From: Steroidobacteraceae bacterium
Lineage (GTDB): Bacteria > Pseudomonadota > Gammaproteobacteria > Steroidobacterales > Steroidobacteraceae
Reading direction: 5' to 3'
Assembly: GCA_036267535.1 (NCBI GenBank)
Contig: DATAVX010000105.1
Span: 237-64,236, forward strand
DNA: 64,000 nucleotides
In this document: piece by piece, positions 1 to 64,000 of the stretch
How the letters are laid out: each line of letters begins with the position of its first letter
How positions within the stretch are numbered: the stretch's first letter is position 1
Position numbers and translations under genes: made by a program
The notes under the pieces: generated by a model
Database searches by the model: none
Told to the model about the DNA's origin: nothing
Seen by the model: only the letters and a program-made list of their open reading frames with translations

Positions 1-1
1 T

Positions 2-55
2 GCTGAGCCAAGCGAATCGGTTGTGCGAGAGGAGGATTTCGAGGCCCTGCGTTGA
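2..55 (+). CDS. 3' end of a putative antitoxin gene (partial, runs off the window start)
   Basis: The open frame ...AEPSESVVREEDFEALR* ends at TGA 53-55, 2 nt before the ATG (58) of the PIN toxin gene. That is the usual antitoxin position in vapBC/phd-type pairs. The fragment is too short for any homology call. Confidence 0.35.
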   Translation, partial: AEPSESVVREEDFEALR

Positions 56-57
56 TC

Positions 58-453
58 ATGCTTCTCGACACGCATTTCTGGATCTGGTGGCTTACACCAA
101 AGTCGCCTCTCAAGTCCGCAGAAAGAAATGCGCTGGATGCCGCGGCGGAGGCTGGAGGCGTGTACCTGGCTGCGATCAGTTTATGGGAGGCGCAGCTTCT
201 GCACTCCAAACAGCGCCTGCAGCTACCACTGCCGTTTTCTGATTGGTTGAGCCGCGCGACGGAATCGCAAGTTCTGACGATTCTGCCCCTCGATCGAGAT
301 GTCGTAATTGCGGCAGACAGTTTGCCCACGCGATTTCACGGCGATCCCGCCGATCGACTCATCGTGGCGACGGCCCGTACTCACGGTATCCCGCTAGCGA
401 CGCGTGATCGCGCAATTCGGCGCTCTCGCACCGCCAAGCTGTGGTCTCCGTGA
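58..453 (+). CDS. vapC: PIN-domain ribonuclease toxin (VapC family)
   Basis: MLLDTHFWIWW... has the PIN acidic residues in the expected order (LLDTH, SLWE, DPADRLI, ATRD). It is about 130 aa and sits directly after a small upstream ORF. The ORF track starts at TTG 52; ATG 58 is preferred. Confidence 0.85.
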   Translation: MLLDTHFWIWWLTPKSPLKSAERNALDAAAEAGGVYLAAISLWEAQLLHSKQRLQLPLPFSDWLSRATESQVLTILPLDRDVVIAADSLPTRFHGDPADRLIVATARTHGIPLATRDRAIRRSRTAKLWSP

Positions 454-510
454 CTCTGCCGATGAGCAGCTATCGGCATGACCGGGAGTGCTTTCGCGTT
501 ACCCGGGTGC

Positions 511-831
511 CTACTCCGAGCCGGATTCCTGTGTATCGCGCGGCCTTCCAGCGACATAGCGCCGCTCACCCGTGCGCGGGTCAAACATTACTTCAACGGG
601 TTGCCCGCTCGACGGGTCGATAAATTGCTCTTCGGTCCGCTCCCAGTTCCCCTTCAGAGGTTTCTCGATGCGACGGTAACGCCAGCGCTCGAACAGCGTG
701 CCTATGAGCACAATCACGCCGATGGCGAGTGCCTGCCAGCCAGGCGCGTGAACTCCGCAGGCTATGAGTACGGCTCCAGCGCATGTAAGGATTGCGCCCA
801 CCGCGATCACAATTACCCTCAACATGATCAA
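511..831 (-). CDS. Small two-TM membrane protein, unknown function
   Basis: Two hydrophobic helices (VIVIAVGAILTCAGAVLIACG and WQALAIGVIVLIGTLF) are followed by a charged tail. Its start overlaps the stop of the YbjQ-family gene by 4 nt (ATGA), which suggests translational coupling. Confidence 0.55.
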   Translation of the reverse strand: MIMLRVIVIAVGAILTCAGAVLIACGVHAPGWQALAIGVIVLIGTLFERWRYRRIEKPLKGNWERTEEQFIDPSSGQPVEVMFDPRTGERRYVAGRPRDTQESGSE

Positions 832-1151
832 GCCACCGGCTCCAGCACCACTGCCGTTCCGTATGCGACGATCTCGCTCATCGTCTGGCCAATCTCGGCC
901 GAATCGAATCGCATCATGACAATGGCATTGGCGTGCATGAGATTCGCGTTGCGGACCATCCGGTCGACCGCGTGACGGCGGGCCTCCTCGAGCAATTGTG
1001 TGTACTCGGTGATTTCGCCGCCGACGATTGAGCGCAGCCCCGCCATGATATTGCCGCCGAGCCCTCGGCTTCTGACCACAACGCCGAACACCTGACCCTT
1101 GACCTCGCGCACGCGATGTCCGGGCACGTTTTCTGTTGTCACGACAAGCAC
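828..1151 (-). CDS. YbjQ/UPF0145 family protein (putative heavy-metal-binding domain)
   Basis: At 107 aa it carries typical family blocks: VTTENVPGHRV, GVVVRSRGLGGNIMAGLRSIVGGEI, AVDRM, and NAIVMMRFDS...VAYGTAV. Confidence 0.85.
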   Translation of the reverse strand: MLVVTTENVPGHRVREVKGQVFGVVVRSRGLGGNIMAGLRSIVGGEITEYTQLLEEARRHAVDRMVRNANLMHANAIVMMRFDSAEIGQTMSEIVAYGTAVVLEPVA

Positions 1152-1244
1152 GGCACCCCCGAAGTAGTTGAAAGCGGTTCTAGTAGGCTAACCCGAACTG
1201 GTCCTCTCTGCCACGCACGGCGGAGTCGCACACGCCCTTCCCGA

Positions 1245-2708
1245 TCAGTCCTTGCCGCGCTGGCTTTCGCTCCGGTTGCGTTCACGCTGGCGCCAACCGC
1301 GGATGCCCAAATTGAGCGCGAGCCATCCGGTCAATGCAGCGAACGGCCACCCGATCGCCGCCGGCCACAGCACTGCAACCACGGCAATCACCGCGCATAC
1401 TATCGCGGTCGTCAACCAGGGAACTCCCGCCTCGCCGAGCACCCGGGTATTGCCGAGCGCGGCACGCACGCTATTTGCAATACGCAGCGCCCCGGCCGCC
1501 GCTCGCCCGGAACTGCCTCCGGTGCGAGCCGTCCTCGGAACTCGTGGGTTGCCGCGCTGAATCTGCTCGCCGCGGCGAAAACGACGTGGCGCCAGCACGA
1601 TTTCCGTGGCGTTTTGCAGATCAACTTCGTACTGGGCCGCGAGCAGGCCGGCGAAACCGGCATCCTCGACGGCAATGTCGACCTCGCAATTGCCGAGCCA
1701 ACTTGAAATGTTGAGATTGGAAGATCCCACGCGCGCCCATTGGCCGTCGGCCACGGCCGTCTTTGCGTGCAACATTGAGCCGTTCCACTCAAACACTCGA
1801 ATGCCAGCCTTGAGTAGCGGCCGATAGCCGCTGCGGGACATACGCGCAACCACGGGAATATCGCTGCTGCCTGGAACAAGTAAACGCACGTCGACACCGT
1901 CACGCGCTGCCGCGACGAGCGCCTGCACATAGGGTGTCACGCCGACAAAATAAGCATCGGAAAGCCATAGGGTTTTACGGGCCATCGCGGCGATCTGCTG
2001 ATCAAGGCGATATACGCTGCCGCTGACGGGCTGCGTGGCAATGACCCGCAATGCCACGGACCCTGCTGGGCCGGAAGCATTCGAGGAAAACGCGACGAGC
2101 GCAGGGCCGGCGGCATTCCAGCTTTGTACAAAAGCGTCTTCGAGTTCGGCTACCGCCGGTCCTCGCAGTTCAACACCGGTGTCGCGCCATGGGGGGATGT
2201 TGTGCGCCGGCTTGCCTAGCCATTTGGCACTGACGCACACGCCGGACAGAGATCCGTAGATGCCATCCACGACTAGAAGTTTGCGATGATCGCGGCTCAT
2301 CCAGCCGAATGGCTCTCCGAGCCTGGGCGGATTGAATACTCGTACCTGACCACCCGCGGCGCGCAACGGCGCCCAAAAGGCGCTGCGTGATTGACCGAGA
2401 CAGCCGAACCAATCGACAACGACGAGGATCACGACTCCGGCCGCAGCACGCTCCGTCAGCGCGTCGCGGAAACGGCGACCGACATCATCATTGCGGAAAA
2501 TATAGTTCTCCAGCAGCACGCGCTGCTGTGCGCCCCGGATTGCCTTGAGCCACGCGTCGAAATGCGCGGCAGCGTCGATCAGCAGTTCCAAGGCGTTGCC
2601 CCCGATCAGCGGCGCACCGGCCGCGCGGCTCAAGGCCTGCTCAGCTAGTAAGCGAAGTGGTTTCGCGGAGGACGATTCGGTCGCAGCCATGCAGGCAGTG
2701 TATGACAA
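1245..2708 (-). CDS. Phospholipase D / cardiolipin-synthase-like protein with a C-terminal membrane anchor
   Basis: Two HKD motifs are present (SRDHRKLLVVDG and MLHAKTAVADGQWARVGSSNLN). Two predicted C-terminal TM helices follow (WLTTAIVCAVIAVVAVLW and FAALTGWLALNLGI). Confidence 0.85.
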   Translation of the reverse strand: MSYTACMAATESSSAKPLRLLAEQALSRAAGAPLIGGNALELLIDAAAHFDAWLKAIRGAQQRVLLENYIFRNDDVGRRFRDALTERAAAGVVILVVVDWFGCLGQSRSAFWAPLRAAGGQVRVFNPPRLGEPFGWMSRDHRKLLVVDGIYGSLSGVCVSAKWLGKPAHNIPPWRDTGVELRGPAVAELEDAFVQSWNAAGPALVAFSSNASGPAGSVALRVIATQPVSGSVYRLDQQIAAMARKTLWLSDAYFVGVTPYVQALVAAARDGVDVRLLVPGSSDIPVVARMSRSGYRPLLKAGIRVFEWNGSMLHAKTAVADGQWARVGSSNLNISSWLGNCEVDIAVEDAGFAGLLAAQYEVDLQNATEIVLAPRRFRRGEQIQRGNPRVPRTARTGGSSGRAAAGALRIANSVRAALGNTRVLGEAGVPWLTTAIVCAVIAVVAVLWPAAIGWPFAALTGWLALNLGIRGWRQRERNRSESQRGKD

Positions 2709-2798
2709 CGCTCAAGAATTCCCAGCGCTGAGCGCGGCACCGGCCAGGTCAATTGCGTCCGTTTAGGTCGGCCCGCTGCTGTGGGTGCGCCTGTAATC

Positions 2799-3002
2799 CT
2801 AGTCCCGCGCCAGCATGAAGCGAGCATCCTTGGCTTTCCACTTTCCTTGTACGGGCGTCGCCGCGCACGAGTAATCAGCCGCGACGTTCGACGCAGCTAC
2901 GTTCAATGCGTCGCGGCACTGCTCCAGGCTAGGGTACACGGCCACCGCCTGAGTTCCGCCCGCATGTATTTGAGCGACTAGAACGAACAGCATGAATTTC
3001 AT
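2799..3002 (-). CDS. Small secreted protein, unknown function
   Basis: MKFMLFVLVAQIHAGG looks like a signal peptide. The mature part is about 50 aa with 2 Cys. The start is taken at the internal ATG (3002) of the 91-aa ORF. I recognised no homology. Confidence 0.4.
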   Translation of the reverse strand: MKFMLFVLVAQIHAGGTQAVAVYPSLEQCRDALNVAASNVAADYSCAATPVQGKWKAKDARFMLARD

Positions 3003-3513
3003 TGAATGACCCCCTTCTTCGAGATTGCTTTGCCAACACCGCAGCGGATCGACAGCGACCCTGCCGATATTCACCCGGTGCGTGTCTTATCTGCGCTTGT
3101 TTCGAATTCTGGCAGCGACCATCGGCGTGATCTGAGTCGCGACTCGCGACAAATGCGATCGCCAGCCAAGTCCAGGAGCCGTGCAGAACGGAATAGATAC
3201 AAGAATCTGTTGTAGGGAATGCCCGTTACCGCTGCGCCGCATACCACCCCCTGTAGGGATTAGCTCAAGGAACGAATCTATGAACTGTGAAGCATGTTCT
3301 GTGGATCTTCGATGCATGGCAACCCGCCGCGGCAAAACCATGGTGTCTATCGCGGATCCAAATAGGTTATGTCACCACCGGCCGATGGCATCGTAATTGG
3401 GCTCGCGGCCGTCGAGCGTCACCGATTGTCGGATGGCCTGTCAGGGGGAAAGGGCGGCAGGTTGATTTCGTCATCCTTATGCGACTTGTCGCCGAGGATT
3501 GACGTTGCCCGTC

Positions 3514-3936
3514 TTACTTCTTCCGCATTACCTCCAGCAACTTCGCCCACTGCTTACCCACGGCAGCACATCTCTGCTGCGTGTAGAAGGATTCGTCTTC
3601 TGAAATTTCTTTCTTCATCTTATTCCAACCATCTTGCACATACACCGATTGGTCCGCCGCCGGGTTCGTCGCCCATGTTTTCTCCAAGAACGCCTTTGCA
3701 ATCTCCTCGGCATTTTGACTGCCTTTGGGAAGAAAACCCCTTTTCACGCATAGATCGTACTGTGAAGCCGTGCCGCCGAAAAAAATCCCGAACTGCCTAG
3801 CCTGAGCTTGCCCCTGCGTATCGGTGGTCGGTTCGGGCCCGTTACCCGCATGTACCAGTCCGCCGACCGGTAACATGAGGGCAAAGACGGCGATCCGCTT
3901 TTTCGTCCCATGCCATTTGCGTTTCTCAATCGTCAT
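3514..3936 (-). CDS. Secreted or membrane-anchored hypothetical protein
   Basis: The start is chosen at ATG 3936, 8 nt downstream of an AGGAGG (3945-3950). The N-terminus has a basic n-region plus the hydrophobic stretch IAVFALMLPVGGLV. Composition is visibly lower in GC and richer in Lys than the neighbouring genes. I recognised no family. Confidence 0.55.
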   Translation of the reverse strand: MTIEKRKWHGTKKRIAVFALMLPVGGLVHAGNGPEPTTDTQGQAQARQFGIFFGGTASQYDLCVKRGFLPKGSQNAEEIAKAFLEKTWATNPAADQSVYVQDGWNKMKKEISEDESFYTQQRCAAVGKQWAKLLEVMRKK

Positions 3937-4251
3937 TCGCATGACCTCCTTTCGCCAATCCACGTGCCGCCCAAGGTTAACCAATCCTGAGTAGCAGACG
4001 ATTGTCAGCCACCGAGCAGACTGTGGAGTATTTTTCTCTACTCCGTCCGTGGATTAATGAGATCAACGCCACAATTCTCAAGGCGGCGATGCGCACCGTT
4101 TCATCGAGCGGCTGCTCGTGATTTGCCGACAGCGGCCCACGCTGCGCACAGGGACCCGGGTCTAATCATATCCACAGACCATTGATTTTATTAATAACTG
4201 AGGTCTGAGAGGTCCGGGGGGTATTAATCACCTACCGTTGACCTGGCGTGA

Positions 4252-4401
4252 CTGTGCCCGTTTAGCGGCTATCTGGGCGACGAGTCACCATCGCGGGTTC
4301 GCGAAGCTTATGGAGAGAACTATTCGCGCTTGGCGACGCTCAAGCGAAAATTCGATCCCACGAATGTCTTTCGGCTAAATCAAAATATTACTCCGGCTTG
4401 A
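4252..4401 (+). pseudogene. C-terminal remnant of a berberine-bridge-enzyme-like (BBE) FAD-linked oxidase
   Basis: The frame reads ...GYLGDESPSRVREAYGENYSRLATLKRKFDPTNVFRLNQNITPA*. This is the characteristic BBE C-terminal signature (YG.NY.RL...K..YDP.NvF..NQNI.P). A TGA at 4249-4251 closes the frame and there is no FAD-binding domain upstream. Confidence 0.6.
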
Positions 4402-4428
4402 CGCGGCATCGTTGCGGGCGGCGCGGCT

Positions 4429-4644
4429 TTAGCGCTGCAGATCTCTTTCAATGATGTCGGCGATTCGCGCGCTGATCCGCGTCGCCTCCACGCGCAGGGC
4501 GGCGATCTCCACTTGCAAAATGTAGTGTCGATTGGAGTGATGTTCCAGCGTGTCGCGCTCCGCCTCGAGGCTCGTGGCCTCGGCCGACAGCAGCCTTTGC
4601 CGTGCATAAAGGGAGTCGAGGTGGTCTTGGGCGCCAATGGGCAT
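4429..4644 (-). CDS. Hypothetical 71-aa coiled-coil protein (possibly itself a gene fragment)
   Basis: Codon usage has high GC3 and the sequence is heptad-like (LEAERDTLE...VEIAALRVEATRISARIADIIERDL). There is no Shine-Dalgarno sequence and no recognisable family. It lies inside a region of gene remnants. Confidence 0.3.
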   Translation of the reverse strand: MPIGAQDHLDSLYARQRLLSAEATSLEAERDTLEHHSNRHYILQVEIAALRVEATRISARIADIIERDLQR

Positions 4645-4774
4645 GACGTTACTGTACGTGATCGGGGCCGGGAAAGCCCAGTGTTGCGAAGCGGCATAAC
4701 TCCTCGATCGTCATCGTCACAAGCGGCCTTCGCCGCGCGTCTTATTATCAGCGCTGGTGAACAAAGGGGCTGCC

Positions 4775-5195
4775 ATGAAAGTATTCATTGCTGGGGCAAC
4801 CGGTGTCGTCGGCCGCCGAGCCATTCCACTCATGATTGCCGCCGGCCACCCAGTAACCGCGGTGGCGCGTACGGTCGAAAGCGGCGCGGCTCTCCTTCGC
4901 ATGGGAGACCGCACTCGACCTGCCGGCGGGAATTTATAATGTCGCTGACGATGAGCCGCTGCGCCGCCGCGAATTCTCCGCAGCACTGGCAGGTGCTCTG
5001 CGCACGCGCTTGCCGAAGTCTTTGCCGCAGTGGCTCGCCCATGTAACCGGCTCGCTCGGCGAACTCTTATCGCGCTCGGAGCGGATCTCCAATCAGAAAC
5101 TGCGCAACACCGGATGGGCCCCTAAATACCGCAGCATGCGCGAAGGGTGGCCGGCAACGCTTAGCGAGCTATCTGAGTTGGAACACGCGGCATGA
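4775..5195 (+). pseudogene. NAD(P)-dependent epimerase/dehydratase-family gene with a large internal deletion and a frame change
   Basis: The N-terminal Rossmann start MKVFIAGATGVVGRRAIPLMIAAGHPVTAVAR reads in the frame of 4775. From about 4905 a different frame reads ETALDLPAGIYNVADDEPLRRREFSAALAGAL...NQKLRNTGWAPKY, which is the typical C-terminal end of the family. About 170 central residues are missing. Confidence 0.65.
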
Positions 5196-5402
5196 GGAGG
5201 GACTGAGAACCGCGGTCTTTTTGGACGCCGACGTGTCCTATAATTGACCTTTATTTGTATATTTAACCTATTGAGTTATAAGTACTAAATCGCGTTACAG
5301 TTCGCCCAGATAGACCGTGCATCCTTTGAGTCCGCTAATGCATGCGGGAATGCACGGGTGTATTGTTTTATAGGAAAACTTCTGTGTTCGTAGATTATCG
5401 CA

Positions 5403-6368
5403 ATGAGGGCCTCGAAAAAGATGTTCACATTGTCGCGAAGGGATTTTTTGGCAGCAACAACGGCACTCCTGGCGGCCCGAGCCAGCGTTGCTTCAAACGC
5501 CCACCCCTTTTTCCAACGCACCGGTCTGCCCATAGGACTGCAGCTTTATACCGTCGGCGATGATCTGAATCGAGATTTTGACGGGACCTTGGCAGCGGTT
5601 GCAAAAATCGGCTATCGCACAGTCGAATTGGCCGGCCTGGCGAACCGCACCGTGGCCGATTGGCGTCAGGCGCTCGATCGCACGCAGCTGAAATGTCCTT
5701 CGATCCATGTTCCTCCCCACGCGAAGTCGGGCGCCAGCTTGGATGATCTTGGAGCACTGGCGGAGACGGCGCATGCCCTGGGTATCGGCACGATTATTTG
5801 CCCGATGTTCAACATGCCCGAGCGCTTTACTGTGCAGCCGTTGCCCGGCGAAGACAGCGGCAGAACGTTGGCTCGGCTCGTCGCTTCCATGACGCTGGAT
5901 GATTGGAAGTCGAACGCGGAGTATCTCAACGCCAAGGGCAAAGCGCTGCAGCAGTATGGACTTCGCTTCGGCTATCACAATCACAACGTCGAACTCGCAC
6001 CGATCGGCAACAGCAACGGACTGGCTGAATTGATACGCGGCACCGATCCTGCGCTCGTGACGTTCGAGATGGATGCAGGCTGGGTGGTCGCGGCGGGAGC
6101 GGACCCGCTGGCGCTGTTGGCCGCGCATCCGCGCCGCTTTAGCGCAATGCACGTAAAGGACGTCAAGGCCGGCACGCGTCCCAATTTCAGCCTGCGGCAA
6201 GATCCCTGTGAAGTTGGACAGGGCATCATCGATTGGAAGACGCTGTTGGCGAGGGCGCACGCGTCGAATGTGCGTCAGTTCTATGTGGAGCAAGAGCCGC
6301 CCTTCAATAAGCCGCGGCTTGAATCCGCGGCCATCAGTTTCAACTTTCTCAACAGCTTGGTGGCTTGA
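5403..6368 (+). CDS. Tat-exported sugar phosphate isomerase/epimerase (xylose-isomerase-like TIM barrel)
   Basis: A twin-arginine signal (LSRRDFLAATTALLAARASVA) is followed by TIM-barrel family blocks (YRTVELAG, GYHNHNVEL, MDAGW, FYVEQE). Confidence 0.85.
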   Translation: MRASKKMFTLSRRDFLAATTALLAARASVASNAHPFFQRTGLPIGLQLYTVGDDLNRDFDGTLAAVAKIGYRTVELAGLANRTVADWRQALDRTQLKCPSIHVPPHAKSGASLDDLGALAETAHALGIGTIICPMFNMPERFTVQPLPGEDSGRTLARLVASMTLDDWKSNAEYLNAKGKALQQYGLRFGYHNHNVELAPIGNSNGLAELIRGTDPALVTFEMDAGWVVAAGADPLALLAAHPRRFSAMHVKDVKAGTRPNFSLRQDPCEVGQGIIDWKTLLARAHASNVRQFYVEQEPPFNKPRLESAAISFNFLNSLVA

Positions 6369-6373
6369 GCGCC

Positions 6374-7192
6374 ATGCCCAGCCGCAAAGTCGCCACGGGC
6401 ACCATTCGAGTCGGCGTCGGCGGCTGGACCTACGAGCCCTGGCGCGGCACTTTCTATCCCGCCGATTTGCCGCAAAAGCGCGAGCTCGAACACGCCAGCC
6501 GTCAATTCACTTCAATCGAGATCAATGGCACCTACTACGGCGCCCAAAAGCCCGCCAGTTACGAGAAATGGCACGACGAGACGCCGGATGATTTCGTTTT
6601 TTCGCTGAAGGCCCCGCGTTTCGCCGTGAATCGCACCGTCCTGGCCGAAGCCGGCAACAGCATCGCGCGGTTCTTCGCCAGCGGTCTTACGGAGCTCAAG
6701 GAAAAGCTTGGACCAATCAATTGGCAATTTCTGCCGGGCAAGAAATTCGACCCTGCCGACTTCGCAGCATTCCTCAAGCTTCTGCCCCAAGAGGCGGGAG
6801 GCCGCTCGCTGCGTCACGTCGTCGAGGTGCGGCACGAGAGCTTCGCCACGCCTGATTTCATCGCATTGGCGCGAGAACATGGAGTCGGCGTGGTAATCGC
6901 GGGCGACTCGGCGTATCCGCAGATTGCCGACTTCACCGCGCCGTTCGTCTACGCCCGGATAATGGGCACTAAAGCGGAGGATGCGTCTGGTTACTCCGAG
7001 ACCGCTCTCGATCTTTGGGCCGCCCGCGCACGCGCATGGGCCTCGGGCAGTGCCGCGGAAGGCCTCACCTACGTGCAGCCCGGAGCGAGCGATGCCGTGC
7101 CTCGCGATGTGTACCTCTACGTGATCAGCGGCCACAAGGTCCGCAATCCCGCCGCTGCGGCGGCGCTGCTCAAGCGCCTCGCCCAAGCCTGA
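6374..7192 (+). CDS. DUF72 (YecE/UPF0759) family protein
   Basis: GVGGWTYEPWRGTFYPADLPQKRELEHASRQFTSIEINGTYYG is the hallmark DUF72 N-terminus. The start is taken at ATG 6374; the ORF track starts at TTG 6365, which overlaps the previous stop. Confidence 0.85.
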   Translation: MPSRKVATGTIRVGVGGWTYEPWRGTFYPADLPQKRELEHASRQFTSIEINGTYYGAQKPASYEKWHDETPDDFVFSLKAPRFAVNRTVLAEAGNSIARFFASGLTELKEKLGPINWQFLPGKKFDPADFAAFLKLLPQEAGGRSLRHVVEVRHESFATPDFIALAREHGVGVVIAGDSAYPQIADFTAPFVYARIMGTKAEDASGYSETALDLWAARARAWASGSAAEGLTYVQPGASDAVPRDVYLYVISGHKVRNPAAAAALLKRLAQA

Positions 7193-7334
7193 GCTTGCTC
7201 GACGGTCAGGGATGAGTCTGCTGCAGCGTCTGCCGCAGAAACGGCTGCAATTCCCTATCTGCCTGGCCGTGGGCGAAATCGGTAAACAGGACCGGCCAGA
7301 GCATCAACTCAAGCGCCAATTTAATTGTTCATAG

Positions 7335-9620
7335 CTACTGCCTAATTGGAATGTCGACATAGCTGTCGCCGTACCATCGAACCTTAATGGGTATCTTGCC
7401 GTCCGCCACGGATTCTTCACTCACATCGCCGCCGGTGCCGTAGTTGATCTCTCGATCGGGGCGCTTGGCGACGCTCAGCACGATGGCGAGACGGCTACCC
7501 GGCTGCAGCTGCCGGCTCGTCATGCGCTCGCTCTTGAAGGAGAGCTTTTGCCGTTCTCCCGCCTTCAGTAGATGCCGATGAACCCGGTCCGGCGCATAGC
7601 TCGCGCGCATCTCGTAGGTCGGACTGAAGAGTCGAATGTAGTCGCCGCTCGGAAGTTGCTCGTACAACGTGATGTTCAGGTCCAGATCCATTTTATTGAC
7701 CGCGAAATCAAGGCGGCCGGAAAACAAGCCATTAATGATGATCGTCTTGGTGAGCGGCTCGCTTACGAAGATCGCGCCGTGGCGGGGGGCGAGGCTTTTG
7801 CTGATGTAATCCGTGGGCGGCGTCCAAGCCGCGTCCTTGCGCTCAACAAGGTTCACGACCTGTTGAACGGCGCCATCGCCCGGTTTCTTGTGCAGATTCA
7901 GCCGATGATTTCCAGCAATGACCGCGGCATCCAGGTAGTAGCGCTGTGAAGCATTCGCTGTTCCCTCCAGTGATCCGGCGTGGTGCCACTCGTTTGCGCC
8001 CATCACCTCGTAATTGACCGGGGCGGACAGCAGCGCCGGCAGCGCCGTGCCTTTGAGAACATGATCAAGCCACTCGAAGCGCAGCTCTCGCAAGTCGACG
8101 AGCGCCGCGGGATCCACTTGATACCCATGCAAATTGGCTGAGGGCCCAGCGCGCATCGCGTCGGCGTCATATGGACCGATGAGCAGAGTGTGATCCGCAT
8201 GCGGGTTGTACTGATGATGCTGCGTGAAATAATAAAGATCGCCCGGAGCGGCGGCGGCGTAGTAACCGCTCATCGTGAGCACCGGAATGTTGATGTGCGA
8301 AAACTGTCGACGGTATGGCACGAACTTCTGCCAGTAGCCGTCGTAGCTCGGATGATTGAGCCAACGAATGAAAATCGGGTTGTGTTTTCCGTACAGCCGG
8401 CCCATGTCTCGATAACGCCTGCCGCTGCGGTACCACTTCTCGTCGAGGGCGTGCCACTTTGCGGCGTCTTCCTTCTCATTCACATCCGCCGCGCCATCCT
8501 CGTTCATCCGCAAAGACCAGCCATACGCCGCGTTCTGAAAAATATTGCCGGCCATCGGGAAATTGATTCCGGGTGCGCTTGCTGCAAAAGTGGCTATGGC
8601 CTTGAGCGCCGGCGGCAAGCGCTTGGCGGCGGCCCATGGCGCAAAGCCGCTGTAGCCATCGCCGTACATTGCCACCCGGCCGTCGCTCCAGGATTGCTTC
8701 GCGATCCAATCAATCGCCAGGCGCGCATTGGCTCCGACCAGATCCAAAGGATCGATGCCGCCCGGAGGCTTCGGTTTCCCGACCGTGAAGGCGACCACGC
8801 CCGCATAGCCGCGCGCGGCGCATTCCTTGGCATAGTTCTGTGATTCATCAGCGGCGAATTCAAGAAGCGCCGGCATGGACTTCGCCCCGCCGTTTGGACG
8901 AACCACAACGATTGAGATATCGGTTCCACCAGAACCCTTGATATGGACGCCGCTGTCGCTGGTATAGCGCCGATGGTCATCCTCCGCATTCAAGAGCACT
9001 ACCAGCGAACCGAAAGTCCGATAAGCATCAAAGGACACATACTTCCAAATCAGGTCAATTGCTTCGGACTCATCGACACTGTCCTTGCCGCGATACTGAT
9101 CCAAGTCTCTTTGCAAGGCTTCGCGATATGTCGCGGGGGACGCGCCGAGCCAGTGCGCGACGGCGAAGGCGTCGCGGTCATCCAGGCGCCGTACGGTTTC
9201 CCGGTACGTGGCGGTAAATGACTCGGCGAAAGTGATACGGCGTTCAGTTTCCACGGCCTTGGCGTGGGCGTACATGTCGAATATCACGGCGCGCCCTATC
9301 GGATGCCCGAAATCCGATTTTCGCCGCCGCTCGCGCAGCGATGACCTGGAAATGTCGGCGGCGGCGAAGTCGCCGACGGCCATTTGCAGCGCGGACAGAT
9401 TTGCCAGATATCGCTCTGGATCCGAGTCCTGATAGACGGGAATGAGCCGCGACGCCAAGTCGCTCATCGTCGCGGCGGTGGCGGCATCGAGCGGCGAAGC
9501 CGGCGCGCGGAAATCGAAATCCGGCGCGCTCCATCCTGGCGAGGCGAAGAAAAGCAGGGTCAGCACCGCAATTCGCATTCCGTGCAGGACGCGGGATCGA
9601 CGCAGTGGCAGCCGCTTCAT
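7335..9620 (-). CDS. CocE/NonD (peptidase S15 / X-Pro dipeptidyl-peptidase) fold protein with a signal peptide, an N-terminal helical extension, and an apparently absent catalytic triad
   Basis: Fold blocks are present: WIAKQSWSDGRVAMYGDGYSGFAPWAAA, LNHPSYDGYWQKF and LLIGPYD, plus a C-terminal jelly-roll region. The signal peptide is MRIAVLTLLFFASPGWSA. The start ATG overlaps the upstream ABC gene stop (ATGA). See the findings for the triad substitutions. Confidence 0.85.
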   Translation of the reverse strand: MKRLPLRRSRVLHGMRIAVLTLLFFASPGWSAPDFDFRAPASPLDAATAATMSDLASRLIPVYQDSDPERYLANLSALQMAVGDFAAADISRSSLRERRRKSDFGHPIGRAVIFDMYAHAKAVETERRITFAESFTATYRETVRRLDDRDAFAVAHWLGASPATYREALQRDLDQYRGKDSVDESEAIDLIWKYVSFDAYRTFGSLVVLLNAEDDHRRYTSDSGVHIKGSGGTDISIVVVRPNGGAKSMPALLEFAADESQNYAKECAARGYAGVVAFTVGKPKPPGGIDPLDLVGANARLAIDWIAKQSWSDGRVAMYGDGYSGFAPWAAAKRLPPALKAIATFAASAPGINFPMAGNIFQNAAYGWSLRMNEDGAADVNEKEDAAKWHALDEKWYRSGRRYRDMGRLYGKHNPIFIRWLNHPSYDGYWQKFVPYRRQFSHINIPVLTMSGYYAAAAPGDLYYFTQHHQYNPHADHTLLIGPYDADAMRAGPSANLHGYQVDPAALVDLRELRFEWLDHVLKGTALPALLSAPVNYEVMGANEWHHAGSLEGTANASQRYYLDAAVIAGNHRLNLHKKPGDGAVQQVVNLVERKDAAWTPPTDYISKSLAPRHGAIFVSEPLTKTIIINGLFSGRLDFAVNKMDLDLNITLYEQLPSGDYIRLFSPTYEMRASYAPDRVHRHLLKAGERQKLSFKSERMTSRQLQPGSRLAIVLSVAKRPDREINYGTGGDVSEESVADGKIPIKVRWYGDSYVDIPIRQ

Positions 9621-11443
9621 TGCGGATTTCCGCCGTCAATGCGCGATGCAGCCCGCTCGCCGTCGCTGCCTGCGGACTCGGTCTTCGATGAATCCTTGGG
9701 CAACTTGATAAGGTGCAGGGTTGCGGAAAACAGATCGTGCGCCTCGCCGGCACTGCCCACGTGGATAATGCCCGTGTGCTTGAGCTCCTTGGTAAACACA
9801 TCAATGACCAGCGCGAGCACATCGTCATCGAGCAATCCGAAGGTTCCGTCGATGAGCACCCAGGGCGGCATCTGTATCAGCATGCGCGCAAATACCAGGC
9901 ATAGCTGTTCGTCCTGGCTCAGCTCGCGGTCCCAGCGGCGAGTCTCATCGACCAGCGGCGCGAGGCGTTCGAGACCCAAGCGGAACAACGCGCGCGTAAA
10001 GGCGTCGGCGGTGAAATTCTCGGCCTTCAAAGGATACGCAAGCACCTCTCGCAGGCTGCCTCGCGGCAAGTACGGGGTGCCGCGCGGCAAATAGAATATC
10101 TGCTCGCCCTGGGGGCGCGTGACGCGGCCCGAACCCCAGGGCCACAAGCCTGCCAGGGCGCGGAAGAACTGGGTCTTTCCCGTTCCCGGCGCCCCCAGAA
10201 TGAGCACGCGCGAGCCGGCCTCGACGACCACTTTCAATTCCCGCAGCTTGTCGGCATGCGCAGAGGAAGTGCTCTCGAGTTTTTCCATCATGATTCTGCC
10301 CGGATCGCCTTCCGCGTACACGATGCGGCTTTCAAAACCGCGCGGCTCGTCGGTGGAAACGACGGCGTGGCGAAAAGTGGCCACGCGCAGCAATGTGGCG
10401 CGCCAATCGGCAATCACGCTGAAATTGTCGACGAACCAGCGCAGCGAGGATTGCGCCTGGGTGAACGCGGCAGCGGCCATCATTAATCCGCCGAAGGAAA
10501 CTTTGCCGGTGAAATACAGCGGGGCGGCCACCAGGATCGGTGCCACGATGGTCACCCAGCCGAATCCGGCAGTAACCCATTCAAGATTTGTGTGGCCCCA
10601 AACGATGCGCCGTGTTGCGCGCAAAACATCCACCAGACGGCGTTCGATGCGGCGCCTCTCGTCTGCCTCGCCTTGCGCAAGCGATATATCGTCGACATGC
10701 TCGTTGACGCGGACCAGCGAGAAGCGCAGGTCAGCCTCTCGCGCGTAGCGCTCGGCGTTGCGATTGATGAGCCCCCGCCCAACCCAGTAGCTCACCAGCG
10801 AGCCCGCACTTGCGTACAGAATGGCCGCCCACAGCATGAATCCCGGAATAGAGTAATCTCGGTCGCCGAAATGAAGGGTAAAGGTGCTGGACAGCCCCCA
10901 CAGGATGCCGGCAAACGTGCCGAACAGGATAGAGGCCTGAAAAAGGCCGATTCCCAGTCCGCCCGAGAGCTCGCACAATTTTCTTGCGTCCTCGTGGATG
11001 CGCTGGTCCGGATTGACCCCCATCGTGCCGCTGCTGGCGAGCCAGAATGCCCGCCGCGGCAACAGCCAGTCGCGCAGCAGACTTCGAACCAGCCCCTCTC
11101 GCAGTCTCACCTGCAGCATCTCCGCGAGCCAGCGCTGCGTCACGTTGAGAGCAAGAATGCAGCCGGCGATCACGAAGAAAACGCCGAGTTGGAACAGGAA
11201 GTCCCTCAGGTCGCGCCGTGAGAGCGCATCGTAGAATGGCTTGTTCCAGCTATTGAGCCGGATCTGTCCGTACGCCGTGGCCAAGATGACAAGCACGATC
11301 GCCGTCAGGAGAACCGCGATTTTCTTGCCCACGCCGGAGCTGGAAATCGCGCGGATCATCAATGTCAGCTGCCGCAGGAAGCCTAAGTGCACTACTTTGG
11401 CATCCGGTGCAGTGCGCGGTTTTGTCGTCGCGGGATCTGTCAC
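9617..11443 (-). CDS. SbmA/BacA-type (YddA-like) ABC half-transporter, fused TMD and NBD, with a degenerate NBD
   Basis: The TMD block NSWNKPFYDALSRRDLRDF...RWLAEMLQVRLREGL is typical of the SbmA_BacA/ABCD-like family. The NBD has Walker A GAPGTGKT and LAGLWPWGSG. The other ATPase motifs deviate (see findings). Confidence 0.85.
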   Translation of the reverse strand: MTDPATTKPRTAPDAKVVHLGFLRQLTLMIRAISSSGVGKKIAVLLTAIVLVILATAYGQIRLNSWNKPFYDALSRRDLRDFLFQLGVFFVIAGCILALNVTQRWLAEMLQVRLREGLVRSLLRDWLLPRRAFWLASSGTMGVNPDQRIHEDARKLCELSGGLGIGLFQASILFGTFAGILWGLSSTFTLHFGDRDYSIPGFMLWAAILYASAGSLVSYWVGRGLINRNAERYAREADLRFSLVRVNEHVDDISLAQGEADERRRIERRLVDVLRATRRIVWGHTNLEWVTAGFGWVTIVAPILVAAPLYFTGKVSFGGLMMAAAAFTQAQSSLRWFVDNFSVIADWRATLLRVATFRHAVVSTDEPRGFESRIVYAEGDPGRIMMEKLESTSSAHADKLRELKVVVEAGSRVLILGAPGTGKTQFFRALAGLWPWGSGRVTRPQGEQIFYLPRGTPYLPRGSLREVLAYPLKAENFTADAFTRALFRLGLERLAPLVDETRRWDRELSQDEQLCLVFARMLIQMPPWVLIDGTFGLLDDDVLALVIDVFTKELKHTGIIHVGSAGEAHDLFSATLHLIKLPKDSSKTESAGSDGERAASRIDGGNPQ

Positions 11444-11538
11444 GGGTTCAGCGCCCCTCCTGTCGGACTTTACACGTATGCACGCGATGGCGTCCCGACC
11501 ACGTGTTATTCCTACACCCTGTCCGTCTCACAATGACA

Positions 11539-13065
11539 TCAGTTTCGCAGGATTGCGCGGAGCATCGACATCCCGCGGCGGATCTCGGTCAAATCCACCG
11601 TGCCATAGCCGAGCACCAGTCCGGCCCTGGTTGGCGGTCCCAGGAAGTATCTGCTCAAGGTATGCATTTTGACGTGCTGCTGTGCCAACGCGGCGCTCAC
11701 TGCCTCGAGATCAACACGAGTGAGAGGTTCGGCCGCAACATGCATGCCGTAGAGGCAGGGGACGGGCACCAGCCATTCGCTCAAGGTGTCCCGCAATGAG
11801 CTCAACAGCAATTGTCGGCGCGCACGGTAGATCTCGCGCATTTTGGCGACATGGCGCGTCAGATGACCCTCGCTGATGAATGCGGCGACTGCGCTTTGAA
11901 TCGGCGTCGCGCAATGCCAATCGAAGCAATTTTTAGCGGCGGTCAAAGTATTGATAGCCCAGCTCGGGGCGACGATGAAACCGAGGCGCAACGCCGGCAG
12001 CATGCATTTTGAGAATGTGCCGACATAGAAGACCACGTCCATCGCACGCACCGCACGCAGCGCCGCGAGCGGGCTGCCCTCGTACCGAAACTCCCCGTCG
12101 TAGTCATCCTCGATGATCACCGCGCCGTGTTCGCGAGCAAATTCGAGCAGCGCCTCGCGCCGGCGCATCGACATGGTGATGCCCAGAGGGAATTGGTGCG
12201 ACGGAGTCACGCAGATGATGCGTACGCCGGGCGGCAGCCGTTCGACCATCAGACCTTCTGCATCGACGCCGATGGGAACCAGCCGGGCGCCCGCAGCTGC
12301 AAATGCCACGCGCATCGGCGGATAGCCCGGATCCTCCAGCGCAACGATGGTTTCGTCGGGTGTGACCAGCGCTCGGGCAAGCAGATCGAATGCCTGCTGC
12401 GCTCCGGAGGTCACGAGTATTTCCTCGGCCTCGCAAGCCACGGCACGCGTGATGGCAATGTGCCTGACGATCGCCTTGCGAAGATAGAAGTTGCCCTGAT
12501 TGCCCTGCGGGCTTTTGTAGCTCGCCGGTTTCCTTTCCAGGCCTCGCAGTTGCTTGGCGCTAACGCGCCGAAATACGTCCAGCGGAAAAAGCCTGGAGTC
12601 GACCATCGCAGGACGAAAATCGATCAGCGCGCCTTTGCGCGTGAGTGGCTCGGCTTCGGGCGGGTCGCGCCAGAAACTCATTGCCGCCGTAACGTCGGGA
12701 CGCAGCCAAAATCCGTTTATCCGATGCCGCAATGGCTGTTCCGCCGAAGGCCGCGTTGTTGCAGCCCGCGGCGGAATTATTTCCGCAACGTAGGTACCCG
12801 CACCGTGCCGGGTGACCGCGTGACCCTCCGTCACCAACCTCTCATAGACTTCTGCGGCGGTATTGCGCGAGACGCCGAAGAACTCAATCGATCTTCGCGT
12901 GGCGGGCAATTTTATGCCTGCCGCCAGGCGTCCATCGACGATGGCGGCTTTTAACTCACCATGCAGCGTCCGCGAGGATTCTCGTGAGCCGGCCGGCTCG
13001 AGATCGAGCTTAATCTCGAAAAAAGGCTCGAATGCCTGTCTACGCCGTGAGCGAGAGTGGCCCAA
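11539..13065 (-). CDS. MocR/PdxR-type regulator (GntR winged helix fused to a fold-type-I aminotransferase-like domain)
   Basis: The N-terminal wHTH reads LPATRRSIEFFGVSRNTAAEVYERLVTEGHAVTRHGAGTYV. The C-terminal PLP-fold carries the Lys motif GTFSKCMLPALRLGF. Confidence 0.9.
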   Translation of the reverse strand: MGHSRSRRRQAFEPFFEIKLDLEPAGSRESSRTLHGELKAAIVDGRLAAGIKLPATRRSIEFFGVSRNTAAEVYERLVTEGHAVTRHGAGTYVAEIIPPRAATTRPSAEQPLRHRINGFWLRPDVTAAMSFWRDPPEAEPLTRKGALIDFRPAMVDSRLFPLDVFRRVSAKQLRGLERKPASYKSPQGNQGNFYLRKAIVRHIAITRAVACEAEEILVTSGAQQAFDLLARALVTPDETIVALEDPGYPPMRVAFAAAGARLVPIGVDAEGLMVERLPPGVRIICVTPSHQFPLGITMSMRRREALLEFAREHGAVIIEDDYDGEFRYEGSPLAALRAVRAMDVVFYVGTFSKCMLPALRLGFIVAPSWAINTLTAAKNCFDWHCATPIQSAVAAFISEGHLTRHVAKMREIYRARRQLLLSSLRDTLSEWLVPVPCLYGMHVAAEPLTRVDLEAVSAALAQQHVKMHTLSRYFLGPPTRAGLVLGYGTVDLTEIRRGMSMLRAILRN

Positions 13066-13179
13066 TTATTTTTCCTCCAAGTGGCCCTTCAGGAGAGGGT
13101 TGCCACGGTCGCAAAATCTCACCGATGACAGCTTAGCGCCGGCGGGGGCGCGACGGCCCATTCTTGGCTAGAAATATTC

Positions 13180-13686
13180 ATGGAGACGGCGATGCAGTTC
13201 TCAAAATCGATCGCGATCGGCCTTCTGACCGCCGGCGCCGGGATGTGGATTGCACCCTCGAGCGCGTCGGGCGAGGCGGCTGACCCCTTCTCTGGGGGCT
13301 CCAAATCGATCGAACTGGATGGCATCGTCACAGTGCGAAAAGTCTGGGGTGGACGTGCCCAATTGGAAGAGATCGAGACCGACGGTCCGAACGGACATTG
13401 GGAAGGCTTGACATTGTTTCTCTACGATCCAGCCGCACATCAGTGGCGCCAGTCCTTTGTCAACAGCGAACAAGGCGTTCTCGCACCGCCGCTGGTCGGA
13501 TCCTTCAAGAATGGCCGCGGCGCATTGTTTGCTTCCGATACGTTCAAAGATCGGTCGATCCTGGTGCGCGGGGTGTGGTCGGACATCAAATCAGACTCGC
13601 ATCACTACGAGGAATCGTACTCGGGCGACGGCGGCAAGACCTGGATGCCGGCCTTTATTGCCGATCTCAGCCGAGAAAAGCCATGA
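13180..13686 (+). CDS. Secreted hypothetical protein (beta-rich, DUF1579-like pattern)
   Basis: The signal peptide is MQFSKSIAIGLLTAGAGMWIAPSSASG. The C-terminal ...EESYSGDGGKTWMPAF is typical of small secreted beta-barrel proteins. The gene is divergent from the MocR gene. The start could instead be ATG 13192. Confidence 0.6.
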   Translation: METAMQFSKSIAIGLLTAGAGMWIAPSSASGEAADPFSGGSKSIELDGIVTVRKVWGGRAQLEEIETDGPNGHWEGLTLFLYDPAAHQWRQSFVNSEQGVLAPPLVGSFKNGRGALFASDTFKDRSILVRGVWSDIKSDSHHYEESYSGDGGKTWMPAFIADLSREKP

Positions 13687-13714
13687 ACGGCGCGCAACAC
13701 CTTTGGCGCCGTTC
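13685..13714 (+). terminator. Candidate intrinsic terminator hairpin
   Basis: A 9-bp perfect stem GAACGGCGC / GCGCCGTTC with a 12-nt loop starts inside the stop codon of the 13180-13686 gene. It is followed by TTCT, which is a weak U-tract. Confidence 0.35.
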
Positions 13715-13863
13715 TTCTGGCGCGCTGCTCAGGGCGGTCTGCATTTTGTCCTACCGGGGCGTGTAGGACATTCCCGACGTCCGGTTAAGTGCTTCGGCCT
13801 TGCGAATTGCGCGCCCAGAGGAGGATAAGTCAGCTTCAACATCTACAACAACAAGGATTGCCG

Positions 13864-14502
13864 ATGTCGCGAGTACTGATTGCCGACGATCATGCCGTTG
13901 TGAGGGCGGGTTACAGGCAATTTCTCGAGGCCGAAGCCGGTATCACGGCAATCGGCGAGACCGCCAGCGGCAATGAGACGTTGGACCAGTTGCGTCAACA
14001 GCCGTGGGACCTGCTGCTGATGGACATCCACATGCCCGACCGCAGCGGCCTGGATATTCTGAAGCATGTCACCAGCGGTTTCCCCAAGGTGCGCGTGCTT
14101 ATCATGAGCGGACTACCCGAGGCCCAGTATGCTCGTAACGTGCTTCGCGCCGGCGCCAGCGGCTACCTTTCCAAGGGCGGCTCGCCGGAGGAACTATTGA
14201 AAGCGGTGCGCACCGTGCTGGTCGGACGCCGCTACGTCAGCGCTGCCCTCGCCGAAGCGATGGCCGCCGATCTCGAATCCGACCACGATCAAAATCAGCC
14301 TTTACACGAAAGACTATCCGTCCGAGAGTTCCAAATCTTCGGCAAATTGGCAGCCGGGTCCGGCGTCGGGGAAATAGCCGATGAATTGAGCCTGAGCGTC
14401 AAAACGGTCAGTACGTATCGATCGCGAATTCTGGAGAAGATGAATTTCAGCAGCAACGCGGACATGACGGCGTACGCACTGCGCAACGGCCTCATTTTAT
14501 AG
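13864..14502 (+). CDS. NarL/FixJ (LuxR-type) response regulator, with no adjacent histidine kinase
   Basis: The receiver domain reads VLIADDHAVVRAGY...DLLLMDIHMPDRSG...KVRVLIMSG. The LuxR HTH reads LSVREFQIFGKLAAGSGVGEIADELSLSVKTVSTYRSRILEKM. The start is taken at the internal ATG 13864. Confidence 0.9.
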   Translation: MSRVLIADDHAVVRAGYRQFLEAEAGITAIGETASGNETLDQLRQQPWDLLLMDIHMPDRSGLDILKHVTSGFPKVRVLIMSGLPEAQYARNVLRAGASGYLSKGGSPEELLKAVRTVLVGRRYVSAALAEAMAADLESDHDQNQPLHERLSVREFQIFGKLAAGSGVGEIADELSLSVKTVSTYRSRILEKMNFSSNADMTAYALRNGLIL

Positions 14503-14530
14503 TTGGGATCGGCTTGTAGTTCGGATCGGC

Positions 14531-15217
14531 CTACCGCCTCGGAACGATTGGCGCAACATTGGCATTTGATACCCAGCCGGAGCGGCCGGCCCGCGTCAGA
14601 ATGAGCGTGTATCCCTCGTGCTGGGCGGCGAGCTTGACGGTTTCGCCTTCCGCCAGAGTAAATAAGGCATCCCCCATCGGCACCGGAGAGACCCGGACCG
14701 GGGTTGCCGCCACAATCACAACTCCTGAATGCAACCTTGGCCACAGCGCAATGCCATTGCAGACGGTCAGACTCACCATGCACAATCCCAATAGGACACC
14801 GGCATGGCGCAAGCGCCGATACCGCGCCGTAGATCGTCCCAACAGCATGCATGCGCCCGCCATCGTCAAACCCACAATGCCGAGCCACGATAGAACGGAG
14901 GGACTGGCGATTCCGGCAATGCGATCGAAGGTGCTGCGCGTTGCGGGAGGCAAATGCGCGGAAGCACGCACAAACTGCAAGTTGGCCGCCACATCCGGAT
15001 CATCCGGCACGAGCAATCCCGCGCGCTCGTAATTGAGCACCGCCATGCCTGGTTTGCCGGCGCGCGCATAGGAATTCGCGAGATTGTAGAGGTCCGCGGC
15101 GGAATAGCCGGCCGGCGCCTGCGGCGGAGCCGCACGCGCCTGAAGGGGGCCCAGCAGCAAGCCAGCGCCGGGCAGCAAGCAAGCAAACAGACACAAGGCG
15201 CGTGCCCATGCGCTCAT
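14531..15217 (-). CDS. BatE-like TPR plus SH3 domain membrane protein (last gene of the Bat-type operon)
   Basis: After a signal peptide come a TPR unit (AADLYNLANSYARAGKPGMAVLNYERA), TM helices, and a C-terminal SH3-like region (VRVSPVPMGDALFTLAEGETVKL...GWVSNANV). The start ATG overlaps the batD stop (ATGA). Confidence 0.7.
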   Translation of the reverse strand: MSAWARALCLFACLLPGAGLLLGPLQARAAPPQAPAGYSAADLYNLANSYARAGKPGMAVLNYERAGLLVPDDPDVAANLQFVRASAHLPPATRSTFDRIAGIASPSVLSWLGIVGLTMAGACMLLGRSTARYRRLRHAGVLLGLCMVSLTVCNGIALWPRLHSGVVIVAATPVRVSPVPMGDALFTLAEGETVKLAAQHEGYTLILTRAGRSGWVSNANVAPIVPRR

Positions 15218-17022
15218 GCAGACTTCTCGCTCGCCAATTGGCCGCGAACTACGTTGAGCCATCGAACAAAATCGGTGGTGTTCGGCGCGCGCCCGGAATA
15301 TTTCGATTCATCCGCGAGCGCAAACAGCCGGCGAAGGTCGTTGTCTGCTCCAATTCTGGAATCAAGCTCGGAAGTGGTGACGTCTTCGGGCATCAGCTGC
15401 CACCGTGCTGCAAGCAAACGCTGCAGGGCGCTGCGCGCCGAATCGAAGAATAGCGTCTCGTTGCCATGATGAGCGGCTGCTTCCAATTGCGCCATCACCC
15501 GTTTGGTCGAATCGCTCTTGCCATCCCAGCGAGGCCTCAGCCCGAGGCACGCTGCCGCAAATGCCAGCATTAGAAATGAAGGAAGTGCGAGAAACTTCGG
15601 CTGCAAGTACAGCGGCGTCAGAGTGGGCCTCGGTGCGTCGACGGCGGCATGATCGGCCCGCAAACCGGCTGCCGATTTCGGCGTGCCGCTTGCCGCGGCA
15701 TTCGCGGCCACCTGAGGCGCAGTCAGCACACTGTCGGCTAAAGCCGGCGATATGGTCACGCTGAGAGGCGCTCCGCGCGCCGTCTCATAACGCCGCGAAT
15801 TCGGATCGAAGTAGCTAAACGACAGGGCGGGCAGCGTTTGCACGCCAGGTTTCGAAGCGATGACCGGTTGCTCGAAGGTCTTCATTCCGCTAAATCCAAT
15901 CGGATCGCTGGTATTGAAGGACGACTTCGGCGGATAGGTCTTCCACCGATCGACGTGATCGAGCATTCCGCTATCGACGCGATCGAAGCTTCCAGACCCC
16001 GAAATGCGCATGCGCAGCGTCACTGGGTCGCCGACATCGGCCTTGGCGGGGAAAATATCGCTGACAATGTTGAATGTGCCGATGGCACCATGAAAATCGG
16101 CTGGCCGCCCTTGGACGGGCAAATCCAAGACCTTCAGCTCTTGCGGCGGACTTGTAACTTCAATGTCCTTCGGGACGGTCGTGCCGAACAGATTCTGCCA
16201 GAACGGATCCCCGAACCGATCCTCCAAGAGCGCATCCCGCTTGGACCGAGTTCTAATTTTGACGGTCAGCGGAGCAGCGGCGGACAGCGAGAATGTACCC
16301 GGCTTGATCACTGAAAGGAGGCTGCGCCAAGTAAACAAGACGAATGGCTCGCCGTTGATCAATTTTTCGCTGCGCTCCGGTTGATGCGAGAGATTGTTGA
16401 GCGTGAAATTATCTCCCGTAAGCTTGGGCAACCCATTCAACGAGGACACGAATCCGGAGCGCATTCCGACCTCGATTTCGGCCGGAACGCTCTCACCGAC
16501 ATAAATTTCGCGCTTCGGAATACTGAGGCGGACATAGGCGGAGCCATCGTCGGTCAAGTGCACGCCCTTGGGAAGCGAGCCTCCGGACAAAATAGGCGGC
16601 GCAAGCGGCGCCGCGGGCGCGCCGGCGCGGGGCACGTAGGCGCCACTCGGTGCTGCATTCACCTGCAACACGAGTGGTTGAGACTTCGGCGTTACCGCCG
16701 GAATCGTGAAAATCCCGGCGATCTGCGGCGTCACGCGCATGACGGTCGACGCTGAGGGCAGAGTCGTTCCGTTTATGATTTGAATCTCATGCGTGCGTGC
16801 GACAATCTCGAATTTCAGCCCGGCGACCACCGGCATGGTGATCGGGTTCGTGCCGTCTCCTAGATTTGTAATCGTGAACTGCGCGGATTCGCCCAAGCTA
16901 ATCTGGGCGGGCTGAATCGTCGCGTATACCAACGGATCATCGGCAAGCGCCGTCGCTGCGCCAAGAAGGCCCATCAGGACCGTGGCGAACAACCAGCGGC
17001 TAATGAGTTGTTTCCTGCTCAT
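15214..17022 (-). CDS. batD: BatD-family (oxygen-tolerance) protein
   Basis: A signal peptide is followed by repeated beta-sandwich-like modules (...ATIQPAQISLGESAQFTITN...), a late TM helix, and a C-terminal cytoplasmic tail. The position matches Bat operons. ATG 17022 overlaps the batB stop (TAATG). Confidence 0.8.
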   Translation of the reverse strand: MSRKQLISRWLFATVLMGLLGAATALADDPLVYATIQPAQISLGESAQFTITNLGDGTNPITMPVVAGLKFEIVARTHEIQIINGTTLPSASTVMRVTPQIAGIFTIPAVTPKSQPLVLQVNAAPSGAYVPRAGAPAAPLAPPILSGGSLPKGVHLTDDGSAYVRLSIPKREIYVGESVPAEIEVGMRSGFVSSLNGLPKLTGDNFTLNNLSHQPERSEKLINGEPFVLFTWRSLLSVIKPGTFSLSAAAPLTVKIRTRSKRDALLEDRFGDPFWQNLFGTTVPKDIEVTSPPQELKVLDLPVQGRPADFHGAIGTFNIVSDIFPAKADVGDPVTLRMRISGSGSFDRVDSGMLDHVDRWKTYPPKSSFNTSDPIGFSGMKTFEQPVIASKPGVQTLPALSFSYFDPNSRRYETARGAPLSVTISPALADSVLTAPQVAANAAASGTPKSAAGLRADHAAVDAPRPTLTPLYLQPKFLALPSFLMLAFAAACLGLRPRWDGKSDSTKRVMAQLEAAAHHGNETLFFDSARSALQRLLAARWQLMPEDVTTSELDSRIGADNDLRRLFALADESKYSGRAPNTTDFVRWLNVVRGQLASEKSA

Positions 17023-18950
17023 TACCAATTCTTAAAAGGCTTGTCCGGCGGTTGCACGGCACCGCGCTGCGCCCACGGTATCGCCATATTTTTCTCGTCT
17101 CCTTTGACCGAATCCAATAGCTCCCGGGCTTCCTCGCGAGTCATTTCGCCCGGCGCTCGCTGGTTATCCGCCGTCCGCGGATCTCCGTCCGCGGATGGCG
17201 GCTGACCGGCGCTGCGTGGCGGCTGATCCGCATTTGGCTGTCCGGAATTTGGCTGCGGCGGCGCCTGCCCTGCCTGGCCCTGTTTAGGATCTTGCTTTTG
17301 GTCCTGCTTCGGGTCGTTGTTTTTTGCGTCGGGCCGCGAAGGAGGCGGTCCCTGAGCCTGTCCGGAACCTGGATGCGGCGGCTGCTCCTTGTTTTGTGCC
17401 GAGTTGTTCTGCTGATTCTGCTGATTCTGCTGATTCTGCTGATTCTGCTGGTTCTGCTGGTTCTGGTCCTTATTGTTCTTGTTTTGGTTCTGCTGATTGT
17501 TTTGCTTCTGCTGCTGCTTCAGCGCGTCGATTTTGCGCTTCACCAAATCCCGATTGAACTTGCTGTCCGCGTCGTCGGCGCGCAGCTGCAGCGCCGTCTC
17601 ATACGCCTTCACGGCATCGTTCCACTTCTGCAACGTCTCTTGCGGCGAACTCTGTTCGGTTTTCTGCCCCGATCGATAGAGGGTATTTCCAAGATTGTAG
17701 TAAGCATCCTCTTGGACGGCCAATTGCCGGGGATCGCCGGAGGGCACGTGGCCTATCGACTGCGCAAAGGAGCGCGCAGCCTGGGGAAATTGCGCCGCGC
17801 GGTAAGCGGCAGTTCCGGCGTTGTATTCGAGTATCGGTTGCTTCGCTTCAAGGATGGAATCGGCGTGCACAGGCTGTGAAGACACGGTCATAGCCATTGT
17901 TACCGTGGCCGACGCGGCACCGGCGGCGATGGCCCTGATAGGCGTCCTCAGGCGCCGCCGGCTTCCGATTAACAGGCTCGAGAGCAACATGGCGAGAGAT
18001 GCGGCCAATGGCCATTGAAACCGCTCGACATAAATTTTTTGCTGACGGGACGCCAGACCATGTTTTGCGATGGCTCCCAACACGGTCTGGAAAATCAGCT
18101 CAAGTCCCTCGCCCTGGTTTCCAAGCGGCACGTAGAATCCTCCGGTCGCACCGGCGATAGCCTTCAACGCGGTTTCATCCAGCCGCGATTTTACGAATGC
18201 TCCGCTATCGTCCTTCACAAATCCGCCGCCTTGCCCCGCCGCGATGGGAATCAAATCGCCCGCGGCCGTTCCCACGCCCACCGTAAAGATCTTGAGTCCG
18301 TCCGTCTTTGCCGCCGCCTGGGCCGTGTCAAAAGCGCTGCCCTCGAGGTCTTCGCCATCCGTCACGAGAATCAATATTTTATCGCTGTTTGGGCGGCGGC
18401 GCAGCGCGGCTTGAGCCGCTTGGATGGCAGTTGAGATATCGGTGCCCCCGCGCGGGACTATGCTCGTATCGAGGGCGCTCAAGGACTCGTGAAAGGCCCC
18501 ATAATCGAGCGTCACGGGGCAAGCCAAAAACGCGGCACCGGCGAATGCCACGATGCCCACCGCATCGCCGTCCAGTTTCTTCGCGAAGTCATCGACGGCA
18601 AGCTTGGCGCGCGTCAAACGATTGGGCCTGACATCAGGCGTCAACATGCTGCGAGAGGTGTCGATGGCGAATATGACTTCAATGCCGCGACGGCTGACTT
18701 GTTCCCAATGAAATCCCAGCTGCGGTTGAGCAAGCGCCGCGAATAGACAGACCAGGGCACCCAGAAACAGGCCGCGCTGCGCTCGGCGCCGGCCATGCGA
18801 AATTGAACGCGTCAGCTGATGCCGCAAATGTGCGGACACGAAGCGCGCGAGCGCCGTGTGTTGACGCGCATCGTACAGCCGCCAGAGCCAGATGAGCGCC
18901 GCGCCGGCCGCCAATCCCGCCGGCAGCCATGCTGGATTGCCGAATCTCAC
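17022..18950 (-). CDS. batB: BatB/BatC-like fusion: VWA domain, TPR repeats, and a long Q/N- and P-rich tail
   Basis: The GTG start at 18950 has GGAGG upstream and overlaps the batA stop (GTGA). The N-terminus has TM helices. The VWA MIDAS motif is IFAIDTSRSM. A TPR unit reads YYNLGNTLYRSGQ. The low-complexity tail reads QQNQNKNNKDQNQQNQQNQQNQQ... The 821-aa ORF in the track is an upstream extension that overlaps batA. Confidence 0.8.
   Translation of the reverse strand: MRFGNPAWLPAGLAAGAALIWLWRLYDARQHTALARFVSAHLRHQLTRSISHGRRRAQRGLFLGALVCLFAALAQPQLGFHWEQVSRRGIEVIFAIDTSRSMLTPDVRPNRLTRAKLAVDDFAKKLDGDAVGIVAFAGAAFLACPVTLDYGAFHESLSALDTSIVPRGGTDISTAIQAAQAALRRRPNSDKILILVTDGEDLEGSAFDTAQAAAKTDGLKIFTVGVGTAAGDLIPIAAGQGGGFVKDDSGAFVKSRLDETALKAIAGATGGFYVPLGNQGEGLELIFQTVLGAIAKHGLASRQQKIYVERFQWPLAASLAMLLSSLLIGSRRRLRTPIRAIAAGAASATVTMAMTVSSQPVHADSILEAKQPILEYNAGTAAYRAAQFPQAARSFAQSIGHVPSGDPRQLAVQEDAYYNLGNTLYRSGQKTEQSSPQETLQKWNDAVKAYETALQLRADDADSKFNRDLVKRKIDALKQQQKQNNQQNQNKNNKDQNQQNQQNQQNQQNQQNQQNNSAQNKEQPPHPGSGQAQGPPPSRPDAKNNDPKQDQKQDPKQGQAGQAPPQPNSGQPNADQPPRSAGQPPSADGDPRTADNQRAPGEMTREEARELLDSVKGDEKNMAIPWAQRGAVQPPDKPFKNW
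17407..17469. repeat. Seven-unit 9-bp tandem repeat (TTCTGCTGA/G) inside batB, encoding (QNQ)n
   Basis: Read directly: TTCTGCTGA x4, TTCTGCTGG x2, then a degenerate TTCTGGTCC. On the coding strand this gives QNQQNQQNQQNQQNQ. Confidence 0.9.
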
Positions 18951-19945
18951 GGCAGCCTCCGTAGGCGGGTCTGCTGCAAGAGCAGGCTGAGCCCAAGAAT
19001 TCCGAGCGCAGGAATGAGCGCCCAAGGATACAGCTCGTCGGTATGTTCGAATTTCTGTACTGTCCGGGCGTTTTTCTCCAAGCGATTGATCTGTTCGTAG
19101 ATCTTTTGCAACGAATCGGTATCCGTTGCGCGATAAAACTTGCCGCCCGTTGCGTCTGCCACTGCTTGCAGCGTCTTTTCGTCTACGTCCACCTTGGCCA
19201 TCACCAAGCGCGCGTTTCCCAACGCATCCCTGACTGGAATCGGCGCGTCGCCGCGCACCCCTACGCCGATGGTATAGATCTTGACACCCATGGCCCGGGC
19301 GGCTTCCGCGGCGGCGATCGGCGAAATCTTGCCTGTGTTGTTCACCCCGTCGGTGAGCAATATGATCACTTTCGACTTCGCCTGCGTCAGACGCAGCCGA
19401 TTGACGCCGGCCGCAATGGCCGAGCCAATCGCAGTGCCATCGTCCACGCCGCCCACGGCGACCCGGTCCAGGTTTTGCTGCAGCCAATCGTGGTCGAGCG
19501 TGAGCGGGCTGACCAGATACGGAGCGCCTGCGAAGGCGATGATGCCGATGCGATCGTCGGGCCGTTCATCGATGAATCTGGAGACCACGGACTTGACCAC
19601 CTCGATGCGGTTCACGCGCTGGTGCTCCATCTGAAAGTCCAATGCCTGCATGGACCCGGAGACATCCAGACCCAGCACGATATCGATGCCATTGGCAGTC
19701 ACTTCGGTGCGGCCATGGGCGCGCTGCGGTCTCGCCAGACCCACGATCATCAGGGCGCCTGCCAGAACCGGCAACATCCACATCAACCAGCCAATCTTGC
19801 TGCGTCCGCGCCGAGCGACCTCGCGCGCCAGGCTGACATCGGAGAATTCAATGGCGGCAACGGGGCCCCTCCGCCCACGCCATAACATGACGAGGGGCAG
19901 CAGAGCCAAAAGCCAGAACCACTCAGGTTGCAGGAACCGGGTCAT
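18947..19945 (-). CDS. batA: BatA-like VWA-domain membrane protein
   Basis: N-terminal TM helices (WFWLLALLPLVMLW) precede the VWA MIDAS motif VLGLDVSGSM. A C-terminal TM helix follows. Confidence 0.85.
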   Translation of the reverse strand: MTRFLQPEWFWLLALLPLVMLWRGRRGPVAAIEFSDVSLAREVARRGRSKIGWLMWMLPVLAGALMIVGLARPQRAHGRTEVTANGIDIVLGLDVSGSMQALDFQMEHQRVNRIEVVKSVVSRFIDERPDDRIGIIAFAGAPYLVSPLTLDHDWLQQNLDRVAVGGVDDGTAIGSAIAAGVNRLRLTQAKSKVIILLTDGVNNTGKISPIAAAEAARAMGVKIYTIGVGVRGDAPIPVRDALGNARLVMAKVDVDEKTLQAVADATGGKFYRATDTDSLQKIYEQINRLEKNARTVQKFEHTDELYPWALIPALGILGLSLLLQQTRLRRLP

Positions 19946-20537
19946 GCGTGCGCTCGGCGGCTACCGCCGGCTCATCCTTGCCTGTCTGCAGCACGAATGC
20001 GCGCGCGCTTTGACGCAGTGTCTCCATGTTATCGGGCGTCAGAGACAGCGCAGCAAACTTGACGAAATCGCACTGATATAGAAATTCGCCGAGCAGCGCT
20101 TGATGCTGCGCCAGCGACGCGCCGGCGTTCTCCAGCAAGCCGCGAAGAAATTCTTCGGTGGTGCGGCGGGTTGCCGTCACATCGAATCTCTGCTCGATGT
20201 AGCGGCGAATGATATCGGACACCGCAATGCTGAATTCGCGTGCAGTTGCCGGCTGCATGAGCGCGCGTATCTCATCGAGTCGCTGCAGCGCAACCTCATG
20301 GGGAAGCAAGACCGGTGCGCGTCGCTTGCGCCGCCAACGCCACACTCCATAAATTCCCAACGCGACGAGCAGCGCCCCGGTGATCGCTGCCGGCAGTACC
20401 CAATCCGGCAACAGGTATCTGGGGCCGCGGATGTCGCGAATGTCTTCCGGCAGGACTGCGGCGCGCAGATGCGCACAAAAAAATGCGGCCAGGGCCGCGG
20501 CGCTCGAAGCGCACAGCCGGTCGATACTTGCACTCAT
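19923..20537 (-). CDS. DUF4381-like membrane protein
   Basis: A single TM helix (LPAAITGALLVALGIYGVW) is followed by a basic stretch and a helical C-terminal domain (...FLYQCDFVKFA...). It occupies the canonical slot between DUF58 and BatA. Confidence 0.7.
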   Translation of the reverse strand: MSASIDRLCASSAAALAAFFCAHLRAAVLPEDIRDIRGPRYLLPDWVLPAAITGALLVALGIYGVWRWRRKRRAPVLLPHEVALQRLDEIRALMQPATAREFSIAVSDIIRRYIEQRFDVTATRRTTEEFLRGLLENAGASLAQHQALLGEFLYQCDFVKFAALSLTPDNMETLRQSARAFVLQTGKDEPAVAAERTHDPVPAT

Positions 20538-21454
20538 GCGCGCCTGCGCTCGCGCGTCTTGAAGAATCGCTGCAGGGCCGGCATGTAAGGCGCATCCGTC
20601 CGCAACTGCAAGGTGTCGATGCCCTCCGATCTAAAATCGTTGACCAACTGGACCGCTCTTGCCAGGGACAGTTCCTTGAAGCGCTTTCGGACCGCGGCGC
20701 TCGCCGTGTCCACCTCAATCACCTCGCCGCTTTCGGCATCTTCAAGGGCAATGATGCCCACGTCGGGCAGTTCTTTTTCACGGGGGTCCTCGACCTGCAC
20801 CGCGATCAGGTCGTGGCGTCGATTTGTGCGCCGCATGGCCCGCCGCAATTCGATGCGCGTCGCAGCGGCGCTTTTCGGCGTCTCGAAATCCGATATGAGA
20901 AACACGACAGCGCGCCGGTGCAGGAGACGGTTGGCGACGTCCAACGCCTTGACGGTGTCGGTGCCGATAGCCTCCGGCGTGTGGTACAGGATGTCTCTGA
21001 CCACCCGGAGAACGTGGCGGCGGCCCTTTTTGGGCGGCAAATATCTTTCGATTTGATCGGTGTACAGCAGCAGCCCCACTTTGTCGCTATTGCGAATTGC
21101 CGAAAATGCTAAAACGCTGGCGAGTTCAGCCGCAAGATCGCGCTTAGATAGGGACCCTGATCCAAAATTTCCGGACGCACTGATATCCACCAGCAGAAAA
21201 ATGGTCAGTTCGCGTTCCTCTGTGAACTTCTTCACAAAGGGCCGACCGGCGCGGGCCGTGACGTTCCAATCAATGGTCCGCACTTCGTCGCCGGCCGTGT
21301 ACTCGCGCACTTCATCGAAGTCCATGCCGCGGCCCTTGAATACCGAGTGATAGGATCCGGCCAAGCTGTCGTTAACCATGCGGCGCGTGCGGATTTCCAG
21401 CTGCCGCATACCGCTCATGATGGCTTTATTGGATTTTCGGCGTTCCGGCTCCAC
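20534..21454 (-). CDS. DUF58 domain protein (VWA-like partner of MoxR)
   Basis: YTAGDEVRTIDWNVTARAGRPFVKKFTEERELTIFLLVDISASG is the hallmark DUF58 block. Confidence 0.85.
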   Translation of the reverse strand: MEPERRKSNKAIMSGMRQLEIRTRRMVNDSLAGSYHSVFKGRGMDFDEVREYTAGDEVRTIDWNVTARAGRPFVKKFTEERELTIFLLVDISASGNFGSGSLSKRDLAAELASVLAFSAIRNSDKVGLLLYTDQIERYLPPKKGRRHVLRVVRDILYHTPEAIGTDTVKALDVANRLLHRRAVVFLISDFETPKSAAATRIELRRAMRRTNRRHDLIAVQVEDPREKELPDVGIIALEDAESGEVIEVDTASAAVRKRFKELSLARAVQLVNDFRSEGIDTLQLRTDAPYMPALQRFFKTRERRRA

Positions 21455-21456
21455 GA

Positions 21457-22557
21457 TTACGGCACCGGCAAAGTATTCAGGATTCTCTCGACGACGTTCT
21501 CGGAGGAGATATTTTCGGCTTCCGCCTCATAAGTCACGGCGACCCGATGCCGCAGCACATCCAATGCAATCGATTTGACGTCCTGCGGTACGACGAAGTG
21601 GCGCCCGTTCAAGAACGCCATGGCGCGCGCTCCAAGAGTGAGTGCAATGGTGGCGCGCGGCGACGCGCCGTTCTGGATGTAACCATTCAACTTGAACGAG
21701 GCGGCGACGGGCGGACGCGTTGCGAGCACCAGGTCCACGATGTAGTCGCGGATTTTGTCATCGACATACAGCGTGTTCACAACGTGACGGGCCTCAACGA
21801 TCTGAGTCGCGCTCACCACCGCACGGGGCAATGGCAGCGCCTCTGTTGTGGCCATGGCATCCAGTATTGCGCGCTCATCGATGCGGCTGGGATAGGTGAC
21901 CAGTACCTTCATCATGAAGCGGTCAATCTGCGCCTCAGGCAGCGGGTAGGTCCCCTCTTGTTCCAAGGGATTTTGCGTCGCCAGAACCAAAAACGGTGCC
22001 GGCAGCGCATAGGTCTCATCGCCGATGGTTACTTGGCGCTCCTGCATGGCTTCGAGAAGGGCACTTTGAACCTTCGCGGGCGCCCGGTTGATTTCGTCGG
22101 CGAGGATCAGGTTGCTGAAAATCGGCCCGTGCTTGGTTCGAAACGCTCCATCCTGTGGGTTGTAGATCATCGTTCCGACGATGTCGGCCGGAAGCATATC
22201 GGGCGTGAATTGCAATCGTTTGAAGTTGAGGTCAATGCAGCCGGCCAAGGTCTTCAACGCCAGCGTCTTGGCCAGGCCCGGGACGCCTTCCAGCAAAACA
22301 TGTCCGTTCGTCAACAGTGCGATCAGCAGACGGTCCAGCAGCTGTCTCTGGCCGACGATGATGCGCGCCATTTCCTGCTGCAAAGGGCGAATCCAGGCCG
22401 AGCTGGCCAAAACCGTCTCCCGCGCGGCACGCATCGCCGGATCCATCGTGAGGGGCAGGGACACCGGTACATACTCCCGGGCCGGTTGCTCTCGAGCGGC
22501 CGCCGGCTGATACCTCGCGTTTTGGTCAGTGAGCGGCGGGGCTGCTTTCTGATTCAT
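21457..22557 (-). CDS. moxR: MoxR-family AAA+ ATPase
   Basis: Walker A is GVPGLAKT and Walker B is ILADEINRAPAKVQSALLEAMQERQVTI. The gene is followed by DUF58. Confidence 0.9.
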   Translation of the reverse strand: MNQKAAPPLTDQNARYQPAAAREQPAREYVPVSLPLTMDPAMRAARETVLASSAWIRPLQQEMARIIVGQRQLLDRLLIALLTNGHVLLEGVPGLAKTLALKTLAGCIDLNFKRLQFTPDMLPADIVGTMIYNPQDGAFRTKHGPIFSNLILADEINRAPAKVQSALLEAMQERQVTIGDETYALPAPFLVLATQNPLEQEGTYPLPEAQIDRFMMKVLVTYPSRIDERAILDAMATTEALPLPRAVVSATQIVEARHVVNTLYVDDKIRDYIVDLVLATRPPVAASFKLNGYIQNGASPRATIALTLGARAMAFLNGRHFVVPQDVKSIALDVLRHRVAVTYEAEAENISSENVVERILNTLPVP

Positions 22558-22690
22558 TCGACAAAATCCTTCACAGGTAACTAGATGCTCAGAGTGGCGC
22601 GACCGCGAAATGATCTCCGCGGCTCACGAGGGAGGTTTGAACTTGGAGCGGGCTTTCGGTTCCCCAACGGACTGCGACGCTCGGGGCAAA

Positions 22691-23128
22691 CTAGAACTCC
22701 CCGTAACCCCGCGCCATTGCCGCAGCGAAAACCGGCAGCAACATAAACAATGCCACTTCCAGGTGCAGATAGCGACGCACCCGTTTGATGTCGCCCTCGG
22801 TGGGTTGCAGGGCCAACTTTCGCCAGCGCATGAAGCCCAAGGTCGGGGGTAAAGACAGCAGTCCGACGGCCGCGAAAGTGCCGAGCTTGGCCCAGAAGAA
22901 GGCGTTGTGCGAATAGTAGCCCCAGCCTTTGGCTGCGAATATGGCCCGGGAAAATCCGATCACCAGGACTGCGGTTGCCATTATTCCGTACCACAGGTCG
23001 ATCGAGGCAATGCGTGCAACCATCGCACCGCTCAAGCCCGGCCGCACGGCCCAGAATTCCGCACAAATGATGCCGAATATGCCGAAGATCAGCAGGTGAT
23101 GGCCTATGGCTAGCAGCACATCGAGCAT
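22691..23128 (-). CDS. DUF2214 family membrane protein
   Basis: At 145 aa it has four predicted TM helices and the family-like blocks HHLLIFGIFG...DLWYG...FFWAKL. Confidence 0.7.
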   Translation of the reverse strand: MLDVLLAIGHHLLIFGIFGIICAEFWAVRPGLSGAMVARIASIDLWYGIMATAVLVIGFSRAIFAAKGWGYYSHNAFFWAKLGTFAAVGLLSLPPTLGFMRWRKLALQPTEGDIKRVRRYLHLEVALFMLLPVFAAAMARGYGEF

Positions 23129-23442
23129 GGCAGCGGAATCCTAAAGTCGAAAGGCACGATTTACAGACATGCGAACATTAATCCGCATGCCGCGGGATAT
23201 CAATCGAGCGCCCGGCTATCGAAGCATTAGACAAAACGTCCCGCATATTGATCCCGCAGGATCGATGACGGCAGCTAGTGCGACCGCGGGACCTGACCAT
23301 GCCGCCATCGGCTTCGCGGGCTACGATTTCCGTATCGCCAAATTGACCCGCTGCGTGCTCGGTCGAGGAATTGCACCGCATCATGCATCGTAATCGCCCT
23401 GACCGGTACAATGGCCCCAGACGCGTAAGATGAGGAGCTTCG

Positions 23443-25533
23443 ATGAGTCCGGTGATGCGGCCAGCTGGTGTTGAGCAACCCGACGGGGCGGACCAGAGCG
23501 CCATAAAAACGTGGTTGGACGCGCTGGCGAGCGGCAGCTGCGACGCGGCAGCGTTTCTGCAGGCCATGCACGATCGATACAGCGCCGATCCCGAGGGCAA
23601 CTGGGAAGTGCTTTCGCAACTCGACCAATACTATCGACGCGGCAGAATCAGCAGCGACACATTCAAGAGGATTAAGACCGCCCTGGCCGAGTCCGCGCTC
23701 GGTGTGGGTAATAACCCCGCCACCGGTCCGGACGATCGCCCGGTCCCCGCGGCTCGCGATGCGACGCCGCTACGCGATGCGCCTGCGCGCGAAATTCCGG
23801 TGGCGCGGGACATCGTCGCCCCTGCACGCATCGAGCACACCGACGTGTATCCGCGCCGTGACGAAACGCAATCTTTGGATTTTGTAGGCGAAGTCAAGCC
23901 AGGCAGTGTCCTGCGGCGCCGTTACCGGCTGGAAGGCGTGGTGGCGCACGGTGGTACCGGGACGGTGTTTCAAGCCATTGACGAATATCGCTTGGAAACC
24001 CCGGGCAGCCAAAGATTGGCCATCAAAGTGGTGCATGCGGGGGTGGCGAAGCGCGCGGAATTGCTCGCCGACCTGCGGCGGGAATTTCAGTCTCTGCAGC
24101 TGTTGTCGCACCCGCACATCGTGCGCGTATTTGAATTTGATCGCGACGGTCCGGTGATGTTTTTCACCATGGAATTGCTCAATGGCGCATTGCTGAGCCG
24201 CGTATTGCAGGTGAGAAAGCTCGTTCATCTGGGGCACCCTGAGGCATTGGCATTGATTCGCGACATCGGCGTCGCGGTCGCTCACGCACATTCGCGCGGT
24301 GTGGTGCATGGCGACTTGAGTCCGCAAAATGTCTTCATCACCACGGGCGGGGATTTGCGCGTTCTCAGTTTCGGCGGCGCCCACAAGACTAGTCCGCACT
24401 CCACGGCATCGGATCATGAGCTGACCTTGCCATTCGCCGCGTCGGGATTTGCAAGTTGCCAGGTGCTCGAGGGCGAGCAGCCCGATGTGCGCGACGATGT
24501 GTTCTCGATGGCGTGCATCGCTTATCTGTTGATGAGCGGCCAGCACCCCTTTTCCTCCAAAAGGACGGCGATCCAAGCACGCGATGCGGGCCTGAAGGTG
24601 CAGCGACCTTCCAATCTGAGCAATCAGCAGTGGCAGGCGCTCAAGCGCGCCCTTGCATGGGAACGCGAGGGACGGCCGGCCGATATGCAACGCTGGCTTC
24701 GCCATCTCGAGCTGAAGGGTGCCGCGCAGGGCTTGCCGACGCTGACCGATCTTTTGGAGCCGACGCCGCGCAAGGAGACGAAATCCCGTCTCGCCGCGGC
24801 AGTGCTGGCAGGAATTGCACTGTTGCTCGTGGGCGGCTATTGGTTATCCAGCCGTCGCGACTTGTTGCCGAGCATCGATTCCGGCAAACCGGTAAGCGTT
24901 CCCGCGACCCCACCCGATGTCGATCAGCGCAAGCCGCCGCCGTCTGCCGCATCCGCATCGGCGCCTCCCGCAGCGCCGGCATTGCGCGGCGCCACCGCCC
25001 CGCCGACCACGGCCGCGCCTGCGCCTGCGCCTGCGCCTGCGCCTACGCGCCAGACAGCAACACCCCCGCCCCAGACGGCAACACCAAAGCCGCAGACGGC
25101 AGCACCAAAGCCGCAGACGACAGCACCAAAGCCGCAGACAACAGCAGTTGCGGCGGCAGCACCGGCTGCCGCGGCGCCTGACTCCTCAGTGCGCGGCTCG
25201 AAAATTGAGCTGGCTGCGGACACGATCGACATTCCAGCGGGCGAGGCGTCCGCCCAGATCTCAGTGCAACGCAAAGGTAGTTTGCGGGGCGAAACAAGCT
25301 TTACCTGGTGGACAGAGTCGGGGACGGCGAAACCCGGCACCGATTTCTCGGCAGCGATGCCGCAGCTCGCGCACATCGGTGACGGGAAATCGAGTGTGAC
25401 GCTAAACGTTGCCTTGAGCAATGCACCGCATGCCCAGGCCAAGAGTTTTTACATTGTGATTGACCAGTCCGAAGGCGGCGCGCCGCTCGGAGCGCGCACA
25501 CTCACAATGGTGACGCTGCAGCCCGGCAACTGA
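23443..25533 (+). CDS. Membrane receptor Ser/Thr-kinase-like protein: cytoplasmic Hanks-type kinase domain, TM helix, Pro-rich linker, and C-terminal Calx-beta-like ectodomain
   Basis: A GAGGAG Shine-Dalgarno sequence precedes the start. Kinase motifs are the G-loop HGGTGTV, LAIKV, HGDLSPQN, SFG (not DFG), and DVFSMACIAYLLMSGQHPF. The TM helix is AAAVLAGIALLLVGGYWL. The C-terminal TWWTESGTAKPGTDF...SFYIVIDQ matches the Calx-beta pattern. Confidence 0.8.
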   Translation: MSPVMRPAGVEQPDGADQSAIKTWLDALASGSCDAAAFLQAMHDRYSADPEGNWEVLSQLDQYYRRGRISSDTFKRIKTALAESALGVGNNPATGPDDRPVPAARDATPLRDAPAREIPVARDIVAPARIEHTDVYPRRDETQSLDFVGEVKPGSVLRRRYRLEGVVAHGGTGTVFQAIDEYRLETPGSQRLAIKVVHAGVAKRAELLADLRREFQSLQLLSHPHIVRVFEFDRDGPVMFFTMELLNGALLSRVLQVRKLVHLGHPEALALIRDIGVAVAHAHSRGVVHGDLSPQNVFITTGGDLRVLSFGGAHKTSPHSTASDHELTLPFAASGFASCQVLEGEQPDVRDDVFSMACIAYLLMSGQHPFSSKRTAIQARDAGLKVQRPSNLSNQQWQALKRALAWEREGRPADMQRWLRHLELKGAAQGLPTLTDLLEPTPRKETKSRLAAAVLAGIALLLVGGYWLSSRRDLLPSIDSGKPVSVPATPPDVDQRKPPPSAASASAPPAAPALRGATAPPTTAAPAPAPAPAPTRQTATPPPQTATPKPQTAAPKPQTTAPKPQTTAVAAAAPAAAAPDSSVRGSKIELAADTIDIPAGEASAQISVQRKGSLRGETSFTWWTESGTAKPGTDFSAAMPQLAHIGDGKSSVTLNVALSNAPHAQAKSFYIVIDQSEGGAPLGARTLTMVTLQPGN
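25015..25044. repeat. Tandem hexamer (GCGCCT)x5 in the kinase-like gene, encoding (AP)5
   Basis: Read directly from the sequence. Confidence 0.9.
25069..25146. repeat. 21-bp tandem repeat of about 3.7 units in the kinase-like gene, encoding PQTA(T/A)PK
   Basis: The units are CCCCAGACGGCAACACCAAAG, CCGCAGACGGCAGCACCAAAG, CCGCAGACGACAGCACCAAAG, and a partial CCGCAGACAACAGCA. Confidence 0.9.
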
Positions 25534-25535
25534 AC

Positions 25536-27080
25536 TCAAGACCCGCTTATCTTCGGGGAATAAAGGCCCGCGAAGGTATTGCGCAGAAGGTTTTTTTGCA
25601 CCTTGCCCATGCTATTTCGCGGCAGCTCGTCGATGAGCAGAACGCGTTTCGGGACCTTGTAGCGGGCCAATCTAGGCTTCACGGATTCAACGATGGCTTG
25701 CTCCGAGAGTACAGCGCCTGATTTGGCCACGACAACCGCGGTCACCCCCTCGCCGAAGTCCGGATGCGGAATGCCGAACACCGCGCTCTCTAGCACGCCC
25801 TCGATTGCATCCAGTTCCGATTCAACCTCTTTTGGATAGACGTTGTAGCCGCCGCTGATCACCAAATCCTTGGCCCGGCCGACGATGTGGACGTAGCCGT
25901 TACGATCGATGCGGCCGACATCGCCCGTCTTGAACCAGCCGTCCGCCGTGAATTCGCTGCGGGTCTTCTCCGCGTCGCGCCAATAACCCGCAAATACATT
26001 CGGACCCTTGACTTGCAGGGTACCGATGGCGTCAGACTCGCTCTCGACCGCGCCGGTCTCCGCATTCGTTACCCGCATCGCGACGCCCTGCAGGGGCGGC
26101 CCGACCGAACCGGCTAGCCGCACGCCCTCGTACGGATTTGAAGTGTTCATCATTGTCTCGGACATGCCGTAGCGTTCCAGGATGACGTGTCCGGTGCGCC
26201 GCTGGAATTCCCGATGCGTCTCTGCCAACATCGGGGCGGACCCGGAAACGAAAAGCCGCACCCTCGAAGTCGTCTCTTGGTTCAGATTGCCCTGCTGCAG
26301 CAGACGGGTGTAGTGCGTCGGCACGCCCATGTAAACCGTTGCCCGAGGTAAATGTTCGAGAATGAGCGCGGCATCGAATTTCGGCAGCAGCAGCAAGCTC
26401 GAGCCCGAGGCGAGAACCGTGTTGATCGCCACGAACAATCCATGAATGTGAAACAACGGCAGAGCGTGCAGCAGCACATCGTCGCGGGAAAATCGCCACG
26501 CTTCGACAAGAACGGCCGCATTTGATGCGAGATTGGCGCGGGTCAGCATCGCGCCCTTGGGCCGGCCGGTCGTACCCGAAGTATAGATGATGGCTGCAAT
26601 CGAGTTCAGATCCGGCGTGTTCGGCGGTTTGAATGCCGGATGCGATTCGCGGGCCCGCTGCAACAATGAGCCATCCGCATCCGCGCCCAAGGATTCAATA
26701 TGGGCAACCCCGGCTGCCCGCGCCCGCGCCTCGATCGATGGCCGCTCCCGCGGCCGGAAAACGGCCACGCTTGCCTGAGAGTCGCGCAAAAAGTACTCGA
26801 CCTCATTGGGGGTATTCGCGACATTGATCGGCACAAACACCGCACCCATGCGCAGGCAGGCCACGTACAGAAAGATTGCCTCGGCGGACTTGTCGATTTG
26901 AGCAGCCACTCGGTCGCCGGGTTGCACGCCGCAGCGGATCAACGCCGCGGCCATGCGCCCGGACTCCTCGCGCAGCGCCGCATAGCTGATGTCCGCGCGG
27001 CCCGGCGCCCTGAGAAATAGACGAGTCGAGCTGCGGCCGGCCTCGTCGATCCAGTCGGTCGGATCTCTAAGAATTGCCAT
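25536..27080 (-). CDS. matB: AMP-dependent acyl-CoA synthetase, malonyl-CoA synthetase (MatB)-like
   Basis: GDRVAAQIDKSAEAIFLYVACLRMGAVFVPINVANT closely parallels rhizobial MatB as I recall it. The AMP-binding motifs are YTSGTTGRPKG, and GDVGRIDRNGYVHIVGRAKDLVISGGYNVYPKEVE. No matA or matC gene is adjacent. Confidence 0.65.
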   Translation of the reverse strand: MAILRDPTDWIDEAGRSSTRLFLRAPGRADISYAALREESGRMAAALIRCGVQPGDRVAAQIDKSAEAIFLYVACLRMGAVFVPINVANTPNEVEYFLRDSQASVAVFRPRERPSIEARARAAGVAHIESLGADADGSLLQRARESHPAFKPPNTPDLNSIAAIIYTSGTTGRPKGAMLTRANLASNAAVLVEAWRFSRDDVLLHALPLFHIHGLFVAINTVLASGSSLLLLPKFDAALILEHLPRATVYMGVPTHYTRLLQQGNLNQETTSRVRLFVSGSAPMLAETHREFQRRTGHVILERYGMSETMMNTSNPYEGVRLAGSVGPPLQGVAMRVTNAETGAVESESDAIGTLQVKGPNVFAGYWRDAEKTRSEFTADGWFKTGDVGRIDRNGYVHIVGRAKDLVISGGYNVYPKEVESELDAIEGVLESAVFGIPHPDFGEGVTAVVVAKSGAVLSEQAIVESVKPRLARYKVPKRVLLIDELPRNSMGKVQKNLLRNTFAGLYSPKISGS

Positions 27081-27101
27081 GCGCCGATGATGCCATAGAG
27101 C

Positions 27102-28151
27102 TTATTCCGCCGCCGTCAGCCGCTCCCAGATCGGCGCGATGAGCGCGCCCGGCAGGCCGACATCATCGGCAGTTGCCCGTCCTTCAGCGGACGTGATCAC
27201 GCTTTGCGTCTGCAACAGCGACAATGTTCCCAATAATTCGCCCACGCACAACGCCATCGTCAGCGCCTCCTCGGGCGATCTCTCGATGGCGGCCACCAGA
27301 CGCGGCGACGTCTCCCAGTGCCGGGCAATGCGCTTCGAAACCTGCGGTCCTAACGCCGCCGTCAGCGCGACCATGAGCGTGGGATTCGGCACGACTTGCG
27401 GACGCCGCGAGTACATTTCGAGAGCCGCGCCGTATACAACCAGCGGCCCCAATGCGCTCAATAAAATGATCAGTTGCGCCTCGAATCGGTCTTGCGGCTG
27501 GGTCTTTACAGCATACATTTCCGCTGCCCGTGCGGCGCGCTCCGTTCGTTCCCACAGCATGCGTGGAAAGCGCGGGAAATTGCTGCGGGTCGCTCGAAAC
27601 ACCGGCTGCAGCATGGCCGTAGCCACGAGCCCGCGCAGCGCATCCACGCCGAGCACCACGATCGCACGCTGAATGGTCTCGATTGGGACCGGCGAAGTTC
27701 GATAGAGCGCAGAGTTCGCAAGACGCAGGACATCCGCGGTCAGCACCGGGTCGTGCGCGATGATGCGGGAAAGCTTTTCGGTGGCCGTGCGCGGATCATC
27801 CACGGCCCGCATCAGCTGCGGCATCAATGTCGGGCGGCGCGGGAAATACTTCGGATCCGGTGTGTCCGTTTGCAGTGCGGCGGCAACCGCGTCTCTGATT
27901 TGCGCTTGCGCAGGCTCCAATAGCTGTGCCTCTGACGGCGCCGCAAAGGCAAGCTTCCAAAGGCGTTCGGTCACCAAGTTGTTCGCAAGTTCAGCGCGCG
28001 CGGAATCGGGGACCGCAGCAGACCCTTGCCTGTGTCCTCGCGCGGCCGCGGACGAAGCAGCGGCCTTCGGACCGGCCGCGCGCGCGCGAAAAATCACCCA
28101 GGCCCCCAGGCCAAGCAGGCTCGCAATCGCAAAGGCAGCAGCCAGAACCAT
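27102..28151 (-). CDS. Membrane-anchored HDOD domain protein
   Basis: The start is taken at ATG 28151 (MVLAAAFAIASLLGLGAWVIF, a TM helix). The HDOD block is LMPQLMRAVDDPRTATEKLSRIIAHDPVLTADVLRLANSALY...IVVLGVDALRGL. The longer ORF would overlap slyX. Confidence 0.75.
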   Translation of the reverse strand: MVLAAAFAIASLLGLGAWVIFRARAAGPKAAASSAAARGHRQGSAAVPDSARAELANNLVTERLWKLAFAAPSEAQLLEPAQAQIRDAVAAALQTDTPDPKYFPRRPTLMPQLMRAVDDPRTATEKLSRIIAHDPVLTADVLRLANSALYRTSPVPIETIQRAIVVLGVDALRGLVATAMLQPVFRATRSNFPRFPRMLWERTERAARAAEMYAVKTQPQDRFEAQLIILLSALGPLVVYGAALEMYSRRPQVVPNPTLMVALTAALGPQVSKRIARHWETSPRLVAAIERSPEEALTMALCVGELLGTLSLLQTQSVITSAEGRATADDVGLPGALIAPIWERLTAAE

Positions 28152-28164
28152 GCTTCGTGACCTC

Positions 28165-28377
28165 TCAATAATGCGGCGGCCGTTCCTGCTCCAGCGTGCG
28201 CGGTTCATCGCTCGGCGCGCCCGCCAGCCGGTCTTTGAGAACCTTGAGCTGCGCCTCCAAGGCGAGTATTTCCTTGTGCTGCCGAAACACCGCGTCGCTG
28301 AGCTCATTCATCGCCTGCTCCAGATATGCAATTTTCGTTTGCACCCCTTCCAACGGGTCTTGCTGCGGAACAGTCAA
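28165..28377 (-). CDS. slyX: SlyX family protein
   Basis: This 70-aa coiled coil has the typical ...KIAYLEQAMNELSDAVFRQHKEILALEAQLKVLKDRL pattern. Confidence 0.8.
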   Translation of the reverse strand: MTVPQQDPLEGVQTKIAYLEQAMNELSDAVFRQHKEILALEAQLKVLKDRLAGAPSDEPRTLEQERPPHY

Positions 28378-28522
28378 TGTTTCATGCCCTAAAATAAATA
28401 GTCGGCCGTGTACGCGGCGCGCAGCTAGTGTCCATGCGGGGGATCAGCTGAAGTTGCATGGCGGCATTATGTCAGGAGACCGGCGGACGAGTTAACGGTA
28501 AGTGCGCTATTGTGCGCATGTC

Positions 28523-29203
28523 ATGCCAAGAAAGCCTCAGAGGCGCGTACTCGCGATTGATGTCGGCGGCAGTCATGTGAAGACCCGGATCTCGGGCCGC
28601 CGCGAAGTGCGCCTGTTTGAATCCGGAGCCTTGACGCCGCGCCTGATGGTTTCGCGCGTTCTCAAGCTCAATAGCGATTTGAAATATGATGTCGTTTCCA
28701 TCGGCTACCCCGGCGTGGTCGTGCACGGCAAGATCGTTACCGAGCCGTACAATCTAGCGCGCGGCTGGATCGGTTATGACTTTCGTAAAGCATTTGGGCG
28801 TCCGACACTGCTGATGAACGATGCAGCAATGCAGGCGATCGGCAGCTACGAGGGGGGCCGCATGCTATTTCTGGGCCTTGGCACCGGCTTGGGCTCGGCT
28901 CTCATTGTCGATGGCACGGTGGCTCCGATGGAACTCGCTCACCTGCCCTACAAGCACGGCCGCAGCTACGAAGACTACCTGGGTGATCGCGGTCGCCGCC
29001 GTCTCGGCGCCAAAAAGTGGCGCCGCGCAGTCGCGGGCGTCGTCGCACAGCTGAGCAAGGCATTGGAACCCGACTATGTCGTCATCGGAGGCGGCAACGC
29101 TCGGAAGCTCAAAAAGTTGCCCAAGAATGCGCGACTCGGGAACAATGAATTTGCGTTCCGGGGAGGCTTTCGCGTTTGGGGCGCCAATGCGCCCCGTCTC
29201 TGA
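28523..29203 (+). CDS. ROK-family sugar kinase (polyphosphate-glucokinase-like, short form)
   Basis: VLAIDVGGSHVK is the phosphate-1 motif. Other blocks are NDAAMQAIGS, LGLGTGLGSALIV and VVIGGGNA. The start is taken at the internal ATG 28523. Confidence 0.7.
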   Translation: MPRKPQRRVLAIDVGGSHVKTRISGRREVRLFESGALTPRLMVSRVLKLNSDLKYDVVSIGYPGVVVHGKIVTEPYNLARGWIGYDFRKAFGRPTLLMNDAAMQAIGSYEGGRMLFLGLGTGLGSALIVDGTVAPMELAHLPYKHGRSYEDYLGDRGRRRLGAKKWRRAVAGVVAQLSKALEPDYVVIGGGNARKLKKLPKNARLGNNEFAFRGGFRVWGANAPRL

Positions 29204-29241
29204 CTGGCCGCGGCCCGCGCCGATGGCGAAGCCATTCAGGT

Positions 29242-30165
29242 TCATTTTACCTTGCGCAACTCGAATCCCAGCCGCGGGAAATGCACGATCACTTTCCCCG
29301 CACGCGGATCTTCGCGCGCAATCGAAATTCGGTCGCGGGCAGCGCTGTGGAGAACTCTCTCGATGGGATCGACTCCGGTGTCGGTTGCGGCGATAACGAC
29401 CCTATCGCCGCTGGCGAGGCCGTGTGTGTCGCTATTCCCCGTCGATTCCAGCGGGGTCGAATCATGGGCGATGGTAATGGCCGCGCCGCTGCTGAGTTTC
29501 TCATGAGAGCCGTGGCCGAACGCCGCCATGCGTGCGCGCCAGCTGCGCAGCGCCGGATAGGAATCGAGAATCTTCGCGACCGGGCCGCCGCGTTCGACAA
29601 ACCACAGGCAGTGAAAAATCGAAAAATCCGCGAGAGTCACGGCGGATCCGAAAAAGAAAAGTCGCGCGCCGAGAGTTTGCTCCAATCGATCCAAATACAA
29701 AGGGAATGCGCCGATGGCATCGCCCGGCCGAATGCGTGGGATGTTGGCGCGAAACACAGTGCGATCATCGCCGAACGCCTTGACGGTCTCGGGCGGCGCG
29801 CCTTCGAACACATGCGGCAGTCCTGCCGGCTGCATGGTGTAGGGTATTGCCGTCCAAAAGAGCGTCGAATCCGCCCATTGGGCGAGGATACGCGCCGCCC
29901 CGGTGATGCCGCCCGGAAATAGCGGCGGCTGCGGCGCATGTTCCTCGATGACGTCCGCAATCAGGGCGGTATCGCAGTAAATGTCCGCGCCAATTTGCAG
30001 CACCGGCGTCTTGCGGTAGCCGCCGGTGAGCGCGGTGACATCCGGCTTCGGCATGATGTTGGGGATCAGGACCGAGGACCAATGCAGTCCCTTGAACCCC
30101 AAGATGAGCCGAATCTTTTCGGCGAAAGGCGACATCGGATAGTGGTGAAGGATGAGCTGTCGCAT
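29242..30165 (-). CDS. Glutathione S-transferase family protein with an extra C-terminal domain of about 90 aa
   Basis: The GST N-terminal thioredoxin-like block is LILHHYPMSPFAEKIRLILGFKGLHW...YRKTPVLQIGADIYCDTALI. At 307 aa it is longer than the usual 200-230 aa. Confidence 0.75.
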   Translation of the reverse strand: MRQLILHHYPMSPFAEKIRLILGFKGLHWSSVLIPNIMPKPDVTALTGGYRKTPVLQIGADIYCDTALIADVIEEHAPQPPLFPGGITGAARILAQWADSTLFWTAIPYTMQPAGLPHVFEGAPPETVKAFGDDRTVFRANIPRIRPGDAIGAFPLYLDRLEQTLGARLFFFGSAVTLADFSIFHCLWFVERGGPVAKILDSYPALRSWRARMAAFGHGSHEKLSSGAAITIAHDSTPLESTGNSDTHGLASGDRVVIAATDTGVDPIERVLHSAARDRISIAREDPRAGKVIVHFPRLGFELRKVK

Positions 30166-30171
30166 GTGCTC

Positions 30172-31203
30172 TTAGTACAGTCGAACCAATTGTTTGCCGA
30201 AGTTATGGCCCCTCAGCATGCCGATGAAGGCCGATGGCGCCGCCTCGAGGCCGTCAGCGACGGACTCTCGATATTTCAATTTTCCCGATATGAGGAGGCC
30301 GGCCAGCGCCGTCAGGCCCTCCGGCCAGAGGTTCAAATGATCGGAGATAATAAAGCCTTGCATCTTGAAGCGCGCCACCAGAAACATTGCCGGATTCAGG
30401 ATGGCGCTCTTCAGCATTTGACCCGGCGTCGCGTTGTAGTCGGCGATGAGCCCGCAAATTGCGACGCGCGCGAACGGATTGAGCAACGTCATCACCGCGT
30501 TCAATACGTCGCCGCCGACATTTTCAAAATGCGCGTCCACGCCGTTCGGAGCGGCGGCGGCAATCAAGGCAGCCAGCGATTTGGCATCGCGGGCCGTCTT
30601 ATAGTCGATGCAGGCATCGAAGCCCAGCTCGTCGGTGACATAGCGGCACTTGTTCGGTCCGCCGGCAATGCCGACCACGCGCACCCCGGCGATGCGCGCC
30701 AGCTGACCGACCACGCTTCCCACGGCGCCGGCTGCCGCACTGACCACCACGGTATCGCCGCGCTTGGGCTCCATGATCTTGTTGTAGCCATACCAAGCGG
30801 TCATGCCCGGCATCCCGACCGCGCCCAAGTAAGCCGAGAGCGGAATCCGCCGCGCGTCGACCTTGGCGAGGCCTTCGGCCTTGCTGAGACCATGATCAGC
30901 CCAACCCAGCATGCCGCGCACGGTGTCGCCGACCGCAAATTGGCTGCTGCGCGATTCCACCACGTCGCCCACCGCCGCGCCGCCCATGGTCTCGTTCAGC
31001 ATTTGCGGCATGGCATAGGATTTCGCATCGTTCATGCGTCCCCGCATATAAGGATCGAGCGACAGATACCGGTTGCGGACGCGGACTTCTCCCTCGGCCA
31101 ACGCTGGTGCGGGCACTTCTTCGAGGCGGAAATTCTCTTCAGTGGGCCAGCCATGGGGCCGAGAGGCCAGCACTATGCGGCGATAAGATTCAGCCATCGG
31201 CAA
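30172..31203 (-). CDS. NADP-dependent oxidoreductase, medium-chain (YncB/CurA / alkenal-reductase-like)
   Basis: Family blocks are VLASRPHGWPTEENFRLEE, GMPGMTAWYG and VVSAAAGAVGSVVGQLA (the nucleotide-binding motif). Confidence 0.85.
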   Translation of the reverse strand: MPMAESYRRIVLASRPHGWPTEENFRLEEVPAPALAEGEVRVRNRYLSLDPYMRGRMNDAKSYAMPQMLNETMGGAAVGDVVESRSSQFAVGDTVRGMLGWADHGLSKAEGLAKVDARRIPLSAYLGAVGMPGMTAWYGYNKIMEPKRGDTVVVSAAAGAVGSVVGQLARIAGVRVVGIAGGPNKCRYVTDELGFDACIDYKTARDAKSLAALIAAAAPNGVDAHFENVGGDVLNAVMTLLNPFARVAICGLIADYNATPGQMLKSAILNPAMFLVARFKMQGFIISDHLNLWPEGLTALAGLLISGKLKYRESVADGLEAAPSAFIGMLRGHNFGKQLVRLY

Positions 31204-31636
31204 CGGCTCCGGATTTTAGGTATTTAAATGTTCCCATCGACTTCGCGATCAACCGACCTTCGGAATCGCGCACTTCGCCTTCGCAAAACGCCATGGTCGT
31301 GGAACGGTGGTACGCATAACCGGCGACGAGCAGGCGTGAACCTTGTTTCGCGGGCTGCAGAAAGCAGGTGCTCATCTCCACCGTGACGCCGCCGCCCGCG
31401 CCCGCATTGAGCGTTCGCCCCGCAACCGCCATCGCAACGTCGAGCAGCGACATCAGCACGCCGCCATGCGCGACGGACCAGCTATTGAGATGCCAAGGCT
31501 CGAGGTTGAGCGCCACTTGCGATCGGCCGTCGGCGGCGCTCAAGAACTCGACGCCGAGCTCTTTGATGAAAGGGACATTTAGTCGAAGGGCGGTCGGTTG
31601 AGTCACACGAAACCGTACCTTGCGCCGCCGGTGCAT
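31190..31636 (-). CDS. PaaI-family hotdog-fold thioesterase
   Basis: NSWSVAHGGVLMSLLDVAMAVA...TVEMSTCFLQPA is a typical PaaI/4HBT block. The start is taken at ATG 31636, which gives 148 aa. The gene overlaps the downstream oxidoreductase start by 14 nt. Confidence 0.75.
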   Translation of the reverse strand: MHRRRKVRFRVTQPTALRLNVPFIKELGVEFLSAADGRSQVALNLEPWHLNSWSVAHGGVLMSLLDVAMAVAGRTLNAGAGGGVTVEMSTCFLQPAKQGSRLLVAGYAYHRSTTMAFCEGEVRDSEGRLIAKSMGTFKYLKSGAVADG

Positions 31637-31691
31637 GTCAATCAATCGGTGCGCCGGGGCCGGCAGGTTGCTGGCACAATGCCGAAGCATC

Positions 31692-32726
31692 ATGACAGCC
31701 GGTACCGCCAGTATTTTACGAATTGCGACCGCGCTGCTCGAGACCCTGCTGATTGTCATAGGGGCAATTTGGGGCGGCCTGGCGCTCTGGTATCAGGCGC
31801 CCGGTACGCAATTCAAGAACGGCCTCATTCTTCTGTGGGGCGGCCTTACAGCGGGTGTATTGATGCTGCTCTGGCGGGGCGGCGCCGGGCTCGCGTTCAC
31901 AAGCTTTGCGCTGATCTTTGCGGTTCTGCTCGTCTGGTGGCGGAGCATCCTGCCGACCAATCGGCGCGATTGGGCGGACGATGTGGCGCAAATCACCCAA
32001 GGCACGATCGAGGGTTGCCTCGTCACGCTGCGCAATGTGCGAAACTTCGAATGGCGCAGCAACACCGATTTCACGCCGCGCTGGGAAACCCGCACCTACA
32101 ATCTCGACCGGCTCAATTCGGTCGACATGATCATGTCATATTGGGACGGCTGGGCCATCGCGCATATGCTGATATCGTTCGGTTTCGAGGACGGCCAGCA
32201 CGTGGCCTTTTCCGTCGAAGTACGGCGTCAGAAAAACAGGATCTATTCCGAGATCGGCGGATTCTTCAAGCGGGACGGCCTGAGCATCATCGCGGCCGAC
32301 GAGCGCGACGTCATCAGGGTCCGCACCAACGTCCGCGGCGAGGACGACTACCTGTACCGGATCCGCATGCCGCGAGCCGCGATGCGTTCGCTATTTCTCG
32401 GCTACGTTGAGCAGGCTGACAATCTTGTCGATACGCCGCGCTTCTACAACACCATCACGGTCAACTGCACCATGCTGGTTTATCACATGATGAAGAGGAT
32501 CGTCGGTTATCTGCCCTGGAGCTATCGCTTGTTGTTCACCGGCTATTTGCCCGCGTATGTGTATCGAGTCGGAGGCTTGGATGAGCGCTATATACTTGCA
32601 GAGCTCAAGAGCATGGGACGAATTACGGATCGCGCCAGGCAATCGGACCGCAGCGAGACATTTTCCGAAGACATCCGCAAGGGAATTCCCGCGATTGAGT
32701 CCGCGGATCCGCCGGGCGCCGGTTAG
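31692..32726 (+). CDS. DUF4105 (Lnb N-terminal-like) domain membrane protein
   Basis: N-terminal TM helices precede the block RDWADDVAQITQGTIEGCLVTLRNVRNFEWRS...VDMIMSYW, typical of DUF4105. The start is taken at the internal ATG 31692 to avoid overlapping the divergent paaI-like gene. Confidence 0.65.
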   Translation: MTAGTASILRIATALLETLLIVIGAIWGGLALWYQAPGTQFKNGLILLWGGLTAGVLMLLWRGGAGLAFTSFALIFAVLLVWWRSILPTNRRDWADDVAQITQGTIEGCLVTLRNVRNFEWRSNTDFTPRWETRTYNLDRLNSVDMIMSYWDGWAIAHMLISFGFEDGQHVAFSVEVRRQKNRIYSEIGGFFKRDGLSIIAADERDVIRVRTNVRGEDDYLYRIRMPRAAMRSLFLGYVEQADNLVDTPRFYNTITVNCTMLVYHMMKRIVGYLPWSYRLLFTGYLPAYVYRVGGLDERYILAELKSMGRITDRARQSDRSETFSEDIRKGIPAIESADPPGAG

Positions 32727-33499
32727 TGCAACGGCATGAAGCCGTAGTGCTTATAGGCCAAATCCCCCGCCGCACCGCGAATGTACGCCAAAAACTTGGC
32801 GGCGTCGGCCTGCGCCCCCGTGGTCAGTGCCGCCGGATAGATGATGGGTTTATGGCTCGCGGCCGGGAACACGTCGACCACGCGCACCCGCTTGTCAATG
32901 AGCGCATCGGTGGCATAAACGATGCCGAGCACCGCTTCTCCCCGGTCGACGAAGGCCAGTGCCGAACGCACGCTGTCGGCGCGCACGAGACGCGCGGCAA
33001 CATCGTCCCAGACCCCTAGATTCGCCAAGGCTTCGTGCGCGTAGCGGCCCACCGGCACGGAATCCGGATCCCCCGTCGCCAGCCGCCCCCTTACCACCGC
33101 GGCGGCCAGGGCAAAATGCGGTCCGATCTTCAGGTTGATTTTGCTGTCGACCGGCGCGATCAACACGAGCCTATTTCCCAGGATGTCGTGCCTAGTTGCC
33201 GCCTGGATCAAATTCCGAGCTTGCAGGTAGTCCATCCACTGCAGATCCGCGGAGAAAAACAAATCGGCGCGCGAACCATTTTCGATTTGGCGCGCGAGCG
33301 CCGAGCTTGCGGCAAAGGAAAATCGCACCGCAATGTTGCTGTCCTTGGTGAAGCCGTCGCCCAGATCCTGCAGTGCATTGGTCAGCGATGCGGCGGCAAA
33401 CACGGTGATCCCTTTGGTCGAGTCCGCCGCAAAGGACTGAAGAGCCATGAGACAGGCGCCTAGCGCCAGCGCGACGCGTCGAAATCTCTTGGCGAACAT
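32723..33499 (-). CDS. modA: Molybdate-binding periplasmic protein ModA (no modBC adjacent)
   Basis: ITVFAAASLTNALQDLG...SFAASSALARQIENGSRADLFFSADLQWMDYL...GDPDSVPVGRYAHEAL...LGIVYATDA aligns block-for-block with E. coli ModA as I recall it. A signal peptide is present. Confidence 0.85.
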   Translation of the reverse strand: MFAKRFRRVALALGACLMALQSFAADSTKGITVFAAASLTNALQDLGDGFTKDSNIAVRFSFAASSALARQIENGSRADLFFSADLQWMDYLQARNLIQAATRHDILGNRLVLIAPVDSKINLKIGPHFALAAAVVRGRLATGDPDSVPVGRYAHEALANLGVWDDVAARLVRADSVRSALAFVDRGEAVLGIVYATDALIDKRVRVVDVFPAASHKPIIYPAALTTGAQADAAKFLAYIRGAAGDLAYKHYGFMPLH

Positions 33500-34209
33500 T
33501 AGTTGTGGGCCAGCACCGGTTGTCCGCTGTAGAGTTGCGGAAATGTGCGCCGGAAATTCTGAATCTTGGGAATGTCGTAAATCGCGATGTAGGGCTGGGT
33601 CGGGTTATGAATCAGATAATCCTGGTGATAGTTCTCAGCGGGATAAAACCCCTTGAGCCGATCGACTCGCGTGACGATGGGCCGCGCAAATGCGTGGGAT
33701 TGATCCAATTGGCCGATATAGGCTTGCGCGATGCGCTTCTGAGTGTCGTCGCTGTAGAAAATTTCAGAACGATATTGGCTGCCGACATCGGGACCCTGCC
33801 GGTTGAGCTGCGTCGGATCGTACACCACCGAGAACGCTATCTGCAGCAGTTGCCCATAGGAAATCACGGCAGGATCGAAGGTTATTTGCACCGATTCCGC
33901 GTGGCCGGTGGTGCCTGAACTGACCGTTTCGTAGTCTGCCGTCGCCCGCTCGCCCCCGGCGTACCCTGCGATCACGTTCTTGACCCCGCGTACGTGTTCA
34001 AACACGCCTTGCACGCCCCAAAAGCAGCCGCCCGACAACACCGCCGTCTGCATGGGTCCCGAGGCCCTCGGGTTATCAACCGTGGGCGGCGCAATCACCA
34101 CGGGCGCGTCCGCACCGAAGAGCGGTGTGCGCCACATCACCACCCCGGCGGCGACGGCGGCGACGAACGCTGCAAGCCGCAGCGGCGCAGAAATTTTCGC
34201 AATTGCCAT
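33499..34209 (-). CDS. msrA: Peptide-methionine (S)-S-oxide reductase MsrA, exported or membrane-anchored form
   Basis: The active-site block is GGCFWGVQGVFEHVRGV. The N-terminus has the hydrophobic signal APLRLAAFVAAVAAGVVMW. The stop overlaps the modA start (TAATG). Confidence 0.9.
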   Translation of the reverse strand: MAIAKISAPLRLAAFVAAVAAGVVMWRTPLFGADAPVVIAPPTVDNPRASGPMQTAVLSGGCFWGVQGVFEHVRGVKNVIAGYAGGERATADYETVSSGTTGHAESVQITFDPAVISYGQLLQIAFSVVYDPTQLNRQGPDVGSQYRSEIFYSDDTQKRIAQAYIGQLDQSHAFARPIVTRVDRLKGFYPAENYHQDYLIHNPTQPYIAIYDIPKIQNFRRTFPQLYSGQPVLAHN

Positions 34210-34271
34210 CGTTATCGCTCCTTAAGCGCGGGCCGTAAAGTGCAGCGCGGCATCGCACTCATGGCTCGCCC

Positions 34272-36080
34272 TCAGCCGAATGTAAATGAATACGCTTGGA
34301 CACCGGAATCGAGGAATTCAATCGAGAACACATGTTCACCCACATCGCCGGACTGCCGAATCAATTGAAACAAACGTTGCCGGTCGACGACGCCCGCGCC
34401 GCTCGAGTCGGTATCCGCGCCATGACTTGCGCCCGGTGCGGCGCCGTCCAGCATGACGCGAAAGCGCACCGCTTTCCCGTCACTTGCGGGGCCCAGCACC
34501 AGGTGCAGATCGCGCGCAAAAAAACGAAACTCGATTTTGCCATGAACGGCGCCGAGCACCGCTTTTTCCGGATCTACATTCCATGACCCGATCAGCGCCC
34601 ATTGATTCAATTTCAATGCGGCGGGAGGCGCATACGCATGGGCGTTGTCTTGAACCAAGCCGCCGGGCGAGGCGAAATTATCCGCACGGCGATAACCCAC
34701 GTAGGTTTCGGGCGATTGATCATTCGCTTCGTCGGGCGGCGCCTCGACTCCCACCGCCTTGGTCGCGCTCATGCCGGCCGGCGGCAGGTTGCTTTGCCCC
34801 GCCTCGGTCAGCAATTTTCGTATGGTCTGCTCCGACTCAGCATAATTGCCTTCACCAAAGTGGTGCGCCCGGATTCGCCCGGTCGCATCGATAAAATAAT
34901 GCGCAGGCCAATACTGATTGTTGAACCCCTGCCAGATGGCGTAATCATTGTCGAGCGCCACCGGATAGGTGATCTTCAAATCCGCAACGGCTCGGCGCAC
35001 ATTGGCAGGGTCCTTTTCAAAGGCGAATTCCGGCGCATGCACACCGATCAAAATCAGACCGTGGTCCTTATATTTCTGGTACCACGACTCGGCATAGGGC
35101 AGCGCACGCAGACAATTGATGCAGGAATAGGTCCAGAAATCGACGACCACGACCTTGCCGCGCAAGCCTTCGGGCGTGAGCGGCGCTGAATTCAGCCACA
35201 GCGTGGCGCCGGCAAATGAAGGAATCTCTCCTTCCACCGGCAGATCGCCGACAGGCTTCGCCGCCGGCATCATCATTGCATGGCCGTCCGCCTTGGAATT
35301 GCTCATGGCCATGGTTGAATTGCTCATCGCCATGCTGCCGCCCGGCGCGCCGCTGCGCGGGTTAATTTTGTCCAACAGCGATTGCTCGAGGCTGTTCGTG
35401 CCGTTGAGCGACAAACGCGTGAGCACAGTGGAGTCCCAACCGAAGACAATAGCGATGACGGCGATCAGCACCGCGACGCCGAGCCCGCGTCTTATCCATT
35501 CGCCTGCTCCGAGCGATTTCTTCAAGGCCGCAAATACCCGTCCGCCGGCCAGCAATGCCACCGCCAAGGAGGTTGCTGCGCCTGCCGCGTACGCAAACAG
35601 CAGCACGGTCGTGCGCGCATTCGGTCCGGAGATCGCGGCTCCCGTGAGAATGAGGCCCAAAATCGGGCCGGCGCACGGAGCCCAGAGAAGCCCCGTCGCA
35701 ACGCCCAGCAGCAAAGAGTTCAACACCGTGAACTTACCCGGCGCTCGCGAATCGGTTTGCGTCAGCCGATTACCCAGCGCGACGAACGGACGGGCGAACC
35801 AATCGGCCAAATGCCGCGACAGAAGTGTCGCTGCAAACACGGTCAGCAGCACCAGCGCAAGGATTCGCCCGTATTTGTCGACGCTGACGGCCCAAGAGCC
35901 TCCCACGGCGGCAAGTGTTGCGATTGCCGCAAAGGTTACCGCCATGCCGCCGAGCATGGGAAGACCATTGGTGAGGAATTTTTGCTCGGAACGAACGAAT
36001 ACGAAGGGCAGCACCGGCAGAATGCAAGGACTCACAATGGTCAGCACGCCGCCTAGAAATACCAAAATTATCAGGCTCAT
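34272..36080 (-). CDS. dipZ: DipZ-type thiol:disulfide reductant transporter (CcdA/DsbD-like TMD, thioredoxin-like domain, and DipZ C-terminal domain)
   Basis: The TMD cysteines lie in VSPCILPVLP and LWAPCAGPIL. The periplasmic redoxin has WTYSCINCLR (a CxxC motif). A C-terminal beta-rich domain follows. Confidence 0.85.
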   Translation of the reverse strand: MSLIILVFLGGVLTIVSPCILPVLPFVFVRSEQKFLTNGLPMLGGMAVTFAAIATLAAVGGSWAVSVDKYGRILALVLLTVFAATLLSRHLADWFARPFVALGNRLTQTDSRAPGKFTVLNSLLLGVATGLLWAPCAGPILGLILTGAAISGPNARTTVLLFAYAAGAATSLAVALLAGGRVFAALKKSLGAGEWIRRGLGVAVLIAVIAIVFGWDSTVLTRLSLNGTNSLEQSLLDKINPRSGAPGGSMAMSNSTMAMSNSKADGHAMMMPAAKPVGDLPVEGEIPSFAGATLWLNSAPLTPEGLRGKVVVVDFWTYSCINCLRALPYAESWYQKYKDHGLILIGVHAPEFAFEKDPANVRRAVADLKITYPVALDNDYAIWQGFNNQYWPAHYFIDATGRIRAHHFGEGNYAESEQTIRKLLTEAGQSNLPPAGMSATKAVGVEAPPDEANDQSPETYVGYRRADNFASPGGLVQDNAHAYAPPAALKLNQWALIGSWNVDPEKAVLGAVHGKIEFRFFARDLHLVLGPASDGKAVRFRVMLDGAAPGASHGADTDSSGAGVVDRQRLFQLIRQSGDVGEHVFSIEFLDSGVQAYSFTFG

Positions 36081-36142
36081 CGGCGAATATTACTCCTGTC
36101 AGATTAGACCGGCGATCAGCCCATTACATTGCAACCCGGCGC

Positions 36143-37600
36143 TTACGTTCCACAAAAGGTCCGCAGCACGCGCTCGCCGGGCTGTGGCGCGGCGGCGTAG
36201 CCCGCGAACGCGGCTTGCTCGTGATAGGGTTTTGACAGCGCCATAGAGAGCTGCTCGAAGGGCGCGAAATCGCCCTGCCCCACGGCCGCGCTGATGATTT
36301 GCTCGATGCGGTGATTGCGCGGAATGTAGGCTGGATTGGCCCGCCGCATCGAATCGGCGCGCGATGCTGTCGTGGGCTCACGGGCCAGCCGGGCGCCCCA
36401 GCGCTCCGCCCAGACATGATAGTCGCGCGGCTCCGCAAAGCATTCGCGTATCCGTGCCGCGCTTGGATCGTCCGCGGCGTCGCAGAGAGCGCGAAAAGTC
36501 ATGGTGAAGTCCGCATGATTGCGGTGCATCGCTCCGAGCAGGTCCTCGCCGAGCTGCCGATCCTCCGATTCCGCCCTCGATAAGCCAAGCTTGCGGCGCA
36601 TTCCCGCGAGCCAATCTGCCGCGAAAAGTTCCGCAAATGCGGAAACGATTTCAGTGGCCGCAGTTATAGCCCGCTGCGGCTCGGCATCGATGAGCGGCAG
36701 CAGCGTTTCTGCGAATCGCGCCAAATTCCAGGCCGCTGCATGCGGCTGATTGGCATAGGCGTAACGGCCGCGCTCGTCGATGGAACTAAACACTGCCGCA
36801 GGATCGAAGCCGTCCATGAAAGCACACGGGCCGAAATCGATGGTCTCGCCCGACACCGCCATGTTGTCGGTGTTCATCACACCGTGAATGAATCCCACAT
36901 TCATCCACTGCGCGATGAGCGCTGCCTGGCGGGCGACGACCTGAGTCAGCAGGGCGAGATATGGCGCCTCATTCTGCGCGGCCGACGGGTAATGCCGGTC
37001 GATGACATAGTCGGCCAGCAGCTTGACGCCGCCGACATCGCCGCGGGCGGCGAAATATTCAAAAGTTCCCACGCGTACGTGGCTCGCGGCGACTCTTGTC
37101 AATATGGCTCCGGGCAGCGCCACCTCGCGCTGCACGCTCTCGCCGGTCGCAACCGCCGCGAGAGAACGGGTCGTGGGAATCCCCAAGGCATGCATGGCTT
37201 CGCTCACCAGATATTCCCGCAGCACGGGCCCCAATGCCGCGCGTCCGTCGCCGCTGCGCGAATACGGGGTGCGTCCGCAGCCCTTTAATTGGACATCTCG
37301 CGAAACGCCCGCCTGGTCGCGCATCTCACCGATCAAAATCGCCCGCCCATCGCCAAGCTGCGGCACAAAATGTCCAAACTGATGCCCCGCATATGCCATG
37401 GCGATCGGCACAGCGTCCGGCGGCAAAATGTTGCCGGAAAATACGCCGGCCGCCGCGCGGGTATCGAGCTCCGCGGCTTTGAAATCCAAATCCGCCGCGA
37501 GCGCGTGATTGATCTTGATGAGGATGGGCGCCGCTACACGCGTCGGTGCCACGCGCGCAAAAAACCGTTCCGGCAGACCCGCATAGCTGCTGGAATTCAC
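36143..37600 (-). CDS. selO: Protein adenylyltransferase SelO (YdiU/UPF0061)
   Basis: AYAGHQFGHFVPQLGDGRAILIGE, GCGRTPYSR, DGRAALGPVLREYLVSEAMHALGIPTTR and GFIHGVMNTDNM are hallmark SelO blocks. The GTG start overlaps the eamA-like stop (GTGA). Confidence 0.9.
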   Translation of the reverse strand: MNSSSYAGLPERFFARVAPTRVAAPILIKINHALAADLDFKAAELDTRAAAGVFSGNILPPDAVPIAMAYAGHQFGHFVPQLGDGRAILIGEMRDQAGVSRDVQLKGCGRTPYSRSGDGRAALGPVLREYLVSEAMHALGIPTTRSLAAVATGESVQREVALPGAILTRVAASHVRVGTFEYFAARGDVGGVKLLADYVIDRHYPSAAQNEAPYLALLTQVVARQAALIAQWMNVGFIHGVMNTDNMAVSGETIDFGPCAFMDGFDPAAVFSSIDERGRYAYANQPHAAAWNLARFAETLLPLIDAEPQRAITAATEIVSAFAELFAADWLAGMRRKLGLSRAESEDRQLGEDLLGAMHRNHADFTMTFRALCDAADDPSAARIRECFAEPRDYHVWAERWGARLAREPTTASRADSMRRANPAYIPRNHRIEQIISAAVGQGDFAPFEQLSMALSKPYHEQAAFAGYAAAPQPGERVLRTFCGT

Positions 37601-38496
37601 ACGCTGACCGTCGTCCCTGCAGAGGAACTGGACCTGGCGGCCGATCCGCGAGCGGCGAGCCAGGAGCCGAGCAGAATGAGTGCGAATGCGATGAAACCGC
37701 CGATGCCAAGATGCTCATCGAGCACCCACACGCCGAGCAGCGCCGCCACCACCGGATTGATGTAGGTGATCACCGATGCGCGCGAGGCGCCGGCATGGCG
37801 TACCAGATAGAACATCAGCAGCATCGCCACGGCCGTACACACGGTGCCCAATACCGCGATCGACAGGAGCGCCACAGACGATGGCCAGCGCGAAGGGAAG
37901 TCCATGGCGGCAGGAATCAGCAGGATGAGGGCGGCGACCGACAAACTTGCGGCAAGCGGCCCGATGGAGTCCAGCCCATGCATGTGGCGCTGAATGATCA
38001 GCGGTCCGATCGCGTAGCACAGCGTCGCCAGCAGCATGCAGCCGACTCCCGCCCAACCGAGCGATCCTGAGATCGAGCCCGTTCCGAGCAACGCCGCCAC
38101 GCCGATGAAGCCGGCCACCAAGCCGAAGATGAGCCAGATGCCGAGCGCCTCGCGAATGCCGAAGAAGCGCTGAATGAGTGCGATCGAGAGCGGCACCATG
38201 GCGATCAAAATGCCGGTTACGGAAGAGCTGATCCAGCGCTCGCCGAACGAGATCAGCGAGAACGGGATCGCAAACTCGACCAGTCCAAAAGCAACGATTG
38301 CCAGCTTGTGATTGCCCAGCGAACCTAACGCGCCTCGCCGCCATGCAATGGGTATCAGTATCACCGCGGCCAGCACGACGCGGCTGAACGCCAAGATCAA
38401 CGGTGATACCTCCTGAACTGCCAGCTTGATGAAAAAGTAGGGCAGTCCCCAGATTATGCCCAGGGCCGCAAAGGCCATCCATCCTCGCCAAGTCAC
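37597..38496 (-). CDS. EamA/DMT-family transporter (10 TM helices)
   Basis: Two EamA repeats are present, and the N-terminus AALGIIWGLPYFFIKLAV is typical. Confidence 0.8.
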   Translation of the reverse strand: MTWRGWMAFAALGIIWGLPYFFIKLAVQEVSPLILAFSRVVLAAVILIPIAWRRGALGSLGNHKLAIVAFGLVEFAIPFSLISFGERWISSSVTGILIAMVPLSIALIQRFFGIREALGIWLIFGLVAGFIGVAALLGTGSISGSLGWAGVGCMLLATLCYAIGPLIIQRHMHGLDSIGPLAASLSVAALILLIPAAMDFPSRWPSSVALLSIAVLGTVCTAVAMLLMFYLVRHAGASRASVITYINPVVAALLGVWVLDEHLGIGGFIAFALILLGSWLAARGSAARSSSSAGTTVSV

Positions 38497-38639
38497 ACTT
38501 TTCTCCGTCAGGCGCGCTGAAAACGGGCTGACATGCTAGCAGGGATCGCGGCGTGAGGATCGGCCTACAGGAATATCGGCGATCACCGCCCGAATCTGCG
38601 CCTCTCATTGTGCAGACGTTGATCCCTTAACCTAGGACA

Positions 38640-39551
38640 ATGTCCACGAGGATCGAGATCATGGCTTTCTTTCACGACGACGAATTGACCATACACTACC
38701 TCGAGCGCGGGCGCGGCGAGCCTCTATTGCTCATTCACGGACTTGGATGCAGCGGCGCCGATTGGGCCTTCCAGGTTGCGGCTCTGGAGCATCGCTTTCG
38801 AATCATCGTCCCCGATCTTCCCGGCAGCGGCCATAGCTTGCCTCCGCGCAACGAATACACCATCGCGGGATTTGCAGCCGCTCTATGGAAACTCATGGAT
38901 CATCTGCAAATCGTCCGTCCGAACATCGTCGGATTCTCTTTGGGCGGCGCGGTGGCATTGGAAATGGCGACGCTGCGCCCGGCGTGCGTGCCGCGGCTCG
39001 GGCTCATCAACAGCCTGGCAACGTATCTACCTCGCGATTTGCGCAAATGGCTCGAGACCTACGTGGCGGCAACCCTTGTGCGGCTCTTGGGCATGCCGCG
39101 CGCCGCTTGCTTGATGGCCGCGAGATTGTTTCCGGAACCGTGGCAGCGCGCAATGCGCGAGCACGCCGCGCGCGCCTTGGGATCGGTGCCGGCAAATTCC
39201 TATCTCGGAACCGGCTTCGCGCTGGCGCGCTGGGCGATACTGGACCGGCTGGACCGATTGAAAAGCAGAGTTCTTCTCATCGCCGCCGAGAATGACTTCA
39301 CGCCGCTGGCGGAGAAGCGCGAACTTGCAAGAAGGCTTAGGGCGGAGCTGGTGGTGGTGCGCGGCTCGCGTCACGGCACACCTTTCGATTCCGTCGAAGT
39401 CACCAACGCCAGCCTGCTGGCGCTGCTCACCGACCAGCCGCTGCCGCCCGCCACGCGCTGGGTACGCGATACGCCCACGCGCGCGCAGGCATTGTCGCTG
39501 ACCGGCAGCATTGCCGAGGAACATGCCGTAAGTCCGCTGCTCCTGGACTAA
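38640..39551 (+). CDS. Alpha/beta-fold hydrolase
   Basis: The oxyanion region is HGLGCSGADW, the nucleophile elbow is GFSLGG, and a C-terminal His region reads GSRHGTPFD. Confidence 0.8.
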   Translation: MSTRIEIMAFFHDDELTIHYLERGRGEPLLLIHGLGCSGADWAFQVAALEHRFRIIVPDLPGSGHSLPPRNEYTIAGFAAALWKLMDHLQIVRPNIVGFSLGGAVALEMATLRPACVPRLGLINSLATYLPRDLRKWLETYVAATLVRLLGMPRAACLMAARLFPEPWQRAMREHAARALGSVPANSYLGTGFALARWAILDRLDRLKSRVLLIAAENDFTPLAEKRELARRLRAELVVVRGSRHGTPFDSVEVTNASLLALLTDQPLPPATRWVRDTPTRAQALSLTGSIAEEHAVSPLLLD

Positions 39552-39552
39552 G

Positions 39553-40524
39553 TCACTGCCAGGGCAATCGATCCAAGTCCAGATTGCCGCCGCTCAAGAT
39601 GATTCCGACCCTGGCCCCCGATGCGCTGATCTTACCGTCGACGATGGCGGCATAGCTCACCGCGCCGGAGGCCTCGACGATGAGCTTCATCACCTCCCAA
39701 ATCCGGCGCATCGCCTGCACGATCGACTCCTCGCGCACGGTGACGATGTCCTCGACCAGGCGCAGAATCTCCGCGAATGGCCGCTCTCCCAATGAAGTCT
39801 TGAGGCCATCGGCAATCGTCCGCGGTTCCAGCATGGGGATGATGCGGCCTGCTCTGAGCGAGCGCGCGGCATCGTCCGCTCCGGCAGGCTCGACACCCAG
39901 TACGCGAATACCGGGCCTCAGATCCTTTGCCGCCACCGCGATGCCGCTGAGTTGCCCGCCGCCGCCGACAGGACAAAGAATCACATCCAGATCCGGCACA
40001 TCCTCGAGCAGCTCGATGGCCGTCGTGCCTTGTCCGGCCATCACGCGCAAATCGTTATAAGGGTGGATAAAGGCCGCTCCGGTGCGCTCCATCACTTGGC
40101 GGGCGGTCGACTCGCGCGCTGCCAGCGTCGGCTCGCAAAGAACTATCTCGCCGCCATAGCGCCGCACGGCAGCTTGTTTTGCTTGGGGCGAGTTGCTGGG
40201 CATGACGATGAAGGCCGGGATGCCGCGCAATCGCGCCGCGCGGGCCAACGCAGCGGCGTGATTGCCCGAGGAATGCGTGACGACCCCTTTTGCCGCCTCA
40301 GCGTCCGACAAGAGAAATACTGCATTGGTGGCGCCGCGCGCCTTGAAAGCGCCCACTTTCTGCAGATTCTCGCATTTGAAATACAGCCGATTCCCCGCCA
40401 TCTCGTCCAGTACCCCGCTGGTCATCACGGGTGTGCGATGAATCTTGTCGCGGATGCGCACATGCGCCTCGCGAATCGCACGCATGGTCAACGCGGGTTC
40501 GTGCTCCGGGCTACGTGTATTCAT
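39553..40524 (-). CDS. PLP-dependent threonine/serine dehydratase family enzyme (serine-racemase / 3-hydroxyaspartate-dehydratase-like)
   Basis: The PLP lysine block is KCENLQKVGAFKARGA. Other blocks are HSSGNHAAALA and the glycine loop CPVGGGGQLSG. The start may instead be the internal ATG 40485. Confidence 0.85.
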   Translation of the reverse strand: MNTRSPEHEPALTMRAIREAHVRIRDKIHRTPVMTSGVLDEMAGNRLYFKCENLQKVGAFKARGATNAVFLLSDAEAAKGVVTHSSGNHAAALARAARLRGIPAFIVMPSNSPQAKQAAVRRYGGEIVLCEPTLAARESTARQVMERTGAAFIHPYNDLRVMAGQGTTAIELLEDVPDLDVILCPVGGGGQLSGIAVAAKDLRPGIRVLGVEPAGADDAARSLRAGRIIPMLEPRTIADGLKTSLGERPFAEILRLVEDIVTVREESIVQAMRRIWEVMKLIVEASGAVSYAAIVDGKISASGARVGIILSGGNLDLDRLPWQ

Positions 40525-40548
40525 AAACTCTGTGCTAAAAGTACCGCC

Positions 40549-41772
40549 ATGAAATCCCGCCTAACATGGTTTGTCATCATCGCCATGATCGCCGGGCCCC
40601 TATTCGGATTGCTGCTGCATCAAATTCTCGGCTCCGGCCCCGCAGCCGACAACGCCACGGCTGCCTTCTCACTCGTCACCACCAGCTTCTTGCGGCTCAT
40701 CAAGATGATCATAGCGCCATTGGTGTTCTCCACGCTCGTCGTGGGAGTCGCCCGCATGGAGGGCGCCGCCTCGATCGCCAGAATCGGCGCGAAGGCGCTC
40801 GGCTGGTTTGTGGTCGCGACGCTGGTTTCGATGACCATCGGTCTTGCGGCGGTTCAGCTATTCAAACCGGGCCTTGGCCTTTCCGCCGCCGCGGCGGCAG
40901 GCGGCAGCGCGGCGCCCTCGTCGTTGCAATTCAAGGATTTTCTCGAGCACATCATTCCCACCTCGGTCATCCAGGCGATGGCCAACAATGAGATCTTGCA
41001 GATCGTGGTGTTCTCCGTGTTTTTTGGCGCCGCAGCGTCGAGCCTCGGTTCCAAGGTCAAGACGCTCATCGACATCATAGAGGAGATTGCCGCCGTCATT
41101 TTGAGGGTGACCCGGTACGTCATGGCATTGGCGCCCCTGGCAATCTTTGCCGCGCTCGCCGCCACGGTCTTGAGCCAAGGGCTGAATGTCTTGCTGGTGT
41201 ACGCGAAATACATCGGCAGCTTCTATCTGGCCTTGGTGCTTCTATGGGTGTTCTTCACCGTGGTTCTTTATGCAGGCATAGGCCGGCGAGCTCTGCGGCT
41301 GCTTACGGCAATCCGCTCGCCGCTGCTGCTGGCGTTCTCCACTTCCAGTTCCGAGGCCGCGTACCCGCAGACCTTGGAACGTCTGGAGTCGTTCGGAGTA
41401 AGCACCCGCATCGCTTCGTTCGTGCTGCCCCTGGGGTATTCCTTCAATCTCTGCGGCTCAGCCATGTACTGCGCGTTTGGAGTACTTTTCATCGCGCAGA
41501 TCTATCGCATCGACCTCAGCGTGCATCAACAAATCATCATGTTGCTGATTCTCATGGTCACGAGCAAGGGAATCGCCGGCGTACCCCGCGCCGGATTGAT
41601 GGTGATCGCGGCCTCGTTGACCTATTTTGGGCTGCCTGAGCAAGGATTGGTGTTCGTGATTGCTGTGGATCACGTCCTCGACATGGGACGGACCGCCACC
41701 AACGTGCTCGGTAACGCGGTCGCTTCCGCCTTGGTCGCCAAATGGGAGGGCGCGCTCGGGGAGAGCGCATGA
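40549..41772 (+). CDS. Dicarboxylate/amino acid:cation symporter (DAACS; DctA/GltP family)
   Basis: FLRLIKMIIAPLVFSTLVVGVARME and the later SSEAAYP / VDHVLDMGRTATNVLGN blocks are typical of the family. The start is taken at ATG 40549. The upstream 200 codons of the 606-aa ORF are antisense to the dehydratase gene. Confidence 0.85.
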   Translation: MKSRLTWFVIIAMIAGPLFGLLLHQILGSGPAADNATAAFSLVTTSFLRLIKMIIAPLVFSTLVVGVARMEGAASIARIGAKALGWFVVATLVSMTIGLAAVQLFKPGLGLSAAAAAGGSAAPSSLQFKDFLEHIIPTSVIQAMANNEILQIVVFSVFFGAAASSLGSKVKTLIDIIEEIAAVILRVTRYVMALAPLAIFAALAATVLSQGLNVLLVYAKYIGSFYLALVLLWVFFTVVLYAGIGRRALRLLTAIRSPLLLAFSTSSSEAAYPQTLERLESFGVSTRIASFVLPLGYSFNLCGSAMYCAFGVLFIAQIYRIDLSVHQQIIMLLILMVTSKGIAGVPRAGLMVIAASLTYFGLPEQGLVFVIAVDHVLDMGRTATNVLGNAVASALVAKWEGALGESA

Positions 41773-41792
41773 ACCCGGTGTGCGGCTGCGCT

Positions 41793-44486
41793 CTAGCCGC
41801 GTCCGGCGCTGAACACGGCCAACATGTCCTCTTCTTCTTCCTTCGGCGGCTCTGCGTCACTGCGCAGCAGCTTCAATATGTCATCGGCGGGCATCGGCCG
41901 CGCGAACAGAAATCCTTGCCCGATGGAGCAGCCCAAGCGCCTCAAAATCTCAACCTGCTGATAAGCCTCGATGCCCTCGGCGATCACTTCGATGTGCAAG
42001 TGCCGGGCGATCGCGATGATGGCGCTGACGATTGCAAGGTCGCTTGAATCGGTCACCAGATCGCGGACGAAGCTGCGGTCGATCTTCAGGGCATCGACGC
42101 GCCAATTCTTGAGGTAGCTCAAGCTCGAGTAGCCCGTCCCAAAGTCATCGATGGCGATCTTGATGCCCAGATCACGCAACCGCGCCATGGTGTCCTGGCG
42201 ATTTTCGCCGGCAGGAGTGTGGGAATCGAACACCGCCCGCTCGGTCATCTCCAGCTGCAGAATTTCCGGCCGGAGATTGTGCGACTTCAGCAGCGTTGAG
42301 ATCGTGGATTGCAGCTCGCCCCGCTGCAGCTGCGCCGGCGCAACGTTGAGCGAGACCGGCACCAGCGGAATGCCTGCTTTGCGCCATGCGCTCATGGTCT
42401 GCAAAGTTCGATGCAGCACGAAATTGCCCATGGGCACGATCAATCCGGTTTCCTCGGCCACAGGAATGAATTGATCGGCGGGAATCATGCCGTGCACCGG
42501 GTGCGACCAGCGCATCAGTGCCTCCAATCCGACGATTTTTCGCGTGATCAAATTGACGAAGGGCTGATAATGCACGTCCAGCTGCTTCAAGCGCAGCGCT
42601 TCGCGCAACGACGCCTCGACCGCCACGCGATGCTTGAGCTTGCGGTTCATGGCGTGGCTGAACATCTGCACATTGTTGCGGCCGCGATCCTTGGCCTGAT
42701 ACATCGCCGTGTCTGAATGCTTGAGCAGCTCGATCATGTTGGCGCCATCCCTGGGGTACAGGCTGACGCCGACGCTGCCGGTGGTCTGCAGCGGGTGGCG
42801 ATCGATGATGATCGGGCGATTCAATGTCTCGATGATGCGGCCGGCGCCCAGAGTCACTTCATCGTAATTTTTGACGTTGCGGAACACGACGACGAACTCA
42901 TCTCCGCCCATGCGGATGACCACATCCGAATCGCGAACGCAGCTGCGCAGCCTGCCAGCCACTTCCTGCAGGAGCTTGTCGCCGGTCTCGTGGCCCCGCG
43001 TGTCGTTGATGTGCTTGAACCGGTCCAAGTCCAGAAACACCACGCCCAGCATGGTATTGGCGGCCTTGGCCTCGTCGATTGCCTGCGGCAAGAAGGCGGT
43101 GAGGTAATGGCGGTTCGGCAAGCCGGTCAATTGATCGTGATGCGCCATCTTGTCGAGGCGCTGCTGATTCTCGATGAGTTGCTGCTCGGCCTTTCTACGC
43201 AGCGAAACGTCATGTGTGACGTAGCCAAGCACGTCGCGACCGTCGACATCGAGGGCATTGCATCGTACTTCGGTGTCGAAGAATGATCCGTTCTTGCAGC
43301 GCTGCTGCAGATTGATCGGCATCTGCGAGTCCGCTTCGATCAGCCGCGACAAGACACTGTCGGGAGTGGCGTTGCCGTCGACGAAGATATCGGTCAGCGC
43401 CAGCGCCTGCGCTTCCTCGTTAGAATAGCCCAAGCGGCTCAAGAAAGCAGGATTGGTGTAAAGCACTTGATGTGTATGAGCATCGACGATGACGATGCCG
43501 TCGTTGGCTTGGTCGATGAGTGCCTTGTAGCGCGCATCGACGGAACGCTGATGGCGGAAGTAGCGTCTCAGTGCCAAGGCGACGCCGCCGACGATCGCCA
43601 TCAACGCCAACAGCGCAGCCAGCAGATAACCCTTCAGGCCGCCGCCGGAATCCGCCGCTGCAAGCGACATGGCGGCGGCATCTTGGGCGTGCGTGAGCCG
43701 CAAGACGCGAACCACCTGACCGCCGGCGTCGCGCAACGCGACCAGGCCTGATGAATCCAGGCGCGACAATCGCGTGGCAACGCTGAACTCGTCCGCGGTT
43801 TCCGCGGCGTCGGCCGTTTTTGCGCGCGGCAGCCCGAAGTCTGTGGAGGGCTGCAGGTCCAGGGTTCCACCCACGGCGAGCGCCAATTTCGAGATCAGCG
43901 CCGGGGTTAGCGAGCGGCTCGCCACCAGCCATCCCAAGACCGCGGGCGAGGAATGGCCGATGATCGGGCGCACCGCGATCCAGCGATCGTCTTTAAAGGT
44001 CGAAACCGGGGACGCTCGACCGGTGTCGGCTTGCGCCGGCATGGATTCAACAATCTGCAGCAACGCCGGATCAGGCGGTTGCTCATTGAGTTGTCCGTCC
44101 GCAATCGTGACGCTGAAGCGCACCGTGCGCAGGGCCGTTAGCACGAGCAGCGAATTCACGCTGCGCCGTGACATATCGGCAAGTTCCAGGCGGTCGGCGG
44201 AAGGATCGGTGGTCTCTTGCACCAGGCGGATGGCCGCGTCGGATTCGGCCAGCTCGCGGGCATGCTCCGCGAGGCGTTCGGACTGCGCGGTCAATTCCTC
44301 CGCCAGCTGTGCGAGCTGTAAACCGGTGTTTTCGCGCTCGAGATTCGCGGCCCGGCTGCGCCAGTCCTGTTGGCTCGAGGCGAGCACAATGACCAGGACC
44401 AGAAGCAATGAGCCGCCCGCCGCCAGCCACAGCGATCGTCGCCGAAGCGCTGCCGGAATCCAGGCTGCCGTCGTCATGCTAAGCAA
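41793..44486 (-). CDS. Sensor diguanylate cyclase/phosphodiesterase (periplasmic CHASE-like domain, TM, PAS, GGDEF, EAL)
   Basis: The GGDEF motif is intact, with an RxxD I-site five residues upstream (RDSDVVIRMGGDEF). The EAL blocks EALMRW, DDFGTGYSSL, KIDRSF and EGIE are all present. Confidence 0.9.
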   Translation of the reverse strand: MLSMTTAAWIPAALRRRSLWLAAGGSLLLVLVIVLASSQQDWRSRAANLERENTGLQLAQLAEELTAQSERLAEHARELAESDAAIRLVQETTDPSADRLELADMSRRSVNSLLVLTALRTVRFSVTIADGQLNEQPPDPALLQIVESMPAQADTGRASPVSTFKDDRWIAVRPIIGHSSPAVLGWLVASRSLTPALISKLALAVGGTLDLQPSTDFGLPRAKTADAAETADEFSVATRLSRLDSSGLVALRDAGGQVVRVLRLTHAQDAAAMSLAAADSGGGLKGYLLAALLALMAIVGGVALALRRYFRHQRSVDARYKALIDQANDGIVIVDAHTHQVLYTNPAFLSRLGYSNEEAQALALTDIFVDGNATPDSVLSRLIEADSQMPINLQQRCKNGSFFDTEVRCNALDVDGRDVLGYVTHDVSLRRKAEQQLIENQQRLDKMAHHDQLTGLPNRHYLTAFLPQAIDEAKAANTMLGVVFLDLDRFKHINDTRGHETGDKLLQEVAGRLRSCVRDSDVVIRMGGDEFVVVFRNVKNYDEVTLGAGRIIETLNRPIIIDRHPLQTTGSVGVSLYPRDGANMIELLKHSDTAMYQAKDRGRNNVQMFSHAMNRKLKHRVAVEASLREALRLKQLDVHYQPFVNLITRKIVGLEALMRWSHPVHGMIPADQFIPVAEETGLIVPMGNFVLHRTLQTMSAWRKAGIPLVPVSLNVAPAQLQRGELQSTISTLLKSHNLRPEILQLEMTERAVFDSHTPAGENRQDTMARLRDLGIKIAIDDFGTGYSSLSYLKNWRVDALKIDRSFVRDLVTDSSDLAIVSAIIAIARHLHIEVIAEGIEAYQQVEILRRLGCSIGQGFLFARPMPADDILKLLRSDAEPPKEEEEDMLAVFSAGRG

Positions 44487-44659
44487 CTACCCAGGCGGCA
44501 ATCGCATCGCGCAAACCGGCTGCTATTGGACATAATCATGTACAGATTTAGTAACTTGGCGCAGTATCTGCGATAGCGTCTGAAGTAACCGATATGGGGT
44601 CCACAGTCCCACGTAGGACTTGTGTGATGCCGATCGTATGAGGCCGGCCGGCCGCCCAT

Positions 44660-45661
44660 ATGGAACAATGGGCCATGAAAGTTCGTCTCGATACCAGCCT
44701 GGAACTGCTGCTGCAACAAGCCCCGGCGGCATATCCGTCGCGCGTGCTGGCGACCCTTGTCGCGACCGCCGGATCCACTTACCGCAAGCCCGGCGCACGC
44801 ATGCTGCTGATGGCGGACGGCAGTTACATCGGACTACTTAGCGGTGGTTGCCTGGAATCCGACCTGCAGATTCATGCACGCGAGGTGCTGGAGAGCGGCG
44901 CCGCGCGCGCGGTCGAGTACGACACTCGCGGACCGGACGACACGCTGTTCGGCATGGGGCTGGGCTGTGAAGGCACGATGCGCGTTTTGCTGGAGCCTGC
45001 GGGCCCCGCGAGCCCCGCGGAGCAGGCGCTGGCCTCGGCCGTCCTCACCACGCACCGCGGCGACTCCGCGTGCCTGGCCATGGTGCATGACTCGCCGCAC
45101 GGGCACCTCGGTACTTACCGCAACGATGAAGCGCTGCCCGCCGCCGAACGTGCCCGCGCATTCGTGCAGACCCTCTCGCCCCCGCCGCACTTGCTCATTT
45201 GCGGAGCCGCACCCGATGCCCAGCCGGTCGCCGACACGGCGCGCGCGCTGGGTTGGCGCGTGTCGGTGGTGGATCATCGGCCGGCTTATGCCGTGGCCGC
45301 ACGATTTCCGGGGGCCGACCTGCACGTCATCAATCCAAAATCTCTGCGTTCCGAAATAGATCTGGCGCGCTGTCACGCGGTGGTCGTAATGAGCCATCAT
45401 CTTCCTTCGGACGAGATCTACTTGCGTGAACTCGCGGCCGCAGGCGCACCCGCTTACGTGGGATTGCTCGGGCCGAAGGCGCGCCGCCGCCGTCTGGCGC
45501 AGGAACTGGGAACCGACATGGATCTGTTGAGCACGCGAATTCGCGGGCCCGTGGGCCTCGACATCGGCGCAACGACGCCCGAAGCAATCGCGCTGTCCAT
45601 CATAGGACAGATACACGCGTGGCTTGCCGGGCGCGCCTTTAGTGAAGCGGTCTTGACTTAG
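44660..45661 (+). CDS. XdhC/CoxI-family molybdoenzyme maturation factor (no partner dehydrogenase nearby)
   Basis: The N-terminal block is LATLVATAGSTYRKPGARMLL...GLLSGGCLESDL. The Rossmann-like C-terminal block is LLICGAAPDAQPVADTARALGWRVSVVDHRP. The start may instead be ATG 44675. Confidence 0.8.
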   Translation: MEQWAMKVRLDTSLELLLQQAPAAYPSRVLATLVATAGSTYRKPGARMLLMADGSYIGLLSGGCLESDLQIHAREVLESGAARAVEYDTRGPDDTLFGMGLGCEGTMRVLLEPAGPASPAEQALASAVLTTHRGDSACLAMVHDSPHGHLGTYRNDEALPAAERARAFVQTLSPPPHLLICGAAPDAQPVADTARALGWRVSVVDHRPAYAVAARFPGADLHVINPKSLRSEIDLARCHAVVVMSHHLPSDEIYLRELAAAGAPAYVGLLGPKARRRRLAQELGTDMDLLSTRIRGPVGLDIGATTPEAIALSIIGQIHAWLAGRAFSEAVLT

Positions 45662-45705
45662 CGAACGCTCAAGATCCGGCGTGCGCTGCCGAATTTCCAG
45701 GGCTT

Positions 45706-46626
45706 ATGCCAAATATGACAGCCCCCACATATCGTTCCGGTACGGAATCGCTTCCCGCAAGCGAAGCCGCCGCAACTCTCGAGGAACGGGCCACGGCGCT
45801 CGCGTTTCTACAGAAACTCGCTACCGAGGTTTCCAAAGGCACGGTCGATCTGCCCTGCTTTCCCGATGTCGTCGTCAGGATCAGCCACGCGTTGGCCGAC
45901 CCAAACACAACCTCCGACCGCGTCGTCACTATCGTGGGTGCGGAACCGCGGCTCGCCGCGCGCGTCTTGCAGACAGCCAATTCCGCCGCATTCAACAGTT
46001 CGGGCAGACCGCTTGCCGACTTAAGATCCGCCATCACGCGGCTCGGGCAGCAGCTGGTGCAAAGCACGGCAATGTCCTACGCCATGCAGCAGATGAAAAA
46101 TGAGTCATCGTTGAGATCCATCGCGCAGCCGCTCACGGAGCTATGGAACCGAAGCATTTCCGTCGCGTCCCTTTGCAAGTTGGTCGCCGCACGAACCAAG
46201 GTCTCTACCGATGAGGCTTTCTTGACCGGCTTGCTGCACGGGATCGGCAAGCTTTACATCATGGCGCGCGCCGCCGGCGGCGCGAATGGACTCCTCAACG
46301 CGCAATCCTGGATGGAGCTGATCAGCGGCTGGCAGGCTTCGATCGGCAAAGCCGTGCTCCTGAGCTGGGGATTCGCAGAGGAGCTGTGCGATGCCGTGGG
46401 CGACCAAGGCGACGTGGATCGCCGCTGGAAACACGAGGCGAGCCTCGCTGATGTGCTCATCGCCAGCCTGGTGCTAGCCGACGCGTTGCCGCAGCCTGAG
46501 CCGAGAACCCTGGGAACCGAGGGGATCAATGCATTCTTGAGCCTCGGCGTGACGCCGGCCGATTGCAACGGCATTCTCGCCCAGGCCGAGGCACAAATCC
46601 GCCGGATCCACGAGGCATTGGCGTAG
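45706..46626 (+). CDS. HDOD domain protein (cytoplasmic)
   Basis: LPCFPDVVVRISHALADPNTTSDRVVTIVGAEPRLAARVLQTANSAAF...RLGQQLV...GLLHGIGKLYI is a typical HDOD pattern. Confidence 0.8.
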   Translation: MPNMTAPTYRSGTESLPASEAAATLEERATALAFLQKLATEVSKGTVDLPCFPDVVVRISHALADPNTTSDRVVTIVGAEPRLAARVLQTANSAAFNSSGRPLADLRSAITRLGQQLVQSTAMSYAMQQMKNESSLRSIAQPLTELWNRSISVASLCKLVAARTKVSTDEAFLTGLLHGIGKLYIMARAAGGANGLLNAQSWMELISGWQASIGKAVLLSWGFAEELCDAVGDQGDVDRRWKHEASLADVLIASLVLADALPQPEPRTLGTEGINAFLSLGVTPADCNGILAQAEAQIRRIHEALA

Positions 46627-46636
46627 AATTACGGGC

Positions 46637-47314
46637 ATGCGTAGGTTTTTAGGATTGCTCATCGCGCTCTCGGCGGGCGCCTTGTCGCTCGCTGTTGCCG
46701 CACCGTCTGCGCCGCCGGCGCAGGGTTGGCGAGCGGCCGTGCGGGAACTTGCCTTGAGCCATTTTAAGAATCCAGCCTGGGGATACTCGCATTGCCTACG
46801 CGACTATGCACTGGCCCGGGAAATGGCCTTGGCCGACCACGTTGCGTTCGATGATGATGTGCTATTCGCCGCTTCCTATCTGCATGACATGGCGGCATTT
46901 CCGCCGTGGGAAGACACGAAGTCCGATCACTCGGATGTCGGAGCTCGTCTGGTCGATGCGGTATTGAAAGGTACCGGATTCCCGATGGAGAAAATCGATG
47001 CGGTACGGAGCGCGATCCGCACGCACATGTACTATCGCGATCCCATCGGCCCCGAGGCGCTCTACCTGCACGACGCCGACGCGCTCGATTGGCTGGGCGC
47101 GATCGGCGTGGCGCGCATCATGGCGCTGGTCGATCCGCATGGCGGCAATCCCGACGGGCCAAAAGCCGTGGCCATGCTCAACGACAACCTCAACAAAGTG
47201 CCGGGCCGGGTCCTCTCGCCAGCGGGCCGTGCGCTCGTCCCGGAGCGTAAAGCCGAACTGGAAAAATTCCTCTCGGATCTGAAACGCCAGAGCGAGGATC
47301 TTCGCACCCTCTAG
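46637..47314 (+). CDS. HD-domain phosphohydrolase-like protein with an N-terminal signal peptide
   Basis: The signal is MRRFLGLLIALSAGALSLAVAAP. The HD-superfamily residues are SHC...YLHDMA...RTHM...LHDADALDWLGAIGVAR. Confidence 0.7.
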   Translation: MRRFLGLLIALSAGALSLAVAAPSAPPAQGWRAAVRELALSHFKNPAWGYSHCLRDYALAREMALADHVAFDDDVLFAASYLHDMAAFPPWEDTKSDHSDVGARLVDAVLKGTGFPMEKIDAVRSAIRTHMYYRDPIGPEALYLHDADALDWLGAIGVARIMALVDPHGGNPDGPKAVAMLNDNLNKVPGRVLSPAGRALVPERKAELEKFLSDLKRQSEDLRTL

Positions 47315-47349
47315 GCGATGGCAATACCTGCTGAAGAATAACCGATACC

Positions 47350-48459
47350 ATGGCGTCAGACGCCCGCACTAGTCGATGGCCGGCCGAGATGCCGCTGTGG
47401 ACCGTTGCCGCGCCGCTCGCCGCGTGTGTCGTGATGGGGGCGGCCGGTTTTGGCTTCGCCGCAAGCGGGTTATTCGTGGCGTTTATCGCCTTGAGCCTCG
47501 CCGGCAGCGTGTTCGCGGCCGTGCATCATGCCGAAGTGGTTGCGCACCGCGTTGGAGAACCCTACGGCACGCTGGTGCTGGCGCTCGCGGTCACCTTGAT
47601 CGAAGTTGCCCTCATCGTTTCATTGATGATCGCCGGCGGCGCCGATGCCGCGGCGCTGGCGCGCGACACGGTGTTCGCCGCGGTAATGATCATCCTGAAC
47701 GGCATCATCGGGCTCTGTTTGCTGGTCGGGGGCGTGAAGCATCGCGAGCAGTCGTTCAGTCTCGACGGCGTCAGCGCGGCGCTGGTCGCGTTGGCCGCCA
47801 TCGTGATCCTCGCACTGGTGTTTCCGAACTACACCGTCACTACACCGGGTCCTTACTACTCGCCGAGCCAGCTCATACTGATCGCCATCGTATCGCTGGC
47901 CATCTATGCGGCGTTCGTGTTTGCCCAGACCATCGGTCATCGGCGGATTTTTGTCGAGGATGCACCTGCGAACGACCCGGCCGCGCATATACATCCGCCG
48001 AGCAACAGCGTGATGGTGTTCAGCACGATACTGCTGATGGCGTGTCTCGCGGCCGTGGTGTTGCTGGCGAAAAAACTCGCGCCCAGCTTGGAATCCGCTG
48101 TGCTGCGCATCGGCGCACCCAACGCCGTGGTCGGCGTGATCATCGCAGCAATTGTGCTGCTGCCGGAAGGCTTGGCTGCGCTGCGCGCAGCGCGCGCGAA
48201 TCGCCTGCAGACCAGTCTCAATCTTGCGTTGGGATCGGCGCTCGCCAGCATTGGATTGACCATCCCCGCGGTCAGTGTCCTGTCGGTTTACATGCACACG
48301 CAGCTGGTGCTGGGCATCGACGCGAAGGCCACCGTACTGCTGATGCTGTCGCTCTTCATCACGGCCGTCGCCCTGCGCACCGGCAGAACCATTCTCCTGC
48401 ACGGCATCGTGCTGCTGGTCATCTTCGTGGTGTACTTGTTCACGACCGTCGTGCCGTAG
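47350..48459 (+). CDS. Calcium:proton antiporter (ChaA / CaCA family)
   Basis: About 11 TM helices are predicted. Two alpha-repeat-like blocks are present (GTLVLALAVTLIEVALIVSLM and VVGVIIAAIVLLPEGLAALRAA). Confidence 0.75.
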   Translation: MASDARTSRWPAEMPLWTVAAPLAACVVMGAAGFGFAASGLFVAFIALSLAGSVFAAVHHAEVVAHRVGEPYGTLVLALAVTLIEVALIVSLMIAGGADAAALARDTVFAAVMIILNGIIGLCLLVGGVKHREQSFSLDGVSAALVALAAIVILALVFPNYTVTTPGPYYSPSQLILIAIVSLAIYAAFVFAQTIGHRRIFVEDAPANDPAAHIHPPSNSVMVFSTILLMACLAAVVLLAKKLAPSLESAVLRIGAPNAVVGVIIAAIVLLPEGLAALRAARANRLQTSLNLALGSALASIGLTIPAVSVLSVYMHTQLVLGIDAKATVLLMLSLFITAVALRTGRTILLHGIVLLVIFVVYLFTTVVP

Positions 48460-48477
48460 CCAAAAGATTGCACCGTG

Positions 48478-48498
48478 GAGGCGTGGCAACCACGCCTC
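48478..48498 (+). terminator. Stable hairpin downstream of the chaA-like gene (terminator-like, no U-tract)
   Basis: A perfect 9-bp stem GAGGCGTGG / CCACGCCTC with a 3-nt loop lies 19 nt after the stop codon. It is followed by GGTCCC rather than a T-run. Confidence 0.3.
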
Positions 48499-48643
48499 GG
48501 TCCCGCCTGCAATTTCCGCCCTCTCATTTCACCAGACGCTCAAATTTCACGCCTTTGTCGCCGCGTCACGACGCTCTGGCGGGTAACCGCGCGCACGCGG
48601 AAGAGCACACATGCATAGAACTAACAAAACCGAGGATATATCT

Positions 48644-50620
48644 ATGCTGTGCTCACCACGTGCAACTCATGCATGCGTAACTTTGCGCCGCTGGCTGCCT
48701 GCAGCCGCGTGTGCCTTGCTGATGACCGCCTTGAGTGCTTGCGGCGGTGGCATGTCGTATTCGTCTCCGGCATCGATGCCGGCATCACCCGCGGCTCCCG
48801 CAAGCTGCACGCCGTCCGCTTGCGGCTCGATGGTCGTGACCATGACCGATGCGGCCGGCGATTTCCTCTCGTATCAAGTCAGCCTGGTATCGCTGCAGCT
48901 TCAAAAGGCGGACGGCACCAAGGTGGAAACTCTGCCGGCGACCACCGCAGTCGACTTTGCGCAGCTGATCGACTTGAGCGAAATTTTGAGCGCGCGGCAA
49001 ATTCCGCCCGGCGATTATGTGGCAGCACAGGTCACCGTGGACTTCACCAACGCCTCCATCATGGTCGATGACGGTTCGGGCACCGGCGTCGCGGTCAAGC
49101 CGGTGGACTCGACCGGTGCGGCCCTCACGCAACTGCAGCTCATGGTGCAGCTCGACAACAAGAATCATTTGCAGATGAATGCAGCGAAAACCTCGCACAT
49201 CGCTTTCGATTTCAATTTGCTGGCGTCCAATATGGTCGACTTGAGCGCTAAGACGGTGACGGTCAGCCCGGTGCTGGTCGCCAGCGTGGTGCCCATGGAC
49301 AACAAGCAGATTCGGGTGCGCGGTGAGATCGCCTCCGTGGATACGGCAAACAGCGCCTACACGGTGCAGGTCGATCCCTTTCACGAACACCACGAGGATA
49401 AGCTGAGCGCACTGGTGGTTCACAGCAGCGATACGACGGCTTTCGAGATCAACGGCACACCCTCCGTCGGTGCGGCCGGTCTCGCGCAGTTGGCCGCGCT
49501 CCCGTCGAACACCCTGTCGGTTGCCTTTGGCAGCCTGGAGCTCGACACTCAATCCTTCACCGCGGCCCGTGTGTTGGCAGGCAGCAGCGTCGAGGGGGCC
49601 GGCCTAGATCACCTATCGGGGACCGTCATCGCGCGAAGCGGCAATAGCTTGACGGTGCACGGGGCGCATATGCAGGATCATGACAACGGCGATGATCATG
49701 ATGGCGGCGACAACTTCATGGCAGGCAATTCCACCGTCACCATCGCCGCGGCAACTGCGGTAACGGTGCAAGGCCAGACGGCGGCCGCACCGGCGCATAC
49801 CATTGCCGAGATCTCGGTGGGATCGCTCATCGACGCCTTCGGCAGCGCTACAAAGGATGGCTCGGGGAAAGTCAGCATGGATGCCGCAGCCGGGCGGGTG
49901 CGGCTTGATTTCAGCCAAGTACAAGGCGCGCTCAATGCAATCGGCACGAAGCAAATCACGATCAGGTTGGATTCCATCGAGCGTCTGCCGGCATCGCTGT
50001 TTGATTTTGCCGGTACGGGCTCGGCTGCGGGATCGGTCAGCGACCCAACCAAGTATGTGATCGGCACGGGAAACTTATCTTTGACTGACTTCACGGCCGG
50101 CAATTTGCTGATGGGAATCGGCTTTGTCGCACCCTTTGGCTCGACGCCGCCGGACTTTGACGCGATCACGCTAGCCGCTGGTTCGCAGGGCGATATCGAC
50201 GACAACGATGACGATAATGACAATCGCGGCAAGGGCGCGCAGATGGATATCGACTGGGGGAGCTCGGGCACGATCGCCCCATTCAAGGCGATGGACGCCA
50301 CTCACCTCGATCTCGACGTGTCGAACTCGAGCATCGGCAGCCACCACCGCATTCAGGTCGATCCGCGGGATATCGATATCACATCCCTGGCGGGCGATCC
50401 GTCGATCGTGGGGGCCGCATCCGGAATGACCCAGTTCGCGATCACCGGCCAGCATGGACGCGGCACGGACAACTTCAGCAGCTTCGCGGACTTTGAAGCC
50501 GCGTTAGGCGTGGATTTGGATGGCACGACCACCGCGCTGCGCTTGACGGCGGACGGACAGTACGATACGGCCGGCAACACCTTCACTGCGCGCCGCATCA
50601 CCATCCTGCTTAGCAATTGA
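48644..50620 (+). CDS. Large lipoprotein of unknown function with Asp-rich clusters (DUF4382-like N-terminal module)
   Basis: GAGGA lies 8 nt upstream of ATG 48644. The lipobox is LLMTALSAC. The N-terminal module VVTMTDAAGDFLSYQVSLVSLQLQKADGT resembles DUF4382. The acidic clusters are HMQDHDNGDDHDGGDNF and GDIDDNDDDNDNRG. Confidence 0.7.
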   Translation: MLCSPRATHACVTLRRWLPAAACALLMTALSACGGGMSYSSPASMPASPAAPASCTPSACGSMVVTMTDAAGDFLSYQVSLVSLQLQKADGTKVETLPATTAVDFAQLIDLSEILSARQIPPGDYVAAQVTVDFTNASIMVDDGSGTGVAVKPVDSTGAALTQLQLMVQLDNKNHLQMNAAKTSHIAFDFNLLASNMVDLSAKTVTVSPVLVASVVPMDNKQIRVRGEIASVDTANSAYTVQVDPFHEHHEDKLSALVVHSSDTTAFEINGTPSVGAAGLAQLAALPSNTLSVAFGSLELDTQSFTAARVLAGSSVEGAGLDHLSGTVIARSGNSLTVHGAHMQDHDNGDDHDGGDNFMAGNSTVTIAAATAVTVQGQTAAAPAHTIAEISVGSLIDAFGSATKDGSGKVSMDAAAGRVRLDFSQVQGALNAIGTKQITIRLDSIERLPASLFDFAGTGSAAGSVSDPTKYVIGTGNLSLTDFTAGNLLMGIGFVAPFGSTPPDFDAITLAAGSQGDIDDNDDDNDNRGKGAQMDIDWGSSGTIAPFKAMDATHLDLDVSNSSIGSHHRIQVDPRDIDITSLAGDPSIVGAASGMTQFAITGQHGRGTDNFSSFADFEAALGVDLDGTTTALRLTADGQYDTAGNTFTARRITILLSN

Positions 50621-50659
50621 ACTCAAGCGATTAATTCGATCGCTGGACTGCAGCACAAA

Positions 50660-50690
50660 GGGGAGCCTGATCAGGCTCCCCCTCTTTCTT
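50660..50690 (+). terminator. Rho-independent terminator
   Basis: An 8-bp GC-rich stem GGGGAGCC / GGCTCCCC with the loop TGATCA is followed by CTCTTTCTT. It sits between the convergent lipoprotein and DMT genes. Confidence 0.7.
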
Positions 50691-50696
50691 GGTGCA

Positions 50697-51038
50697 CTAT
50701 GCCGCCACGGGCTTGAAGGCGAACGCCACCACAGCAGCCGCGATCAGCAGAACAAAAGCGACGGCATAATTCCACGCCATCTTCTCCTTGAGGTAAACCA
50801 TGGCGAACACCAGGAACACCGTCAACGTGATGGCTTCCTGGAGGATCTTGAGCTGAAATCCGCTAAAGACGCCGAAGCCCAGCCGATTGGCCGGAACTGC
50901 CATGCAGTATTCGATCAGCGCAATTGCCCACGATACGAGAATCGCCTTCCAAAGCGGCCAGTCGTGGCCATATTTAAGATGCCCATACCAGGCAAATGTC
51001 ATGAAAACATTGGACCCGAACAACAGCAGGATCGTCAT
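50697..51038 (-). CDS. DMT-superfamily small membrane protein (DUF486)
   Basis: The 113-aa MTILLLFGSNVFMTFAWYGHLKY... is the typical DUF486 N-terminus, with four TM helices. Confidence 0.8.
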   Translation of the reverse strand: MTILLLFGSNVFMTFAWYGHLKYGHDWPLWKAILVSWAIALIEYCMAVPANRLGFGVFSGFQLKILQEAITLTVFLVFAMVYLKEKMAWNYAVAFVLLIAAAVVAFAFKPVAA

Positions 51039-51105
51039 CGTAAACCCCTTTATCGGCTAGGCGTCATTTTCCGTGCGCGCGGCGCGCATGTACAATCAGT
51101 AAATC

Positions 51106-52242
51106 ATGAAAGCTGTGATTGCCGCCTACGCACGCTCTCCCCAAACCTTTGCCCGCAAGGGTCCGCTCGCCGCGGTGCGTCCCGATAGCCTTGCGGCGCA
51201 AGTCGTCAAAGGTCTCATCGAACGGACCGGGCTCGACCCCGCCTTGATCGAGGACGTGATCGTGGGCTGCGCCTATCCGGAAGGCCCTCAGGGCTCGAAC
51301 ATTGCGCGCATCGTGGTGCTGCTGGCGGGCCTGCCGCTGGAAGTCGGCGGCATGACGCTCAACCGCTTTTGCGGCTCGTCGATGTCTGCGATTCATATCG
51401 GCGTTGCGCAAATCGAAGCCGGCATCGGCGAGGCGTATCTTTGCGCCGGCGTCGAATCGATGAGCATGGTTCCGCAAGGGGGATTCAATCGGTCGCCGAA
51501 TCCGGAATTGTTGAGCCGCTTTCCGGATGCCTACATCAGCATGGGACAGACCGCGGAAAATGTCGCGAAACGCTACAACATTGCGCGGCACGATCAGGAA
51601 GTCATGGCCGTCGATTCGCATCGCAAGGCGGCGCAGGCGCGCGAGCAGGGACGGTTGCGCGACGAGATTGTGCCGATTCGGCTCGAATCCGGCGAACTGG
51701 TGTCCGAAGATGGGTGCATCCGCCCCTCCACGTCGCTCGAGGCGCTGGCGGCGCTGAAGCCGGTTTTTGCCGAAGACGGCGTGGTTACGGCGGGGACCTC
51801 CTCGCCGCTGACCGACGGCGCGTCGGCGGTTTTGGTCACGAGCGAGGAATTCGCGGCACGCCACGGTTTGCATCCGCTGGCGCGCATTCGCTCCGCGGCC
51901 ACCGTCGGTTGCGACCCAGCGGTGATGGGTATCGGGCCGATCCCGGCCGCCCGCAAGGCGTTGGCGCGTGCCGGCTTGAAGGTCGACGCGCTCGATGTGA
52001 TCGAGATCAACGAAGCCTTCGCCTCGCAGGCGCTCGCCTGCATCCGGGAACTAGGGCTTGATCCAGCCAGGGTCAATCTGGACGGCGGCGGTATGGCGCT
52101 CGGCCACCCCTTGGGCGCAACCGGCGCGCGCATCACCGGCAAAGCCGCCTCGCTGCTGGCGCGCACGCGCGGCCGCTACGCCCTCGCGACCCAGTGCATC
52201 GGCGGAGGTCAGGGCATTGCCACCGTCATCGAAACGCTTTAG
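51106..52242 (+). CDS. Acetyl-CoA C-acyltransferase (thiolase)
   Basis: The catalytic Cys lies in NRFCGSSM, the His in GHPLGATG, and the second Cys in QCIGGGQG. Confidence 0.9.
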   Translation: MKAVIAAYARSPQTFARKGPLAAVRPDSLAAQVVKGLIERTGLDPALIEDVIVGCAYPEGPQGSNIARIVVLLAGLPLEVGGMTLNRFCGSSMSAIHIGVAQIEAGIGEAYLCAGVESMSMVPQGGFNRSPNPELLSRFPDAYISMGQTAENVAKRYNIARHDQEVMAVDSHRKAAQAREQGRLRDEIVPIRLESGELVSEDGCIRPSTSLEALAALKPVFAEDGVVTAGTSSPLTDGASAVLVTSEEFAARHGLHPLARIRSAATVGCDPAVMGIGPIPAARKALARAGLKVDALDVIEINEAFASQALACIRELGLDPARVNLDGGGMALGHPLGATGARITGKAASLLARTRGRYALATQCIGGGQGIATVIETL

Positions 52243-53042
52243 AAATTTGCATCCAGCGTGATGCTCACCGGGCAGTGATCGCTGCCTAAAACCTTTGGAT
52301 GGATTTGCGCGCTCTTGACCGCATCGCGCAGCCTGGATGAGACCATGAGGTAGTCGATTCTCCATCCGACGTTGCGCGCCCGCGAGTTGGCGAAGTGACT
52401 CCACCATGAATAGTGCCCGTTTCCCTGCGTGAACAGTCTGAACGTGTCGACGAAGCCTGCGTCGATGATGGCCTGAAAGCCTGCACGTTCCTCGTCGGTG
52501 AACCCCTTCTTGCCTCGATTGGGCTTGGGATTCGCAAGATCAAGCTCGGTATGGGCGACATTGAGATCACCGCAAAATATGACGGGTTTGCTCTTTTCCA
52601 ATTGGCTGCAGTAGGCGAGGAATGCGGGATCCCAGTGTTTGTGCCGCAGCGCCAACCTGCTCAAGTCGTCTTTGGCATTCGGCGTATAGACGGTGACTAC
52701 GTAAAAATCGGCAAACTCCGCGGTGATGACCCGGCCTTCCTCCGCGCTGTCGCGTTTCAGCTCGTCGGCGAAGGTAAAACGCGTGGCAAATTCATTGGGG
52801 AATCCATTGATGATTTTCAGCGGTTCCTGCTTGGAAAAAATCGCCGTTCCCGAATAGCCTTTCTTCACCGCCGAATTCCAGTACTCGCGGTAATTGGGCA
52901 ACTCGATCTCAATTTGACCGCGTTCTGCCTTGGTCTCCTGCAGGCAGAGAATGTCGGGCTGGTGAGCCTCCAGAAATGACTGGAAGAGGCCCTTCTTGTG
53001 CACGGCGCGAATGCCGTTGACGTTCCATGAATAGATTTTCAT
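52239..53042 (-). CDS. xth: Exodeoxyribonuclease III
   Basis: MKIYSWNVNGIRA, LCLQETK and a C-terminal GSDHCPV are hallmark ExoIII/AP-endonuclease blocks. The start ATG overlaps the outer-membrane-factor stop (ATGA). Confidence 0.9.
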   Translation of the reverse strand: MKIYSWNVNGIRAVHKKGLFQSFLEAHQPDILCLQETKAERGQIEIELPNYREYWNSAVKKGYSGTAIFSKQEPLKIINGFPNEFATRFTFADELKRDSAEEGRVITAEFADFYVVTVYTPNAKDDLSRLALRHKHWDPAFLAYCSQLEKSKPVIFCGDLNVAHTELDLANPKPNRGKKGFTDEERAGFQAIIDAGFVDTFRLFTQGNGHYSWWSHFANSRARNVGWRIDYLMVSSRLRDAVKSAQIHPKVLGSDHCPVSITLDANF

Positions 53043-54448
53043 TTTCCCTCAGGAGCGGCCTGCCGGCCGGCGCCCAATGCCTTGTAAACGGCAATCAACG
53101 AGGTCGCCGCATCCGTCCGGCTCTGCGACAACAGCAACTCCGCGCTCAATGCCGTGCGTTCAGCATCGAGCACCTCCAGGAAGTCGATCAGGCCGCCCTC
53201 GAAGCGGCGGCGCGCAAGATCCGCGGCCTTGTCGCTTGCCGCGGCCGCCACCTGCAAGGCATCGCGCCTCGACTGTGCGCGGCCGTAGCTTATCAAAGCT
53301 CCCTCCGTATCCTCGAGCGCGCCGAGCACGGCGCCTTCGTAGGCCGCAAGCGCGGCATCGGTTTGCGCCTTGGCGGAGCTGATCCGCGCGCGCACGCGTC
53401 CCAGATCGAACGCAGCCCACGAAATGCTCGGCCCGACAGAAAAAAAGCGCGCCTCGCTCTGGCCGAAATCGCCGAACGTCGGTGCAAAATATCCAACCTG
53501 CCCCACCAGCGTGACTTTGGGAAATAGATCGCCCACCGCGACGCCGACTCGCGCCGTGGCCCCTGCAAGGCGCCGCTCCGCCGCGCGCACATCCGGCCGG
53601 CGCCGCAGCAATTGCTCCGGCGTACCAATCGCATTGAGCGGCGGCAACGCCGGCAGCGGCGCCGGCGAAGATAGCTTCGCGCTGAGGGCCGTGGGCTGAC
53701 GCCCGGTGAGCACGCTCAAGCGGTAGCTGGTGGTGGCGATCGTTGCCTGCAAGCTGGGGATGGACGCCACCGTCGTCTGCCATTGCGCTTCCGCGCGCGA
53801 GGTGTCCAATTCATTGCCCCTGCCCGCTTCCAGCCGCGTGCGCGTCAGCTTCAGTGAGCTGAACTGATTGTCTGCATTACGCTGCGTGAGCGCCAACTCG
53901 TCCTGCAAACCACGCAGAATGAAATAGTCGCGCGCGACTTCCGCGATGACGCTCACCCGCGCATCCTGCAGCGTTGCGGCGGCCGCGCCGACGTCGGCTC
54001 GAGCCGCCTCGACGTTGCGTCTCACCCGGCCGAACAGATCCAGTTCCCATAAGCCGTCGAATCCGCCTTGCGCCGCATCGAACTCCCGGTCGTGCATGTC
54101 GACGCCGGGCAATTGTTCCTGCGAATCCAAGTTGTGCGTATAGCCCGCCGCCAGATTGACCGTGGGATACTGGTCGAAGCCGGTCAGTCGGCGCGCCGCA
54201 CGCGACGCGCGCAAATTCGCTTCCGCGGCGCTCAAGTCCTTGTTGTGCGCCAGCGCATCTGCGATGAGGCCATCGAGTGCCGGGTCCGCGAAGCTGGTCC
54301 AATAGTGAGCGACCGCACCGCTCTCGGCGAATCCCGGCTCGGCCGCGTTGGCAAAGTGCGGATCCAGCGGTGTGTCCGGACGGCGGTAGTTCGGGCCCAC
54401 TGCGCATCCGCTGAGCAGAATCACCGCGGCGGCGGCCCAGTTACGCAC
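53039..54448 (-). CDS. RND efflux outer-membrane factor lipoprotein (NodT/OprM family)
   Basis: The lipobox is ILLSGCAVGPNY, and the two-repeat OEP architecture has the typical ...YPTVNLAAGY... and ...FPKVTLVGQVGY... blocks. Confidence 0.9.
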   Translation of the reverse strand: MRNWAAAAVILLSGCAVGPNYRRPDTPLDPHFANAAEPGFAESGAVAHYWTSFADPALDGLIADALAHNKDLSAAEANLRASRAARRLTGFDQYPTVNLAAGYTHNLDSQEQLPGVDMHDREFDAAQGGFDGLWELDLFGRVRRNVEAARADVGAAAATLQDARVSVIAEVARDYFILRGLQDELALTQRNADNQFSSLKLTRTRLEAGRGNELDTSRAEAQWQTTVASIPSLQATIATTSYRLSVLTGRQPTALSAKLSSPAPLPALPPLNAIGTPEQLLRRRPDVRAAERRLAGATARVGVAVGDLFPKVTLVGQVGYFAPTFGDFGQSEARFFSVGPSISWAAFDLGRVRARISSAKAQTDAALAAYEGAVLGALEDTEGALISYGRAQSRRDALQVAAAASDKAADLARRRFEGGLIDFLEVLDAERTALSAELLLSQSRTDAATSLIAVYKALGAGRQAAPEGK

Positions 54449-57400
54449 GCGGTGTCTCCTCGCCGGCGGACAGCGGCTGCAGGTAGTCGGGATGCTGCTT
54501 GCGCCGTGCCAGCCAGGACTCGATGGTCACGAAAAATACCGGGGTCAGGAACAGTCCGAACGAGGTTACGCCCAACATACCCGCAAACACCGCGATGCCG
54601 ATCGCCTGGCGCATTTCGCTGCCGGCACCGCTGGCGATTACCAGCGGAATCACGCCCATGATGAAGGCGAAGGAAGTCATGAGAATCGGCCTCAGCCGCA
54701 AACGGCACGCTTCGATCGCCGCCTCGACCGGCGCGAGGCCATGCTCGACGCGTGCGCGCGCGAACTCGACGATGAGAATGGCATTCTTGCAGGCCAGTCC
54801 CACCAAGACGATGAAGCCGATCTGAGTGAGCACGTTGTTGTCCGACCCTTTGAGCCACACGCCAACCATGGCCGATAAGAGACACATCGGCACGATGAGG
54901 ATTACGGCCAGCGGCAACGCCCAGCTCTCGTACTGCGCCGACAAAATCAAAAACACCAGCATGACGCAGATGGGAAAAACGATCAGCGCGGTATTTCCCG
55001 CCGTCTTTTGCTGGAAGGTCAAATCGGTCCATTCATAGCCGAAGCCATTCGGCAATGTTGTGTTGAGCACACGCTCCATGGCCGCCGTGGCCTGGCTCGA
55101 GGAGACGCCGGCGGCGGCTTGACCGTTGATGTCGGAGGCCAAATACACATTGTAGTGCGAGACGCGGTCGGAGCCTGCCTCGAAGCGGATGTCCGCCACC
55201 GCACCCATGGGCACCATATCGCCGCTGGCGTTGCGCATCTTCAAGTTGGCAATATCTTCGGGTTGATTGCGAAATTGCGCTTCCGCTTGCGCATAGACGC
55301 GATAGGTGCGTCCGAAGCGGTTGAAGTCGTTGATATAGACGGACCCCAGATAGGCCTGCAATGTATCGAACACCGAAGACAACGGAACGCCCTCGCGCTT
55401 GGCTTTGACCCGATCGACATCCGCGAACAGCTGCGGGACGCTGTTCTGAAAGGTCGTGTAGGTGGCGAAAGGATTCAACTCATGCTGCTGGCGGGCCTTG
55501 CTCAAGACCTCGGCGGTCACGCGCGCCAACTCGTCGTAACCATGCGCCGCACGGTCTTGCAGATAGAGCTTGAAACCGCCCGTGGTGCCCAGCCCCTGCA
55601 CCGGCGGCGGCGGCACGGCAAAAATGACGGCATCTTGGATGCTGGAGAACTTTTTGTTGAGCTCTTGAGCAATGGCAGCTGCCGATAAGCTCTTGCTGGT
55701 GCGGTCTCCGAAGGGTTTGAGCGGAAAGAACAGCACCGCCGCATTGCTCAAATTCACGAATCCCTGCACAGACAGCCCGGAAAATCCGATGACATGATCG
55801 ACACCGGGTGTCTCCTTGGCCAGCGCCGACATGCGCCGCACGACATTTTCGGTGCGATCCAGCGAGGCGGCATCGGGCAGCTGAACAATGCCGATGAGAT
55901 ACTGCTTGTCCTGCGCGGGAATGAAGCCGCCGGGTACCAGCCGAAACATGCCCCAGGTGCCGAACAACAAGGCTGCGAACACGCAGAGCACGGCGACTCG
56001 AATCGCGGTGAGCCGCCGCACGCCACGACCGTAGCGCTCCGAGCCGCGCTCGAAACCGCGGTTGAACACGCGGAAAAATCCGCCGAGCACCTTGTTGATG
56101 CCGCGCTGAAATGCGTCAGGTTGTGAGTTTCTCGGCTTGAGCAGCAGCGCCGCCAATGCCGGCGACAGCGTCAGCGAATTGAAGGTCGAAATGATGGTGC
56201 TGGCCGCGATGGTTATGCCGAACTGGCGGTAGAATTGGCCGGTCAGACCGGAAACAAATGCCACGGGAACGAATACCGCGCAGAGCACCAGAGCTATGGA
56301 AATGATGGGGCGCGTGACCTCGCCCATGGCGGCATGCGCCGCGGCGTGTGGATTCAATCCCTGCTCGATCTTGCGCTCGATATTCTCCACCACCACGATG
56401 GCATCGTCCACGACGATGCCGGTCGCCAGTACCAGGCCGAACAGCGTGAGCGAGTTGATGGTGAATCCGGCCAGCAGCAATGCCGCCAGGGTTCCGATAA
56501 TGGCGACCGGCACGGCAACTAACGGGATGACGCTGGCGCGCCAGGTCTGCAGAAACACCACGACGACCAACACGACGAGCAGCACGGCCTCGAACAAGGT
56601 GTGCACCACAGACTCGATCGAGCTGCGCACGAAAACGGTGGGGTCGTAGTCGATCTCGTAACTGACGCCCTCGGGGAAGCTCTTCGCGAGTTCCTTCATC
56701 TTGGCGCGCACCGCATCGGAGAGCTGCAGCGCGTTCGCGCCGGGCAATTGAAAAACTGGAATCGCAACCGCGGGGCCGCCGTCCAGCATGCTGCGCAATG
56801 CATAGTTATCCGGCCCCAGTTCGATCCGGGCGATGTCGCGCAGGTACGTCGTCTCGCCGTTGGCACCGCTCTTCACCACGATGTTTCCGAACTCTTGCTC
56901 GGTTTGCAGCCGCCCTTGAGCATTGACGATGTACTGGAACTGAGTTCCGGGCAGAGCCGGCTGCCCGCCGATTTGTCCCGCGGCGACCTGCACGTTCTGC
57001 TCGCGGACCGCCGCCAGCACCTCGTCGACGTCCATGTTGCGCGCGGCAATCTTTCCGGGATCGAGCCATAACCGCATGGCGTAATCGCCGGATCCAAAGA
57101 CGCGCACATCGCCCATGCCCGGAATTCGCGCCAACACATCCCGGATTTGAATCACGGCGTAATTGCGCAAGTACAACGAGTCATAACGGCCGTCGCCCGA
57201 CTTCAAGAACACCACCATGGTCAGGTCGGGCGAGCGTTTCTGGGTAACCAGGCCGATTTGCCGCACCACCTCCGGTAAGCGCGTGTCGGCCTGCGCCACG
57301 CGGTTCTGAGTCTGCACCTGCGCGATATCCAAATCGGTGCCCAGCTTGAAAGTCACGGTGATGGAAAAAGTGCCGTCCGGAGTGGCGGTGGAATTCGTGT

Positions 57401-57635
57401 AGATCGCGTTTTCCACACCGTTGATTTGCTGCTCGAGCGGCGTGATGACCGTTTCGGCGATGGTTTTCGGCGATGCTCCAGGATACTGGCCGCTGACCAC
57501 CACCGTTGGGGGAACGATTTCCGGATACTCGCTGATCGGCAGATTCGGCATGGCGAGCAAACCCGCAACCGTGATCAATATTGCCAGCACGGTGGCAAAT
57601 ATCGGCCGCTCGATGAAGAACGAAGATATGTTCAT
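54441..57635 (-). CDS. RND multidrug efflux permease (AcrB/MexB family)
   Basis: The 1064-aa MNISSFFIERPIFATVLAILI... sequence has 12-TM HAE1 architecture. Confidence 0.95.
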   Translation of the reverse strand: MNISSFFIERPIFATVLAILITVAGLLAMPNLPISEYPEIVPPTVVVSGQYPGASPKTIAETVITPLEQQINGVENAIYTNSTATPDGTFSITVTFKLGTDLDIAQVQTQNRVAQADTRLPEVVRQIGLVTQKRSPDLTMVVFLKSGDGRYDSLYLRNYAVIQIRDVLARIPGMGDVRVFGSGDYAMRLWLDPGKIAARNMDVDEVLAAVREQNVQVAAGQIGGQPALPGTQFQYIVNAQGRLQTEQEFGNIVVKSGANGETTYLRDIARIELGPDNYALRSMLDGGPAVAIPVFQLPGANALQLSDAVRAKMKELAKSFPEGVSYEIDYDPTVFVRSSIESVVHTLFEAVLLVVLVVVVFLQTWRASVIPLVAVPVAIIGTLAALLLAGFTINSLTLFGLVLATGIVVDDAIVVVENIERKIEQGLNPHAAAHAAMGEVTRPIISIALVLCAVFVPVAFVSGLTGQFYRQFGITIAASTIISTFNSLTLSPALAALLLKPRNSQPDAFQRGINKVLGGFFRVFNRGFERGSERYGRGVRRLTAIRVAVLCVFAALLFGTWGMFRLVPGGFIPAQDKQYLIGIVQLPDAASLDRTENVVRRMSALAKETPGVDHVIGFSGLSVQGFVNLSNAAVLFFPLKPFGDRTSKSLSAAAIAQELNKKFSSIQDAVIFAVPPPPVQGLGTTGGFKLYLQDRAAHGYDELARVTAEVLSKARQQHELNPFATYTTFQNSVPQLFADVDRVKAKREGVPLSSVFDTLQAYLGSVYINDFNRFGRTYRVYAQAEAQFRNQPEDIANLKMRNASGDMVPMGAVADIRFEAGSDRVSHYNVYLASDINGQAAAGVSSSQATAAMERVLNTTLPNGFGYEWTDLTFQQKTAGNTALIVFPICVMLVFLILSAQYESWALPLAVILIVPMCLLSAMVGVWLKGSDNNVLTQIGFIVLVGLACKNAILIVEFARARVEHGLAPVEAAIEACRLRLRPILMTSFAFIMGVIPLVIASGAGSEMRQAIGIAVFAGMLGVTSFGLFLTPVFFVTIESWLARRKQHPDYLQPLSAGEETPRA

Positions 57636-57644
57636 CGATCGGCT

Positions 57645-58841
57645 CTAGCTCGCGGCAACCGCACTATCGGCGCCCATGGTCACCCGTTGCGGTGCGACCG
57701 TGACTCCGGGATGCACGCGCTGCGCTCCGTTCACGACGATGACGTCGCCGGCTTTGAGACCCTCCTTCACCACCCGCAGACCATCGATCACGCGGCCGAG
57801 CTTGACCTTGCGGTACTCAATTTGGTTATTGGCGCCGAGCACCAGGACGTACTTCTGGCTTTGATCGGTATTGACGGCGCGATCGTCGATCAAGACCGCG
57901 GAATACACACCGCTGCCGAGCAGTTGCACGCGCGCAAACATGCCGGGCGTGAATTGCCCGTCCTTGTTCGGAAGGACCGCGCGAGCGCGAATGGTACCGG
58001 TCTGAGGATTTAATTGATTGTCGATGAAGTCCACCGTGCCGGCGTGCGGGAAGCCCTCCTCGTTGGCGAGGCCGACTTGCACCGGCCTGCCGGACTCCTG
58101 CGAGCCCGGACGCCCGCCGCTGCGTGCCATTTGCGTGTAGCGCAGATAGCTTTGCTCATCGGCATCGAAATACAGATAGATCGGATCCATCGACACCACC
58201 GATGTGAGCAAGGTGCCGCCATTGCTGCCGCCGGTGACCAAATTGCCGCGGGTTACTTCGGCGCGGCTGACGCGCCCATCGATGGGGCTTGTGACCTTGG
58301 TGAAATTCAGATTGAGCGAGGCCGCTTCGAGCGCGGCATCGGCGCCGGCGACGTCGGCTTCGGTTTGCGCCACCGCACTCTTACGTTGGTCCAATTCTTC
58401 CTGGGAAACCGCGCCGCTGTCCTTGAGCCGCTGCACGCGGGTCAATTCGATGCGGCCGAGGTCCAAGGCGGTCTTGGCGCGCTTGAGATCGGCGGCAGCA
58501 CGGTCGTACTCGGCCTGATAAGGTCGCGGATCGATGACGAACAGCAGCGTTCCACGCTTGACCAGGCTGCCCTCGGCGAAGGCCACCTTATCGATGTAGC
58601 CGGATACTCTCGGCCGTATCTCGACGGTCTCGACCGCCTGCAATCGCCCCGTGAATTCGTCCCAGTCTTTGACCGGCTTGACGAGCACCTGAGCCACGCT
58701 GACTTGGGGCGGTGGCGAAGCCTGGGGTCCGCCGGAATTGCCGCAGCCTGCGAGGAGCAACGATGCAAAAACAGCAATTCGATGATTGCACAACTTATTG
58801 TTCTTTAACACTTTTTTTGTCCCACATCCAAAAGACAGCAT
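57645..58841 (-). CDS. RND efflux periplasmic adaptor lipoprotein (AcrA/MexA family)
   Basis: The lipobox is SLLLAGCG, with typical hairpin and lipoyl blocks (RPRVSGYI..., ...TKVTSPIDGRVS...). The start is uncertain: ATG 58841, GTG 58811 and ATG 58880 are all possible. Confidence 0.85.
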   Translation of the reverse strand: MLSFGCGTKKVLKNNKLCNHRIAVFASLLLAGCGNSGGPQASPPPQVSVAQVLVKPVKDWDEFTGRLQAVETVEIRPRVSGYIDKVAFAEGSLVKRGTLLFVIDPRPYQAEYDRAAADLKRAKTALDLGRIELTRVQRLKDSGAVSQEELDQRKSAVAQTEADVAGADAALEAASLNLNFTKVTSPIDGRVSRAEVTRGNLVTGGSNGGTLLTSVVSMDPIYLYFDADEQSYLRYTQMARSGGRPGSQESGRPVQVGLANEEGFPHAGTVDFIDNQLNPQTGTIRARAVLPNKDGQFTPGMFARVQLLGSGVYSAVLIDDRAVNTDQSQKYVLVLGANNQIEYRKVKLGRVIDGLRVVKEGLKAGDVIVVNGAQRVHPGVTVAPQRVTMGADSAVAAS

Positions 58842-58933
58842 GGCCCGGCGAGTGCGGCCGGGGCGTCCCAGTCCCAGCACAAGTTAAACATAATGAGATG
58901 ACGCAGCGAAACCGTGATCGGCGACAGTTGTAC

Positions 58934-58952
58934 GGTATTGACAATCATTCGC
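58934..58952. promoter_or_regulatory. Candidate Fur box
   Basis: GGTATTGACAATCATTCGC matches the 19-bp Fur consensus GATAATGATAATCATTATC at 14 of 19 positions. It lies 22 nt upstream of the bfd ATG, in the 132-bp divergent region shared with the RND operon. Confidence 0.5.
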
Positions 58953-58973
58953 ATTCGCGTTCACAATAAGCCC

Positions 58974-59195
58974 ATGATCATTTGCCTATGCAAAGCCGTC
59001 TCAGACCGACAGATCCATAGCGCCGTTAAAGGCGGAGCAAGTTCGTTGCGCGATCTGACCCGCAATCTGGGGGTGGGAACCTGCTGCGGCAAGTGCCTGC
59101 CTGAGGCCAAATCGGCCTTAGCTTCTTCCCTGAAAGCATGCGACTCCTCGCGATCCGCGCTGTTCTCGTCCGCCGCCGCCGAATTCGCGGTTTAG
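58974..59195 (+). CDS. bfd: Bacterioferritin-associated ferredoxin (Bfd, [2Fe-2S])
   Basis: MIICLCKAVSDRQI...VGTCCGKC carries the four-Cys BFD-type pattern, and the gene lies immediately upstream of bfr. Confidence 0.85.
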   Translation: MIICLCKAVSDRQIHSAVKGGASSLRDLTRNLGVGTCCGKCLPEAKSALASSLKACDSSRSALFSSAAAEFAV

Positions 59196-59280
59196 CGGCC
59201 AATTCAAATTTCTTGCGGCTTGAGTTCGGGCTTACAATCCGGGCTTAAAATTCCCGTGCAAATCGAATGAGGGGCTAGCC

Positions 59281-59772
59281 GTGCAAGGTGACGCAAAAGT
59301 ATTGAATTTCCTCAATCAGGCGCTGAAAAACGAACTCACCTCGGTGAATCAATACTTCCTGCACGCACGCATGCTCGAGAACTGGGGCATGAAGCGGCTC
59401 GGGAAAATAGAGTACGAGGAATCCATCGATGAGATGAAGCACGCGGACCGCCTGGTCAAGCGGATTCTTTTTTTGGATGGGCTGCCGAACCTGCAGGATC
59501 TGGGCAAGCTGTTCATCGGCGAGCATGTCCAGGAGATACTGCAGTGCGACCTGCGTCGGGAAATGGAAGCGCACCCGATGTATACGACCGCCATCGGGCA
59601 CTGCGAGGCAGTCAAGGATTTCGTGACCCGCGATCTATTGGTGCACATCCAAAAAAGCGAGGAAGAGCACATCGACTTCATTGAAGAACAGCTTGGGTTG
59701 ATCGAAAAAATGGGGTTGCCGAACTACGTACAAAGCGCGGCCGGCGAATTGGAAGAAAATGGCGCCGGCTGA
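59281..59772 (+). CDS. bfr: Bacterioferritin
   Basis: The GTG start opens (M)QGDAKVLNFLNQALKNELTSVNQYFLHARMLENWG...ESIDEMKHAD. This includes the heme-ligand Met and the ferroxidase Glu/His pattern. Confidence 0.95.
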   Translation: MQGDAKVLNFLNQALKNELTSVNQYFLHARMLENWGMKRLGKIEYEESIDEMKHADRLVKRILFLDGLPNLQDLGKLFIGEHVQEILQCDLRREMEAHPMYTTAIGHCEAVKDFVTRDLLVHIQKSEEEHIDFIEEQLGLIEKMGLPNYVQSAAGELEENGAG

Positions 59773-59799
59773 CGCCGCGAGCCTTTTGCGGGAGCTTAC

Positions 59800-60798
59800 A
59801 TGCTAAAAAAAATACTGATCGGCCTGGTCGGGGTCGTGGTGCTGCTCGCTGTCATCGGGCTGATGCTGCCGCGTCACGTGACGGTGGCCCGCTCCGTCGC
59901 GATCAATAGACCCGCAAGCCTGGTCTATGCGACGGTAAATTCCTTCGTACTGTTCCCGAGATGGTCTCCCTGGCAGGATTTAGACCCCAACATGATCCAG
60001 AGCACGGAAGGCGCGCGCGACGGCGTGGGCGCCAGACTCGTCTGGAAGGGAAATGAAAAAGTCGGATCCGGGAGCCAGGTCATTACGGCATCCACACCCA
60101 ATAAAGCCGTGGCCAGCGATCTGGACTTCGGCGAGATGGGCGTGGCGAAGTCGCTGCTGACCTTGAGTCCCGACGGCGCCATGACCCGCGCTACCTGGAC
60201 TGTCGAGCTGGACATGGGAGCGAATCCCATCGGTCATTACATTGGTCTGACGATGGACAGCATGCTGGGCAAGGATTTCTCAACCGGACTCAACAGGCTA
60301 AAAATCTTGGTCGAAGGCATGCCGGACGCGGACATTGCGGCATTTACTGCGGAACCCATCCGACTCGCTGCGACACCCCTCTTGCTGGTCACGGAGACCG
60401 CACCGCCGGACGGAATTGGCAAAGCCTATACGGACGGCTTTGCGCAGATCGGCAAGTTCATGGTCAAGAACAAGCTCCACTCTGCCGGCCCACCTGTAGG
60501 AATTGACGCTGACATGACGGCCGGCACGTACAAATTCGATGCCGGTATTCCGGTGGATCGCGGCGACGTCGCCGGCGCGGACGGCGTGCGGGTCGCGCAA
60601 AGCTATGCCGGCAAGGCACTCAAAACCACGCACGTAGGCGCCTACCAGGATTTGCCGAAAACCCACGAGCAGCTGATCGCCTACATGGCGGCGCATGGCT
60701 TCAGAGCGAAAGGACCGATGTTCTCGTGGTATGTGGATGATCCGGGCAAAACGCCGGTCGAAAAGCTGCGCACCGAGATGTACGCGCCGATCGAGTGA
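59800..60798 (+). CDS. Membrane-anchored SRPBCC (polyketide-cyclase-like) plus GyrI-like effector-binding two-domain protein
   Basis: After an N-terminal TM helix the SRPBCC block reads VARSVAINRPASLVYATVNSF..FPRWSPW. The C-terminal half (...HVGAYQDLPKTHEQLIAYMAAHGF...PMFSWYVDDP) matches the GyrI-like pattern. Confidence 0.65.
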   Translation: MLKKILIGLVGVVVLLAVIGLMLPRHVTVARSVAINRPASLVYATVNSFVLFPRWSPWQDLDPNMIQSTEGARDGVGARLVWKGNEKVGSGSQVITASTPNKAVASDLDFGEMGVAKSLLTLSPDGAMTRATWTVELDMGANPIGHYIGLTMDSMLGKDFSTGLNRLKILVEGMPDADIAAFTAEPIRLAATPLLLVTETAPPDGIGKAYTDGFAQIGKFMVKNKLHSAGPPVGIDADMTAGTYKFDAGIPVDRGDVAGADGVRVAQSYAGKALKTTHVGAYQDLPKTHEQLIAYMAAHGFRAKGPMFSWYVDDPGKTPVEKLRTEMYAPIE

Positions 60799-60852
60799 CT
60801 GCGGCAATCGTATTAATGCACCTGCCCCGCACCCTGCGATTTGGGCAGCACG

Positions 60853-62328
60853 CTAGGCGCAGCCCTGAGGCTGGCGCGGACACGCGACGCTGCGCGGGCA
60901 GATGACGCTGGCCTTGGAGCCGAGCGCATCCGCAATCCACGAAATATTCAACACCTGCGAAGCGGCGCGAATCGCGCTGGAGGCAGAGGCAGGAATGGCA
61001 CCGTCGCCGCCGCCGCGCCCGCAGGACTGCGCGACTGCCGCGACGATTTCCTCGCCATCAAAGCCCTGTGCGTCCAGTGCCGGCAACAGGTCCACACCAA
61101 CCGACAACACGTGCAATTCGTCCAAAGCATCGCGCGTCAGCAGTGAATGGCAGCAATACAGCCGCGCCCGCTTGCCGTCTTGCATGACCGAAATTTGCGA
61201 CTTGGGCTTATGCACCGAGGGTGCGTCCGGAGTCTGCAGCAGGCGAAAAACCGCCCAGCGCGGACAGGGATCCGAAACCAGGCTCATGTTGCCCCATGGC
61301 AGCGGAATGCCGTTGCCGCGGTAGACCGCCCGCAGGTAGCCGGGCGGGTAGGCATCGAAGAAATGCCAATGCCGATACGGGGAAACGGCCGTCATACGCC
61401 GCATCACCAGCGCCGGGGTCACGCCAACCTTGTGGCAGGCGCTGACATTATGCGATTCGCGAATTAGGAAGCGGCGAAAGGGAATGCGCGGGCACAGCAG
61501 CGCGCCGGCAAAAAAACTGCACTCGAAGTCGCGCCACGCATAGAGCACATCTTGCGCCCCCATGCCTCCGGCAGAACCCGGCGTCTCTGCGTCGCCCGCT
61601 TGCGCCGCACTGTGCGGCGATATCATGCCATCGCCGTTGTGCAGAATCTTGTGGCCGACAAAGAACGCCAACTCGTACTTCAATCGTTCCTGCTGACTGC
61701 GCAGACGCTTGTTGACCAGCACCGTGCCAGGCGCCTCGAAGCGGGAACGAACCGGCGCCCCGCCCGGCTTGCGGCCGTCGCCGTCGAACCACTTGATCTC
61801 CAAGCCATGCAGCTTGCAGATCGCGATGACGGCATCGAGCGTCAAAGGCATCTGACGATTGCCGCACTCTTCGGCGGCCCGCTCGATATCGGGAAAATTA
61901 TTGTGCCGCGTCTCCTGCCACACCCGTATCAGGAGTTGCGCGAATTGCCGGCCCGTGGTGCCGGTCTGCGAGAGCAGCTCGGGCAGGGCGTTCTGCAACA
62001 GTTCATGCGAGAACAGAAATGCCGGCTCCAAGGGCATGGCCTCGAGACCGCCGCGTTGGCGAGGCGGAGGCGCGGCCTCCACAGCGGTGTTCTCATCCAG
62101 GAACCAGCGGGCGTCCTTGCTGAAAATGCCCGCCAACATGTCCAGCATTCCGGCCGAAGGCATGCGCTTGCCGGTCTCAACCATGCTCAGGTAGGACACC
62201 GAGGGTGCCGCAACCGCGTCGATTTGCACACAGCGCGCGGACAGCTCATCCAAGGTCAAACCATTGCGCTTGCGCAGCGATCGCAGTTTTGCCCCGAGGA
62301 AATGTCCCTGGCGAATCAGGCCGGCCAT
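60853..62328 (-). CDS. RamB/PrpR-type (short-chain acyl-CoA-responsive) XRE-family regulator
   Basis: The N-terminal XRE HTH is FLGAKLRSLRKRNGLTLDELS...VSYLSMVETGKR. Then come an ImmA/IrrE-like central domain and a C-terminal region with conserved Cys residues (...CPRWAV..., ...CPRSVACP...). The gene is divergent from aceA. The start is taken at ATG 62328. Confidence 0.75.
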   Translation of the reverse strand: MAGLIRQGHFLGAKLRSLRKRNGLTLDELSARCVQIDAVAAPSVSYLSMVETGKRMPSAGMLDMLAGIFSKDARWFLDENTAVEAAPPPRQRGGLEAMPLEPAFLFSHELLQNALPELLSQTGTTGRQFAQLLIRVWQETRHNNFPDIERAAEECGNRQMPLTLDAVIAICKLHGLEIKWFDGDGRKPGGAPVRSRFEAPGTVLVNKRLRSQQERLKYELAFFVGHKILHNGDGMISPHSAAQAGDAETPGSAGGMGAQDVLYAWRDFECSFFAGALLCPRIPFRRFLIRESHNVSACHKVGVTPALVMRRMTAVSPYRHWHFFDAYPPGYLRAVYRGNGIPLPWGNMSLVSDPCPRWAVFRLLQTPDAPSVHKPKSQISVMQDGKRARLYCCHSLLTRDALDELHVLSVGVDLLPALDAQGFDGEEIVAAVAQSCGRGGGDGAIPASASSAIRAASQVLNISWIADALGSKASVICPRSVACPRQPQGCA

Positions 62329-62338
62329 TGGTGGTCTC

Positions 62339-62376
62339 GTGTGAAATTCACACTGTGAAATTTCTAATGTGTAAAT
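62339..62376. promoter_or_regulatory. Operator-like repeat cluster in the ramB-like/aceA divergent intergenic region
   Basis: A perfect inverted repeat GTGTGAA-A-TTCACAC occupies 62339-62353. It is followed by TGTGAAAT (62354-62361) and TGTGTAAAT (62368-62376). This gives three TGTG(T)AAAT elements spaced exactly 14 bp apart. Confidence 0.5.
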
Positions 62377-62439
62377 CCTCGCTTTAAACACTTTAAGCTT
62401 GCAGCATCAACCTAGGCAAGCAGACTTTTAGGAGCATTG

Positions 62440-63711
62440 ATGAGCGCACAACCGAACGGTCGATGGCAGGATGTGGAACGCCCTTATAGCGAGGCCGACG
62501 TTGCACGGCTGCGCGGGTCCGTCAAAATCGAATACTCGCTCGCGCGGCTCGGTGCCGAAAAATTCTGGCGGCTGCTGCATACCGAACCTGTGGTGGCGGG
62601 CTTGGGCTGCATGACGGGCAATCAGGCCATCCAGACCGTGCAAGCCGGTTTGAAGGCCATCTACTGCTCGGGGTGGCAAGTCGCGGGCGACGCGAATTCC
62701 GCCGGAGAGGTCTATCCGGATCAAAGCCTCTATCCGGTCGACTCGGTACCGAAGATGGTCGATCGCATCAACAATGCGTTGCTGCGCACCGACCAGATTC
62801 ATCACATGGATGGCAAGTCCGACATCGATTGGTTGGCGCCCATCATTGCCGACGCCGAGGCCGGCTTCGGCGGTAATCTCAATGCCTTTGAACTAACCAA
62901 GGCATTGATACGCGCCGGCGCGGCCGGCGTGCACTTCGAGGATCAGCTGTCGTCCGCCAAAAAATGCGGACACCTGGGCGGCAAAGTACTGGTTTCGACG
63001 GCCGAAGCCATCAACAAGCTCGTGGCGGCACGCCTGGCGGCCGATGTGATGGGCGTGCCCACGGTGATCATCGCGCGCACCGACGCGGATGCCGCGGACT
63101 TGCTGCTGACCGACCATGACCCGCGCGACCAAGCCTTCCTCACGGGTCAGCGTTCCAGCGAAGGGTTCTTCTACGTCAAGGCCGGCATCGAGCAAGCCAT
63201 CGCCCGCGGCCTGGCATATGCGCCTTACTGCGACCTGATCTGGTGTGAAACCTCCAGACCCGACATGAACGAAGCAAAGCGCTTCGCCGCGGCGATTCAC
63301 GGCAAATTCCCGGGGAAATTGCTGGCCTATAACTGCTCGCCGTCTTTTAATTGGGCAGCGAAGCTCAACGCCGCTGCAATGAAGAAGTGGCGCGAGGAAT
63401 TGGCTGCGCTCGGCTACCGCTTCCAATTCATCACGCTGGCGGGCTGGCACGCACTGAATTTGTCGATGTTCGAACTGGCCTCGGCCTACAGCGCCGATGG
63501 CATGCTGGGCTATTCGCGGCTGCAGCAGCGCGAGTTCGGCCAGGAAGCGTCCGGCTACCGCGCAACCAAGCACCAGGCATTCGTCGGCACCGGCTATTTC
63601 GACGCGGTGCAGACGGCGATCAGCGCCAAGAGTTCGACCGTCGCCATGGCCGGCAGCACCGAGACCGAACAATTCCACGCGATGCAAAAGCCTGAACGCG
63701 TGGTGGCCTAG
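62440..63711 (+). CDS. aceA: Isocitrate lyase
   Basis: The signature KKCGHLGGK is present, with DAEAGFGG and NCSPSFNW blocks. GGAG lies 6 nt upstream of ATG 62440. Confidence 0.95.
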
Positions 63712-63719
63712 AGCAGAGA

Positions 63720-64000
63720 ATGCACCTGCGCGCGGACCTCGCTGCCGCCACGGCGGCGCAGATCGCCGAACACTTTCGCCTCTATAACGAGGAGTTCGGC
63801 CGCATCACGCGGCGCGCAGCGGGAAACTTCCTCGCCGAGGATTGGCACGCGGCGAAGCTCGACTCCGTGGAACGAATCGAACTGTACGAAGAGAGGGTGG
63901 CGCGCTGCGTCGCATCGGTCGGGGGCCAACTGGCGGCACAGCGCGTCGATGCCGCACTTTGGTCCGACATCAAATGCGATTATGCAGGGTTGGTCGCACG
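63720..64000 (+). CDS. aceK: Isocitrate dehydrogenase kinase/phosphatase AceK (5' part, runs off the window end)
   Basis: The open frame from ATG 63720 reads MHLRADLAAATAAQIAEHFRLYNEEFGRITRRAAGNFLAEDWHAAKLDSVERIELYEERV... This follows the AceK N-terminal pattern (F..Y...F..IT..A...F...DW.......RI.LYEE.V). It starts 8 nt after the aceA stop. Confidence 0.75.
   Translation, partial: MHLRADLAAATAAQIAEHFRLYNEEFGRITRRAAGNFLAEDWHAAKLDSVERIELYEERVARCVASVGGQLAAQRVDAALWSDIKCDYAGLVA

Follow-up and report, generated by a model that had tools for sequence, protein, structure and literature searches.

Transporters of the SbmA/Rv1819c/YddA type matter for the uptake of vitamin B12, antimicrobial peptides and antibiotics, and the way in which they capture their substrates is poorly understood. 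Rempel and colleagues reportedly found in 2020 that Rv1819c imports hydrophilic compounds, and PMC3603451, whose title speaks of an M. tuberculosis transporter for vitamin B12, mentions Rv1819c 70 times. Rv1819c, SbmA and BacA are not known to have or to need an extracytoplasmic partner protein. Pseudoenzymes derived from alpha/beta-hydrolases are an established phenomenon, and our literature search found nothing relevant on pseudoenzymes of the CocE/NonD group, nor anything linking CocE/NonD, GH144, SbmA or Rv1819c. The E. coli PqqL-YddB-YddA and Pectobacterium Fus systems have been described as 'protease-associated import systems' (PMC6793856), FusD being called an inner-membrane transporter there. 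The known gene clusters for beta-1,2-glucan (SGL/SOGP) utilisation, for their part, rely on an ABC importer that has a classical carbohydrate-binding subunit (PMC11842490).

In the window, the 64,000-nucleotide stretch of DNA analysed here as a whole, a gene on the minus strand (7335..9620, with its stop codon at 7335-7337) encodes a catalytically dead periplasmic protein of 761 amino acids with the CocE/NonD fold, hereafter the dead hydrolase, as judged from ORF, Pfam, NCBIfam, AF2 and Foldseek analyses. We consider it reasonably probable that it is an exported pseudoenzyme, descended from a single inactivation, which serves as the extracytoplasmic partner of an ABC transporter, probably as ligand receptor, in the import of hydrophilic solutes. 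An intact 761-codon frame and membership of the CocE/NonD family had been claimed from the sequence, and both were borne out: the open reading frame is complete on the minus strand, with codon-position GC of 0.63/0.46/0.71, and the protein matches the profile HMMs of Peptidase_S15 (PF02129; residues 232-483, E 3.4e-26, 93 bits against a cut-off of 23), PepX_C (PF08530; residues 533-729, E 7.6e-7, 29.7 bits against a cut-off of 22.5) and the NCBIfam family TIGR00976, CocE_NonD (149.3 bits against a cut-off of 66.3).

The protein begins with a signal peptide (residues 1-32, MKRLPLRRSRVLHGMRIAVLTLLFFASPGWSA / PDF; 9525..9620, minus strand), judged by eye from a basic n-region, a hydrophobic core and the site WSA/P, from an AF2 helix at 6-25, and from its persistence as a hydrophobic segment in the fusion proteins described below. 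Every orthologue has a hydrophobic N-terminus; a Tat signal, suggested by 'RR' at residues 7-8, was rejected, RR not being kept among orthologues. An all-helical domain follows (residues ~33-218; 8967..9524, minus strand; AF2 secondary structure, with helices at 48-218), for which no Pfam family was found at E<=1 and which a profile search against PDB sequences left uncovered, coverage starting only at residue ~219. This N-terminal extension, which the sequence-only reading had set against CocE, is real in the AF2 model; because triad-bearing relatives share it, it is a family trait and no part of the inactivation. The remainder comprises the alpha/beta-hydrolase (Peptidase_S15) domain with a helical insertion (residues ~219-530; 8031..8966, minus strand; Pfam, HMMER, AF2, Foldseek) and a C-terminal beta-sandwich (PepX_C, residues ~531-761; 7338..8030, minus strand; PF08530, AF2 strands 535-760).

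According to the AF2 model (pLDDT 91.5, pTM 0.88), built from an alignment of 149 sequences with 35-80% identity, the fold of the dead hydrolase is intact. The three-part CocE fold, consisting of alpha/beta-hydrolase core, helical insertion and C-terminal beta-sandwich, is present in AF2 and Foldseek analyses, and the top 15 Foldseek matches are all CocE (E ~1e-36, TM 0.74-0.77 normalised to the target). An earlier AF2 model from 58 sequences with 66-83% identity to the query was discarded (pLDDT 55.8, residues 337-510 disordered). The nucleophile-elbow scaffold G-x-x-Y-x-G and the GPY(D) loop are kept.

The catalytic residues themselves are gone. A by-eye alignment to CocE had placed Gly and Ala residues at all three triad positions, and aligning the protein pairwise to the PDB chains of CocE with HMMER reproduced it exactly, in agreement with the family alignments: MYGDGYSGF aligns with MFGVSYLGV, so that Gly322 (8655..8657; GDGYSG versus GGSYxG) occupies the position of the nucleophile, CocE Ser117; MSGYYA aligns with TAGWYD, bringing Ala455 (8256..8258) to the catalytic Asp259; and GPYDADAM aligns with GPWSHSNL, bringing Ala486 (8163..8165; GPYDA versus GPYDH) to the catalytic His287. 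These codon coordinates are correct for all three residues, which lie on the minus strand; the Gly322 codon had been given as GGC on the plus strand, a strand assignment that was wrong, since GGC is read on the minus strand and the plus-strand letters are GCC. In the alignments to CocE and to the triad-bearing family, the Ser-Asp-His triad is thus absent from all three of its sites (nucleophile elbow, post-beta7 loop, His loop). A fourth catalytic element, the oxyanion-hole Tyr, has also been lost, as comparison with triad-bearing relatives places Asp258 there (8847..8849, minus strand). Of 43 triad-bearing relatives, 42 have Y here ('FTIY'), as do 11 of the 39 His-less proteins sampled; 'FTIY' was equated with CocE Tyr44, after strand beta3, by strand position, the MAFFT alignment to CocE being gapped there. 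Further residues that are invariant in triad-bearing relatives are replaced in the dead hydrolase (G321, Q328, R388, D410 and Q724), while G320, Y323, W329 and W368, belonging to the elbow scaffold and the pocket aromatics, are invariant despite the lost catalytic side chains.

A rebuilt Ser/Asp/His triad, named beforehand as the result that would overturn this picture, was looked for by alignment and none was found, so the absence of an alternative triad, as a prediction from the alignments, survived an attempt at refutation. Ser324 ('YSG') was rejected as an alternative nucleophile: among triad-bearing relatives, with GGSYLGF / GGSYSGF, this position takes L/S/N/E, and because it varies Ser324 represents ancestral variation and no compensation. 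The conserved histidines H423, H468 and H477 are shared by triad-bearing and His-less members, hence none of them is a clade-specific replacement.

The dead hydrolase has more than 1800 database homologues, and the 120 closest, with at least 67% identity, all lack Ser and His, the columns reading A81/G39/D1 for the nucleophile, A114/S4/T2/C1 for Asp and E100/D14/A6/Q1 for His. Canonical close orthologues, taken in advance as the sign of strain-specific decay, were absent among these 120, and His was found in 0 of the 39 proteins sampled from the clade (43-80% identity, Gamma- and Betaproteobacteria); the catalytic loss is clade-wide and not strain-specific. Measured against three orthologues, dN/dS lies at 0.10-0.15 for each of the three domains (N-terminal, hydrolase and C-terminal), a purifying selection which indicates that the gene is retained and not decaying. 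That every catalytic residue is gone would suit a decaying or strain-specifically inactivated hydrolase gene with an ABC gene next to it by chance, a reading whose probability we regard as practically nil, as it is refuted by the homologue columns, by this dN/dS across domains in an intact 761-codon frame, and by a gene pairing kept clade-wide, in Gamma- as in Betaproteobacteria and at identities as low as 43%, with overlaps and fusions.

The His-less proteins share a single origin: in a neighbour-joining tree all 39 form one clade with no His-bearing member within, and this clade nests within a family of exported hydrolases, ~750 aa long, in which GGSYxGF / YD / DH are retained. That uncharacterised triad-bearing family spans Xanthomonadales, Bacteroidota, Acidobacteriota and Gemmatimonadota, and its Arenimonas member P0421 is 44% identical to the dead hydrolase; the family is the direct ancestor group. 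Basal members of the His-less clade retain Ser or Thr (SDD, SAD, SGD, TAD). The pattern suggests a single inactivation event in which His was lost first, with Asp, Ser and the oxyanion Tyr probably lost stepwise afterwards.

The Ser or Thr of these basal members, which is combined with Asp at the His position, and the mostly acidic residue (D/E) at that position across the clade could also mean that the protein is still an enzyme with a non-canonical mechanism or another site, for instance one in which basal members use a Ser-carboxylate dyad, or one that deacylates glucans before import; according to the title of a reference in PMC11842490, beta-1,2-glucans can bear ester-linked succinyl groups. 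This is improbable in our judgement, given that the Gly/Ala/Ala of the window protein, with Asp for the oxyanion Tyr, leaves no nucleophile, base or oxyanion residue, that most of the clade has G/A/R/D in the nucleophile column, with free variation there, and that the further residues listed above are replaced as well relative to triad-bearing relatives.

The transporter gene lies directly upstream of the dead hydrolase gene (9617..11443, minus strand) and encodes an ABC half-transporter of 608 aa with fused TMD and NBD, of the SbmA_BacA / ABC_membrane_2 type and similar to Rv1819c and YddA, as identified from Pfam, PDB and YddA comparisons. In the window its stop codon and the start codon of the dead hydrolase gene share 4 nt (ATGA), and a 4-nt stop/start overlap (ATGA/GTGA) is present in 35 of 42 pairs, with overlaps of 8-11 nt in 3 more. 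Among the His-less loci, the 37 that have sufficient flanking sequence all carry an Rv1819c/YddA/SbmA-like ABC gene in the cluster, directly upstream in 36 and rearranged in L050, versus none of 37 triad-bearing (His-bearing) loci; the Fisher p of 1e-21 ignores kinship, and because the pairing has one evolutionary origin the 37/0 table overstates the independent support. The two genes are even joined in frame, as ABC / hydrophobic segment / dead hydrolase, in P0129 (1369 aa), L090 and L070, which represent three assemblies and two lineages, L070 being 67% identical to P0129 and L090. The long open frames seen at L012 and L042 were put down to errors of assembly or frame and left out of the fusion count. 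In the natural fusions the signal-peptide region is kept as a hydrophobic segment of membrane-spanning type, a topology that puts the domain with the hydrolase fold on the periplasmic side of the membrane. The earlier proposal of a retained non-catalytic (binding or scaffold) derivative stands as regards retention, by purifying selection and clade-wide loss; as to the role, binding or scaffolding is only strongly suggested, because of the obligate operon coupling to, and natural fusion with, the ABC transporter.

The operon ends with the dead hydrolase, since the downstream genes in L019, L020 and L035 are unconserved and mostly on the opposite strand. Upstream of the ABC gene, at a distance of 95 nt, lies a gene for a MocR/PdxR-like GntR-aminotransferase regulator (11539..13065, minus strand; Pfam; NCBIfam PdxR, 372 bits against a cut-off of 320), which is linked only in the subclade of the window (L001-L004, L010, L032), and its belonging to the unit is uncertain. 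An Rfam scan of 7000-13800 found no riboswitch, such as a cobalamin one, that would name the cargo, and a scan for promoters and terminators gave 0 promoters and terminator-like sites not above shuffled background.

The solved structure closest to the ABC partner is Rv1819c (PDB 6tqe, E 2.5e-53), the identity to E. coli YddA is 26% (E 1e-60), and Pfam detects an SbmA_BacA-type membrane domain. The canonical set of ATP-hydrolysing motifs (Walker A, Q-loop Gln, LSGGQ, Walker B with Glu) is incomplete: in the window protein Walker A is present (GAPGTGKT), but the Q-loop (LPRGTPY), signature (LSQDEQ) and Walker B (LIDG) are degenerate, whereas the motifs of E. coli YddA are canonical (SQ, LSSGEKQ, LDE). 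Because most members of the partner family have an NBD lacking the catalytic Glu and the Q-loop Gln, the transporter may work as something other than an ATP-driven pump. The exporters ABCD1-3 belong to the same transporter family, so import is a tentative assignment of direction.

A possible cargo is indicated by the basal lineages, in which the ABC/dead hydrolase pair forms the end of a glycosidase cluster. At ~20 basal loci, in Steroidobacteraceae, Nevskia, Methylibium, Variovorax and Burkholderiaceae, a GH3 gene accompanies the series GH144-GH15-ABC-dead hydrolase, the GH144 gene matching the endo-beta-1,2-glucanase 5gzh at 5e-137. A signal-peptide-like N-terminus is found on none of the GH genes and always on the dead hydrolase, and the GH144, GH15 and GH3 enzymes are accordingly predicted to be cytoplasmic. 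The lineage of the window keeps only the ABC/dead hydrolase pair, tblastn finding no GH144, GH15 or GH3 gene in the 64 kb, and because these genes are missing nearby the glucan role is not transferable to this lineage.

Tight coupling and fusions indicate association and say nothing of ligand binding, and the dead hydrolase could accordingly be a non-catalytic structural or regulatory subunit (a stabiliser, a lid or plug, or an export partner) that does not itself bind cargo. Many of the residues conserved across the sampled His-less clade in the N-terminal helical domain, among which are D54, R58, R92, R98, R100, R177 and W157, are charged and lie away from the old active site, as for a new protein-protein interface, and the degenerate NBD suggests an unusual transporter that perhaps needs an accessory factor. 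We nevertheless hold such a subunit to be rather unlikely, as the continued invariance of G320, Y323, W329 and W368 fits a preserved cleft and the cytoplasmic GH genes of the ancestral cluster imply a cargo that is captured and imported.

With the dead hydrolase taken as an extracytoplasmic receptor, we infer that it contacts the ABC transporter and binds a ligand, that transport is inward and that the ancestral cargo was a glucan. An exported hydrolase, inactivated first at His, would have become translationally coupled to an Rv1819c/YddA/SbmA-like inner-membrane transporter, to which it is sometimes fused, and would sit on or at its periplasmic face. There it may bind a hydrophilic solute in the remodelled cleft of the former active site or on the beta-sandwich, and either pass it on into the cavity of the transporter to be imported or control entry to that cavity; the ancestral cargo, probably a beta-1,2-glucan or oligosaccharide, would then pass to the cytoplasmic GH144/GH15/GH3 enzymes of the same cluster. 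More tentatively, the dead hydrolase could be the first dedicated extracytoplasmic receptor for an importer of the exporter fold (type IV, SbmA/Rv1819c-like), made by inactivating an exported S15-type hydrolase, and together with its degenerate-ATPase partner it might form a two-pseudoenzyme system for the uptake of beta-1,2-glucans or other large hydrophilic solutes, proton-driven or ATP-gated in place of classical ATP hydrolysis; we see this as possible and hold it with limited confidence.

The evolutionary record of the dead hydrolase is unusually clean, with a triad-bearing ancestor family, a single origin, stepwise losses and an invariant genetic partner thereafter. It suggests that a partner protein in the periplasm can serve transporters of the SbmA/Rv1819c/YddA type, and points to an undescribed route of beta-1,2-glucan uptake to cytoplasmic GH144/GH15/GH3 enzymes in soil Proteobacteria. 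As a statement of function, the label 'CocE/NonD family hydrolase' that the databases give throughout the clade is very probably mistaken. Variovorax sp. CCNWLW235 (L035) is a culturable carrier, which makes the partner hypothesis directly testable.

Compared with known systems, the dead hydrolase shares a homologous profile and the same three-part architecture with CocE, the alpha-amino acid ester hydrolases and PepX (MEROPS S15). It differs from CocE/NonD hydrolases in lacking Ser, Asp, His and the oxyanion Tyr and in being encoded with an ABC transporter (37/37 loci), and from CocE in its additional signal peptide and ~190-aa helical domain at the N-terminus. With the ~750-aa exported CocE/NonD hydrolases it is collinear over the full length at 32-44% identity, including the signal peptide and the N-terminal helical domain; unlike the dead hydrolase, that family keeps the Tyr of FTIY along with its triad motifs and has no ABC or GH neighbours.

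The pair resembles the PqqL/Fus systems in combining, in one operon, a YddA-family inner-membrane ABC transporter with a periplasmic protein of peptidase fold. In PqqL/Fus, however, this protein is an active M16 metalloprotease, whereas in the window it has the S15 fold without catalytic residues, and the PqqL/Fus operon includes a TonB-dependent receptor (PMC6793856), whereas the dead hydrolase pair has no adjoining receptor gene, none being found beside the pair in the window, L001-L003, L084 and L086. The ancestral neighbours of the pair are glycoside hydrolases, unlike those of PqqL/Fus. As for the transporter, the window protein differs from Rv1819c and SbmA/BacA by the loss of two residues, the Gln of the Q-loop and the catalytic Glu of Walker B.

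Like the beta-1,2-glucan clusters, the basal loci join a GH144 homologue, a GH3 beta-glucosidase and a transporter; adjacent GH144 and beta-glucosidase genes occur in ~20 basal loci and are missing from the window. The differences are a transporter of exporter fold, the dead hydrolase as periplasmic component and a cytoplasmic GH144. In place of the two alpha/beta lobes and hinge of a classical solute-binding protein (SBP) the dead hydrolase has a CocE-like fold, and no SBP family of Pfam matches it; like classical SBPs, it is predicted to be exported and is encoded in an operon with its transporter, with the 4-nt overlap and the linkage at 37 of 37 loci.

The intact 761-codon ORF at window positions 7335-9620 (minus strand; codon-position GC 0.63/0.46/0.71) encodes a member of the CocE/NonD superfamily by both homology and fold, matching Pfam Peptidase_S15 over residues 232-483 (E 3.4e-26), PepX_C (E 7.6e-7) and the NCBIfam CocE_NonD model TIGR00976 (149 bits, cut-off 66). 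When the protein was aligned pairwise with HMMER to PDB chains of cocaine esterase, Gly322, Ala455 and Ala486 came to lie opposite Ser117, Asp259 and His287 of CocE, respectively, the same correspondence that the sequence-only reading had reached by eye; its codon coordinates are right, and the sole correction is that the GGC codon belongs to the minus strand. The oxyanion Tyr, a fourth element of catalysis, is lost as well: 42 of the 43 relatives that have the triad carry Tyr in the FTIY motif, equated with CocE Tyr44 by strand position, where the window protein has Asp258. Because the protein fails the defining catalytic features of CocE/NonD, it should not be catalogued among the hydrolases. 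An AlphaFold2 model built on a diverse 149-sequence alignment was confident (pLDDT 91.5, pTM 0.88) and comprises a signal-like N-terminal helix, an all-helical domain (residues ~48-218), an alpha/beta-hydrolase core with a helical insertion and a C-terminal beta-sandwich. Its best structural matches were all CocE entries (E ~1e-36, target-normalised TM 0.74-0.77); an archaeal S15 aminopeptidase, alpha-amino acid ester hydrolases, SACOL2612 and PepX ranked next.

More than 1800 homologues were present in the protein database. Among the 120 closest, from Steroidobacteraceae metagenome bins at >=67% identity, the nucleophile column (A81/G39/D1) contained no Ser and the His column (E100/D14/A6/Q1) no His, and the Asp column read A114/S4/T2/C1. 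Compared codon by codon with three orthologues (68-80% identity), the gene gave dN/dS of 0.10-0.15 overall, and the same range for the N-terminal, hydrolase and C-terminal domains taken separately; purifying selection acts over the whole gene. The catalytic loss is neither decay nor strain-specific, and the earlier interpretation as a retained non-catalytic derivative is supported by these ratios and by the intact frame, whereas gene decay is refuted and keeps practically no probability.

When representatives at 50% identity were searched exhaustively, 382 relatives were recovered at E<=1e-30, many of them full-length (~750 aa) and collinear with the window protein, including the N-terminal helical domain. 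In an alignment including CocE, distant relatives (<= ~44% identity) from Xanthomonadales, Bacteroidota, Acidobacteriota and Gemmatimonadota keep the canonical GGSYxGF, GY(Y/F)D and GPYDH motifs, which nearer relatives lack; signal peptides are also present in the triad-bearing proteins. In a neighbour-joining tree rooted on CocE, the 39 proteins lacking the catalytic His formed one clade that contained no His-bearing member and in which Ser or Thr persists in basal proteins (SDD, SAD, SGD or TAD at the Ser/Asp/His positions). The simplest history is a single loss of His, usually replaced by Asp or Glu, after which Asp, Ser and the oxyanion Tyr were lost on different branches, in an order that is provisional because the tree carries no support values. 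Residual non-canonical catalysis could be imagined for those basal proteins that retain Ser but is difficult to defend for the window protein, with its Gly/Ala/Ala/Asp, and we consider it very unlikely. Intermediates that keep a Ser or Thr nucleophile and have lost His are P0123 (L084, 7001-9271) and the proteins of loci L011, L017, L019, L047 and L014; they carry SGD, SAD, SDD or TAD, are already linked to the ABC gene, and would be useful for probing whether residual activity survives.

Other residues that are near-invariant in the triad-bearing family have also been replaced (e.g. G321, Q328, R388, D410, Q724 and, in the N-terminal domain, F76-R77). The sampled His-less proteins have acquired a conserved set of their own, rich in Arg and Asp and located in the N-terminal helical domain, part of which may reflect shared ancestry, since the comparison set consists mostly of Steroidobacteraceae-type sequences. 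The elbow scaffold and pocket aromatics (G320, Y323, W329 and W368) are invariant.

Directly upstream on the minus strand, at 9617-11443, is the gene for a 608-aa protein of the ABC_membrane_2 and SbmA_BacA families with fused membrane and nucleotide-binding domains, and its stop overlaps the following start by 4 nt (ATGA). Its closest solved structure is Rv1819c of M. tuberculosis (6tqe, E 2.5e-53), and E. coli YddA is 26% identical (E 1e-60). When each GTDB species was represented by one genome, scanning yielded 80 loci; this ABC gene was present in the cluster at all 37 His-less loci having flanking DNA (directly upstream on the same strand in 36, the L050 cluster being rearranged) and at none of the 37 His-bearing loci with comparable flank (Fisher p = 1e-21, a value that overstates independence since the pairing arose only once). 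What carries weight is instead that Steroidobacteraceae, Nevskia, Methylibium, Variovorax and other Burkholderiales all retain the pair, at identities as low as 43%, and that it persists even where every other neighbour has changed. The 4-nt stop/start overlap recurs in 35 of 42 pairs, with overlaps of 8-11 nt in three more. In-frame fusions of the two genes, 1337-1393 codons long, occur in P0129 (1369 aa), L090 (795-4976; 89% identical to P0129) and L070 (4177-8187; 67% identical to both), which represent two lineages. In these fusions the former signal peptide persists as a hydrophobic stretch that separates the nucleotide-binding domain in the cytoplasm from the hydrolase-fold domain, a topology that puts the latter in the periplasm and tethers it to the transporter. 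The fusions are classical "Rosetta stone" evidence of physical partnership, and the partners of unfused systems are presumably in contact as well.

Around the pair, a MocR-type GntR-aminotransferase regulator (11539-13065, minus strand) precedes the ABC gene, from which 95 nt separate it, in the same orientation; it exceeds the threshold of the NCBIfam model for PdxR, a regulator of pyridoxine biosynthesis (372 bits, cut-off 320), and only the closest relatives (L001-L004, L010 and L032) share it at this position. Convergent with the hydrolase-fold gene are a xylose-isomerase-like TIM-barrel gene (AP_endonuc_2; 5403-6368, plus strand) with a twin-arginine-type N-terminus, SRRDFLAATTALLAA, and a DUF72 gene (6365-7192, plus strand) overlapping it by 4 nt, both syntenic in L001-L006, L010 and L032. 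DUF72 follows the hydrolase-fold gene after 142 nt in the window; in the 80%-identical orthologous locus L001, a 379-aa PF00144 (beta-lactamase/serine hydrolase family) gene (10283-11422), absent from the window, is inserted 3 nt downstream. A LuxR-type response regulator (13789-14502, plus strand) and BatD-like and VWA/TPR genes of Bat-operon type (15214-19487, minus strand), upstream of the region, keep their synteny in L001-L003 and seem to have no connection with the pair.

In about 20 loci of basal and divergent lineages the pair forms the end of a conserved cluster, in the order divergent GH3 | PF10091 gene, GH15, ABC, hydrolase-fold gene (L084 283-9271, with overlapping start and stop codons; L086 96-9265; L011, L014, L017, L019, L020, L022, L025, L028-L031, L033, L035, L038, L047 and L050). 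The PF10091 protein matches the GH144 endo-beta-1,2-glucanase of Chitinophaga pinensis (5gzh, 5e-137), and the GH15 protein matches glucoamylase catalytic domains (4e-41). No signal-peptide-like N-terminus was detected in the GH144-like, GH15 or GH3 proteins at any locus, even with the most upstream start allowed, whereas the hydrolase-fold protein always has one. The predicted arrangement, cytoplasmic glucan-degrading enzymes with a transporter in the inner membrane and a single protein in the periplasm, is thus that of an uptake pathway, and implies cytoplasmic breakdown of an imported beta-1,2-glucan-type substrate in cluster-bearing lineages. The derived Steroidobacteraceae subclade containing the window has the pair only, and no GH144, GH15 or GH3 homologue was found anywhere in the 64-kb window.

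Across most of the clade, the ABC partner has degenerate ATPase motifs. All members have lost the Q-loop Gln (LPRGTPY), the signature is LSQDEQ, Walker A has drifted in several lineages, and Gly (LIDG in the window), Asp or Asn follows the Walker-B Asp in place of the catalytic Glu, which survives only in the Methylibium/Variovorax branch. YddA has canonical residues at all these positions. The Rv1819c PDB chain also has Gly at the Glu position, presumably an engineered E576G mutation, and YddA therefore served as the natural reference. In PMC8442886 and PMC13316013, SbmA and BacA are described as proton-driven members of the same fold without a nucleotide-binding domain. Given this and the degenerate motifs, the partner may not hydrolyse ATP and may not be a classical ATP-driven pump, which would make it more interesting what an additional subunit in the periplasm does.

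We consider it probable that the window protein is a pseudoenzyme serving as the periplasmic subunit of its ABC partner. Most probably, the cleft that once received substrate would capture a hydrophilic solute for delivery to the transporter cavity, or the protein would gate that cavity; the original cargo would be beta-1,2-glucan or an oligosaccharide. A purely structural or regulatory partner of the transporter, without ligand binding, seems rather unlikely.

Alpha/beta-hydrolase-fold pseudoenzymes are a known kind, of which the window protein is a variant; what appears new is the previously undescribed, specific partnership with an SbmA/Rv1819c-like transporter and the ancestral tie to beta-1,2-glucan catabolism. 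No link of CocE/NonD to GH144, SbmA or Rv1819c, nor a cluster of this type, was found in the literature searched, whose incomplete coverage leaves novelty unproven. In the beta-1,2-glucan clusters known so far, the ABC importer has a carbohydrate-binding subunit of the classical kind (PMC11842490). Solute-binding proteins share operon position and export signal with the pseudoenzyme but differ in fold. The nearest systems-level precedents are the E. coli pqqL-yddB-yddA operon, by annotation, and the Pectobacterium Fus system (PMC6793856), both of which pair the gene of a YddA-type transporter with that of a periplasmic peptidase; unlike the window pair, however, these systems combine an active M16 peptidase with a TonB-dependent receptor.

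Follow-up and report, generated by a model that had tools for sequence, protein, structure and literature searches.

A Steroidobacteraceae ExsE-class ABC half-transporter with a conserved, catalytically degenerate nucleotide-binding domain and an S15-like partner without its active site

We analyzed a 64-kb stretch of DNA (the window) from a Steroidobacteraceae bacterium that encodes an ExsE-class ABC half-transporter next to a protein with a Peptidase_S15 fold (Table 1). All four catalytic elements of the transporter's nucleotide-binding domain (NBD) are replaced: the Q-loop Gln, the second signature Gly, the Walker B Glu, and the H-loop His. The resulting motif pattern is conserved far beyond chance, being nearly invariant in 120 homologs (overall identity 75-90%) and in 85 genomic loci. 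Judging from sequence, there is about an even chance that the protein is a hydrolysis-independent importer, likely homodimeric, with a non-catalytic and strongly selected NBD.

Table 1. Positions in the window of the genes, domains, and motifs discussed in the text (TMD, transmembrane domain).
Feature	Position	Strand	Remark
ExsE-class type IV ABC half-transporter gene, 608 aa	9617..11443	-	TMD plus degenerate NBD
TMD, aa 36-365	10349..11338	-	Pfam domains and AF2 helices
NBD, aa 399-572	9728..10249	-	folded and conserved; catalytic residues missing
Walker A GAPGTGKT, aa 417-424	10172..10195	-	canonical; K423 invariant in the protein's subgroup
Q-loop region YLPRGTPY, aa 451-458	10070..10093	-	Arg454 replaces Gln
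Signature LSQDEQ, aa 508-513	9905..9922	-	Asp511 replaces second Gly
Walker B and D-loop WVLIDGTFGLLD, aa 528-539	9827..9862	-	Asp532 and D-loop Asp539 kept
H-loop strand IIHVGS, aa 559-564	9752..9769	-	Ser564 replaces switch His
Peptidase_S15 + PepX_C (CocE/NonD) fold gene, 761 aa, predicted periplasmic	7335..9620	-	downstream, translationally coupled
MocR-type regulator (GntR HTH + aminotransferase-like domain)	11539..13065	-	upstream by 95 bp

The transporter gene has a GTG start with AGGAGG 12 nt upstream. Its product had been described in the initial annotation as an ABC half-transporter of the SbmA/BacA type, which was borne out by Pfam matches to ABC_membrane_2 (aa 36-302, E 4.6e-36) and SbmA_BacA (aa 49-360, E 2.7e-19); the match to ABC_tran was weak (33.8 bits, 5.9e-8). 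The TMD carries the family motifs NPDQRIHED and EADLRF and forms six long TM helices in the AF2 model, in which the NBD has a pLDDT of 82-91. The top match in a fold search was 6tqe (Rv1819c), followed by ABCD1/3/4, and Rv1819c, the closest solved relative, is also the best sequence match (E 2.5e-53).

NBD motifs were checked by residue-level alignment to Rv1819c, E. coli YddA, and 63 fully canonical family representatives. The first reading of the motifs held at every position. Walker A is canonical (G417-APGTGK423-T424). The Q-loop reads YLPR454GTPY, compared with FLSQLPY or LPQRPY in relatives, and in the subgroup of this protein it contains an extra one-residue insertion, G455. The signature is L508-S-Q-D511-E-Q instead of LSxGEQ, Walker B ends in LID532-G533 instead of LDE, with Gly533 in place of the catalytic Glu, and the H-loop strand reads IIHVGS564 instead of VSIGH. 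Walker A, signature Ser509, Asp532, and Asp539 are retained and invariant in the subgroup. The motifs align without a shift, and each lies on its expected element in the AlphaFold model, where the P-loop precedes helix 423-431, the signature forms the N-terminus of helix 510-524, and strands 528-532 and 558-563 hold Walker B and the H-loop, respectively. His561, three residues before Ser564, was considered as a displaced catalytic His and rejected, since it sits inside the H-loop strand and varies among H, Y, N, S, and K in relatives. No conserved acidic or His replacement at the relevant structural positions of the NBD was evident in the alignment or the model. These observations support the initial claim of two degenerate ATP sites in a homodimer.

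Some ABC proteins tolerate single motif changes, and the retained residues, together with the Asp-Glu kept at Walker B in sister lineages, could be the signs of an ATP-driven pump with a non-canonical catalytic arrangement and low basal ATPase activity. We consider such a pump improbable, as four catalytic elements are gone at once with no evident conserved substitute, and single changes of the same kind are damaging elsewhere. The engineered E576G mutation, which puts at this site the residue found here as Gly533 (the Rv1819c PDB sequence shows LDGS), by itself inactivates Rv1819c. Asp511 corresponds to CFTR G551D; an acidic residue at this signature Gly alone (G551D/E) abolishes ATP stimulation of CFTR via gamma-phosphate repulsion, and G551D blocks ATP-induced NBD dimerisation. 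Furthermore, sister lineages that have lost the P-loop Gly or Lys still keep the NBD. Because of these lineages, the nucleotide-sensing role first proposed for the NBD is not general for the clade, although it is possible in the subgroup of this protein, where Walker A is invariant.

We regard as very improbable the idea that the protein is half of a heterodimer in which a canonical partner encoded elsewhere in the genome supplies one working ATP site. Two family members do occur in some genomes (L033/L063, L023/L079), and adjacent pairs are found in L004 and L052. However, the protein brings defects to each of the composite sites (at Walker B, the Q-loop, and the H-loop in one, at the signature in the other), so no partner could complete a consensus site, and those adjacent partners that are known show still further degeneration (CTADSDKS / LPAREQ / LFED). 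Partners of heterodimeric ABC exporters are normally encoded adjacently; the 64-kb window contains neither a second family member nor a stand-alone ABC ATPase that could serve as partner, and adjacent paralogs, likewise degenerate, occur in only 2-3 of the 85 loci.

An ortholog survey, as the initial annotation had proposed, showed that the degenerate motifs are kept clade-wise in the 120 homologs and 85 loci. The NBD and the TMD are equally conserved, with pairwise identities of 0.858 and 0.859, respectively. Estimates of dN/dS, in which dS was saturated, were 0.05-0.17 for the NBD, 0.04-0.13 for the TMD, and 0.1-1.2 for the C-tail, which served as a near-neutral control. When the wider degenerate clade is compared, the NBD is the faster-evolving of the two domains (identity 0.37, vs 0.46 for the TMD; the reverse holds in canonical relatives), as would be expected of a decaying relic or of a pseudogene in the making. 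This reading is effectively refuted: more than 200 homologs have an uninterrupted reading frame, the NBD is modeled with confidence as a well-folded domain, and the motifs are nearly invariant in an NBD that matches the TMD in conservation, in contrast to the drifting C-tail. The earlier suggestion that the NBD survives as a selected, non-catalytic module thus agrees with the pattern of conservation.

The protein belongs to the ExsE class ("Clade A / Cluster 2", Smith et al., 2025, PMC12003926), with which it shares its architecture, the Q-loop Arg, a signature of the form L[SG]xDEQ, and the lack of the H-loop His. It is 49% identical to S. meliloti ExsE (pSymB) and, compared over the TMD, 51% identical to P. 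zundukense ExsE (BLM14_RS04300). The latter shares 95% identity with the protein of locus L080, in which the NBD motifs read SEPGIDRT / MPR / LSDDEQ / VHIGR. ExsE differs in keeping the Walker B Asp-Glu, which is Asp-Gly here, and in having no S15-like neighbor. The literature searched contained no account of a degenerate NBD in this class. The whole clade is characterized by Arg454, Asp511, and an H-loop that has lost its His, and Arg454 and Asp511 co-occur (Fisher p = 8e-6 in a test that ignores phylogeny). The catalytic Glu was lost later than the other motifs, stepwise from E to D to G, on an NJ tree without bootstrap support. Some sister lineages keep the Walker B Asp-Glu, from which we infer that slow ATPase activity may persist in parts of the clade. 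An S. meliloti bacA mutant regained part of its gentamicin sensitivity with P. zundukense ExsE, an effect termed only "intermediate"; we count this as evidence that the clade may have retained the ability to transport.

The initial annotation had also suggested an evolutionary intermediate between ATP-driven BclA/BacA and proton-driven SbmA. This was not supported, as the published phylogeny places the ExsE class as an outgroup to BclA and SbmA and the TMD and glutamate-ladder evidence runs contrary to it. The same evidence bears on the possibility of a PMF-driven secondary transporter like SbmA/BacA, with the NBD as a regulatory appendage. SbmA-type proteins are believed to have arisen from ABC transporters resembling YddA, and E151, E236, and D346 are equivalent to SbmA E193, E276, and E378. 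However, these positions are also acidic in canonical ATP-driven relatives including YddA, whereas equivalents of E203, E269, and E287 are absent from the aligned ladder positions, and SbmA requires each ladder glutamate. The TMD is also farther from SbmA than that of canonical relatives (13.4 bits, compared with 55.5 for YddA; medians of 29 for the clade and 58 for canonical relatives, p = 3e-7), and with the NCBIfam SbmA model the protein reaches 37.8 bits, where the cut-off is 492. A PMF-driven mechanism therefore seems quite unlikely.

The S15-like gene overlaps the transporter gene by 4 bp (ATGA). Its product shares the Peptidase_S15 and PepX_C domains with the CocE/NonD hydrolases, cocaine esterase among them (E about 1e-19 to CocE), from which it differs in being exported (signal peptide, aa 1-32), in having an additional N-terminal region that is helical and about 200 aa long (aa 33-230), and in lacking the Ser-Asp-His triad. 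The equivalent residues are G322 (8655-8657), A455 (8256-8258), and A486 (8163-8165), and Gly/Ala, Ala, and Ala/Asp/Glu in the orthogroup. The triad is absent in 120 homologs and in every linked ortholog, whereas an unlinked canonical S15 protein in the same alignment keeps S, D, and H. The gene is syntenic with the transporter in 43 of 85 loci and adjoins it in nearly all loci with an identity of at least about 56%. In three independent assemblies (including L003) the two are fused, and a TM segment links the NBD to the S15 domain. A GH144 endo-beta-1,2-glucanase gene lies beside the module in 21 mid-distance loci, most of which also have GH15 and GH3 homologs; no gene for a glycoside hydrolase occurs at the locus studied here. 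Unlike the S15-like protein, these GH neighbors have no signal peptides and would be cytoplasmic, which points to import. The MocR-type gene is conserved in the closest relatives only (L005, L006, L008) and may therefore be a local regulator, not a part of the core.

This context could also fit a non-transporter, an ABC scaffold turned into a transmembrane sensor, regulator, or anchor in the manner of SUR and CFTR and either relaying a ligand signal from the dead hydrolase through the TMD to the NBD or simply tethering the S15-like protein. Catalysis is lost in both partners, they can be fused into a single polypeptide, the MocR regulator and a LuxR-type response regulator are nearby, and S. 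meliloti exsE adjoins the exsF/exsG two-component genes. We nevertheless think it unlikely, because the TMD is constrained as in active relatives and keeps its translocation-pathway motifs, gentamicin uptake was rescued in part by a clade member, the neighboring regulators are not conserved across the clade, and cytoplasmic GH144, GH15, and GH3 proteins better match substrate delivery than signaling.

In the hydrolysis-independent importer that we propose, the half-transporter would most likely homodimerize and the NBD, unable to hydrolyze ATP, would serve as a structural or gating module. The dead hydrolase may act as a binding or docking partner in the periplasm, the pair taking up a hydrophilic periplasmic solute. 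Access would alternate without hydrolysis, as in a facilitator, with the substrate gradient and the use of substrate in the cytoplasm determining the direction of flux. Nucleotide binding has probably survived in the subgroup of this protein, through Asp532 and an intact Walker A (K423/T424). Repulsion of the gamma-phosphate by Asp511 is expected to prevent the locked ATP sandwich that normally requires hydrolysis to reopen; more speculatively, the co-conserved Arg454 and Asp511 may replace that sandwich as a reversible cross-dimer latch. Related behaviors are known: a TAP D-loop mutant is a hydrolysis-independent, nucleotide-gated facilitator, and mycobacterial BacA performs gradient-directed, bidirectional "ATP-driven diffusion". 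Transport by Rv1819c is strictly hydrolysis-dependent (none with AMP-PNP or ADP), and a hydrolysis-free cycle would thus require an altered reset mechanism.

Rv1819c (6tqe, 6tqf), likewise a type IV fold half-transporter, imports hydrophilic compounds without a classical binding protein; its motifs are canonical, whereas the E576G-type Gly occurs naturally here along with three further losses. YddA/BclA-type proteins share the Pfam domains and overall architecture, but YddA is fully canonical (GYSGAGKT / SQ / LSSGEKQR / LDE / THQ) and only 23-25% identical; E. coli yddA is also tied to periplasm-facing uptake genes, with yddB adjacent and pqqL associated in the literature. SbmA/BacA (SLiPT family) show distant TMD homology and function independently of ATP hydrolysis, as we propose here, but SbmA has TM0 helices and a complete glutamate ladder and no NBD, while our protein has an NBD and no extra ladder residues. 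Non-catalytic nucleotide sites are kept for regulatory or structural roles in TM287/288, BmrCD, CydDC, TAP, and CFTR/SUR, but each of those systems retains one consensus site. In the presumed homodimer described here, degeneracy affects the two sites alike and is conserved in nature. A dead ATPase under selection, joined to a partner without an active site, suggests that the transporter and the S15-like protein form a conserved two-part uptake module that would work without ATP hydrolysis.

The open reading frame that the initial annotation gave for the ABC half-transporter was confirmed (on the minus strand), and its SbmA_BacA-type transmembrane domain (TMD) was borne out by two Pfam matches (listed with the coordinates of all features in the table) and by Foldseek. 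An ABC-type fold is present in the nucleotide-binding domain (NBD, residues 399–572) according to both Pfam and the AF2 model, in which the NBD has a pLDDT of 82–91 and its strands and helices follow the expected order. The ABC_tran match (PF00005) is weak (33.8 bits vs a cut-off of 25), and no NCBIfam model scored above its own cut-off against the protein. Among solved structures, M. tuberculosis Rv1819c (6tqe, E 2.5e-53) is the closest relative and ABCD proteins come next; searching with the AlphaFold model in Foldseek gave the same ranking (6tqe, then ABCD1/3/4). Identity to the transporter is 29% for Rv1819c and 23–25% for YddA. Judged from its sequence, the protein is a type IV ABC half-transporter of the ABCD/YddA/Rv1819c group that probably lacks a catalytically competent ATP site.

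We aligned the transporter residue by residue with Rv1819c, E. coli YddA, and 63 canonical family representatives, and checked the window coordinates of every motif by translation. The alignments reproduced what the initial annotation had read from the NBD, namely a canonical Walker A (GAPGTGK423T) and the loss of four other motifs. Arg454 occupies the expected position of the Q-loop Gln, the signature is LSQD511EQ instead of LSxGEQ, Walker B is LID532-G533 instead of LDE, and the H-loop region is IIHVGS564 instead of VSIGH. The confident AF2 NBD puts each of these motifs on its expected strand or helix, so they are in register. A reading in which the motifs are merely shifted was excluded by the three sets of alignments and the AF2 secondary-structure register, and His561 as a displaced H-loop His was rejected along with it.

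The proposal that a homodimer would have two degenerate sites also stands, as the signature is degenerate too and both composite sites are compromised. The transporter gives Walker B, the Q-loop, and the H-loop to one site and its signature to the other, so that a consensus site is out of reach whatever the partner. Gly533 has an engineered counterpart in the Walker B mutant E576G of Rv1819c, which is inactive. The 6tqe and 6tqf entries for Rv1819c share one sequence in which Gly stands in place of the Walker B Glu (LDGS), so a naive alignment to the PDB could wrongly make Gly look normal for the family. Asp511 sits at the position of CFTR G551. There, an acidic substitution (G551D or G551E) repels the gamma-phosphate electrostatically and so abolishes ATP stimulation and prevents ATP-induced NBD dimerisation, an effect that G551K and G551S do not have. 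Asp or Glu is favoured at this position across the wider clade. Residual ATPase activity of a non-canonical kind, third by weight among the five alternatives that we considered, could draw on the intact Walker A and would have to operate with Gly533 and Asp511 in place.

Ranked fourth is a transporter that pairs, as one half of a heterodimer, with a canonical partner encoded at a distance. Heterodimeric exporters keep one consensus site, a feature not seen here given the non-canonical signature LSQDEQ. A scan of the 64-kb window with the transporter, its TMD, its NBD, the YddA NBD, and a regular expression for Walker A plus signature found neither another family member nor an ABC ATPase. Adjacent family paralogs occur in two or three of 85 homologous loci and are even more degenerate. 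In two such loci, L004 and L052, the second paralog is the direct upstream neighbour of the main copy and has an even more eroded NBD (CTADSDKS / LPAREQQ / LFEDIA / VGS) and no ABC_tran Pfam record; these pairs may be heterodimers of two dead halves.

The second-ranked alternative is an SbmA-like proton-coupled transporter, and the initial annotation had suggested that the protein could be an intermediate towards SbmA. SbmA/BacA proteins (SLiPT) have no NBD, whereas the transporter has one. It has been proposed that SbmA/BacA arose from a YddA-like ABC transporter through loss of the NBD and gain of a glutamate ladder (E193, E203, E269, E276, E287, and E378 in SbmA). Only E151, E236, and D346 (equivalent to E193, E276, and E378) are present in our protein, and canonical relatives and YddA have equivalents of these three positions as well; G161, N229, and N247 lie at the positions of E203, E269, and E287. 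The NCBIfam SbmA model gave 37.8 bits (cut-off 492). The TMD scored 13.4 bits against SbmA vs 55.5 for YddA, with medians of 29 bits in the degenerate clade and 58 in the other representatives (p = 3e-7). The missing ladder glutamates, and a TMD farther from SbmA than those of canonical relatives, leave the idea of an intermediate without support. Its partial ladder and low SbmA scores argue for a parallel, independent loss of catalysis off the SbmA lineage. The transporter is also unlike BclA and mycobacterial BacA, which have a canonical NBD and require ATP hydrolysis for transport, in that the catalytic motifs of its NBD are lost.

An ortholog survey found the degenerate motifs to be nearly invariant among 120 homologs at 75–90% identity. 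GAPGTGKTQ is kept in 109 of 121 sequences (the transporter and its homologs), and LSQDEQLCL, LIDGT, and IIH[IV]GG are near-invariant as well. Mean pairwise identity among close homologs is 0.858 in the NBD, 0.859 in the TMD, and 0.46 in the C-terminal tail. For 12 orthologs, dN/dS (NG86; values approximate, as dS is saturated) was 0.05–0.17 in the NBD, 0.04–0.13 in the TMD, and 0.1–1.2 in the tail. The low NBD dN/dS and the TMD-like conservation indicate that the degenerate NBD is under purifying selection. Decay of the NBD or of the whole gene, which ranks last of the five, was rejected on motif conservation and dN/dS.

A family search over 50%-identity cluster representatives returned 9006 relatives. 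Of the 108 nearest representatives whose NBD could be read, 63 have an entirely canonical set of motifs, and 31 have lost three or more of the five key residues. In a neighbour-joining tree of the TMD alone, built without bootstrap, the transporter falls in one clade of generally degenerate members. Two sets of representatives with degenerate NBD motifs (P0196, P0205, P0211, P0228, and P0260; P0191, P0212, P0238, and P0254) lie apart from this clade. With at least two further degenerate groups apart on the TMD tree, catalysis seems to have been lost repeatedly. The NBD has changed faster than the TMD in the degenerate clade (identities of 0.37 vs 0.46), and the reverse holds in canonical relatives (0.46 vs 0.40).

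The 85 loci (47–86% identity to the transporter) belong to Steroidobacteraceae, Nevskiaceae, Variovorax, Methylibium, Brucella/Ochrobactrum, Phyllobacterium, and an Acidoferrum MAG. Essentially all of them have the Q-loop Arg and the signature Asp and lack the H-loop His. Walker B retains Asp-Glu in a more distant subfamily and in Variovorax/Methylibium, reads Asp-Asp at 61–66% identity, and reads Asp-Gly in the subgroup of the transporter. This distribution indicates a stepwise loss of the catalytic Glu (Asp-Glu, Asp-Asp, Asp-Gly) that followed the other changes. Walker A is canonical in the transporter's own subgroup and damaged in several sister lineages (GTNKT, GTEKT, GTATT, GIDRT), which means that nucleotide binding cannot explain retention of the NBD in every lineage. 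The suggestion that the NBD survives as a regulatory or nucleotide-sensing module was thus partly sustained: purifying selection supports a selected module, and the damaged Walker A of sister lineages tells against a nucleotide role as the clade-wide reason.

By identities and in one neighbour-joining clade, the transporter groups with ExsE and apart from BclA and BacA, although ExsE is a class that has no formal definition in the existing classification (Guefrachi 2015; Smith 2025). A homolog on S. meliloti pSymB is 49% identical to the transporter and lies between exsH/exsG/exsF and queC/queD. We take this gene to be exsE from its place in the locus order; its record reads 'ABC transporter ATP-binding protein/permease'. 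The encoded protein has the hallmarks of the transporter (IPR-APYFPRG, LGDDEQ, IKIGRT) and, unlike it, has kept Walker B IDE. 'ExsE' of P. zundukense belongs to Clade A, Cluster 2 (Smith et al., 2025, supplement, PMC12003926). We compared it over the TMD, which is 51% identical to that of the transporter and 95% identical to a Phyllobacterium homolog (L080), and read the NBD motifs from the latter (SEPGIDRT / MPRLPY / LSDDEQ / VHIGR). P. zundukense ExsE gave intermediate complementation of an S. meliloti bacA mutant for gentamicin and little for NCR247 (PMC12003926), which is indirect evidence that the clade still translocates something. This complementation speaks against the weightiest of the five alternatives, a repurposed sensor or scaffold. 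A literature search on ExsE function and on non-catalytic NBDs in this family found nothing relevant; the family itself is known, and double-site degeneracy across the class appears to be undescribed.

The TGA of the transporter overlaps the ATG of the downstream S15-like gene (CAATGAAG), and AGGAGG lies upstream of the GTG start of the transporter. The S15-like protein matches PF02129 (E 3.4e-26), PF08530 (E 7.6e-7), and cocaine esterase (CocE; E about 1e-19), and has an additional N-terminal stretch of about 200 residues that is helical. Its AF2 model was unusable (mean pLDDT 39, shallow alignment). In the alignment, G322, A455, and A486 stand at CocE S117, D259, and H287. None of the 120 database homologs, which are annotated 'CocE/NonD family hydrolase', has the triad; transporter-linked orthologs never have the triad His and occasionally have the Ser and Asp. 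As an internal positive control, an unlinked canonical S15 protein in locus L034 retains S, D, and H in the same alignment. The S15-like protein is thus best described as a putative pseudo-enzyme, and a pseudo-hydrolase partner of this class appears to be undescribed. The sequences show a catalytically disabled NBD that is under selection and, as its partner, a dead hydrolase that is conserved.

Coordinates of the transporter, its neighbours, and homologous features in other loci
Feature	Location	Strand	Details
ABC half-transporter	window 9617-11443	-	608 aa
ABC_membrane_2 (PF06472)	transporter TMD		Pfam, E 4.6e-36
SbmA_BacA (PF05992)	transporter TMD		Pfam, E 2.7e-19
S15-like gene	window 7335-9620	-	761 aa, predicted Sec signal peptide, Peptidase_S15, PepX_C
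MocR-type regulator	window 11539-13065	-	GntR HTH + aminotransferase-like domain; 95 bp upstream of transporter, same strand
168-aa ORF	window 13180-13686	+	apparent signal peptide, no Pfam match
LuxR-type response regulator	window 13789-14502		
BatA/BatD/VWA/TPR-type cluster	window 14531-19945	-	syntenic with L005 1-4945
Transporter-S15 fusion	L003 8001-12110		P0121; also P0391, P0392; three independent assemblies (ENA, JGI, Logan)
Second paralog	L004 6012-7910		
Second paralog	L052 515-2185		
S. meliloti pSymB homolog	L086 8977-10797		
GH3 (divergent), ExsE-like ABC, GH144 homolog, GH15, often S15 pseudo-hydrolase	L033 9935-16891		
Same GH3/ABC/GH144/GH15 cluster	L020, L025-L030, L032, L036-L041, L043-L046, L053, others		

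The S15-like gene directly follows the transporter in nearly all loci of at least about 56% identity, and the two are sometimes fused into a protein of 1368–1369 residues, where a TM segment separates the S15 domain from the NBD. At 21 loci with 56–66% identity the cluster adds a homolog of GH144 endo-beta-1,2-glucanase (E 5e-136 to 5gzh), in most cases with GH15 and GH3 genes. No signal peptide was found in these GH144, GH15, and GH3 neighbours among the examples inspected. Twelve further loci have GH144, mostly with GH15 or GH3, and no S15 gene; the transporter's own subgroup has S15 only, with no GH144, GH15, or GH3. S. meliloti exsE likewise adjoins a glycanase gene, exsH. The beta-1,2-glucanase family paper makes no mention of ABC transporters. 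The layout of a periplasmic S15-like protein, an inner-membrane transporter, and cytoplasmic hydrolases suggests import.

Upstream of the transporter, the MocR-type regulator is kept in the closest relatives only (L005, L006, and L008). The 168-residue ORF sits between this gene and the LuxR-type response regulator, and L005 has an unannotated ORF in a similar position. The BatA/BatD/VWA/TPR-type cluster beyond them appears unrelated to the transporter.

From these sequences we infer that the transporter and the S15-like protein may form an uptake module that works independently of hydrolysis. Bidirectional 'ATP-driven diffusion' is known from the closest characterised relative, where it depends strictly on hydrolysis, and a TAP D-loop mutant is a facilitator uncoupled from hydrolysis. 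If Asp511 blocks the locked ATP sandwich, the cycle would reset without hydrolysis. The transporter would then act as a facilitator, and the direction of transport would be set by the gradient and by consumption of the substrate in the cytoplasm. More speculatively, Arg454 and Asp511 might form a reversible latch across the dimer; their co-occurrence (6/3/4/95, Fisher p = 8e-6) is not corrected for phylogeny. On the most far-reaching reading, bound nucleotide would be at most a gate in this cycle, an exporter-fold importer would have gained the dead CocE/NonD-fold protein as its substrate receptor in the periplasm, and in related lineages beta-1,2-gluco-oligosaccharides would be delivered to cytoplasmic GH144, GH15, and GH3 enzymes. 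All parts together, that is, an ABC 'facilitator' homodimer with an Arg454–Asp511' latch in place of the ATP-sandwich power stroke, a dead CocE/NonD receptor, and beta-1,2-gluco-oligosaccharides as substrates in relatives, make up a picture that we think rather unlikely to be right as a whole.

ATP hydrolysis is the defining trait of ABC transporters. To our knowledge, non-catalytic ATP sites always occur beside one working site or in ex-transporters (CFTR, SUR). Here both sites of a half-transporter are dead and the NBD is kept as tightly as the membrane domain. The degeneracy reaches the whole ExsE class and comes with a two-gene module in which both partners are predicted to be non-catalytic. 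Repeated loss of catalysis without loss of the NBD implies that the two events are separable, which bears on the proposed origin of SbmA. Since the dead hydrolase is a conserved neighbour of the transporter and at times fused to it, it may represent a type of periplasmic partner not recognised before for an exporter-fold importer. This clade, widespread in soil and root-associated bacteria and with cultured hosts for testing (Variovorax, Sinorhizobium, Phyllobacterium, and Brucella/Ochrobactrum), would serve as a natural experiment on the roles of ABC domains beyond using ATP, and would offer a mechanistic frame for the long-unexplained exsE of S. meliloti.

What the first reader, a model, noticed from the sequence alone, without database searches (positions are those of the whole stretch)
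7335..13065. Possible undescribed module: MocR regulator, degenerate ABC protein and triad-less periplasmic CocE/NonD protein
The ABC gene stop and the CocE/NonD-like start overlap (ATGA at 9617-9620). The two unusual proteins are therefore co-translated, one in the inner membrane and one exported. Both have lost catalytic residues but keep long intact frames. That is hard to explain by chance decay, and it suggests a functional pair, for example a periplasmic ligand-capture protein feeding or gating an SbmA-like peptide or antimicrobial-peptide importer, or a sensor. A MocR/PdxR-type regulator lies 95 bp upstream on the same strand. That spacer contains an inverted hexamer ACACGT-N23-ACGTGT (about 11472-11506), 29-63 nt upstream of the ABC start, which could be an operator.
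Basis: inference. Interest (0 to 1): 0.68.

Follow-up and report, generated by a model that had tools for sequence, protein, structure and literature searches.

The report
Dead-ATPase transporter with pseudo-hydrolase partner
Two overlapping genes encode an SbmA/YddA-type membrane transporter whose ATPase motifs are dead and an exported cocaine-esterase-like protein without its catalytic triad; the two are always found together, are sometimes fused, and in most related bacteria sit inside beta-1,2-glucan-degrading operons, so they are probably a new kind of sugar-polymer importer rather than a peptide importer.

Summary
The three minus-strand ORFs, the ATGA overlap at 9617-9620, the loss of catalytic residues in both proteins and the inverted hexamer are all present.

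The ABC/CocE-like pair is a real, selected unit:
- The two genes are adjacent in 76/76 genome loci and 67/70 metagenome loci.
- A 4-nt overlap occurs in at least 61/74 loci.
- They are fused into one 1,369-aa protein in one lineage.
- dN/dS is 0.03-0.19 in every domain.

The CocE-like protein belongs to a triad-less clade derived from active ~750-aa hydrolases. The three active relatives checked are not ABC-linked. The ABC keeps only Walker A; the Q-loop, signature, Walker B Glu and H-loop His are all lost.

MocR is not part of the module. It accompanies the pair in 13 of the 146 loci where both genes were seen, always with a divergent DUF1579-like gene. The proposed operator is neither conserved nor beyond chance.

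The context argues against a peptide substrate. Most relatives carry the pair within GH3 / GH144 endo-beta-1,2-glucanase / GH15-like clusters whose enzymes lack signal peptides.

My best reading is a non-ATP-hydrolysing importer of periplasmic beta-1,2-glucans with a pseudo-enzyme receptor. It is a new variant of the YddA/Rv1819c/SbmA kind. The function is inferred, not shown.

The parts
7335..9620 (-). Exported CocE/NonD-like pseudo-hydrolase (761 aa): signal peptide, all-helical N-domain, alpha/beta-hydrolase-like domain and PepX_C beta-sandwich
   Evidence: Pfam/NCBIfam hits. AF2 model with pLDDT 93.9. Foldseek top hit is CocE, E 4e-36, TM 0.75-0.78.
9525..9620 (-). Sec-type signal peptide (residues 1-32)
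   Evidence: The sequence shows this directly. A hydrophobic segment is present in homologues and is retained as the linker in the natural fusion P0249.
8967..9488 (-). N-terminal all-helical domain (residues ~45-218). No Pfam match. Shared with active relatives.
   Evidence: AF2 secondary structure. No family hit. Representatives align from residues 20-50 onward.
8655..8657 (-). G322 at the position of the CocE nucleophile Ser117
   Evidence: Alignment to CocE. The position is A/G in 120 of 121 aligned close sequences (one Asp, never Ser). It is Ser in only 5 of 81 genome-set sequences.
8256..8258 (-). A455 at the position of CocE Asp259
8163..8165 (-). A486 at the position of CocE His287. 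This position is never His anywhere in the paired clade.
9617..9620 (-). ATGA stop/start overlap between the ABC and CocE-like genes (translational coupling)
   Evidence: The same 4-nt overlap is seen in at least 61 of 74 related loci and in L082, L083, L086 and L087.
9617..11443 (-). YddA/Rv1819c/ABCD-type half-transporter (608 aa): SbmA_BacA-like TMD plus a catalytically degenerate NBD
   Evidence: Pfam. Rv1819c 6tqe at 2.5e-53. YddA at 26% identity, 1e-60. SbmA hhalign probability 95.7%.
10172..10195 (-). Walker A GAPGTGKT, intact here. In distant orthologues it is degenerate, e.g. GAPGTNRT.
10079..10084 (-). R454-G455 in place of the Q-loop glutamine
9905..9922 (-). LSQDEQ in place of the LSGGQ signature
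9842..9859 (-). Walker B VLIDGT. The catalytic Glu is replaced by Gly533. D-E was seen in none of the 121 closest homologues and in none of the genome-set or metagenome-set motif variants listed for the paired ABCs.
9752..9754 (-). S564 at the position of the H-loop histidine
   Evidence: Alignments to Rv1819c and YddA.
11444..11538 (-). 95-nt spacer upstream of the ABC gene. It holds two conserved boxes, TGTAGGAATAACA (11504-11516) and CGTGTAAAGTC (11466-11476), and a GGAGG ribosome-binding site.
   Evidence: Both boxes are also present in MocR-less L003, and the second box also in MocR-less L008. No sigma-70 consensus and no terminator were found.
11539..13065 (-). MocR/PdxR-type regulator (508 aa, PLP lysine K353). 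A lineage-specific neighbour, not a conserved part of the pair.
13180..13686 (+). Secreted DUF1579-like protein, divergent from MocR and always co-occurring with it. It is the more likely MocR target.

Best explanation
The ABC gene (9617-11443) and the CocE-like gene (7335-9620) encode the two subunits of one inner-membrane transport complex.

- Membrane subunit: a YddA/Rv1819c/SbmA-type homodimeric half-transporter. Its nucleotide-binding domain is kept as a conserved structural or regulatory domain but can no longer hydrolyse ATP. Transport is therefore most likely driven as in SbmA (proton gradient), or pulled by cytoplasmic hydrolysis of the cargo.
- Periplasmic subunit: a CocE/NonD-fold protein that has lost its Ser-Asp-His triad. 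It docks on the periplasmic face as a substrate receptor or lid.
- Probable cargo: a large hydrophilic glycan, most likely linear or cyclic beta-1,2-glucan or its oligomers. It would be imported for breakdown by cytoplasmic GH144 endo-beta-1,2-glucanase, a GH15-like enzyme and GH3 beta-glucosidase.

This window carries a reduced form of the locus: the pair without the hydrolases, with a MocR + DUF1579-like cassette inserted upstream.

Shown: the partnership, the degeneracy of both proteins, purifying selection, the context, and the predicted locations. Inferred: physical docking, direction of transport, energy source and substrate.
For: Partnership:
- Anchoring on the CocE-like protein in 185,579 species genomes gave 173 relatives, all Steroidobacteraceae/Steroidobacterales MAGs among the 80 kept. 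The ABC lies directly upstream in 76/76 loci where both genes are visible.
- Anchoring on the ABC in metagenomes gave 67 adjacent pairs, plus 3 loci where only GH144 and GH15 lie between the two genes.
- The 4-nt overlap is conserved.
- P0249 (1,369 aa) is an ABC::CocE-like fusion. Its cluster has 4 members from ENA, JGI, Logan and SRC; three are full length (1,368-1,369 aa) and one is a 551-aa fragment. The junction is NBD C-terminus, then a hydrophobic helix, then 'FQFRAP'. This is the topology expected for cytoplasmic NBD to periplasmic domain.

Both proteins are selected:
- dN/dS is 0.03-0.09 for the NBD and 0.09-0.19 for the triad-less domain.

The degeneracy is clade-wide:
- No canonical Walker B Glu or Q-loop Gln was seen in the paired ABCs examined, and the H-loop His is lost. 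The Walker A lysine is even lost in some orthologues.

Loss of the triad coincides with the partnership:
- Representatives at about 44% identity or more lack the triad. Those checked (P0246, P0249, P0264, P0265, P0268) are ABC-linked.
- Representatives at 43% identity or less keep GGSYxG / GYxD / GPYDH. The three checked (P0255, P0262, P0266) have no ABC neighbour.

Glycan context:
- 57 of 64 informative metagenome loci and 41 of 66 genome loci carry GH144+GH15(+GH3), or a 995-aa discoidin + GH15-like protein, next to the pair. This includes the isolate Solimonas aquatica, where GH144-GH15-ABC-CocE-like all overlap by 4 nt.
- The GH144 matches the C. pinensis endo-beta-1,2-glucanase 5gzh at 5e-138.
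- These hydrolases lack signal peptides: 0/28, 0/32, 1/29 and 0/16 show an N-terminal hydrophobic segment, whereas the CocE-like protein has one.

Precedent:
- Relatives of this transporter family (SbmA, BacA, BclA, Rv1819c) import large hydrophilic cargo. SbmA does so without an NBD, using protons (PMC13316013, PMC12003926).
Against: - No experiment exists. No co-fold of the complex could be run.
- The window itself has no GH144, GH15 or GH3 gene within 64 kb. Sixteen genome loci likewise show the pair with no hydrolase. The substrate in this organism may therefore differ.
- The SbmA 'glutamate ladder' is only partly matched. Three of six aligned positions are acidic, in a 23%-identity alignment, so proton coupling is not demonstrated.
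- Walker A is intact in most members, so ATP binding and some ATP-dependent gating cannot be excluded.
- The fold of the periplasmic partner derives from esterases and peptidases, not from any known sugar-binding protein.
- Co-location with hydrolases shows a functional link but not the direction of transport.
Confidence: 0.5

Rival explanations
1. One reading: a peptide or antimicrobial-peptide importer. The periplasmic pseudo-peptidase captures proline-rich or other peptides and hands them to the SbmA-like channel.
For: The transporter is homologous to SbmA/BacA/BclA/Rv1819c. The partner descends from the X-Pro dipeptidyl-peptidase/CocE family. E. coli yddA sits in an operon with the periplasmic protease pqqL. 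The window itself has no glycosidase nearby.
Against: No peptidase, peptide-binding protein or peptide-related gene recurs next to the pair. The recurrent neighbours are GH144, GH15-like and GH3. The organisms are free-living soil and freshwater Steroidobacterales/Nevskiales, not host-associated.
Confidence: 0.13
2. The pair is a sensor rather than a transporter. A pseudo-transporter plus a pseudo-enzyme detects a periplasmic ligand and signals through the dead NBD to a cytoplasmic partner.
For: Both catalytic activities are lost while the domains stay under strong purifying selection. The NBD is more conserved than the TMD in the closest comparisons (dN/dS 0.03-0.04).
Against: No regulator is conserved next to the pair. 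MocR is present in 13 of 146 loci; LuxR, GGDEF and kinase neighbours are sporadic. The pair lies inside operons of catabolic enzymes with overlapping stop/start codons, which is typical of a transporter.
Confidence: 0.1
3. The complex exports, or retains and remodels, the cell's own periplasmic beta-1,2-glucans (OPG or cyclic glucan). The cytoplasmic hydrolases trim precursors.
For: The transporter has a type IV exporter-like fold. Beta-1,2-glucans are typically self-made periplasmic polymers (PMC11842490).
Against: No glucan synthase or glycosyltransferase is in any of the loci. A dead ATPase is a poor engine for export. The known cyclic-glucan exporter Cgt is reported as a separate ABC transporter; my reading that it is MsbA-like and of a different ABC family rests on my own knowledge. 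Endo-glucanase plus beta-glucosidase indicates catabolism.
Confidence: 0.1
4. The CocE-like protein is still an enzyme using relocated residues, for example an esterase that removes succinyl or acetyl groups from substituted glucans before uptake. It would then not be a pseudo-enzyme.
For: A conserved Ser sits two residues after the old nucleophile position (G-x-G/A-Y-S-G). A conserved acidic pair, GPYD[DE], sits at the old His position. Five of 81 family members have Ser at the nucleophile position.
Against: The His position is never His anywhere in the clade, and the Asp position is mostly Ala. S324 is Gly in 26 of 121 close homologues.
Confidence: 0.1
5. In this particular lineage MocR controls the pair, through the upstream spacer.
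For: MocR is on the same strand, 95 nt upstream, with no terminator between. The arrangement recurs in 9 genome and 4 metagenome loci. The spacer holds two conserved boxes about 42 bp apart (GTGTA...GTGTA), a spacing compatible with MocR-type dimers.
Against: The same boxes occur upstream of the ABC gene in L003, which lacks MocR, and the second box in L008. The inverted hexamer itself is not conserved and is at chance level. MocR always travels with the divergent DUF1579-like gene, and its own conserved repeat, GGGCCAC-N17-GGGCCAC, lies in that divergent region.
Confidence: 0.15

Closest known systems
Rv1819c (Mycobacterium tuberculosis) and BclA (Bradyrhizobium): BacA-like full-length ABC importers of hydrophilic cargo
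   Same: Best solved-structure match (6tqe, E 2.5e-53, residues 74-562). Same architecture: an SbmA_BacA/ABC_membrane_2 TMD followed by an NBD in one polypeptide. Presumed homodimer and importer.
   Different: Rv1819c and BclA need ATP hydrolysis (PMC12003926). Here the Q-loop, signature, Walker B Glu and H-loop His are all replaced. The Gly after the Walker B Asp matches the residue in the deposited 6tqe chain; from my own knowledge that chain is the engineered hydrolysis-dead E576G variant. Neither known protein has a dedicated periplasmic partner.
SbmA/BacA (SLiPT family), proton-driven importers
   Same: Homologous TMD (Pfam SbmA_BacA 2.7e-19; hhalign 95.7%). Transport without ATP hydrolysis is the mode proposed here.
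   Different: SLiPTs have no NBD at all, plus extra TM0 helices and a complete glutamate ladder. Here the NBD is retained under strong selection, and only 3 of 6 ladder positions are acidic in a weak alignment. SLiPTs have no periplasmic subunit.
E. coli YddA-YddB-PqqL operon (and, from my own knowledge, the Pectobacterium Fus ferredoxin-uptake system)
   Same: YddA is from the same ABC family (26% identity, E 1e-60). It is encoded in one operon with a periplasmic protease-fold protein. That is a precedent for pairing this transporter family with a periplasmic hydrolase-fold partner.
   Different: YddA has canonical ATPase motifs. PqqL is an active M16 metalloprotease of unrelated fold. A TonB-dependent receptor is part of that operon but not of this one.
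CocE (Rhodococcus cocaine esterase) and alpha-amino-acid ester hydrolases (Peptidase S15 / CocE-NonD family)
   Same: Same three-domain fold (Foldseek E 4e-36, TM 0.75-0.78). TIGR00976 scores 149 bits, above its cutoff.
   Different: The Ser-Asp-His triad is replaced by Gly/Ala/Ala. There is an extra ~175-residue helical N-domain and a signal peptide. The protein is obligately paired with a transporter.
Known beta-1,2-glucan gene clusters (SGL/SOGP clusters with a type I ABC importer and sophoro-oligosaccharide-binding protein; Cgt exporter)
   Same: In related genomes the pair sits beside a close GH144 homologue (5e-138 to 5gzh) and a GH3 beta-glucosidase, as in described SGL clusters (PMC12102758, PMC11842490).
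   Different: Described clusters use a classical solute-binding-protein ABC importer. Here the transporter is of the YddA/SbmA type with a dead NBD, and the periplasmic component is a pseudo-hydrolase. The endo-glucanase is predicted to be cytoplasmic. The papers I searched do not mention this pair.

Membership tests
CocE/NonD (Peptidase S15) hydrolases | Three-domain fold: alpha/beta-hydrolase core, helical insert and C-terminal PepX_C beta-sandwich | tested here: met
   PF02129 at 3.4e-26, PF08530 at 7.6e-07, TIGR00976 at 149 bits. AF2 pLDDT 93.9. Foldseek hit to CocE with TM 0.75-0.78.
CocE/NonD (Peptidase S15) hydrolases | Catalytic Ser-Asp-His triad (GxSYxG nucleophile elbow, GxxD, GPxxH) | tested here: not met
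   G322/A455/A486 in the window. His is absent in every member of the paired clade. The triad is present in more distant representatives.
ABC transporters, YddA/Rv1819c/ABCD (type IV) family | ABC_membrane_2-type transmembrane domain fused to an ABC NBD fold | tested here: met
   PF06472 at 4.6e-36 and PF00005 at 5.9e-08. Rv1819c at 2.5e-53. YddA at 1e-60.
ABC transporters, YddA/Rv1819c/ABCD (type IV) family | Walker A P-loop GxxGxGK[ST] | tested here: met
   GAPGTGKT in the window. Intact in 43 of 80 metagenome orthologues and degenerate in the rest, e.g. GAPGTNRT and AAPGTAKS.
ABC transporters, YddA/Rv1819c/ABCD (type IV) family | Catalytic set: Walker B Asp-Glu, Q-loop Gln, LSGGQ signature and H-loop His | tested here: not met
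   D532-G533, R454/G455, LSQDEQ and S564. Conserved as non-canonical in the homologues examined.
SLiPT (SbmA/BacA) secondary transporters | SbmA_BacA-type TMD | tested here: met
   PF05992 at 2.7e-19. hhalign to E. coli SbmA: 95.7% probability, E 8e-09.
SLiPT (SbmA/BacA) secondary transporters | Absence of an NBD and of coupling helices | tested here: not met
   A ~210-residue NBD is present and under strong purifying selection, dN/dS 0.03-0.09. Coupling helices were not examined.
SLiPT (SbmA/BacA) secondary transporters | Glutamate ladder (SbmA E193, E203, E269, E276, E287, E378) for proton coupling | tested here: inconclusive
   Aligned residues are E151, S160, R, N, E and D. The alignment has 23% identity, so single-residue register is unreliable.
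MocR/GabR-type PLP-dependent regulators (for ORF 11539-13065) | N-terminal GntR winged HTH plus fold-type-I aminotransferase-like domain with a PLP lysine | tested here: met
   PF00392 at 1.6e-12 and PF00155 at 1.6e-23. NF052282 PdxR scores 372 against a cutoff of 320. K353 lies in the TFSK motif.
MocR/GabR-type PLP-dependent regulators (as part of this module) | Conserved co-occurrence with the regulated genes, and a conserved operator | tested here: not met
   MocR is next to the pair in 9/76 genome and 4/70 metagenome loci. The inverted hexamer is not conserved. The conserved boxes are also present without MocR.
Beta-1,2-glucan utilisation (SGL) gene cluster | GH144 endo-beta-1,2-glucanase and beta-glucosidase encoded next to the transporter | tested here: not met
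   No GH144, GH15, GH3 or 995-aa homologue in the 64-kb window. The feature is met in related loci: 33 metagenome and 3 genome loci with GH144 and/or the GH15-like enzyme, plus L082, L083, L086, L087 and L088.
Classical binding-protein-dependent ABC importers (type I/II) | Periplasmic solute-binding protein of the SBP fold, separate permease and ATPase subunits | tested here: not met
   The periplasmic partner has a CocE fold, not an SBP fold. The TMD and NBD are fused and of type IV.

The most novel reading that the evidence does not exclude
This is a previously undescribed class of glycan importer. It would be a homodimeric YddA/SbmA-type transporter whose NBD has become a non-hydrolytic pseudo-ATPase, obligately coupled (and in one lineage fused) to a periplasmic pseudo-esterase that acts as receptor, taking up whole beta-1,2-glucans for cytoplasmic endo-hydrolysis. 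It would also be a living intermediate on the route recently proposed for the origin of proton-driven SLiPTs from YddA-like ABC transporters: NBD inactivated but not yet lost.
Probability: 0.35. Interest if true: 0.85.

Novelty: new variant of a known kind. Interest (0 to 1): 0.7.

Why it matters
If correct, it would give three things.
1. The first natural ABC-fold transporter family in which both ATP sites of the homodimer are dead yet conserved. That bears directly on how ABC transporters turned into secondary transporters such as SbmA (PMC13316013).
2. A new role for an alpha/beta-hydrolase pseudo-enzyme, as the extracytoplasmic receptor of a transporter.
3. A missing uptake step for beta-1,2-glucans, polymers important in symbiosis, pathogenesis and osmoadaptation, in abundant soil Gammaproteobacteria.

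A cultured carrier exists: Solimonas aquatica, protein WP_093285306.1. The hypothesis is therefore directly testable.

Tried and rejected
1. Decay or pseudogenes. Rejected: frames are intact in more than 150 loci and dN/dS is 0.03-0.19.
2. MocR operator. The inverted hexamer is at chance level and not conserved.
3. First AF2 run with 32 close homologues gave pLDDT 46.6 and was discarded. The second run with 93 diverse sequences gave 93.9.
4. Anti-phage defence. PADLOC gave only one marginal P-loop hit, 6e-04.
5. TonB-receptor or peptidase partners, as in yddA-yddB-pqqL. No such conserved neighbour was found.
6. Identity of the 995-aa upstream protein. No PDB sequence match. Only weak GH15/TIGR01577 (2e-13) and discoidin hits.
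7. A sigma-70 promoter scan of 7100-13300 found nothing.
8. The endonuclease/exonuclease/phosphatase gene downstream in Solimonas is unique to that locus.
9. Glutamate-ladder mapping onto SbmA was inconclusive.
10. Literature searches for the pair, for CocE/NonD pseudo-enzymes and for GH144+GH15 clusters found no prior description.
11. Pocket inspection of the AF2 model was not possible, because the scripting environment has no access to the coordinates.

Full report
**1. What is in the sequence**

Three minus-strand ORFs occupy 7335-13065.

- 11539-13065 (508 aa) is a MocR-type regulator. It has a GntR HTH and an aminotransferase-like domain, and the NCBIfam PdxR model scores 372 against a cutoff of 320. 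The PLP lysine K353 is present.
- 9617-11443 (608 aa) has an ABC_membrane_2 / SbmA_BacA transmembrane domain and an ABC_tran domain. Its best solved relative is M. tuberculosis Rv1819c (6tqe, E 2.5e-53). E. coli YddA is 26% identical (E 1e-60).
- 7335-9620 (761 aa) is a CocE/NonD-family protein (TIGR00976, 149 bits). It has a Sec-type signal peptide and an extra all-helical N-domain.

The ABC stop and the CocE-like start overlap in ATGA at 9617-9620. The MocR-ABC spacer is 95 nt and contains ACACGT-N23-ACGTGT at 11472-11506. Every coordinate in the finding is correct.

**2. Are the catalytic residues really gone?**

- Against CocE, Ser117/Asp259/His287 align with G322/A455/A486.
- Against Rv1819c and YddA, Walker A is intact (GAPGTGKT). 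The Q-loop Gln is R454/G455, the signature is LSQDEQ and Walker B is D532-G533.
- The canonical H-loop His aligns with S564. The nearby H561 is not the H-loop residue.
- The Gly after the Walker B Asp is also what the deposited 6tqe chain carries at that position. From my own knowledge, that chain is the hydrolysis-dead E576G variant used to trap the transporter.

These states are conserved:
- in the 120 closest homologues of each protein;
- in 80 species-representative genomes;
- in 80 metagenome loci.

Walker B is never D-E among the 121 closest homologues. Neither D-E nor a Q-loop Gln appears among the motif variants listed for the paired ABCs in the genome and metagenome sets. The CocE-like His position is never His.

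In distant orthologues even Walker A decays. Examples are GAPGTNRT, which has lost the lysine, and AAPGTAKS.

**3. Decay or function?**

Function. dN/dS against five relatives is:
- 0.05-0.12 for the TMD;
- 0.03-0.09 for the dead NBD;
- 0.09-0.13 for the N-domain;
- 0.09-0.19 for the triad-less hydrolase-like domain;
- 0.09-0.15 for the C-domain.

With a diverse alignment, AF2 gives a confident model (pLDDT 93.9, pTM 0.91). Its best structural matches are CocE and the alpha-amino-acid ester hydrolases (E 4e-36, TM 0.75-0.78).

**4. Is the pair a unit?**

- A scan of one genome per bacterial species, anchored on the CocE-like protein, found 173 relatives. The 80 kept are all Steroidobacteraceae, Steroidobacterales or unclassified gammaproteobacterial MAGs at 53-80% identity.
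- The ABC lies directly upstream in all 76 loci where both genes can be seen. The 4-nt overlap occurs in at least 61 of 74.
- The reverse test, anchored on the ABC in metagenome contigs, found the CocE-like gene directly downstream in 67 of 70 informative loci. In the other three, only GH144 and GH15 genes are inserted between the two.
- One lineage encodes a single 1,369-aa ABC::CocE-like fusion. Its cluster has four members from four independent sources. Three are full length; one is a 551-aa fragment.
- The fusion junction runs from the NBD C-terminus into a hydrophobic helix (PIALLLALALLLPALLAP) and then the conserved 'FQFRAP' start of the mature periplasmic protein. This is the topology required if the two proteins work as one complex across the membrane.

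**5. Where did the pseudo-enzyme come from?**

An exhaustive search of 1.84 billion representatives gave 382 relatives at E <= 1e-30.

- Those at about 44% identity or more to the window protein lack the triad.
- Those at 43% identity or less have the same ~750-aa architecture but keep GGSYxG, GY[YF]D and GPYDH.

Neighbourhood look-ups gave a clean split:
- Triad-less members P0246, P0249, P0264, P0265 and P0268 are ABC-linked. P0250 probably is too.
- Active members P0255, P0262 and P0266 are not.

In this sample, loss of catalysis and recruitment to the transporter go together.

**6. MocR and the 'operator'**

MocR precedes the pair in only 9 of 76 genome loci and 4 of 70 metagenome loci. 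It is always accompanied by the divergent DUF1579-like gene at 13180-13686.

The inverted hexamer is exact only in this window. Also, 41% of shuffled spacers and 59% of 95-nt tiles of the window contain such a repeat.

What is conserved in the spacer are two boxes: TGTAGGAAT(T/A)ACA at 11504-11516 and CGTGTAAAGTC at 11466-11476. They also occur upstream of the ABC gene in L003, which has no MocR. The second box occurs in MocR-less L008 as well. They therefore belong to the ABC gene's own control region.

The MocR/DUF1579 divergent spacer has its own conserved repeat, GGGCCAC-N17-GGGCCAC. MocR is best read as a lineage-specific insertion with its own target. Local control of the pair is not excluded.

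**7. What does the context say about function?**

Outside the window's own subclade, the pair sits in glycoside-hydrolase operons.

- In Solimonas aquatica, a cultured Nevskiales isolate, and in several metagenome lineages the order is GH3 (divergent), GH144, GH15-like, ABC, CocE-like. In Solimonas the last four genes (GH144, GH15-like, ABC, CocE-like) are linked by 4-nt overlaps.
- The GH144 matches the Chitinophaga endo-beta-1,2-glucanase at 5e-138.
- In most Steroidobacteraceae, a 995-aa discoidin + GH15-like protein takes the upstream position.
- Overall, 57 of 64 informative metagenome loci and 41 of 66 genome loci are hydrolase-linked.
- None of these hydrolases shows an N-terminal hydrophobic segment (0/28, 0/32, 1/29, 0/16), unlike the CocE-like protein.

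An endo-acting beta-1,2-glucanase in the cytoplasm implies that glucan chains, not just glucose, cross the inner membrane. The SbmA/BacA/BclA/Rv1819c family is known for importing large hydrophilic cargo (PMC12003926, PMC13316013).

The window itself has no such hydrolase within 64 kb. The substrate assignment for this organism therefore rests on orthology only.

**8. Mechanism proposed**

- Shown: two conserved, coupled and sometimes fused subunits; one in the membrane with a cytoplasmic dead NBD, one predicted to be exported; both under purifying selection; both embedded in beta-1,2-glucan catabolic operons in relatives.
- Inferred: the CocE-like pseudo-enzyme docks on the periplasmic face and captures the glycan. 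[quoted passage not shown] The energy comes from the proton gradient, or from cytoplasmic hydrolysis acting as a sink. The NBD pair serves as a dimerisation or gating module, possibly still binding ATP where Walker A is intact.

The SbmA glutamate ladder is only partly matched in a weak alignment, so proton coupling remains open.

**9. Comparison with what is known**

The transporter is a homologue of YddA, Rv1819c and BclA but fails the catalytic-motif test for an active ABC ATPase. It resembles SLiPTs in being non-hydrolytic but fails the 'no NBD' criterion.

A 2026 study proposes that SLiPTs arose from YddA-like ABC transporters by loss of the NBD (PMC13316013). This family looks like a parallel or intermediate state, with the NBD inactivated but retained.

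The E. coli yddA-yddB-pqqL operon is a precedent for pairing this ABC family with a periplasmic hydrolase-fold protein, but there both proteins are catalytically canonical.

Literature searches found no description of the pair, of CocE/NonD pseudo-enzymes, or of this transporter in beta-1,2-glucan clusters.

**10. Verdict**

The pair is right. MocR, the operator and the peptide substrate are not.
- It is a new variant of a known kind.
- The function is a well-motivated inference, testable in Solimonas aquatica.

Noticed in passing
window 13057-13087 (minus strand), MocR / DUF1579-like divergent spacer 13066-13179: Direct repeat GGGCCAC-N17-GGGCCAC. It spans the MocR ribosome-binding site and TTG start and is nearly invariant in all 10 MocR-bearing loci. 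It is a candidate MocR auto-operator.
   Followed up: partly
window 11466-11476 and 11504-11516: Two boxes upstream of the ABC gene, CGTGTAAAGTC and TGTAGGAATAACA, each containing GTGTA, 42 bp apart. They are conserved in 10 loci, and also in L003 (both boxes) and L008 (second box), which lack MocR. The scan found no sigma-70 consensus, so the regulator or sigma factor is unknown.
   Followed up: partly
window 13789-14502 (+): A LuxR/NarL-type response regulator stays 86-95% identical across loci whose neighbouring genes are only 60-85% identical. That is unusually strong conservation for this region.
   Followed up: no
L109 892-2556 (metagenome contig Ga0209624_10003680): A second, paralogous ABC of the same family lies next to GH3 and the 995-aa GH15-like gene. 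It keeps the Walker B Asp-Glu (VIIDEV) but has lost the Walker A lysine (GESGIGTA). That is a different route to a degenerate NBD.
   Followed up: partly
L124, L138, L159 (also L140, L150): Permuted operon order: GH3 (divergent), ABC, GH144, GH15, CocE-like. The four genes stay together even where the ABC/CocE-like overlap is broken.
   Followed up: partly
L083 8196-8945 (Solimonas aquatica FOFS01000007.1): An endonuclease/exonuclease/phosphatase-family gene overlaps the end of the CocE-like gene by 4 nt. It is found only in this locus. It could act on phospho-substituted glucans.
   Followed up: partly
L015 5175-8162 and about 60 related loci: A 995-aa cytoplasmic protein with an F5/8-type-C (discoidin) domain and a weakly GH15/TIGR01577-like six-hairpin domain. 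It has no PDB sequence match and is the commonest upstream neighbour of the pair. It is probably an uncharacterised glycoside hydrolase family.
   Followed up: partly
window 14531-17028 (-): A BatD-like 604-aa protein and an SH3-domain 243-aa protein, with overlapping genes, are conserved upstream of the region in the closest relatives. This looks like an aerotolerance (Bat)-type operon and appears unrelated to the pair.
   Followed up: no
window 5403-7192 (+): A Tat/Sec-signal xylose-isomerase-like TIM-barrel protein and a DUF72 protein, with a 4-nt overlap, lie convergent to the CocE-like gene. They are syntenic only in the closest clade.
   Followed up: no
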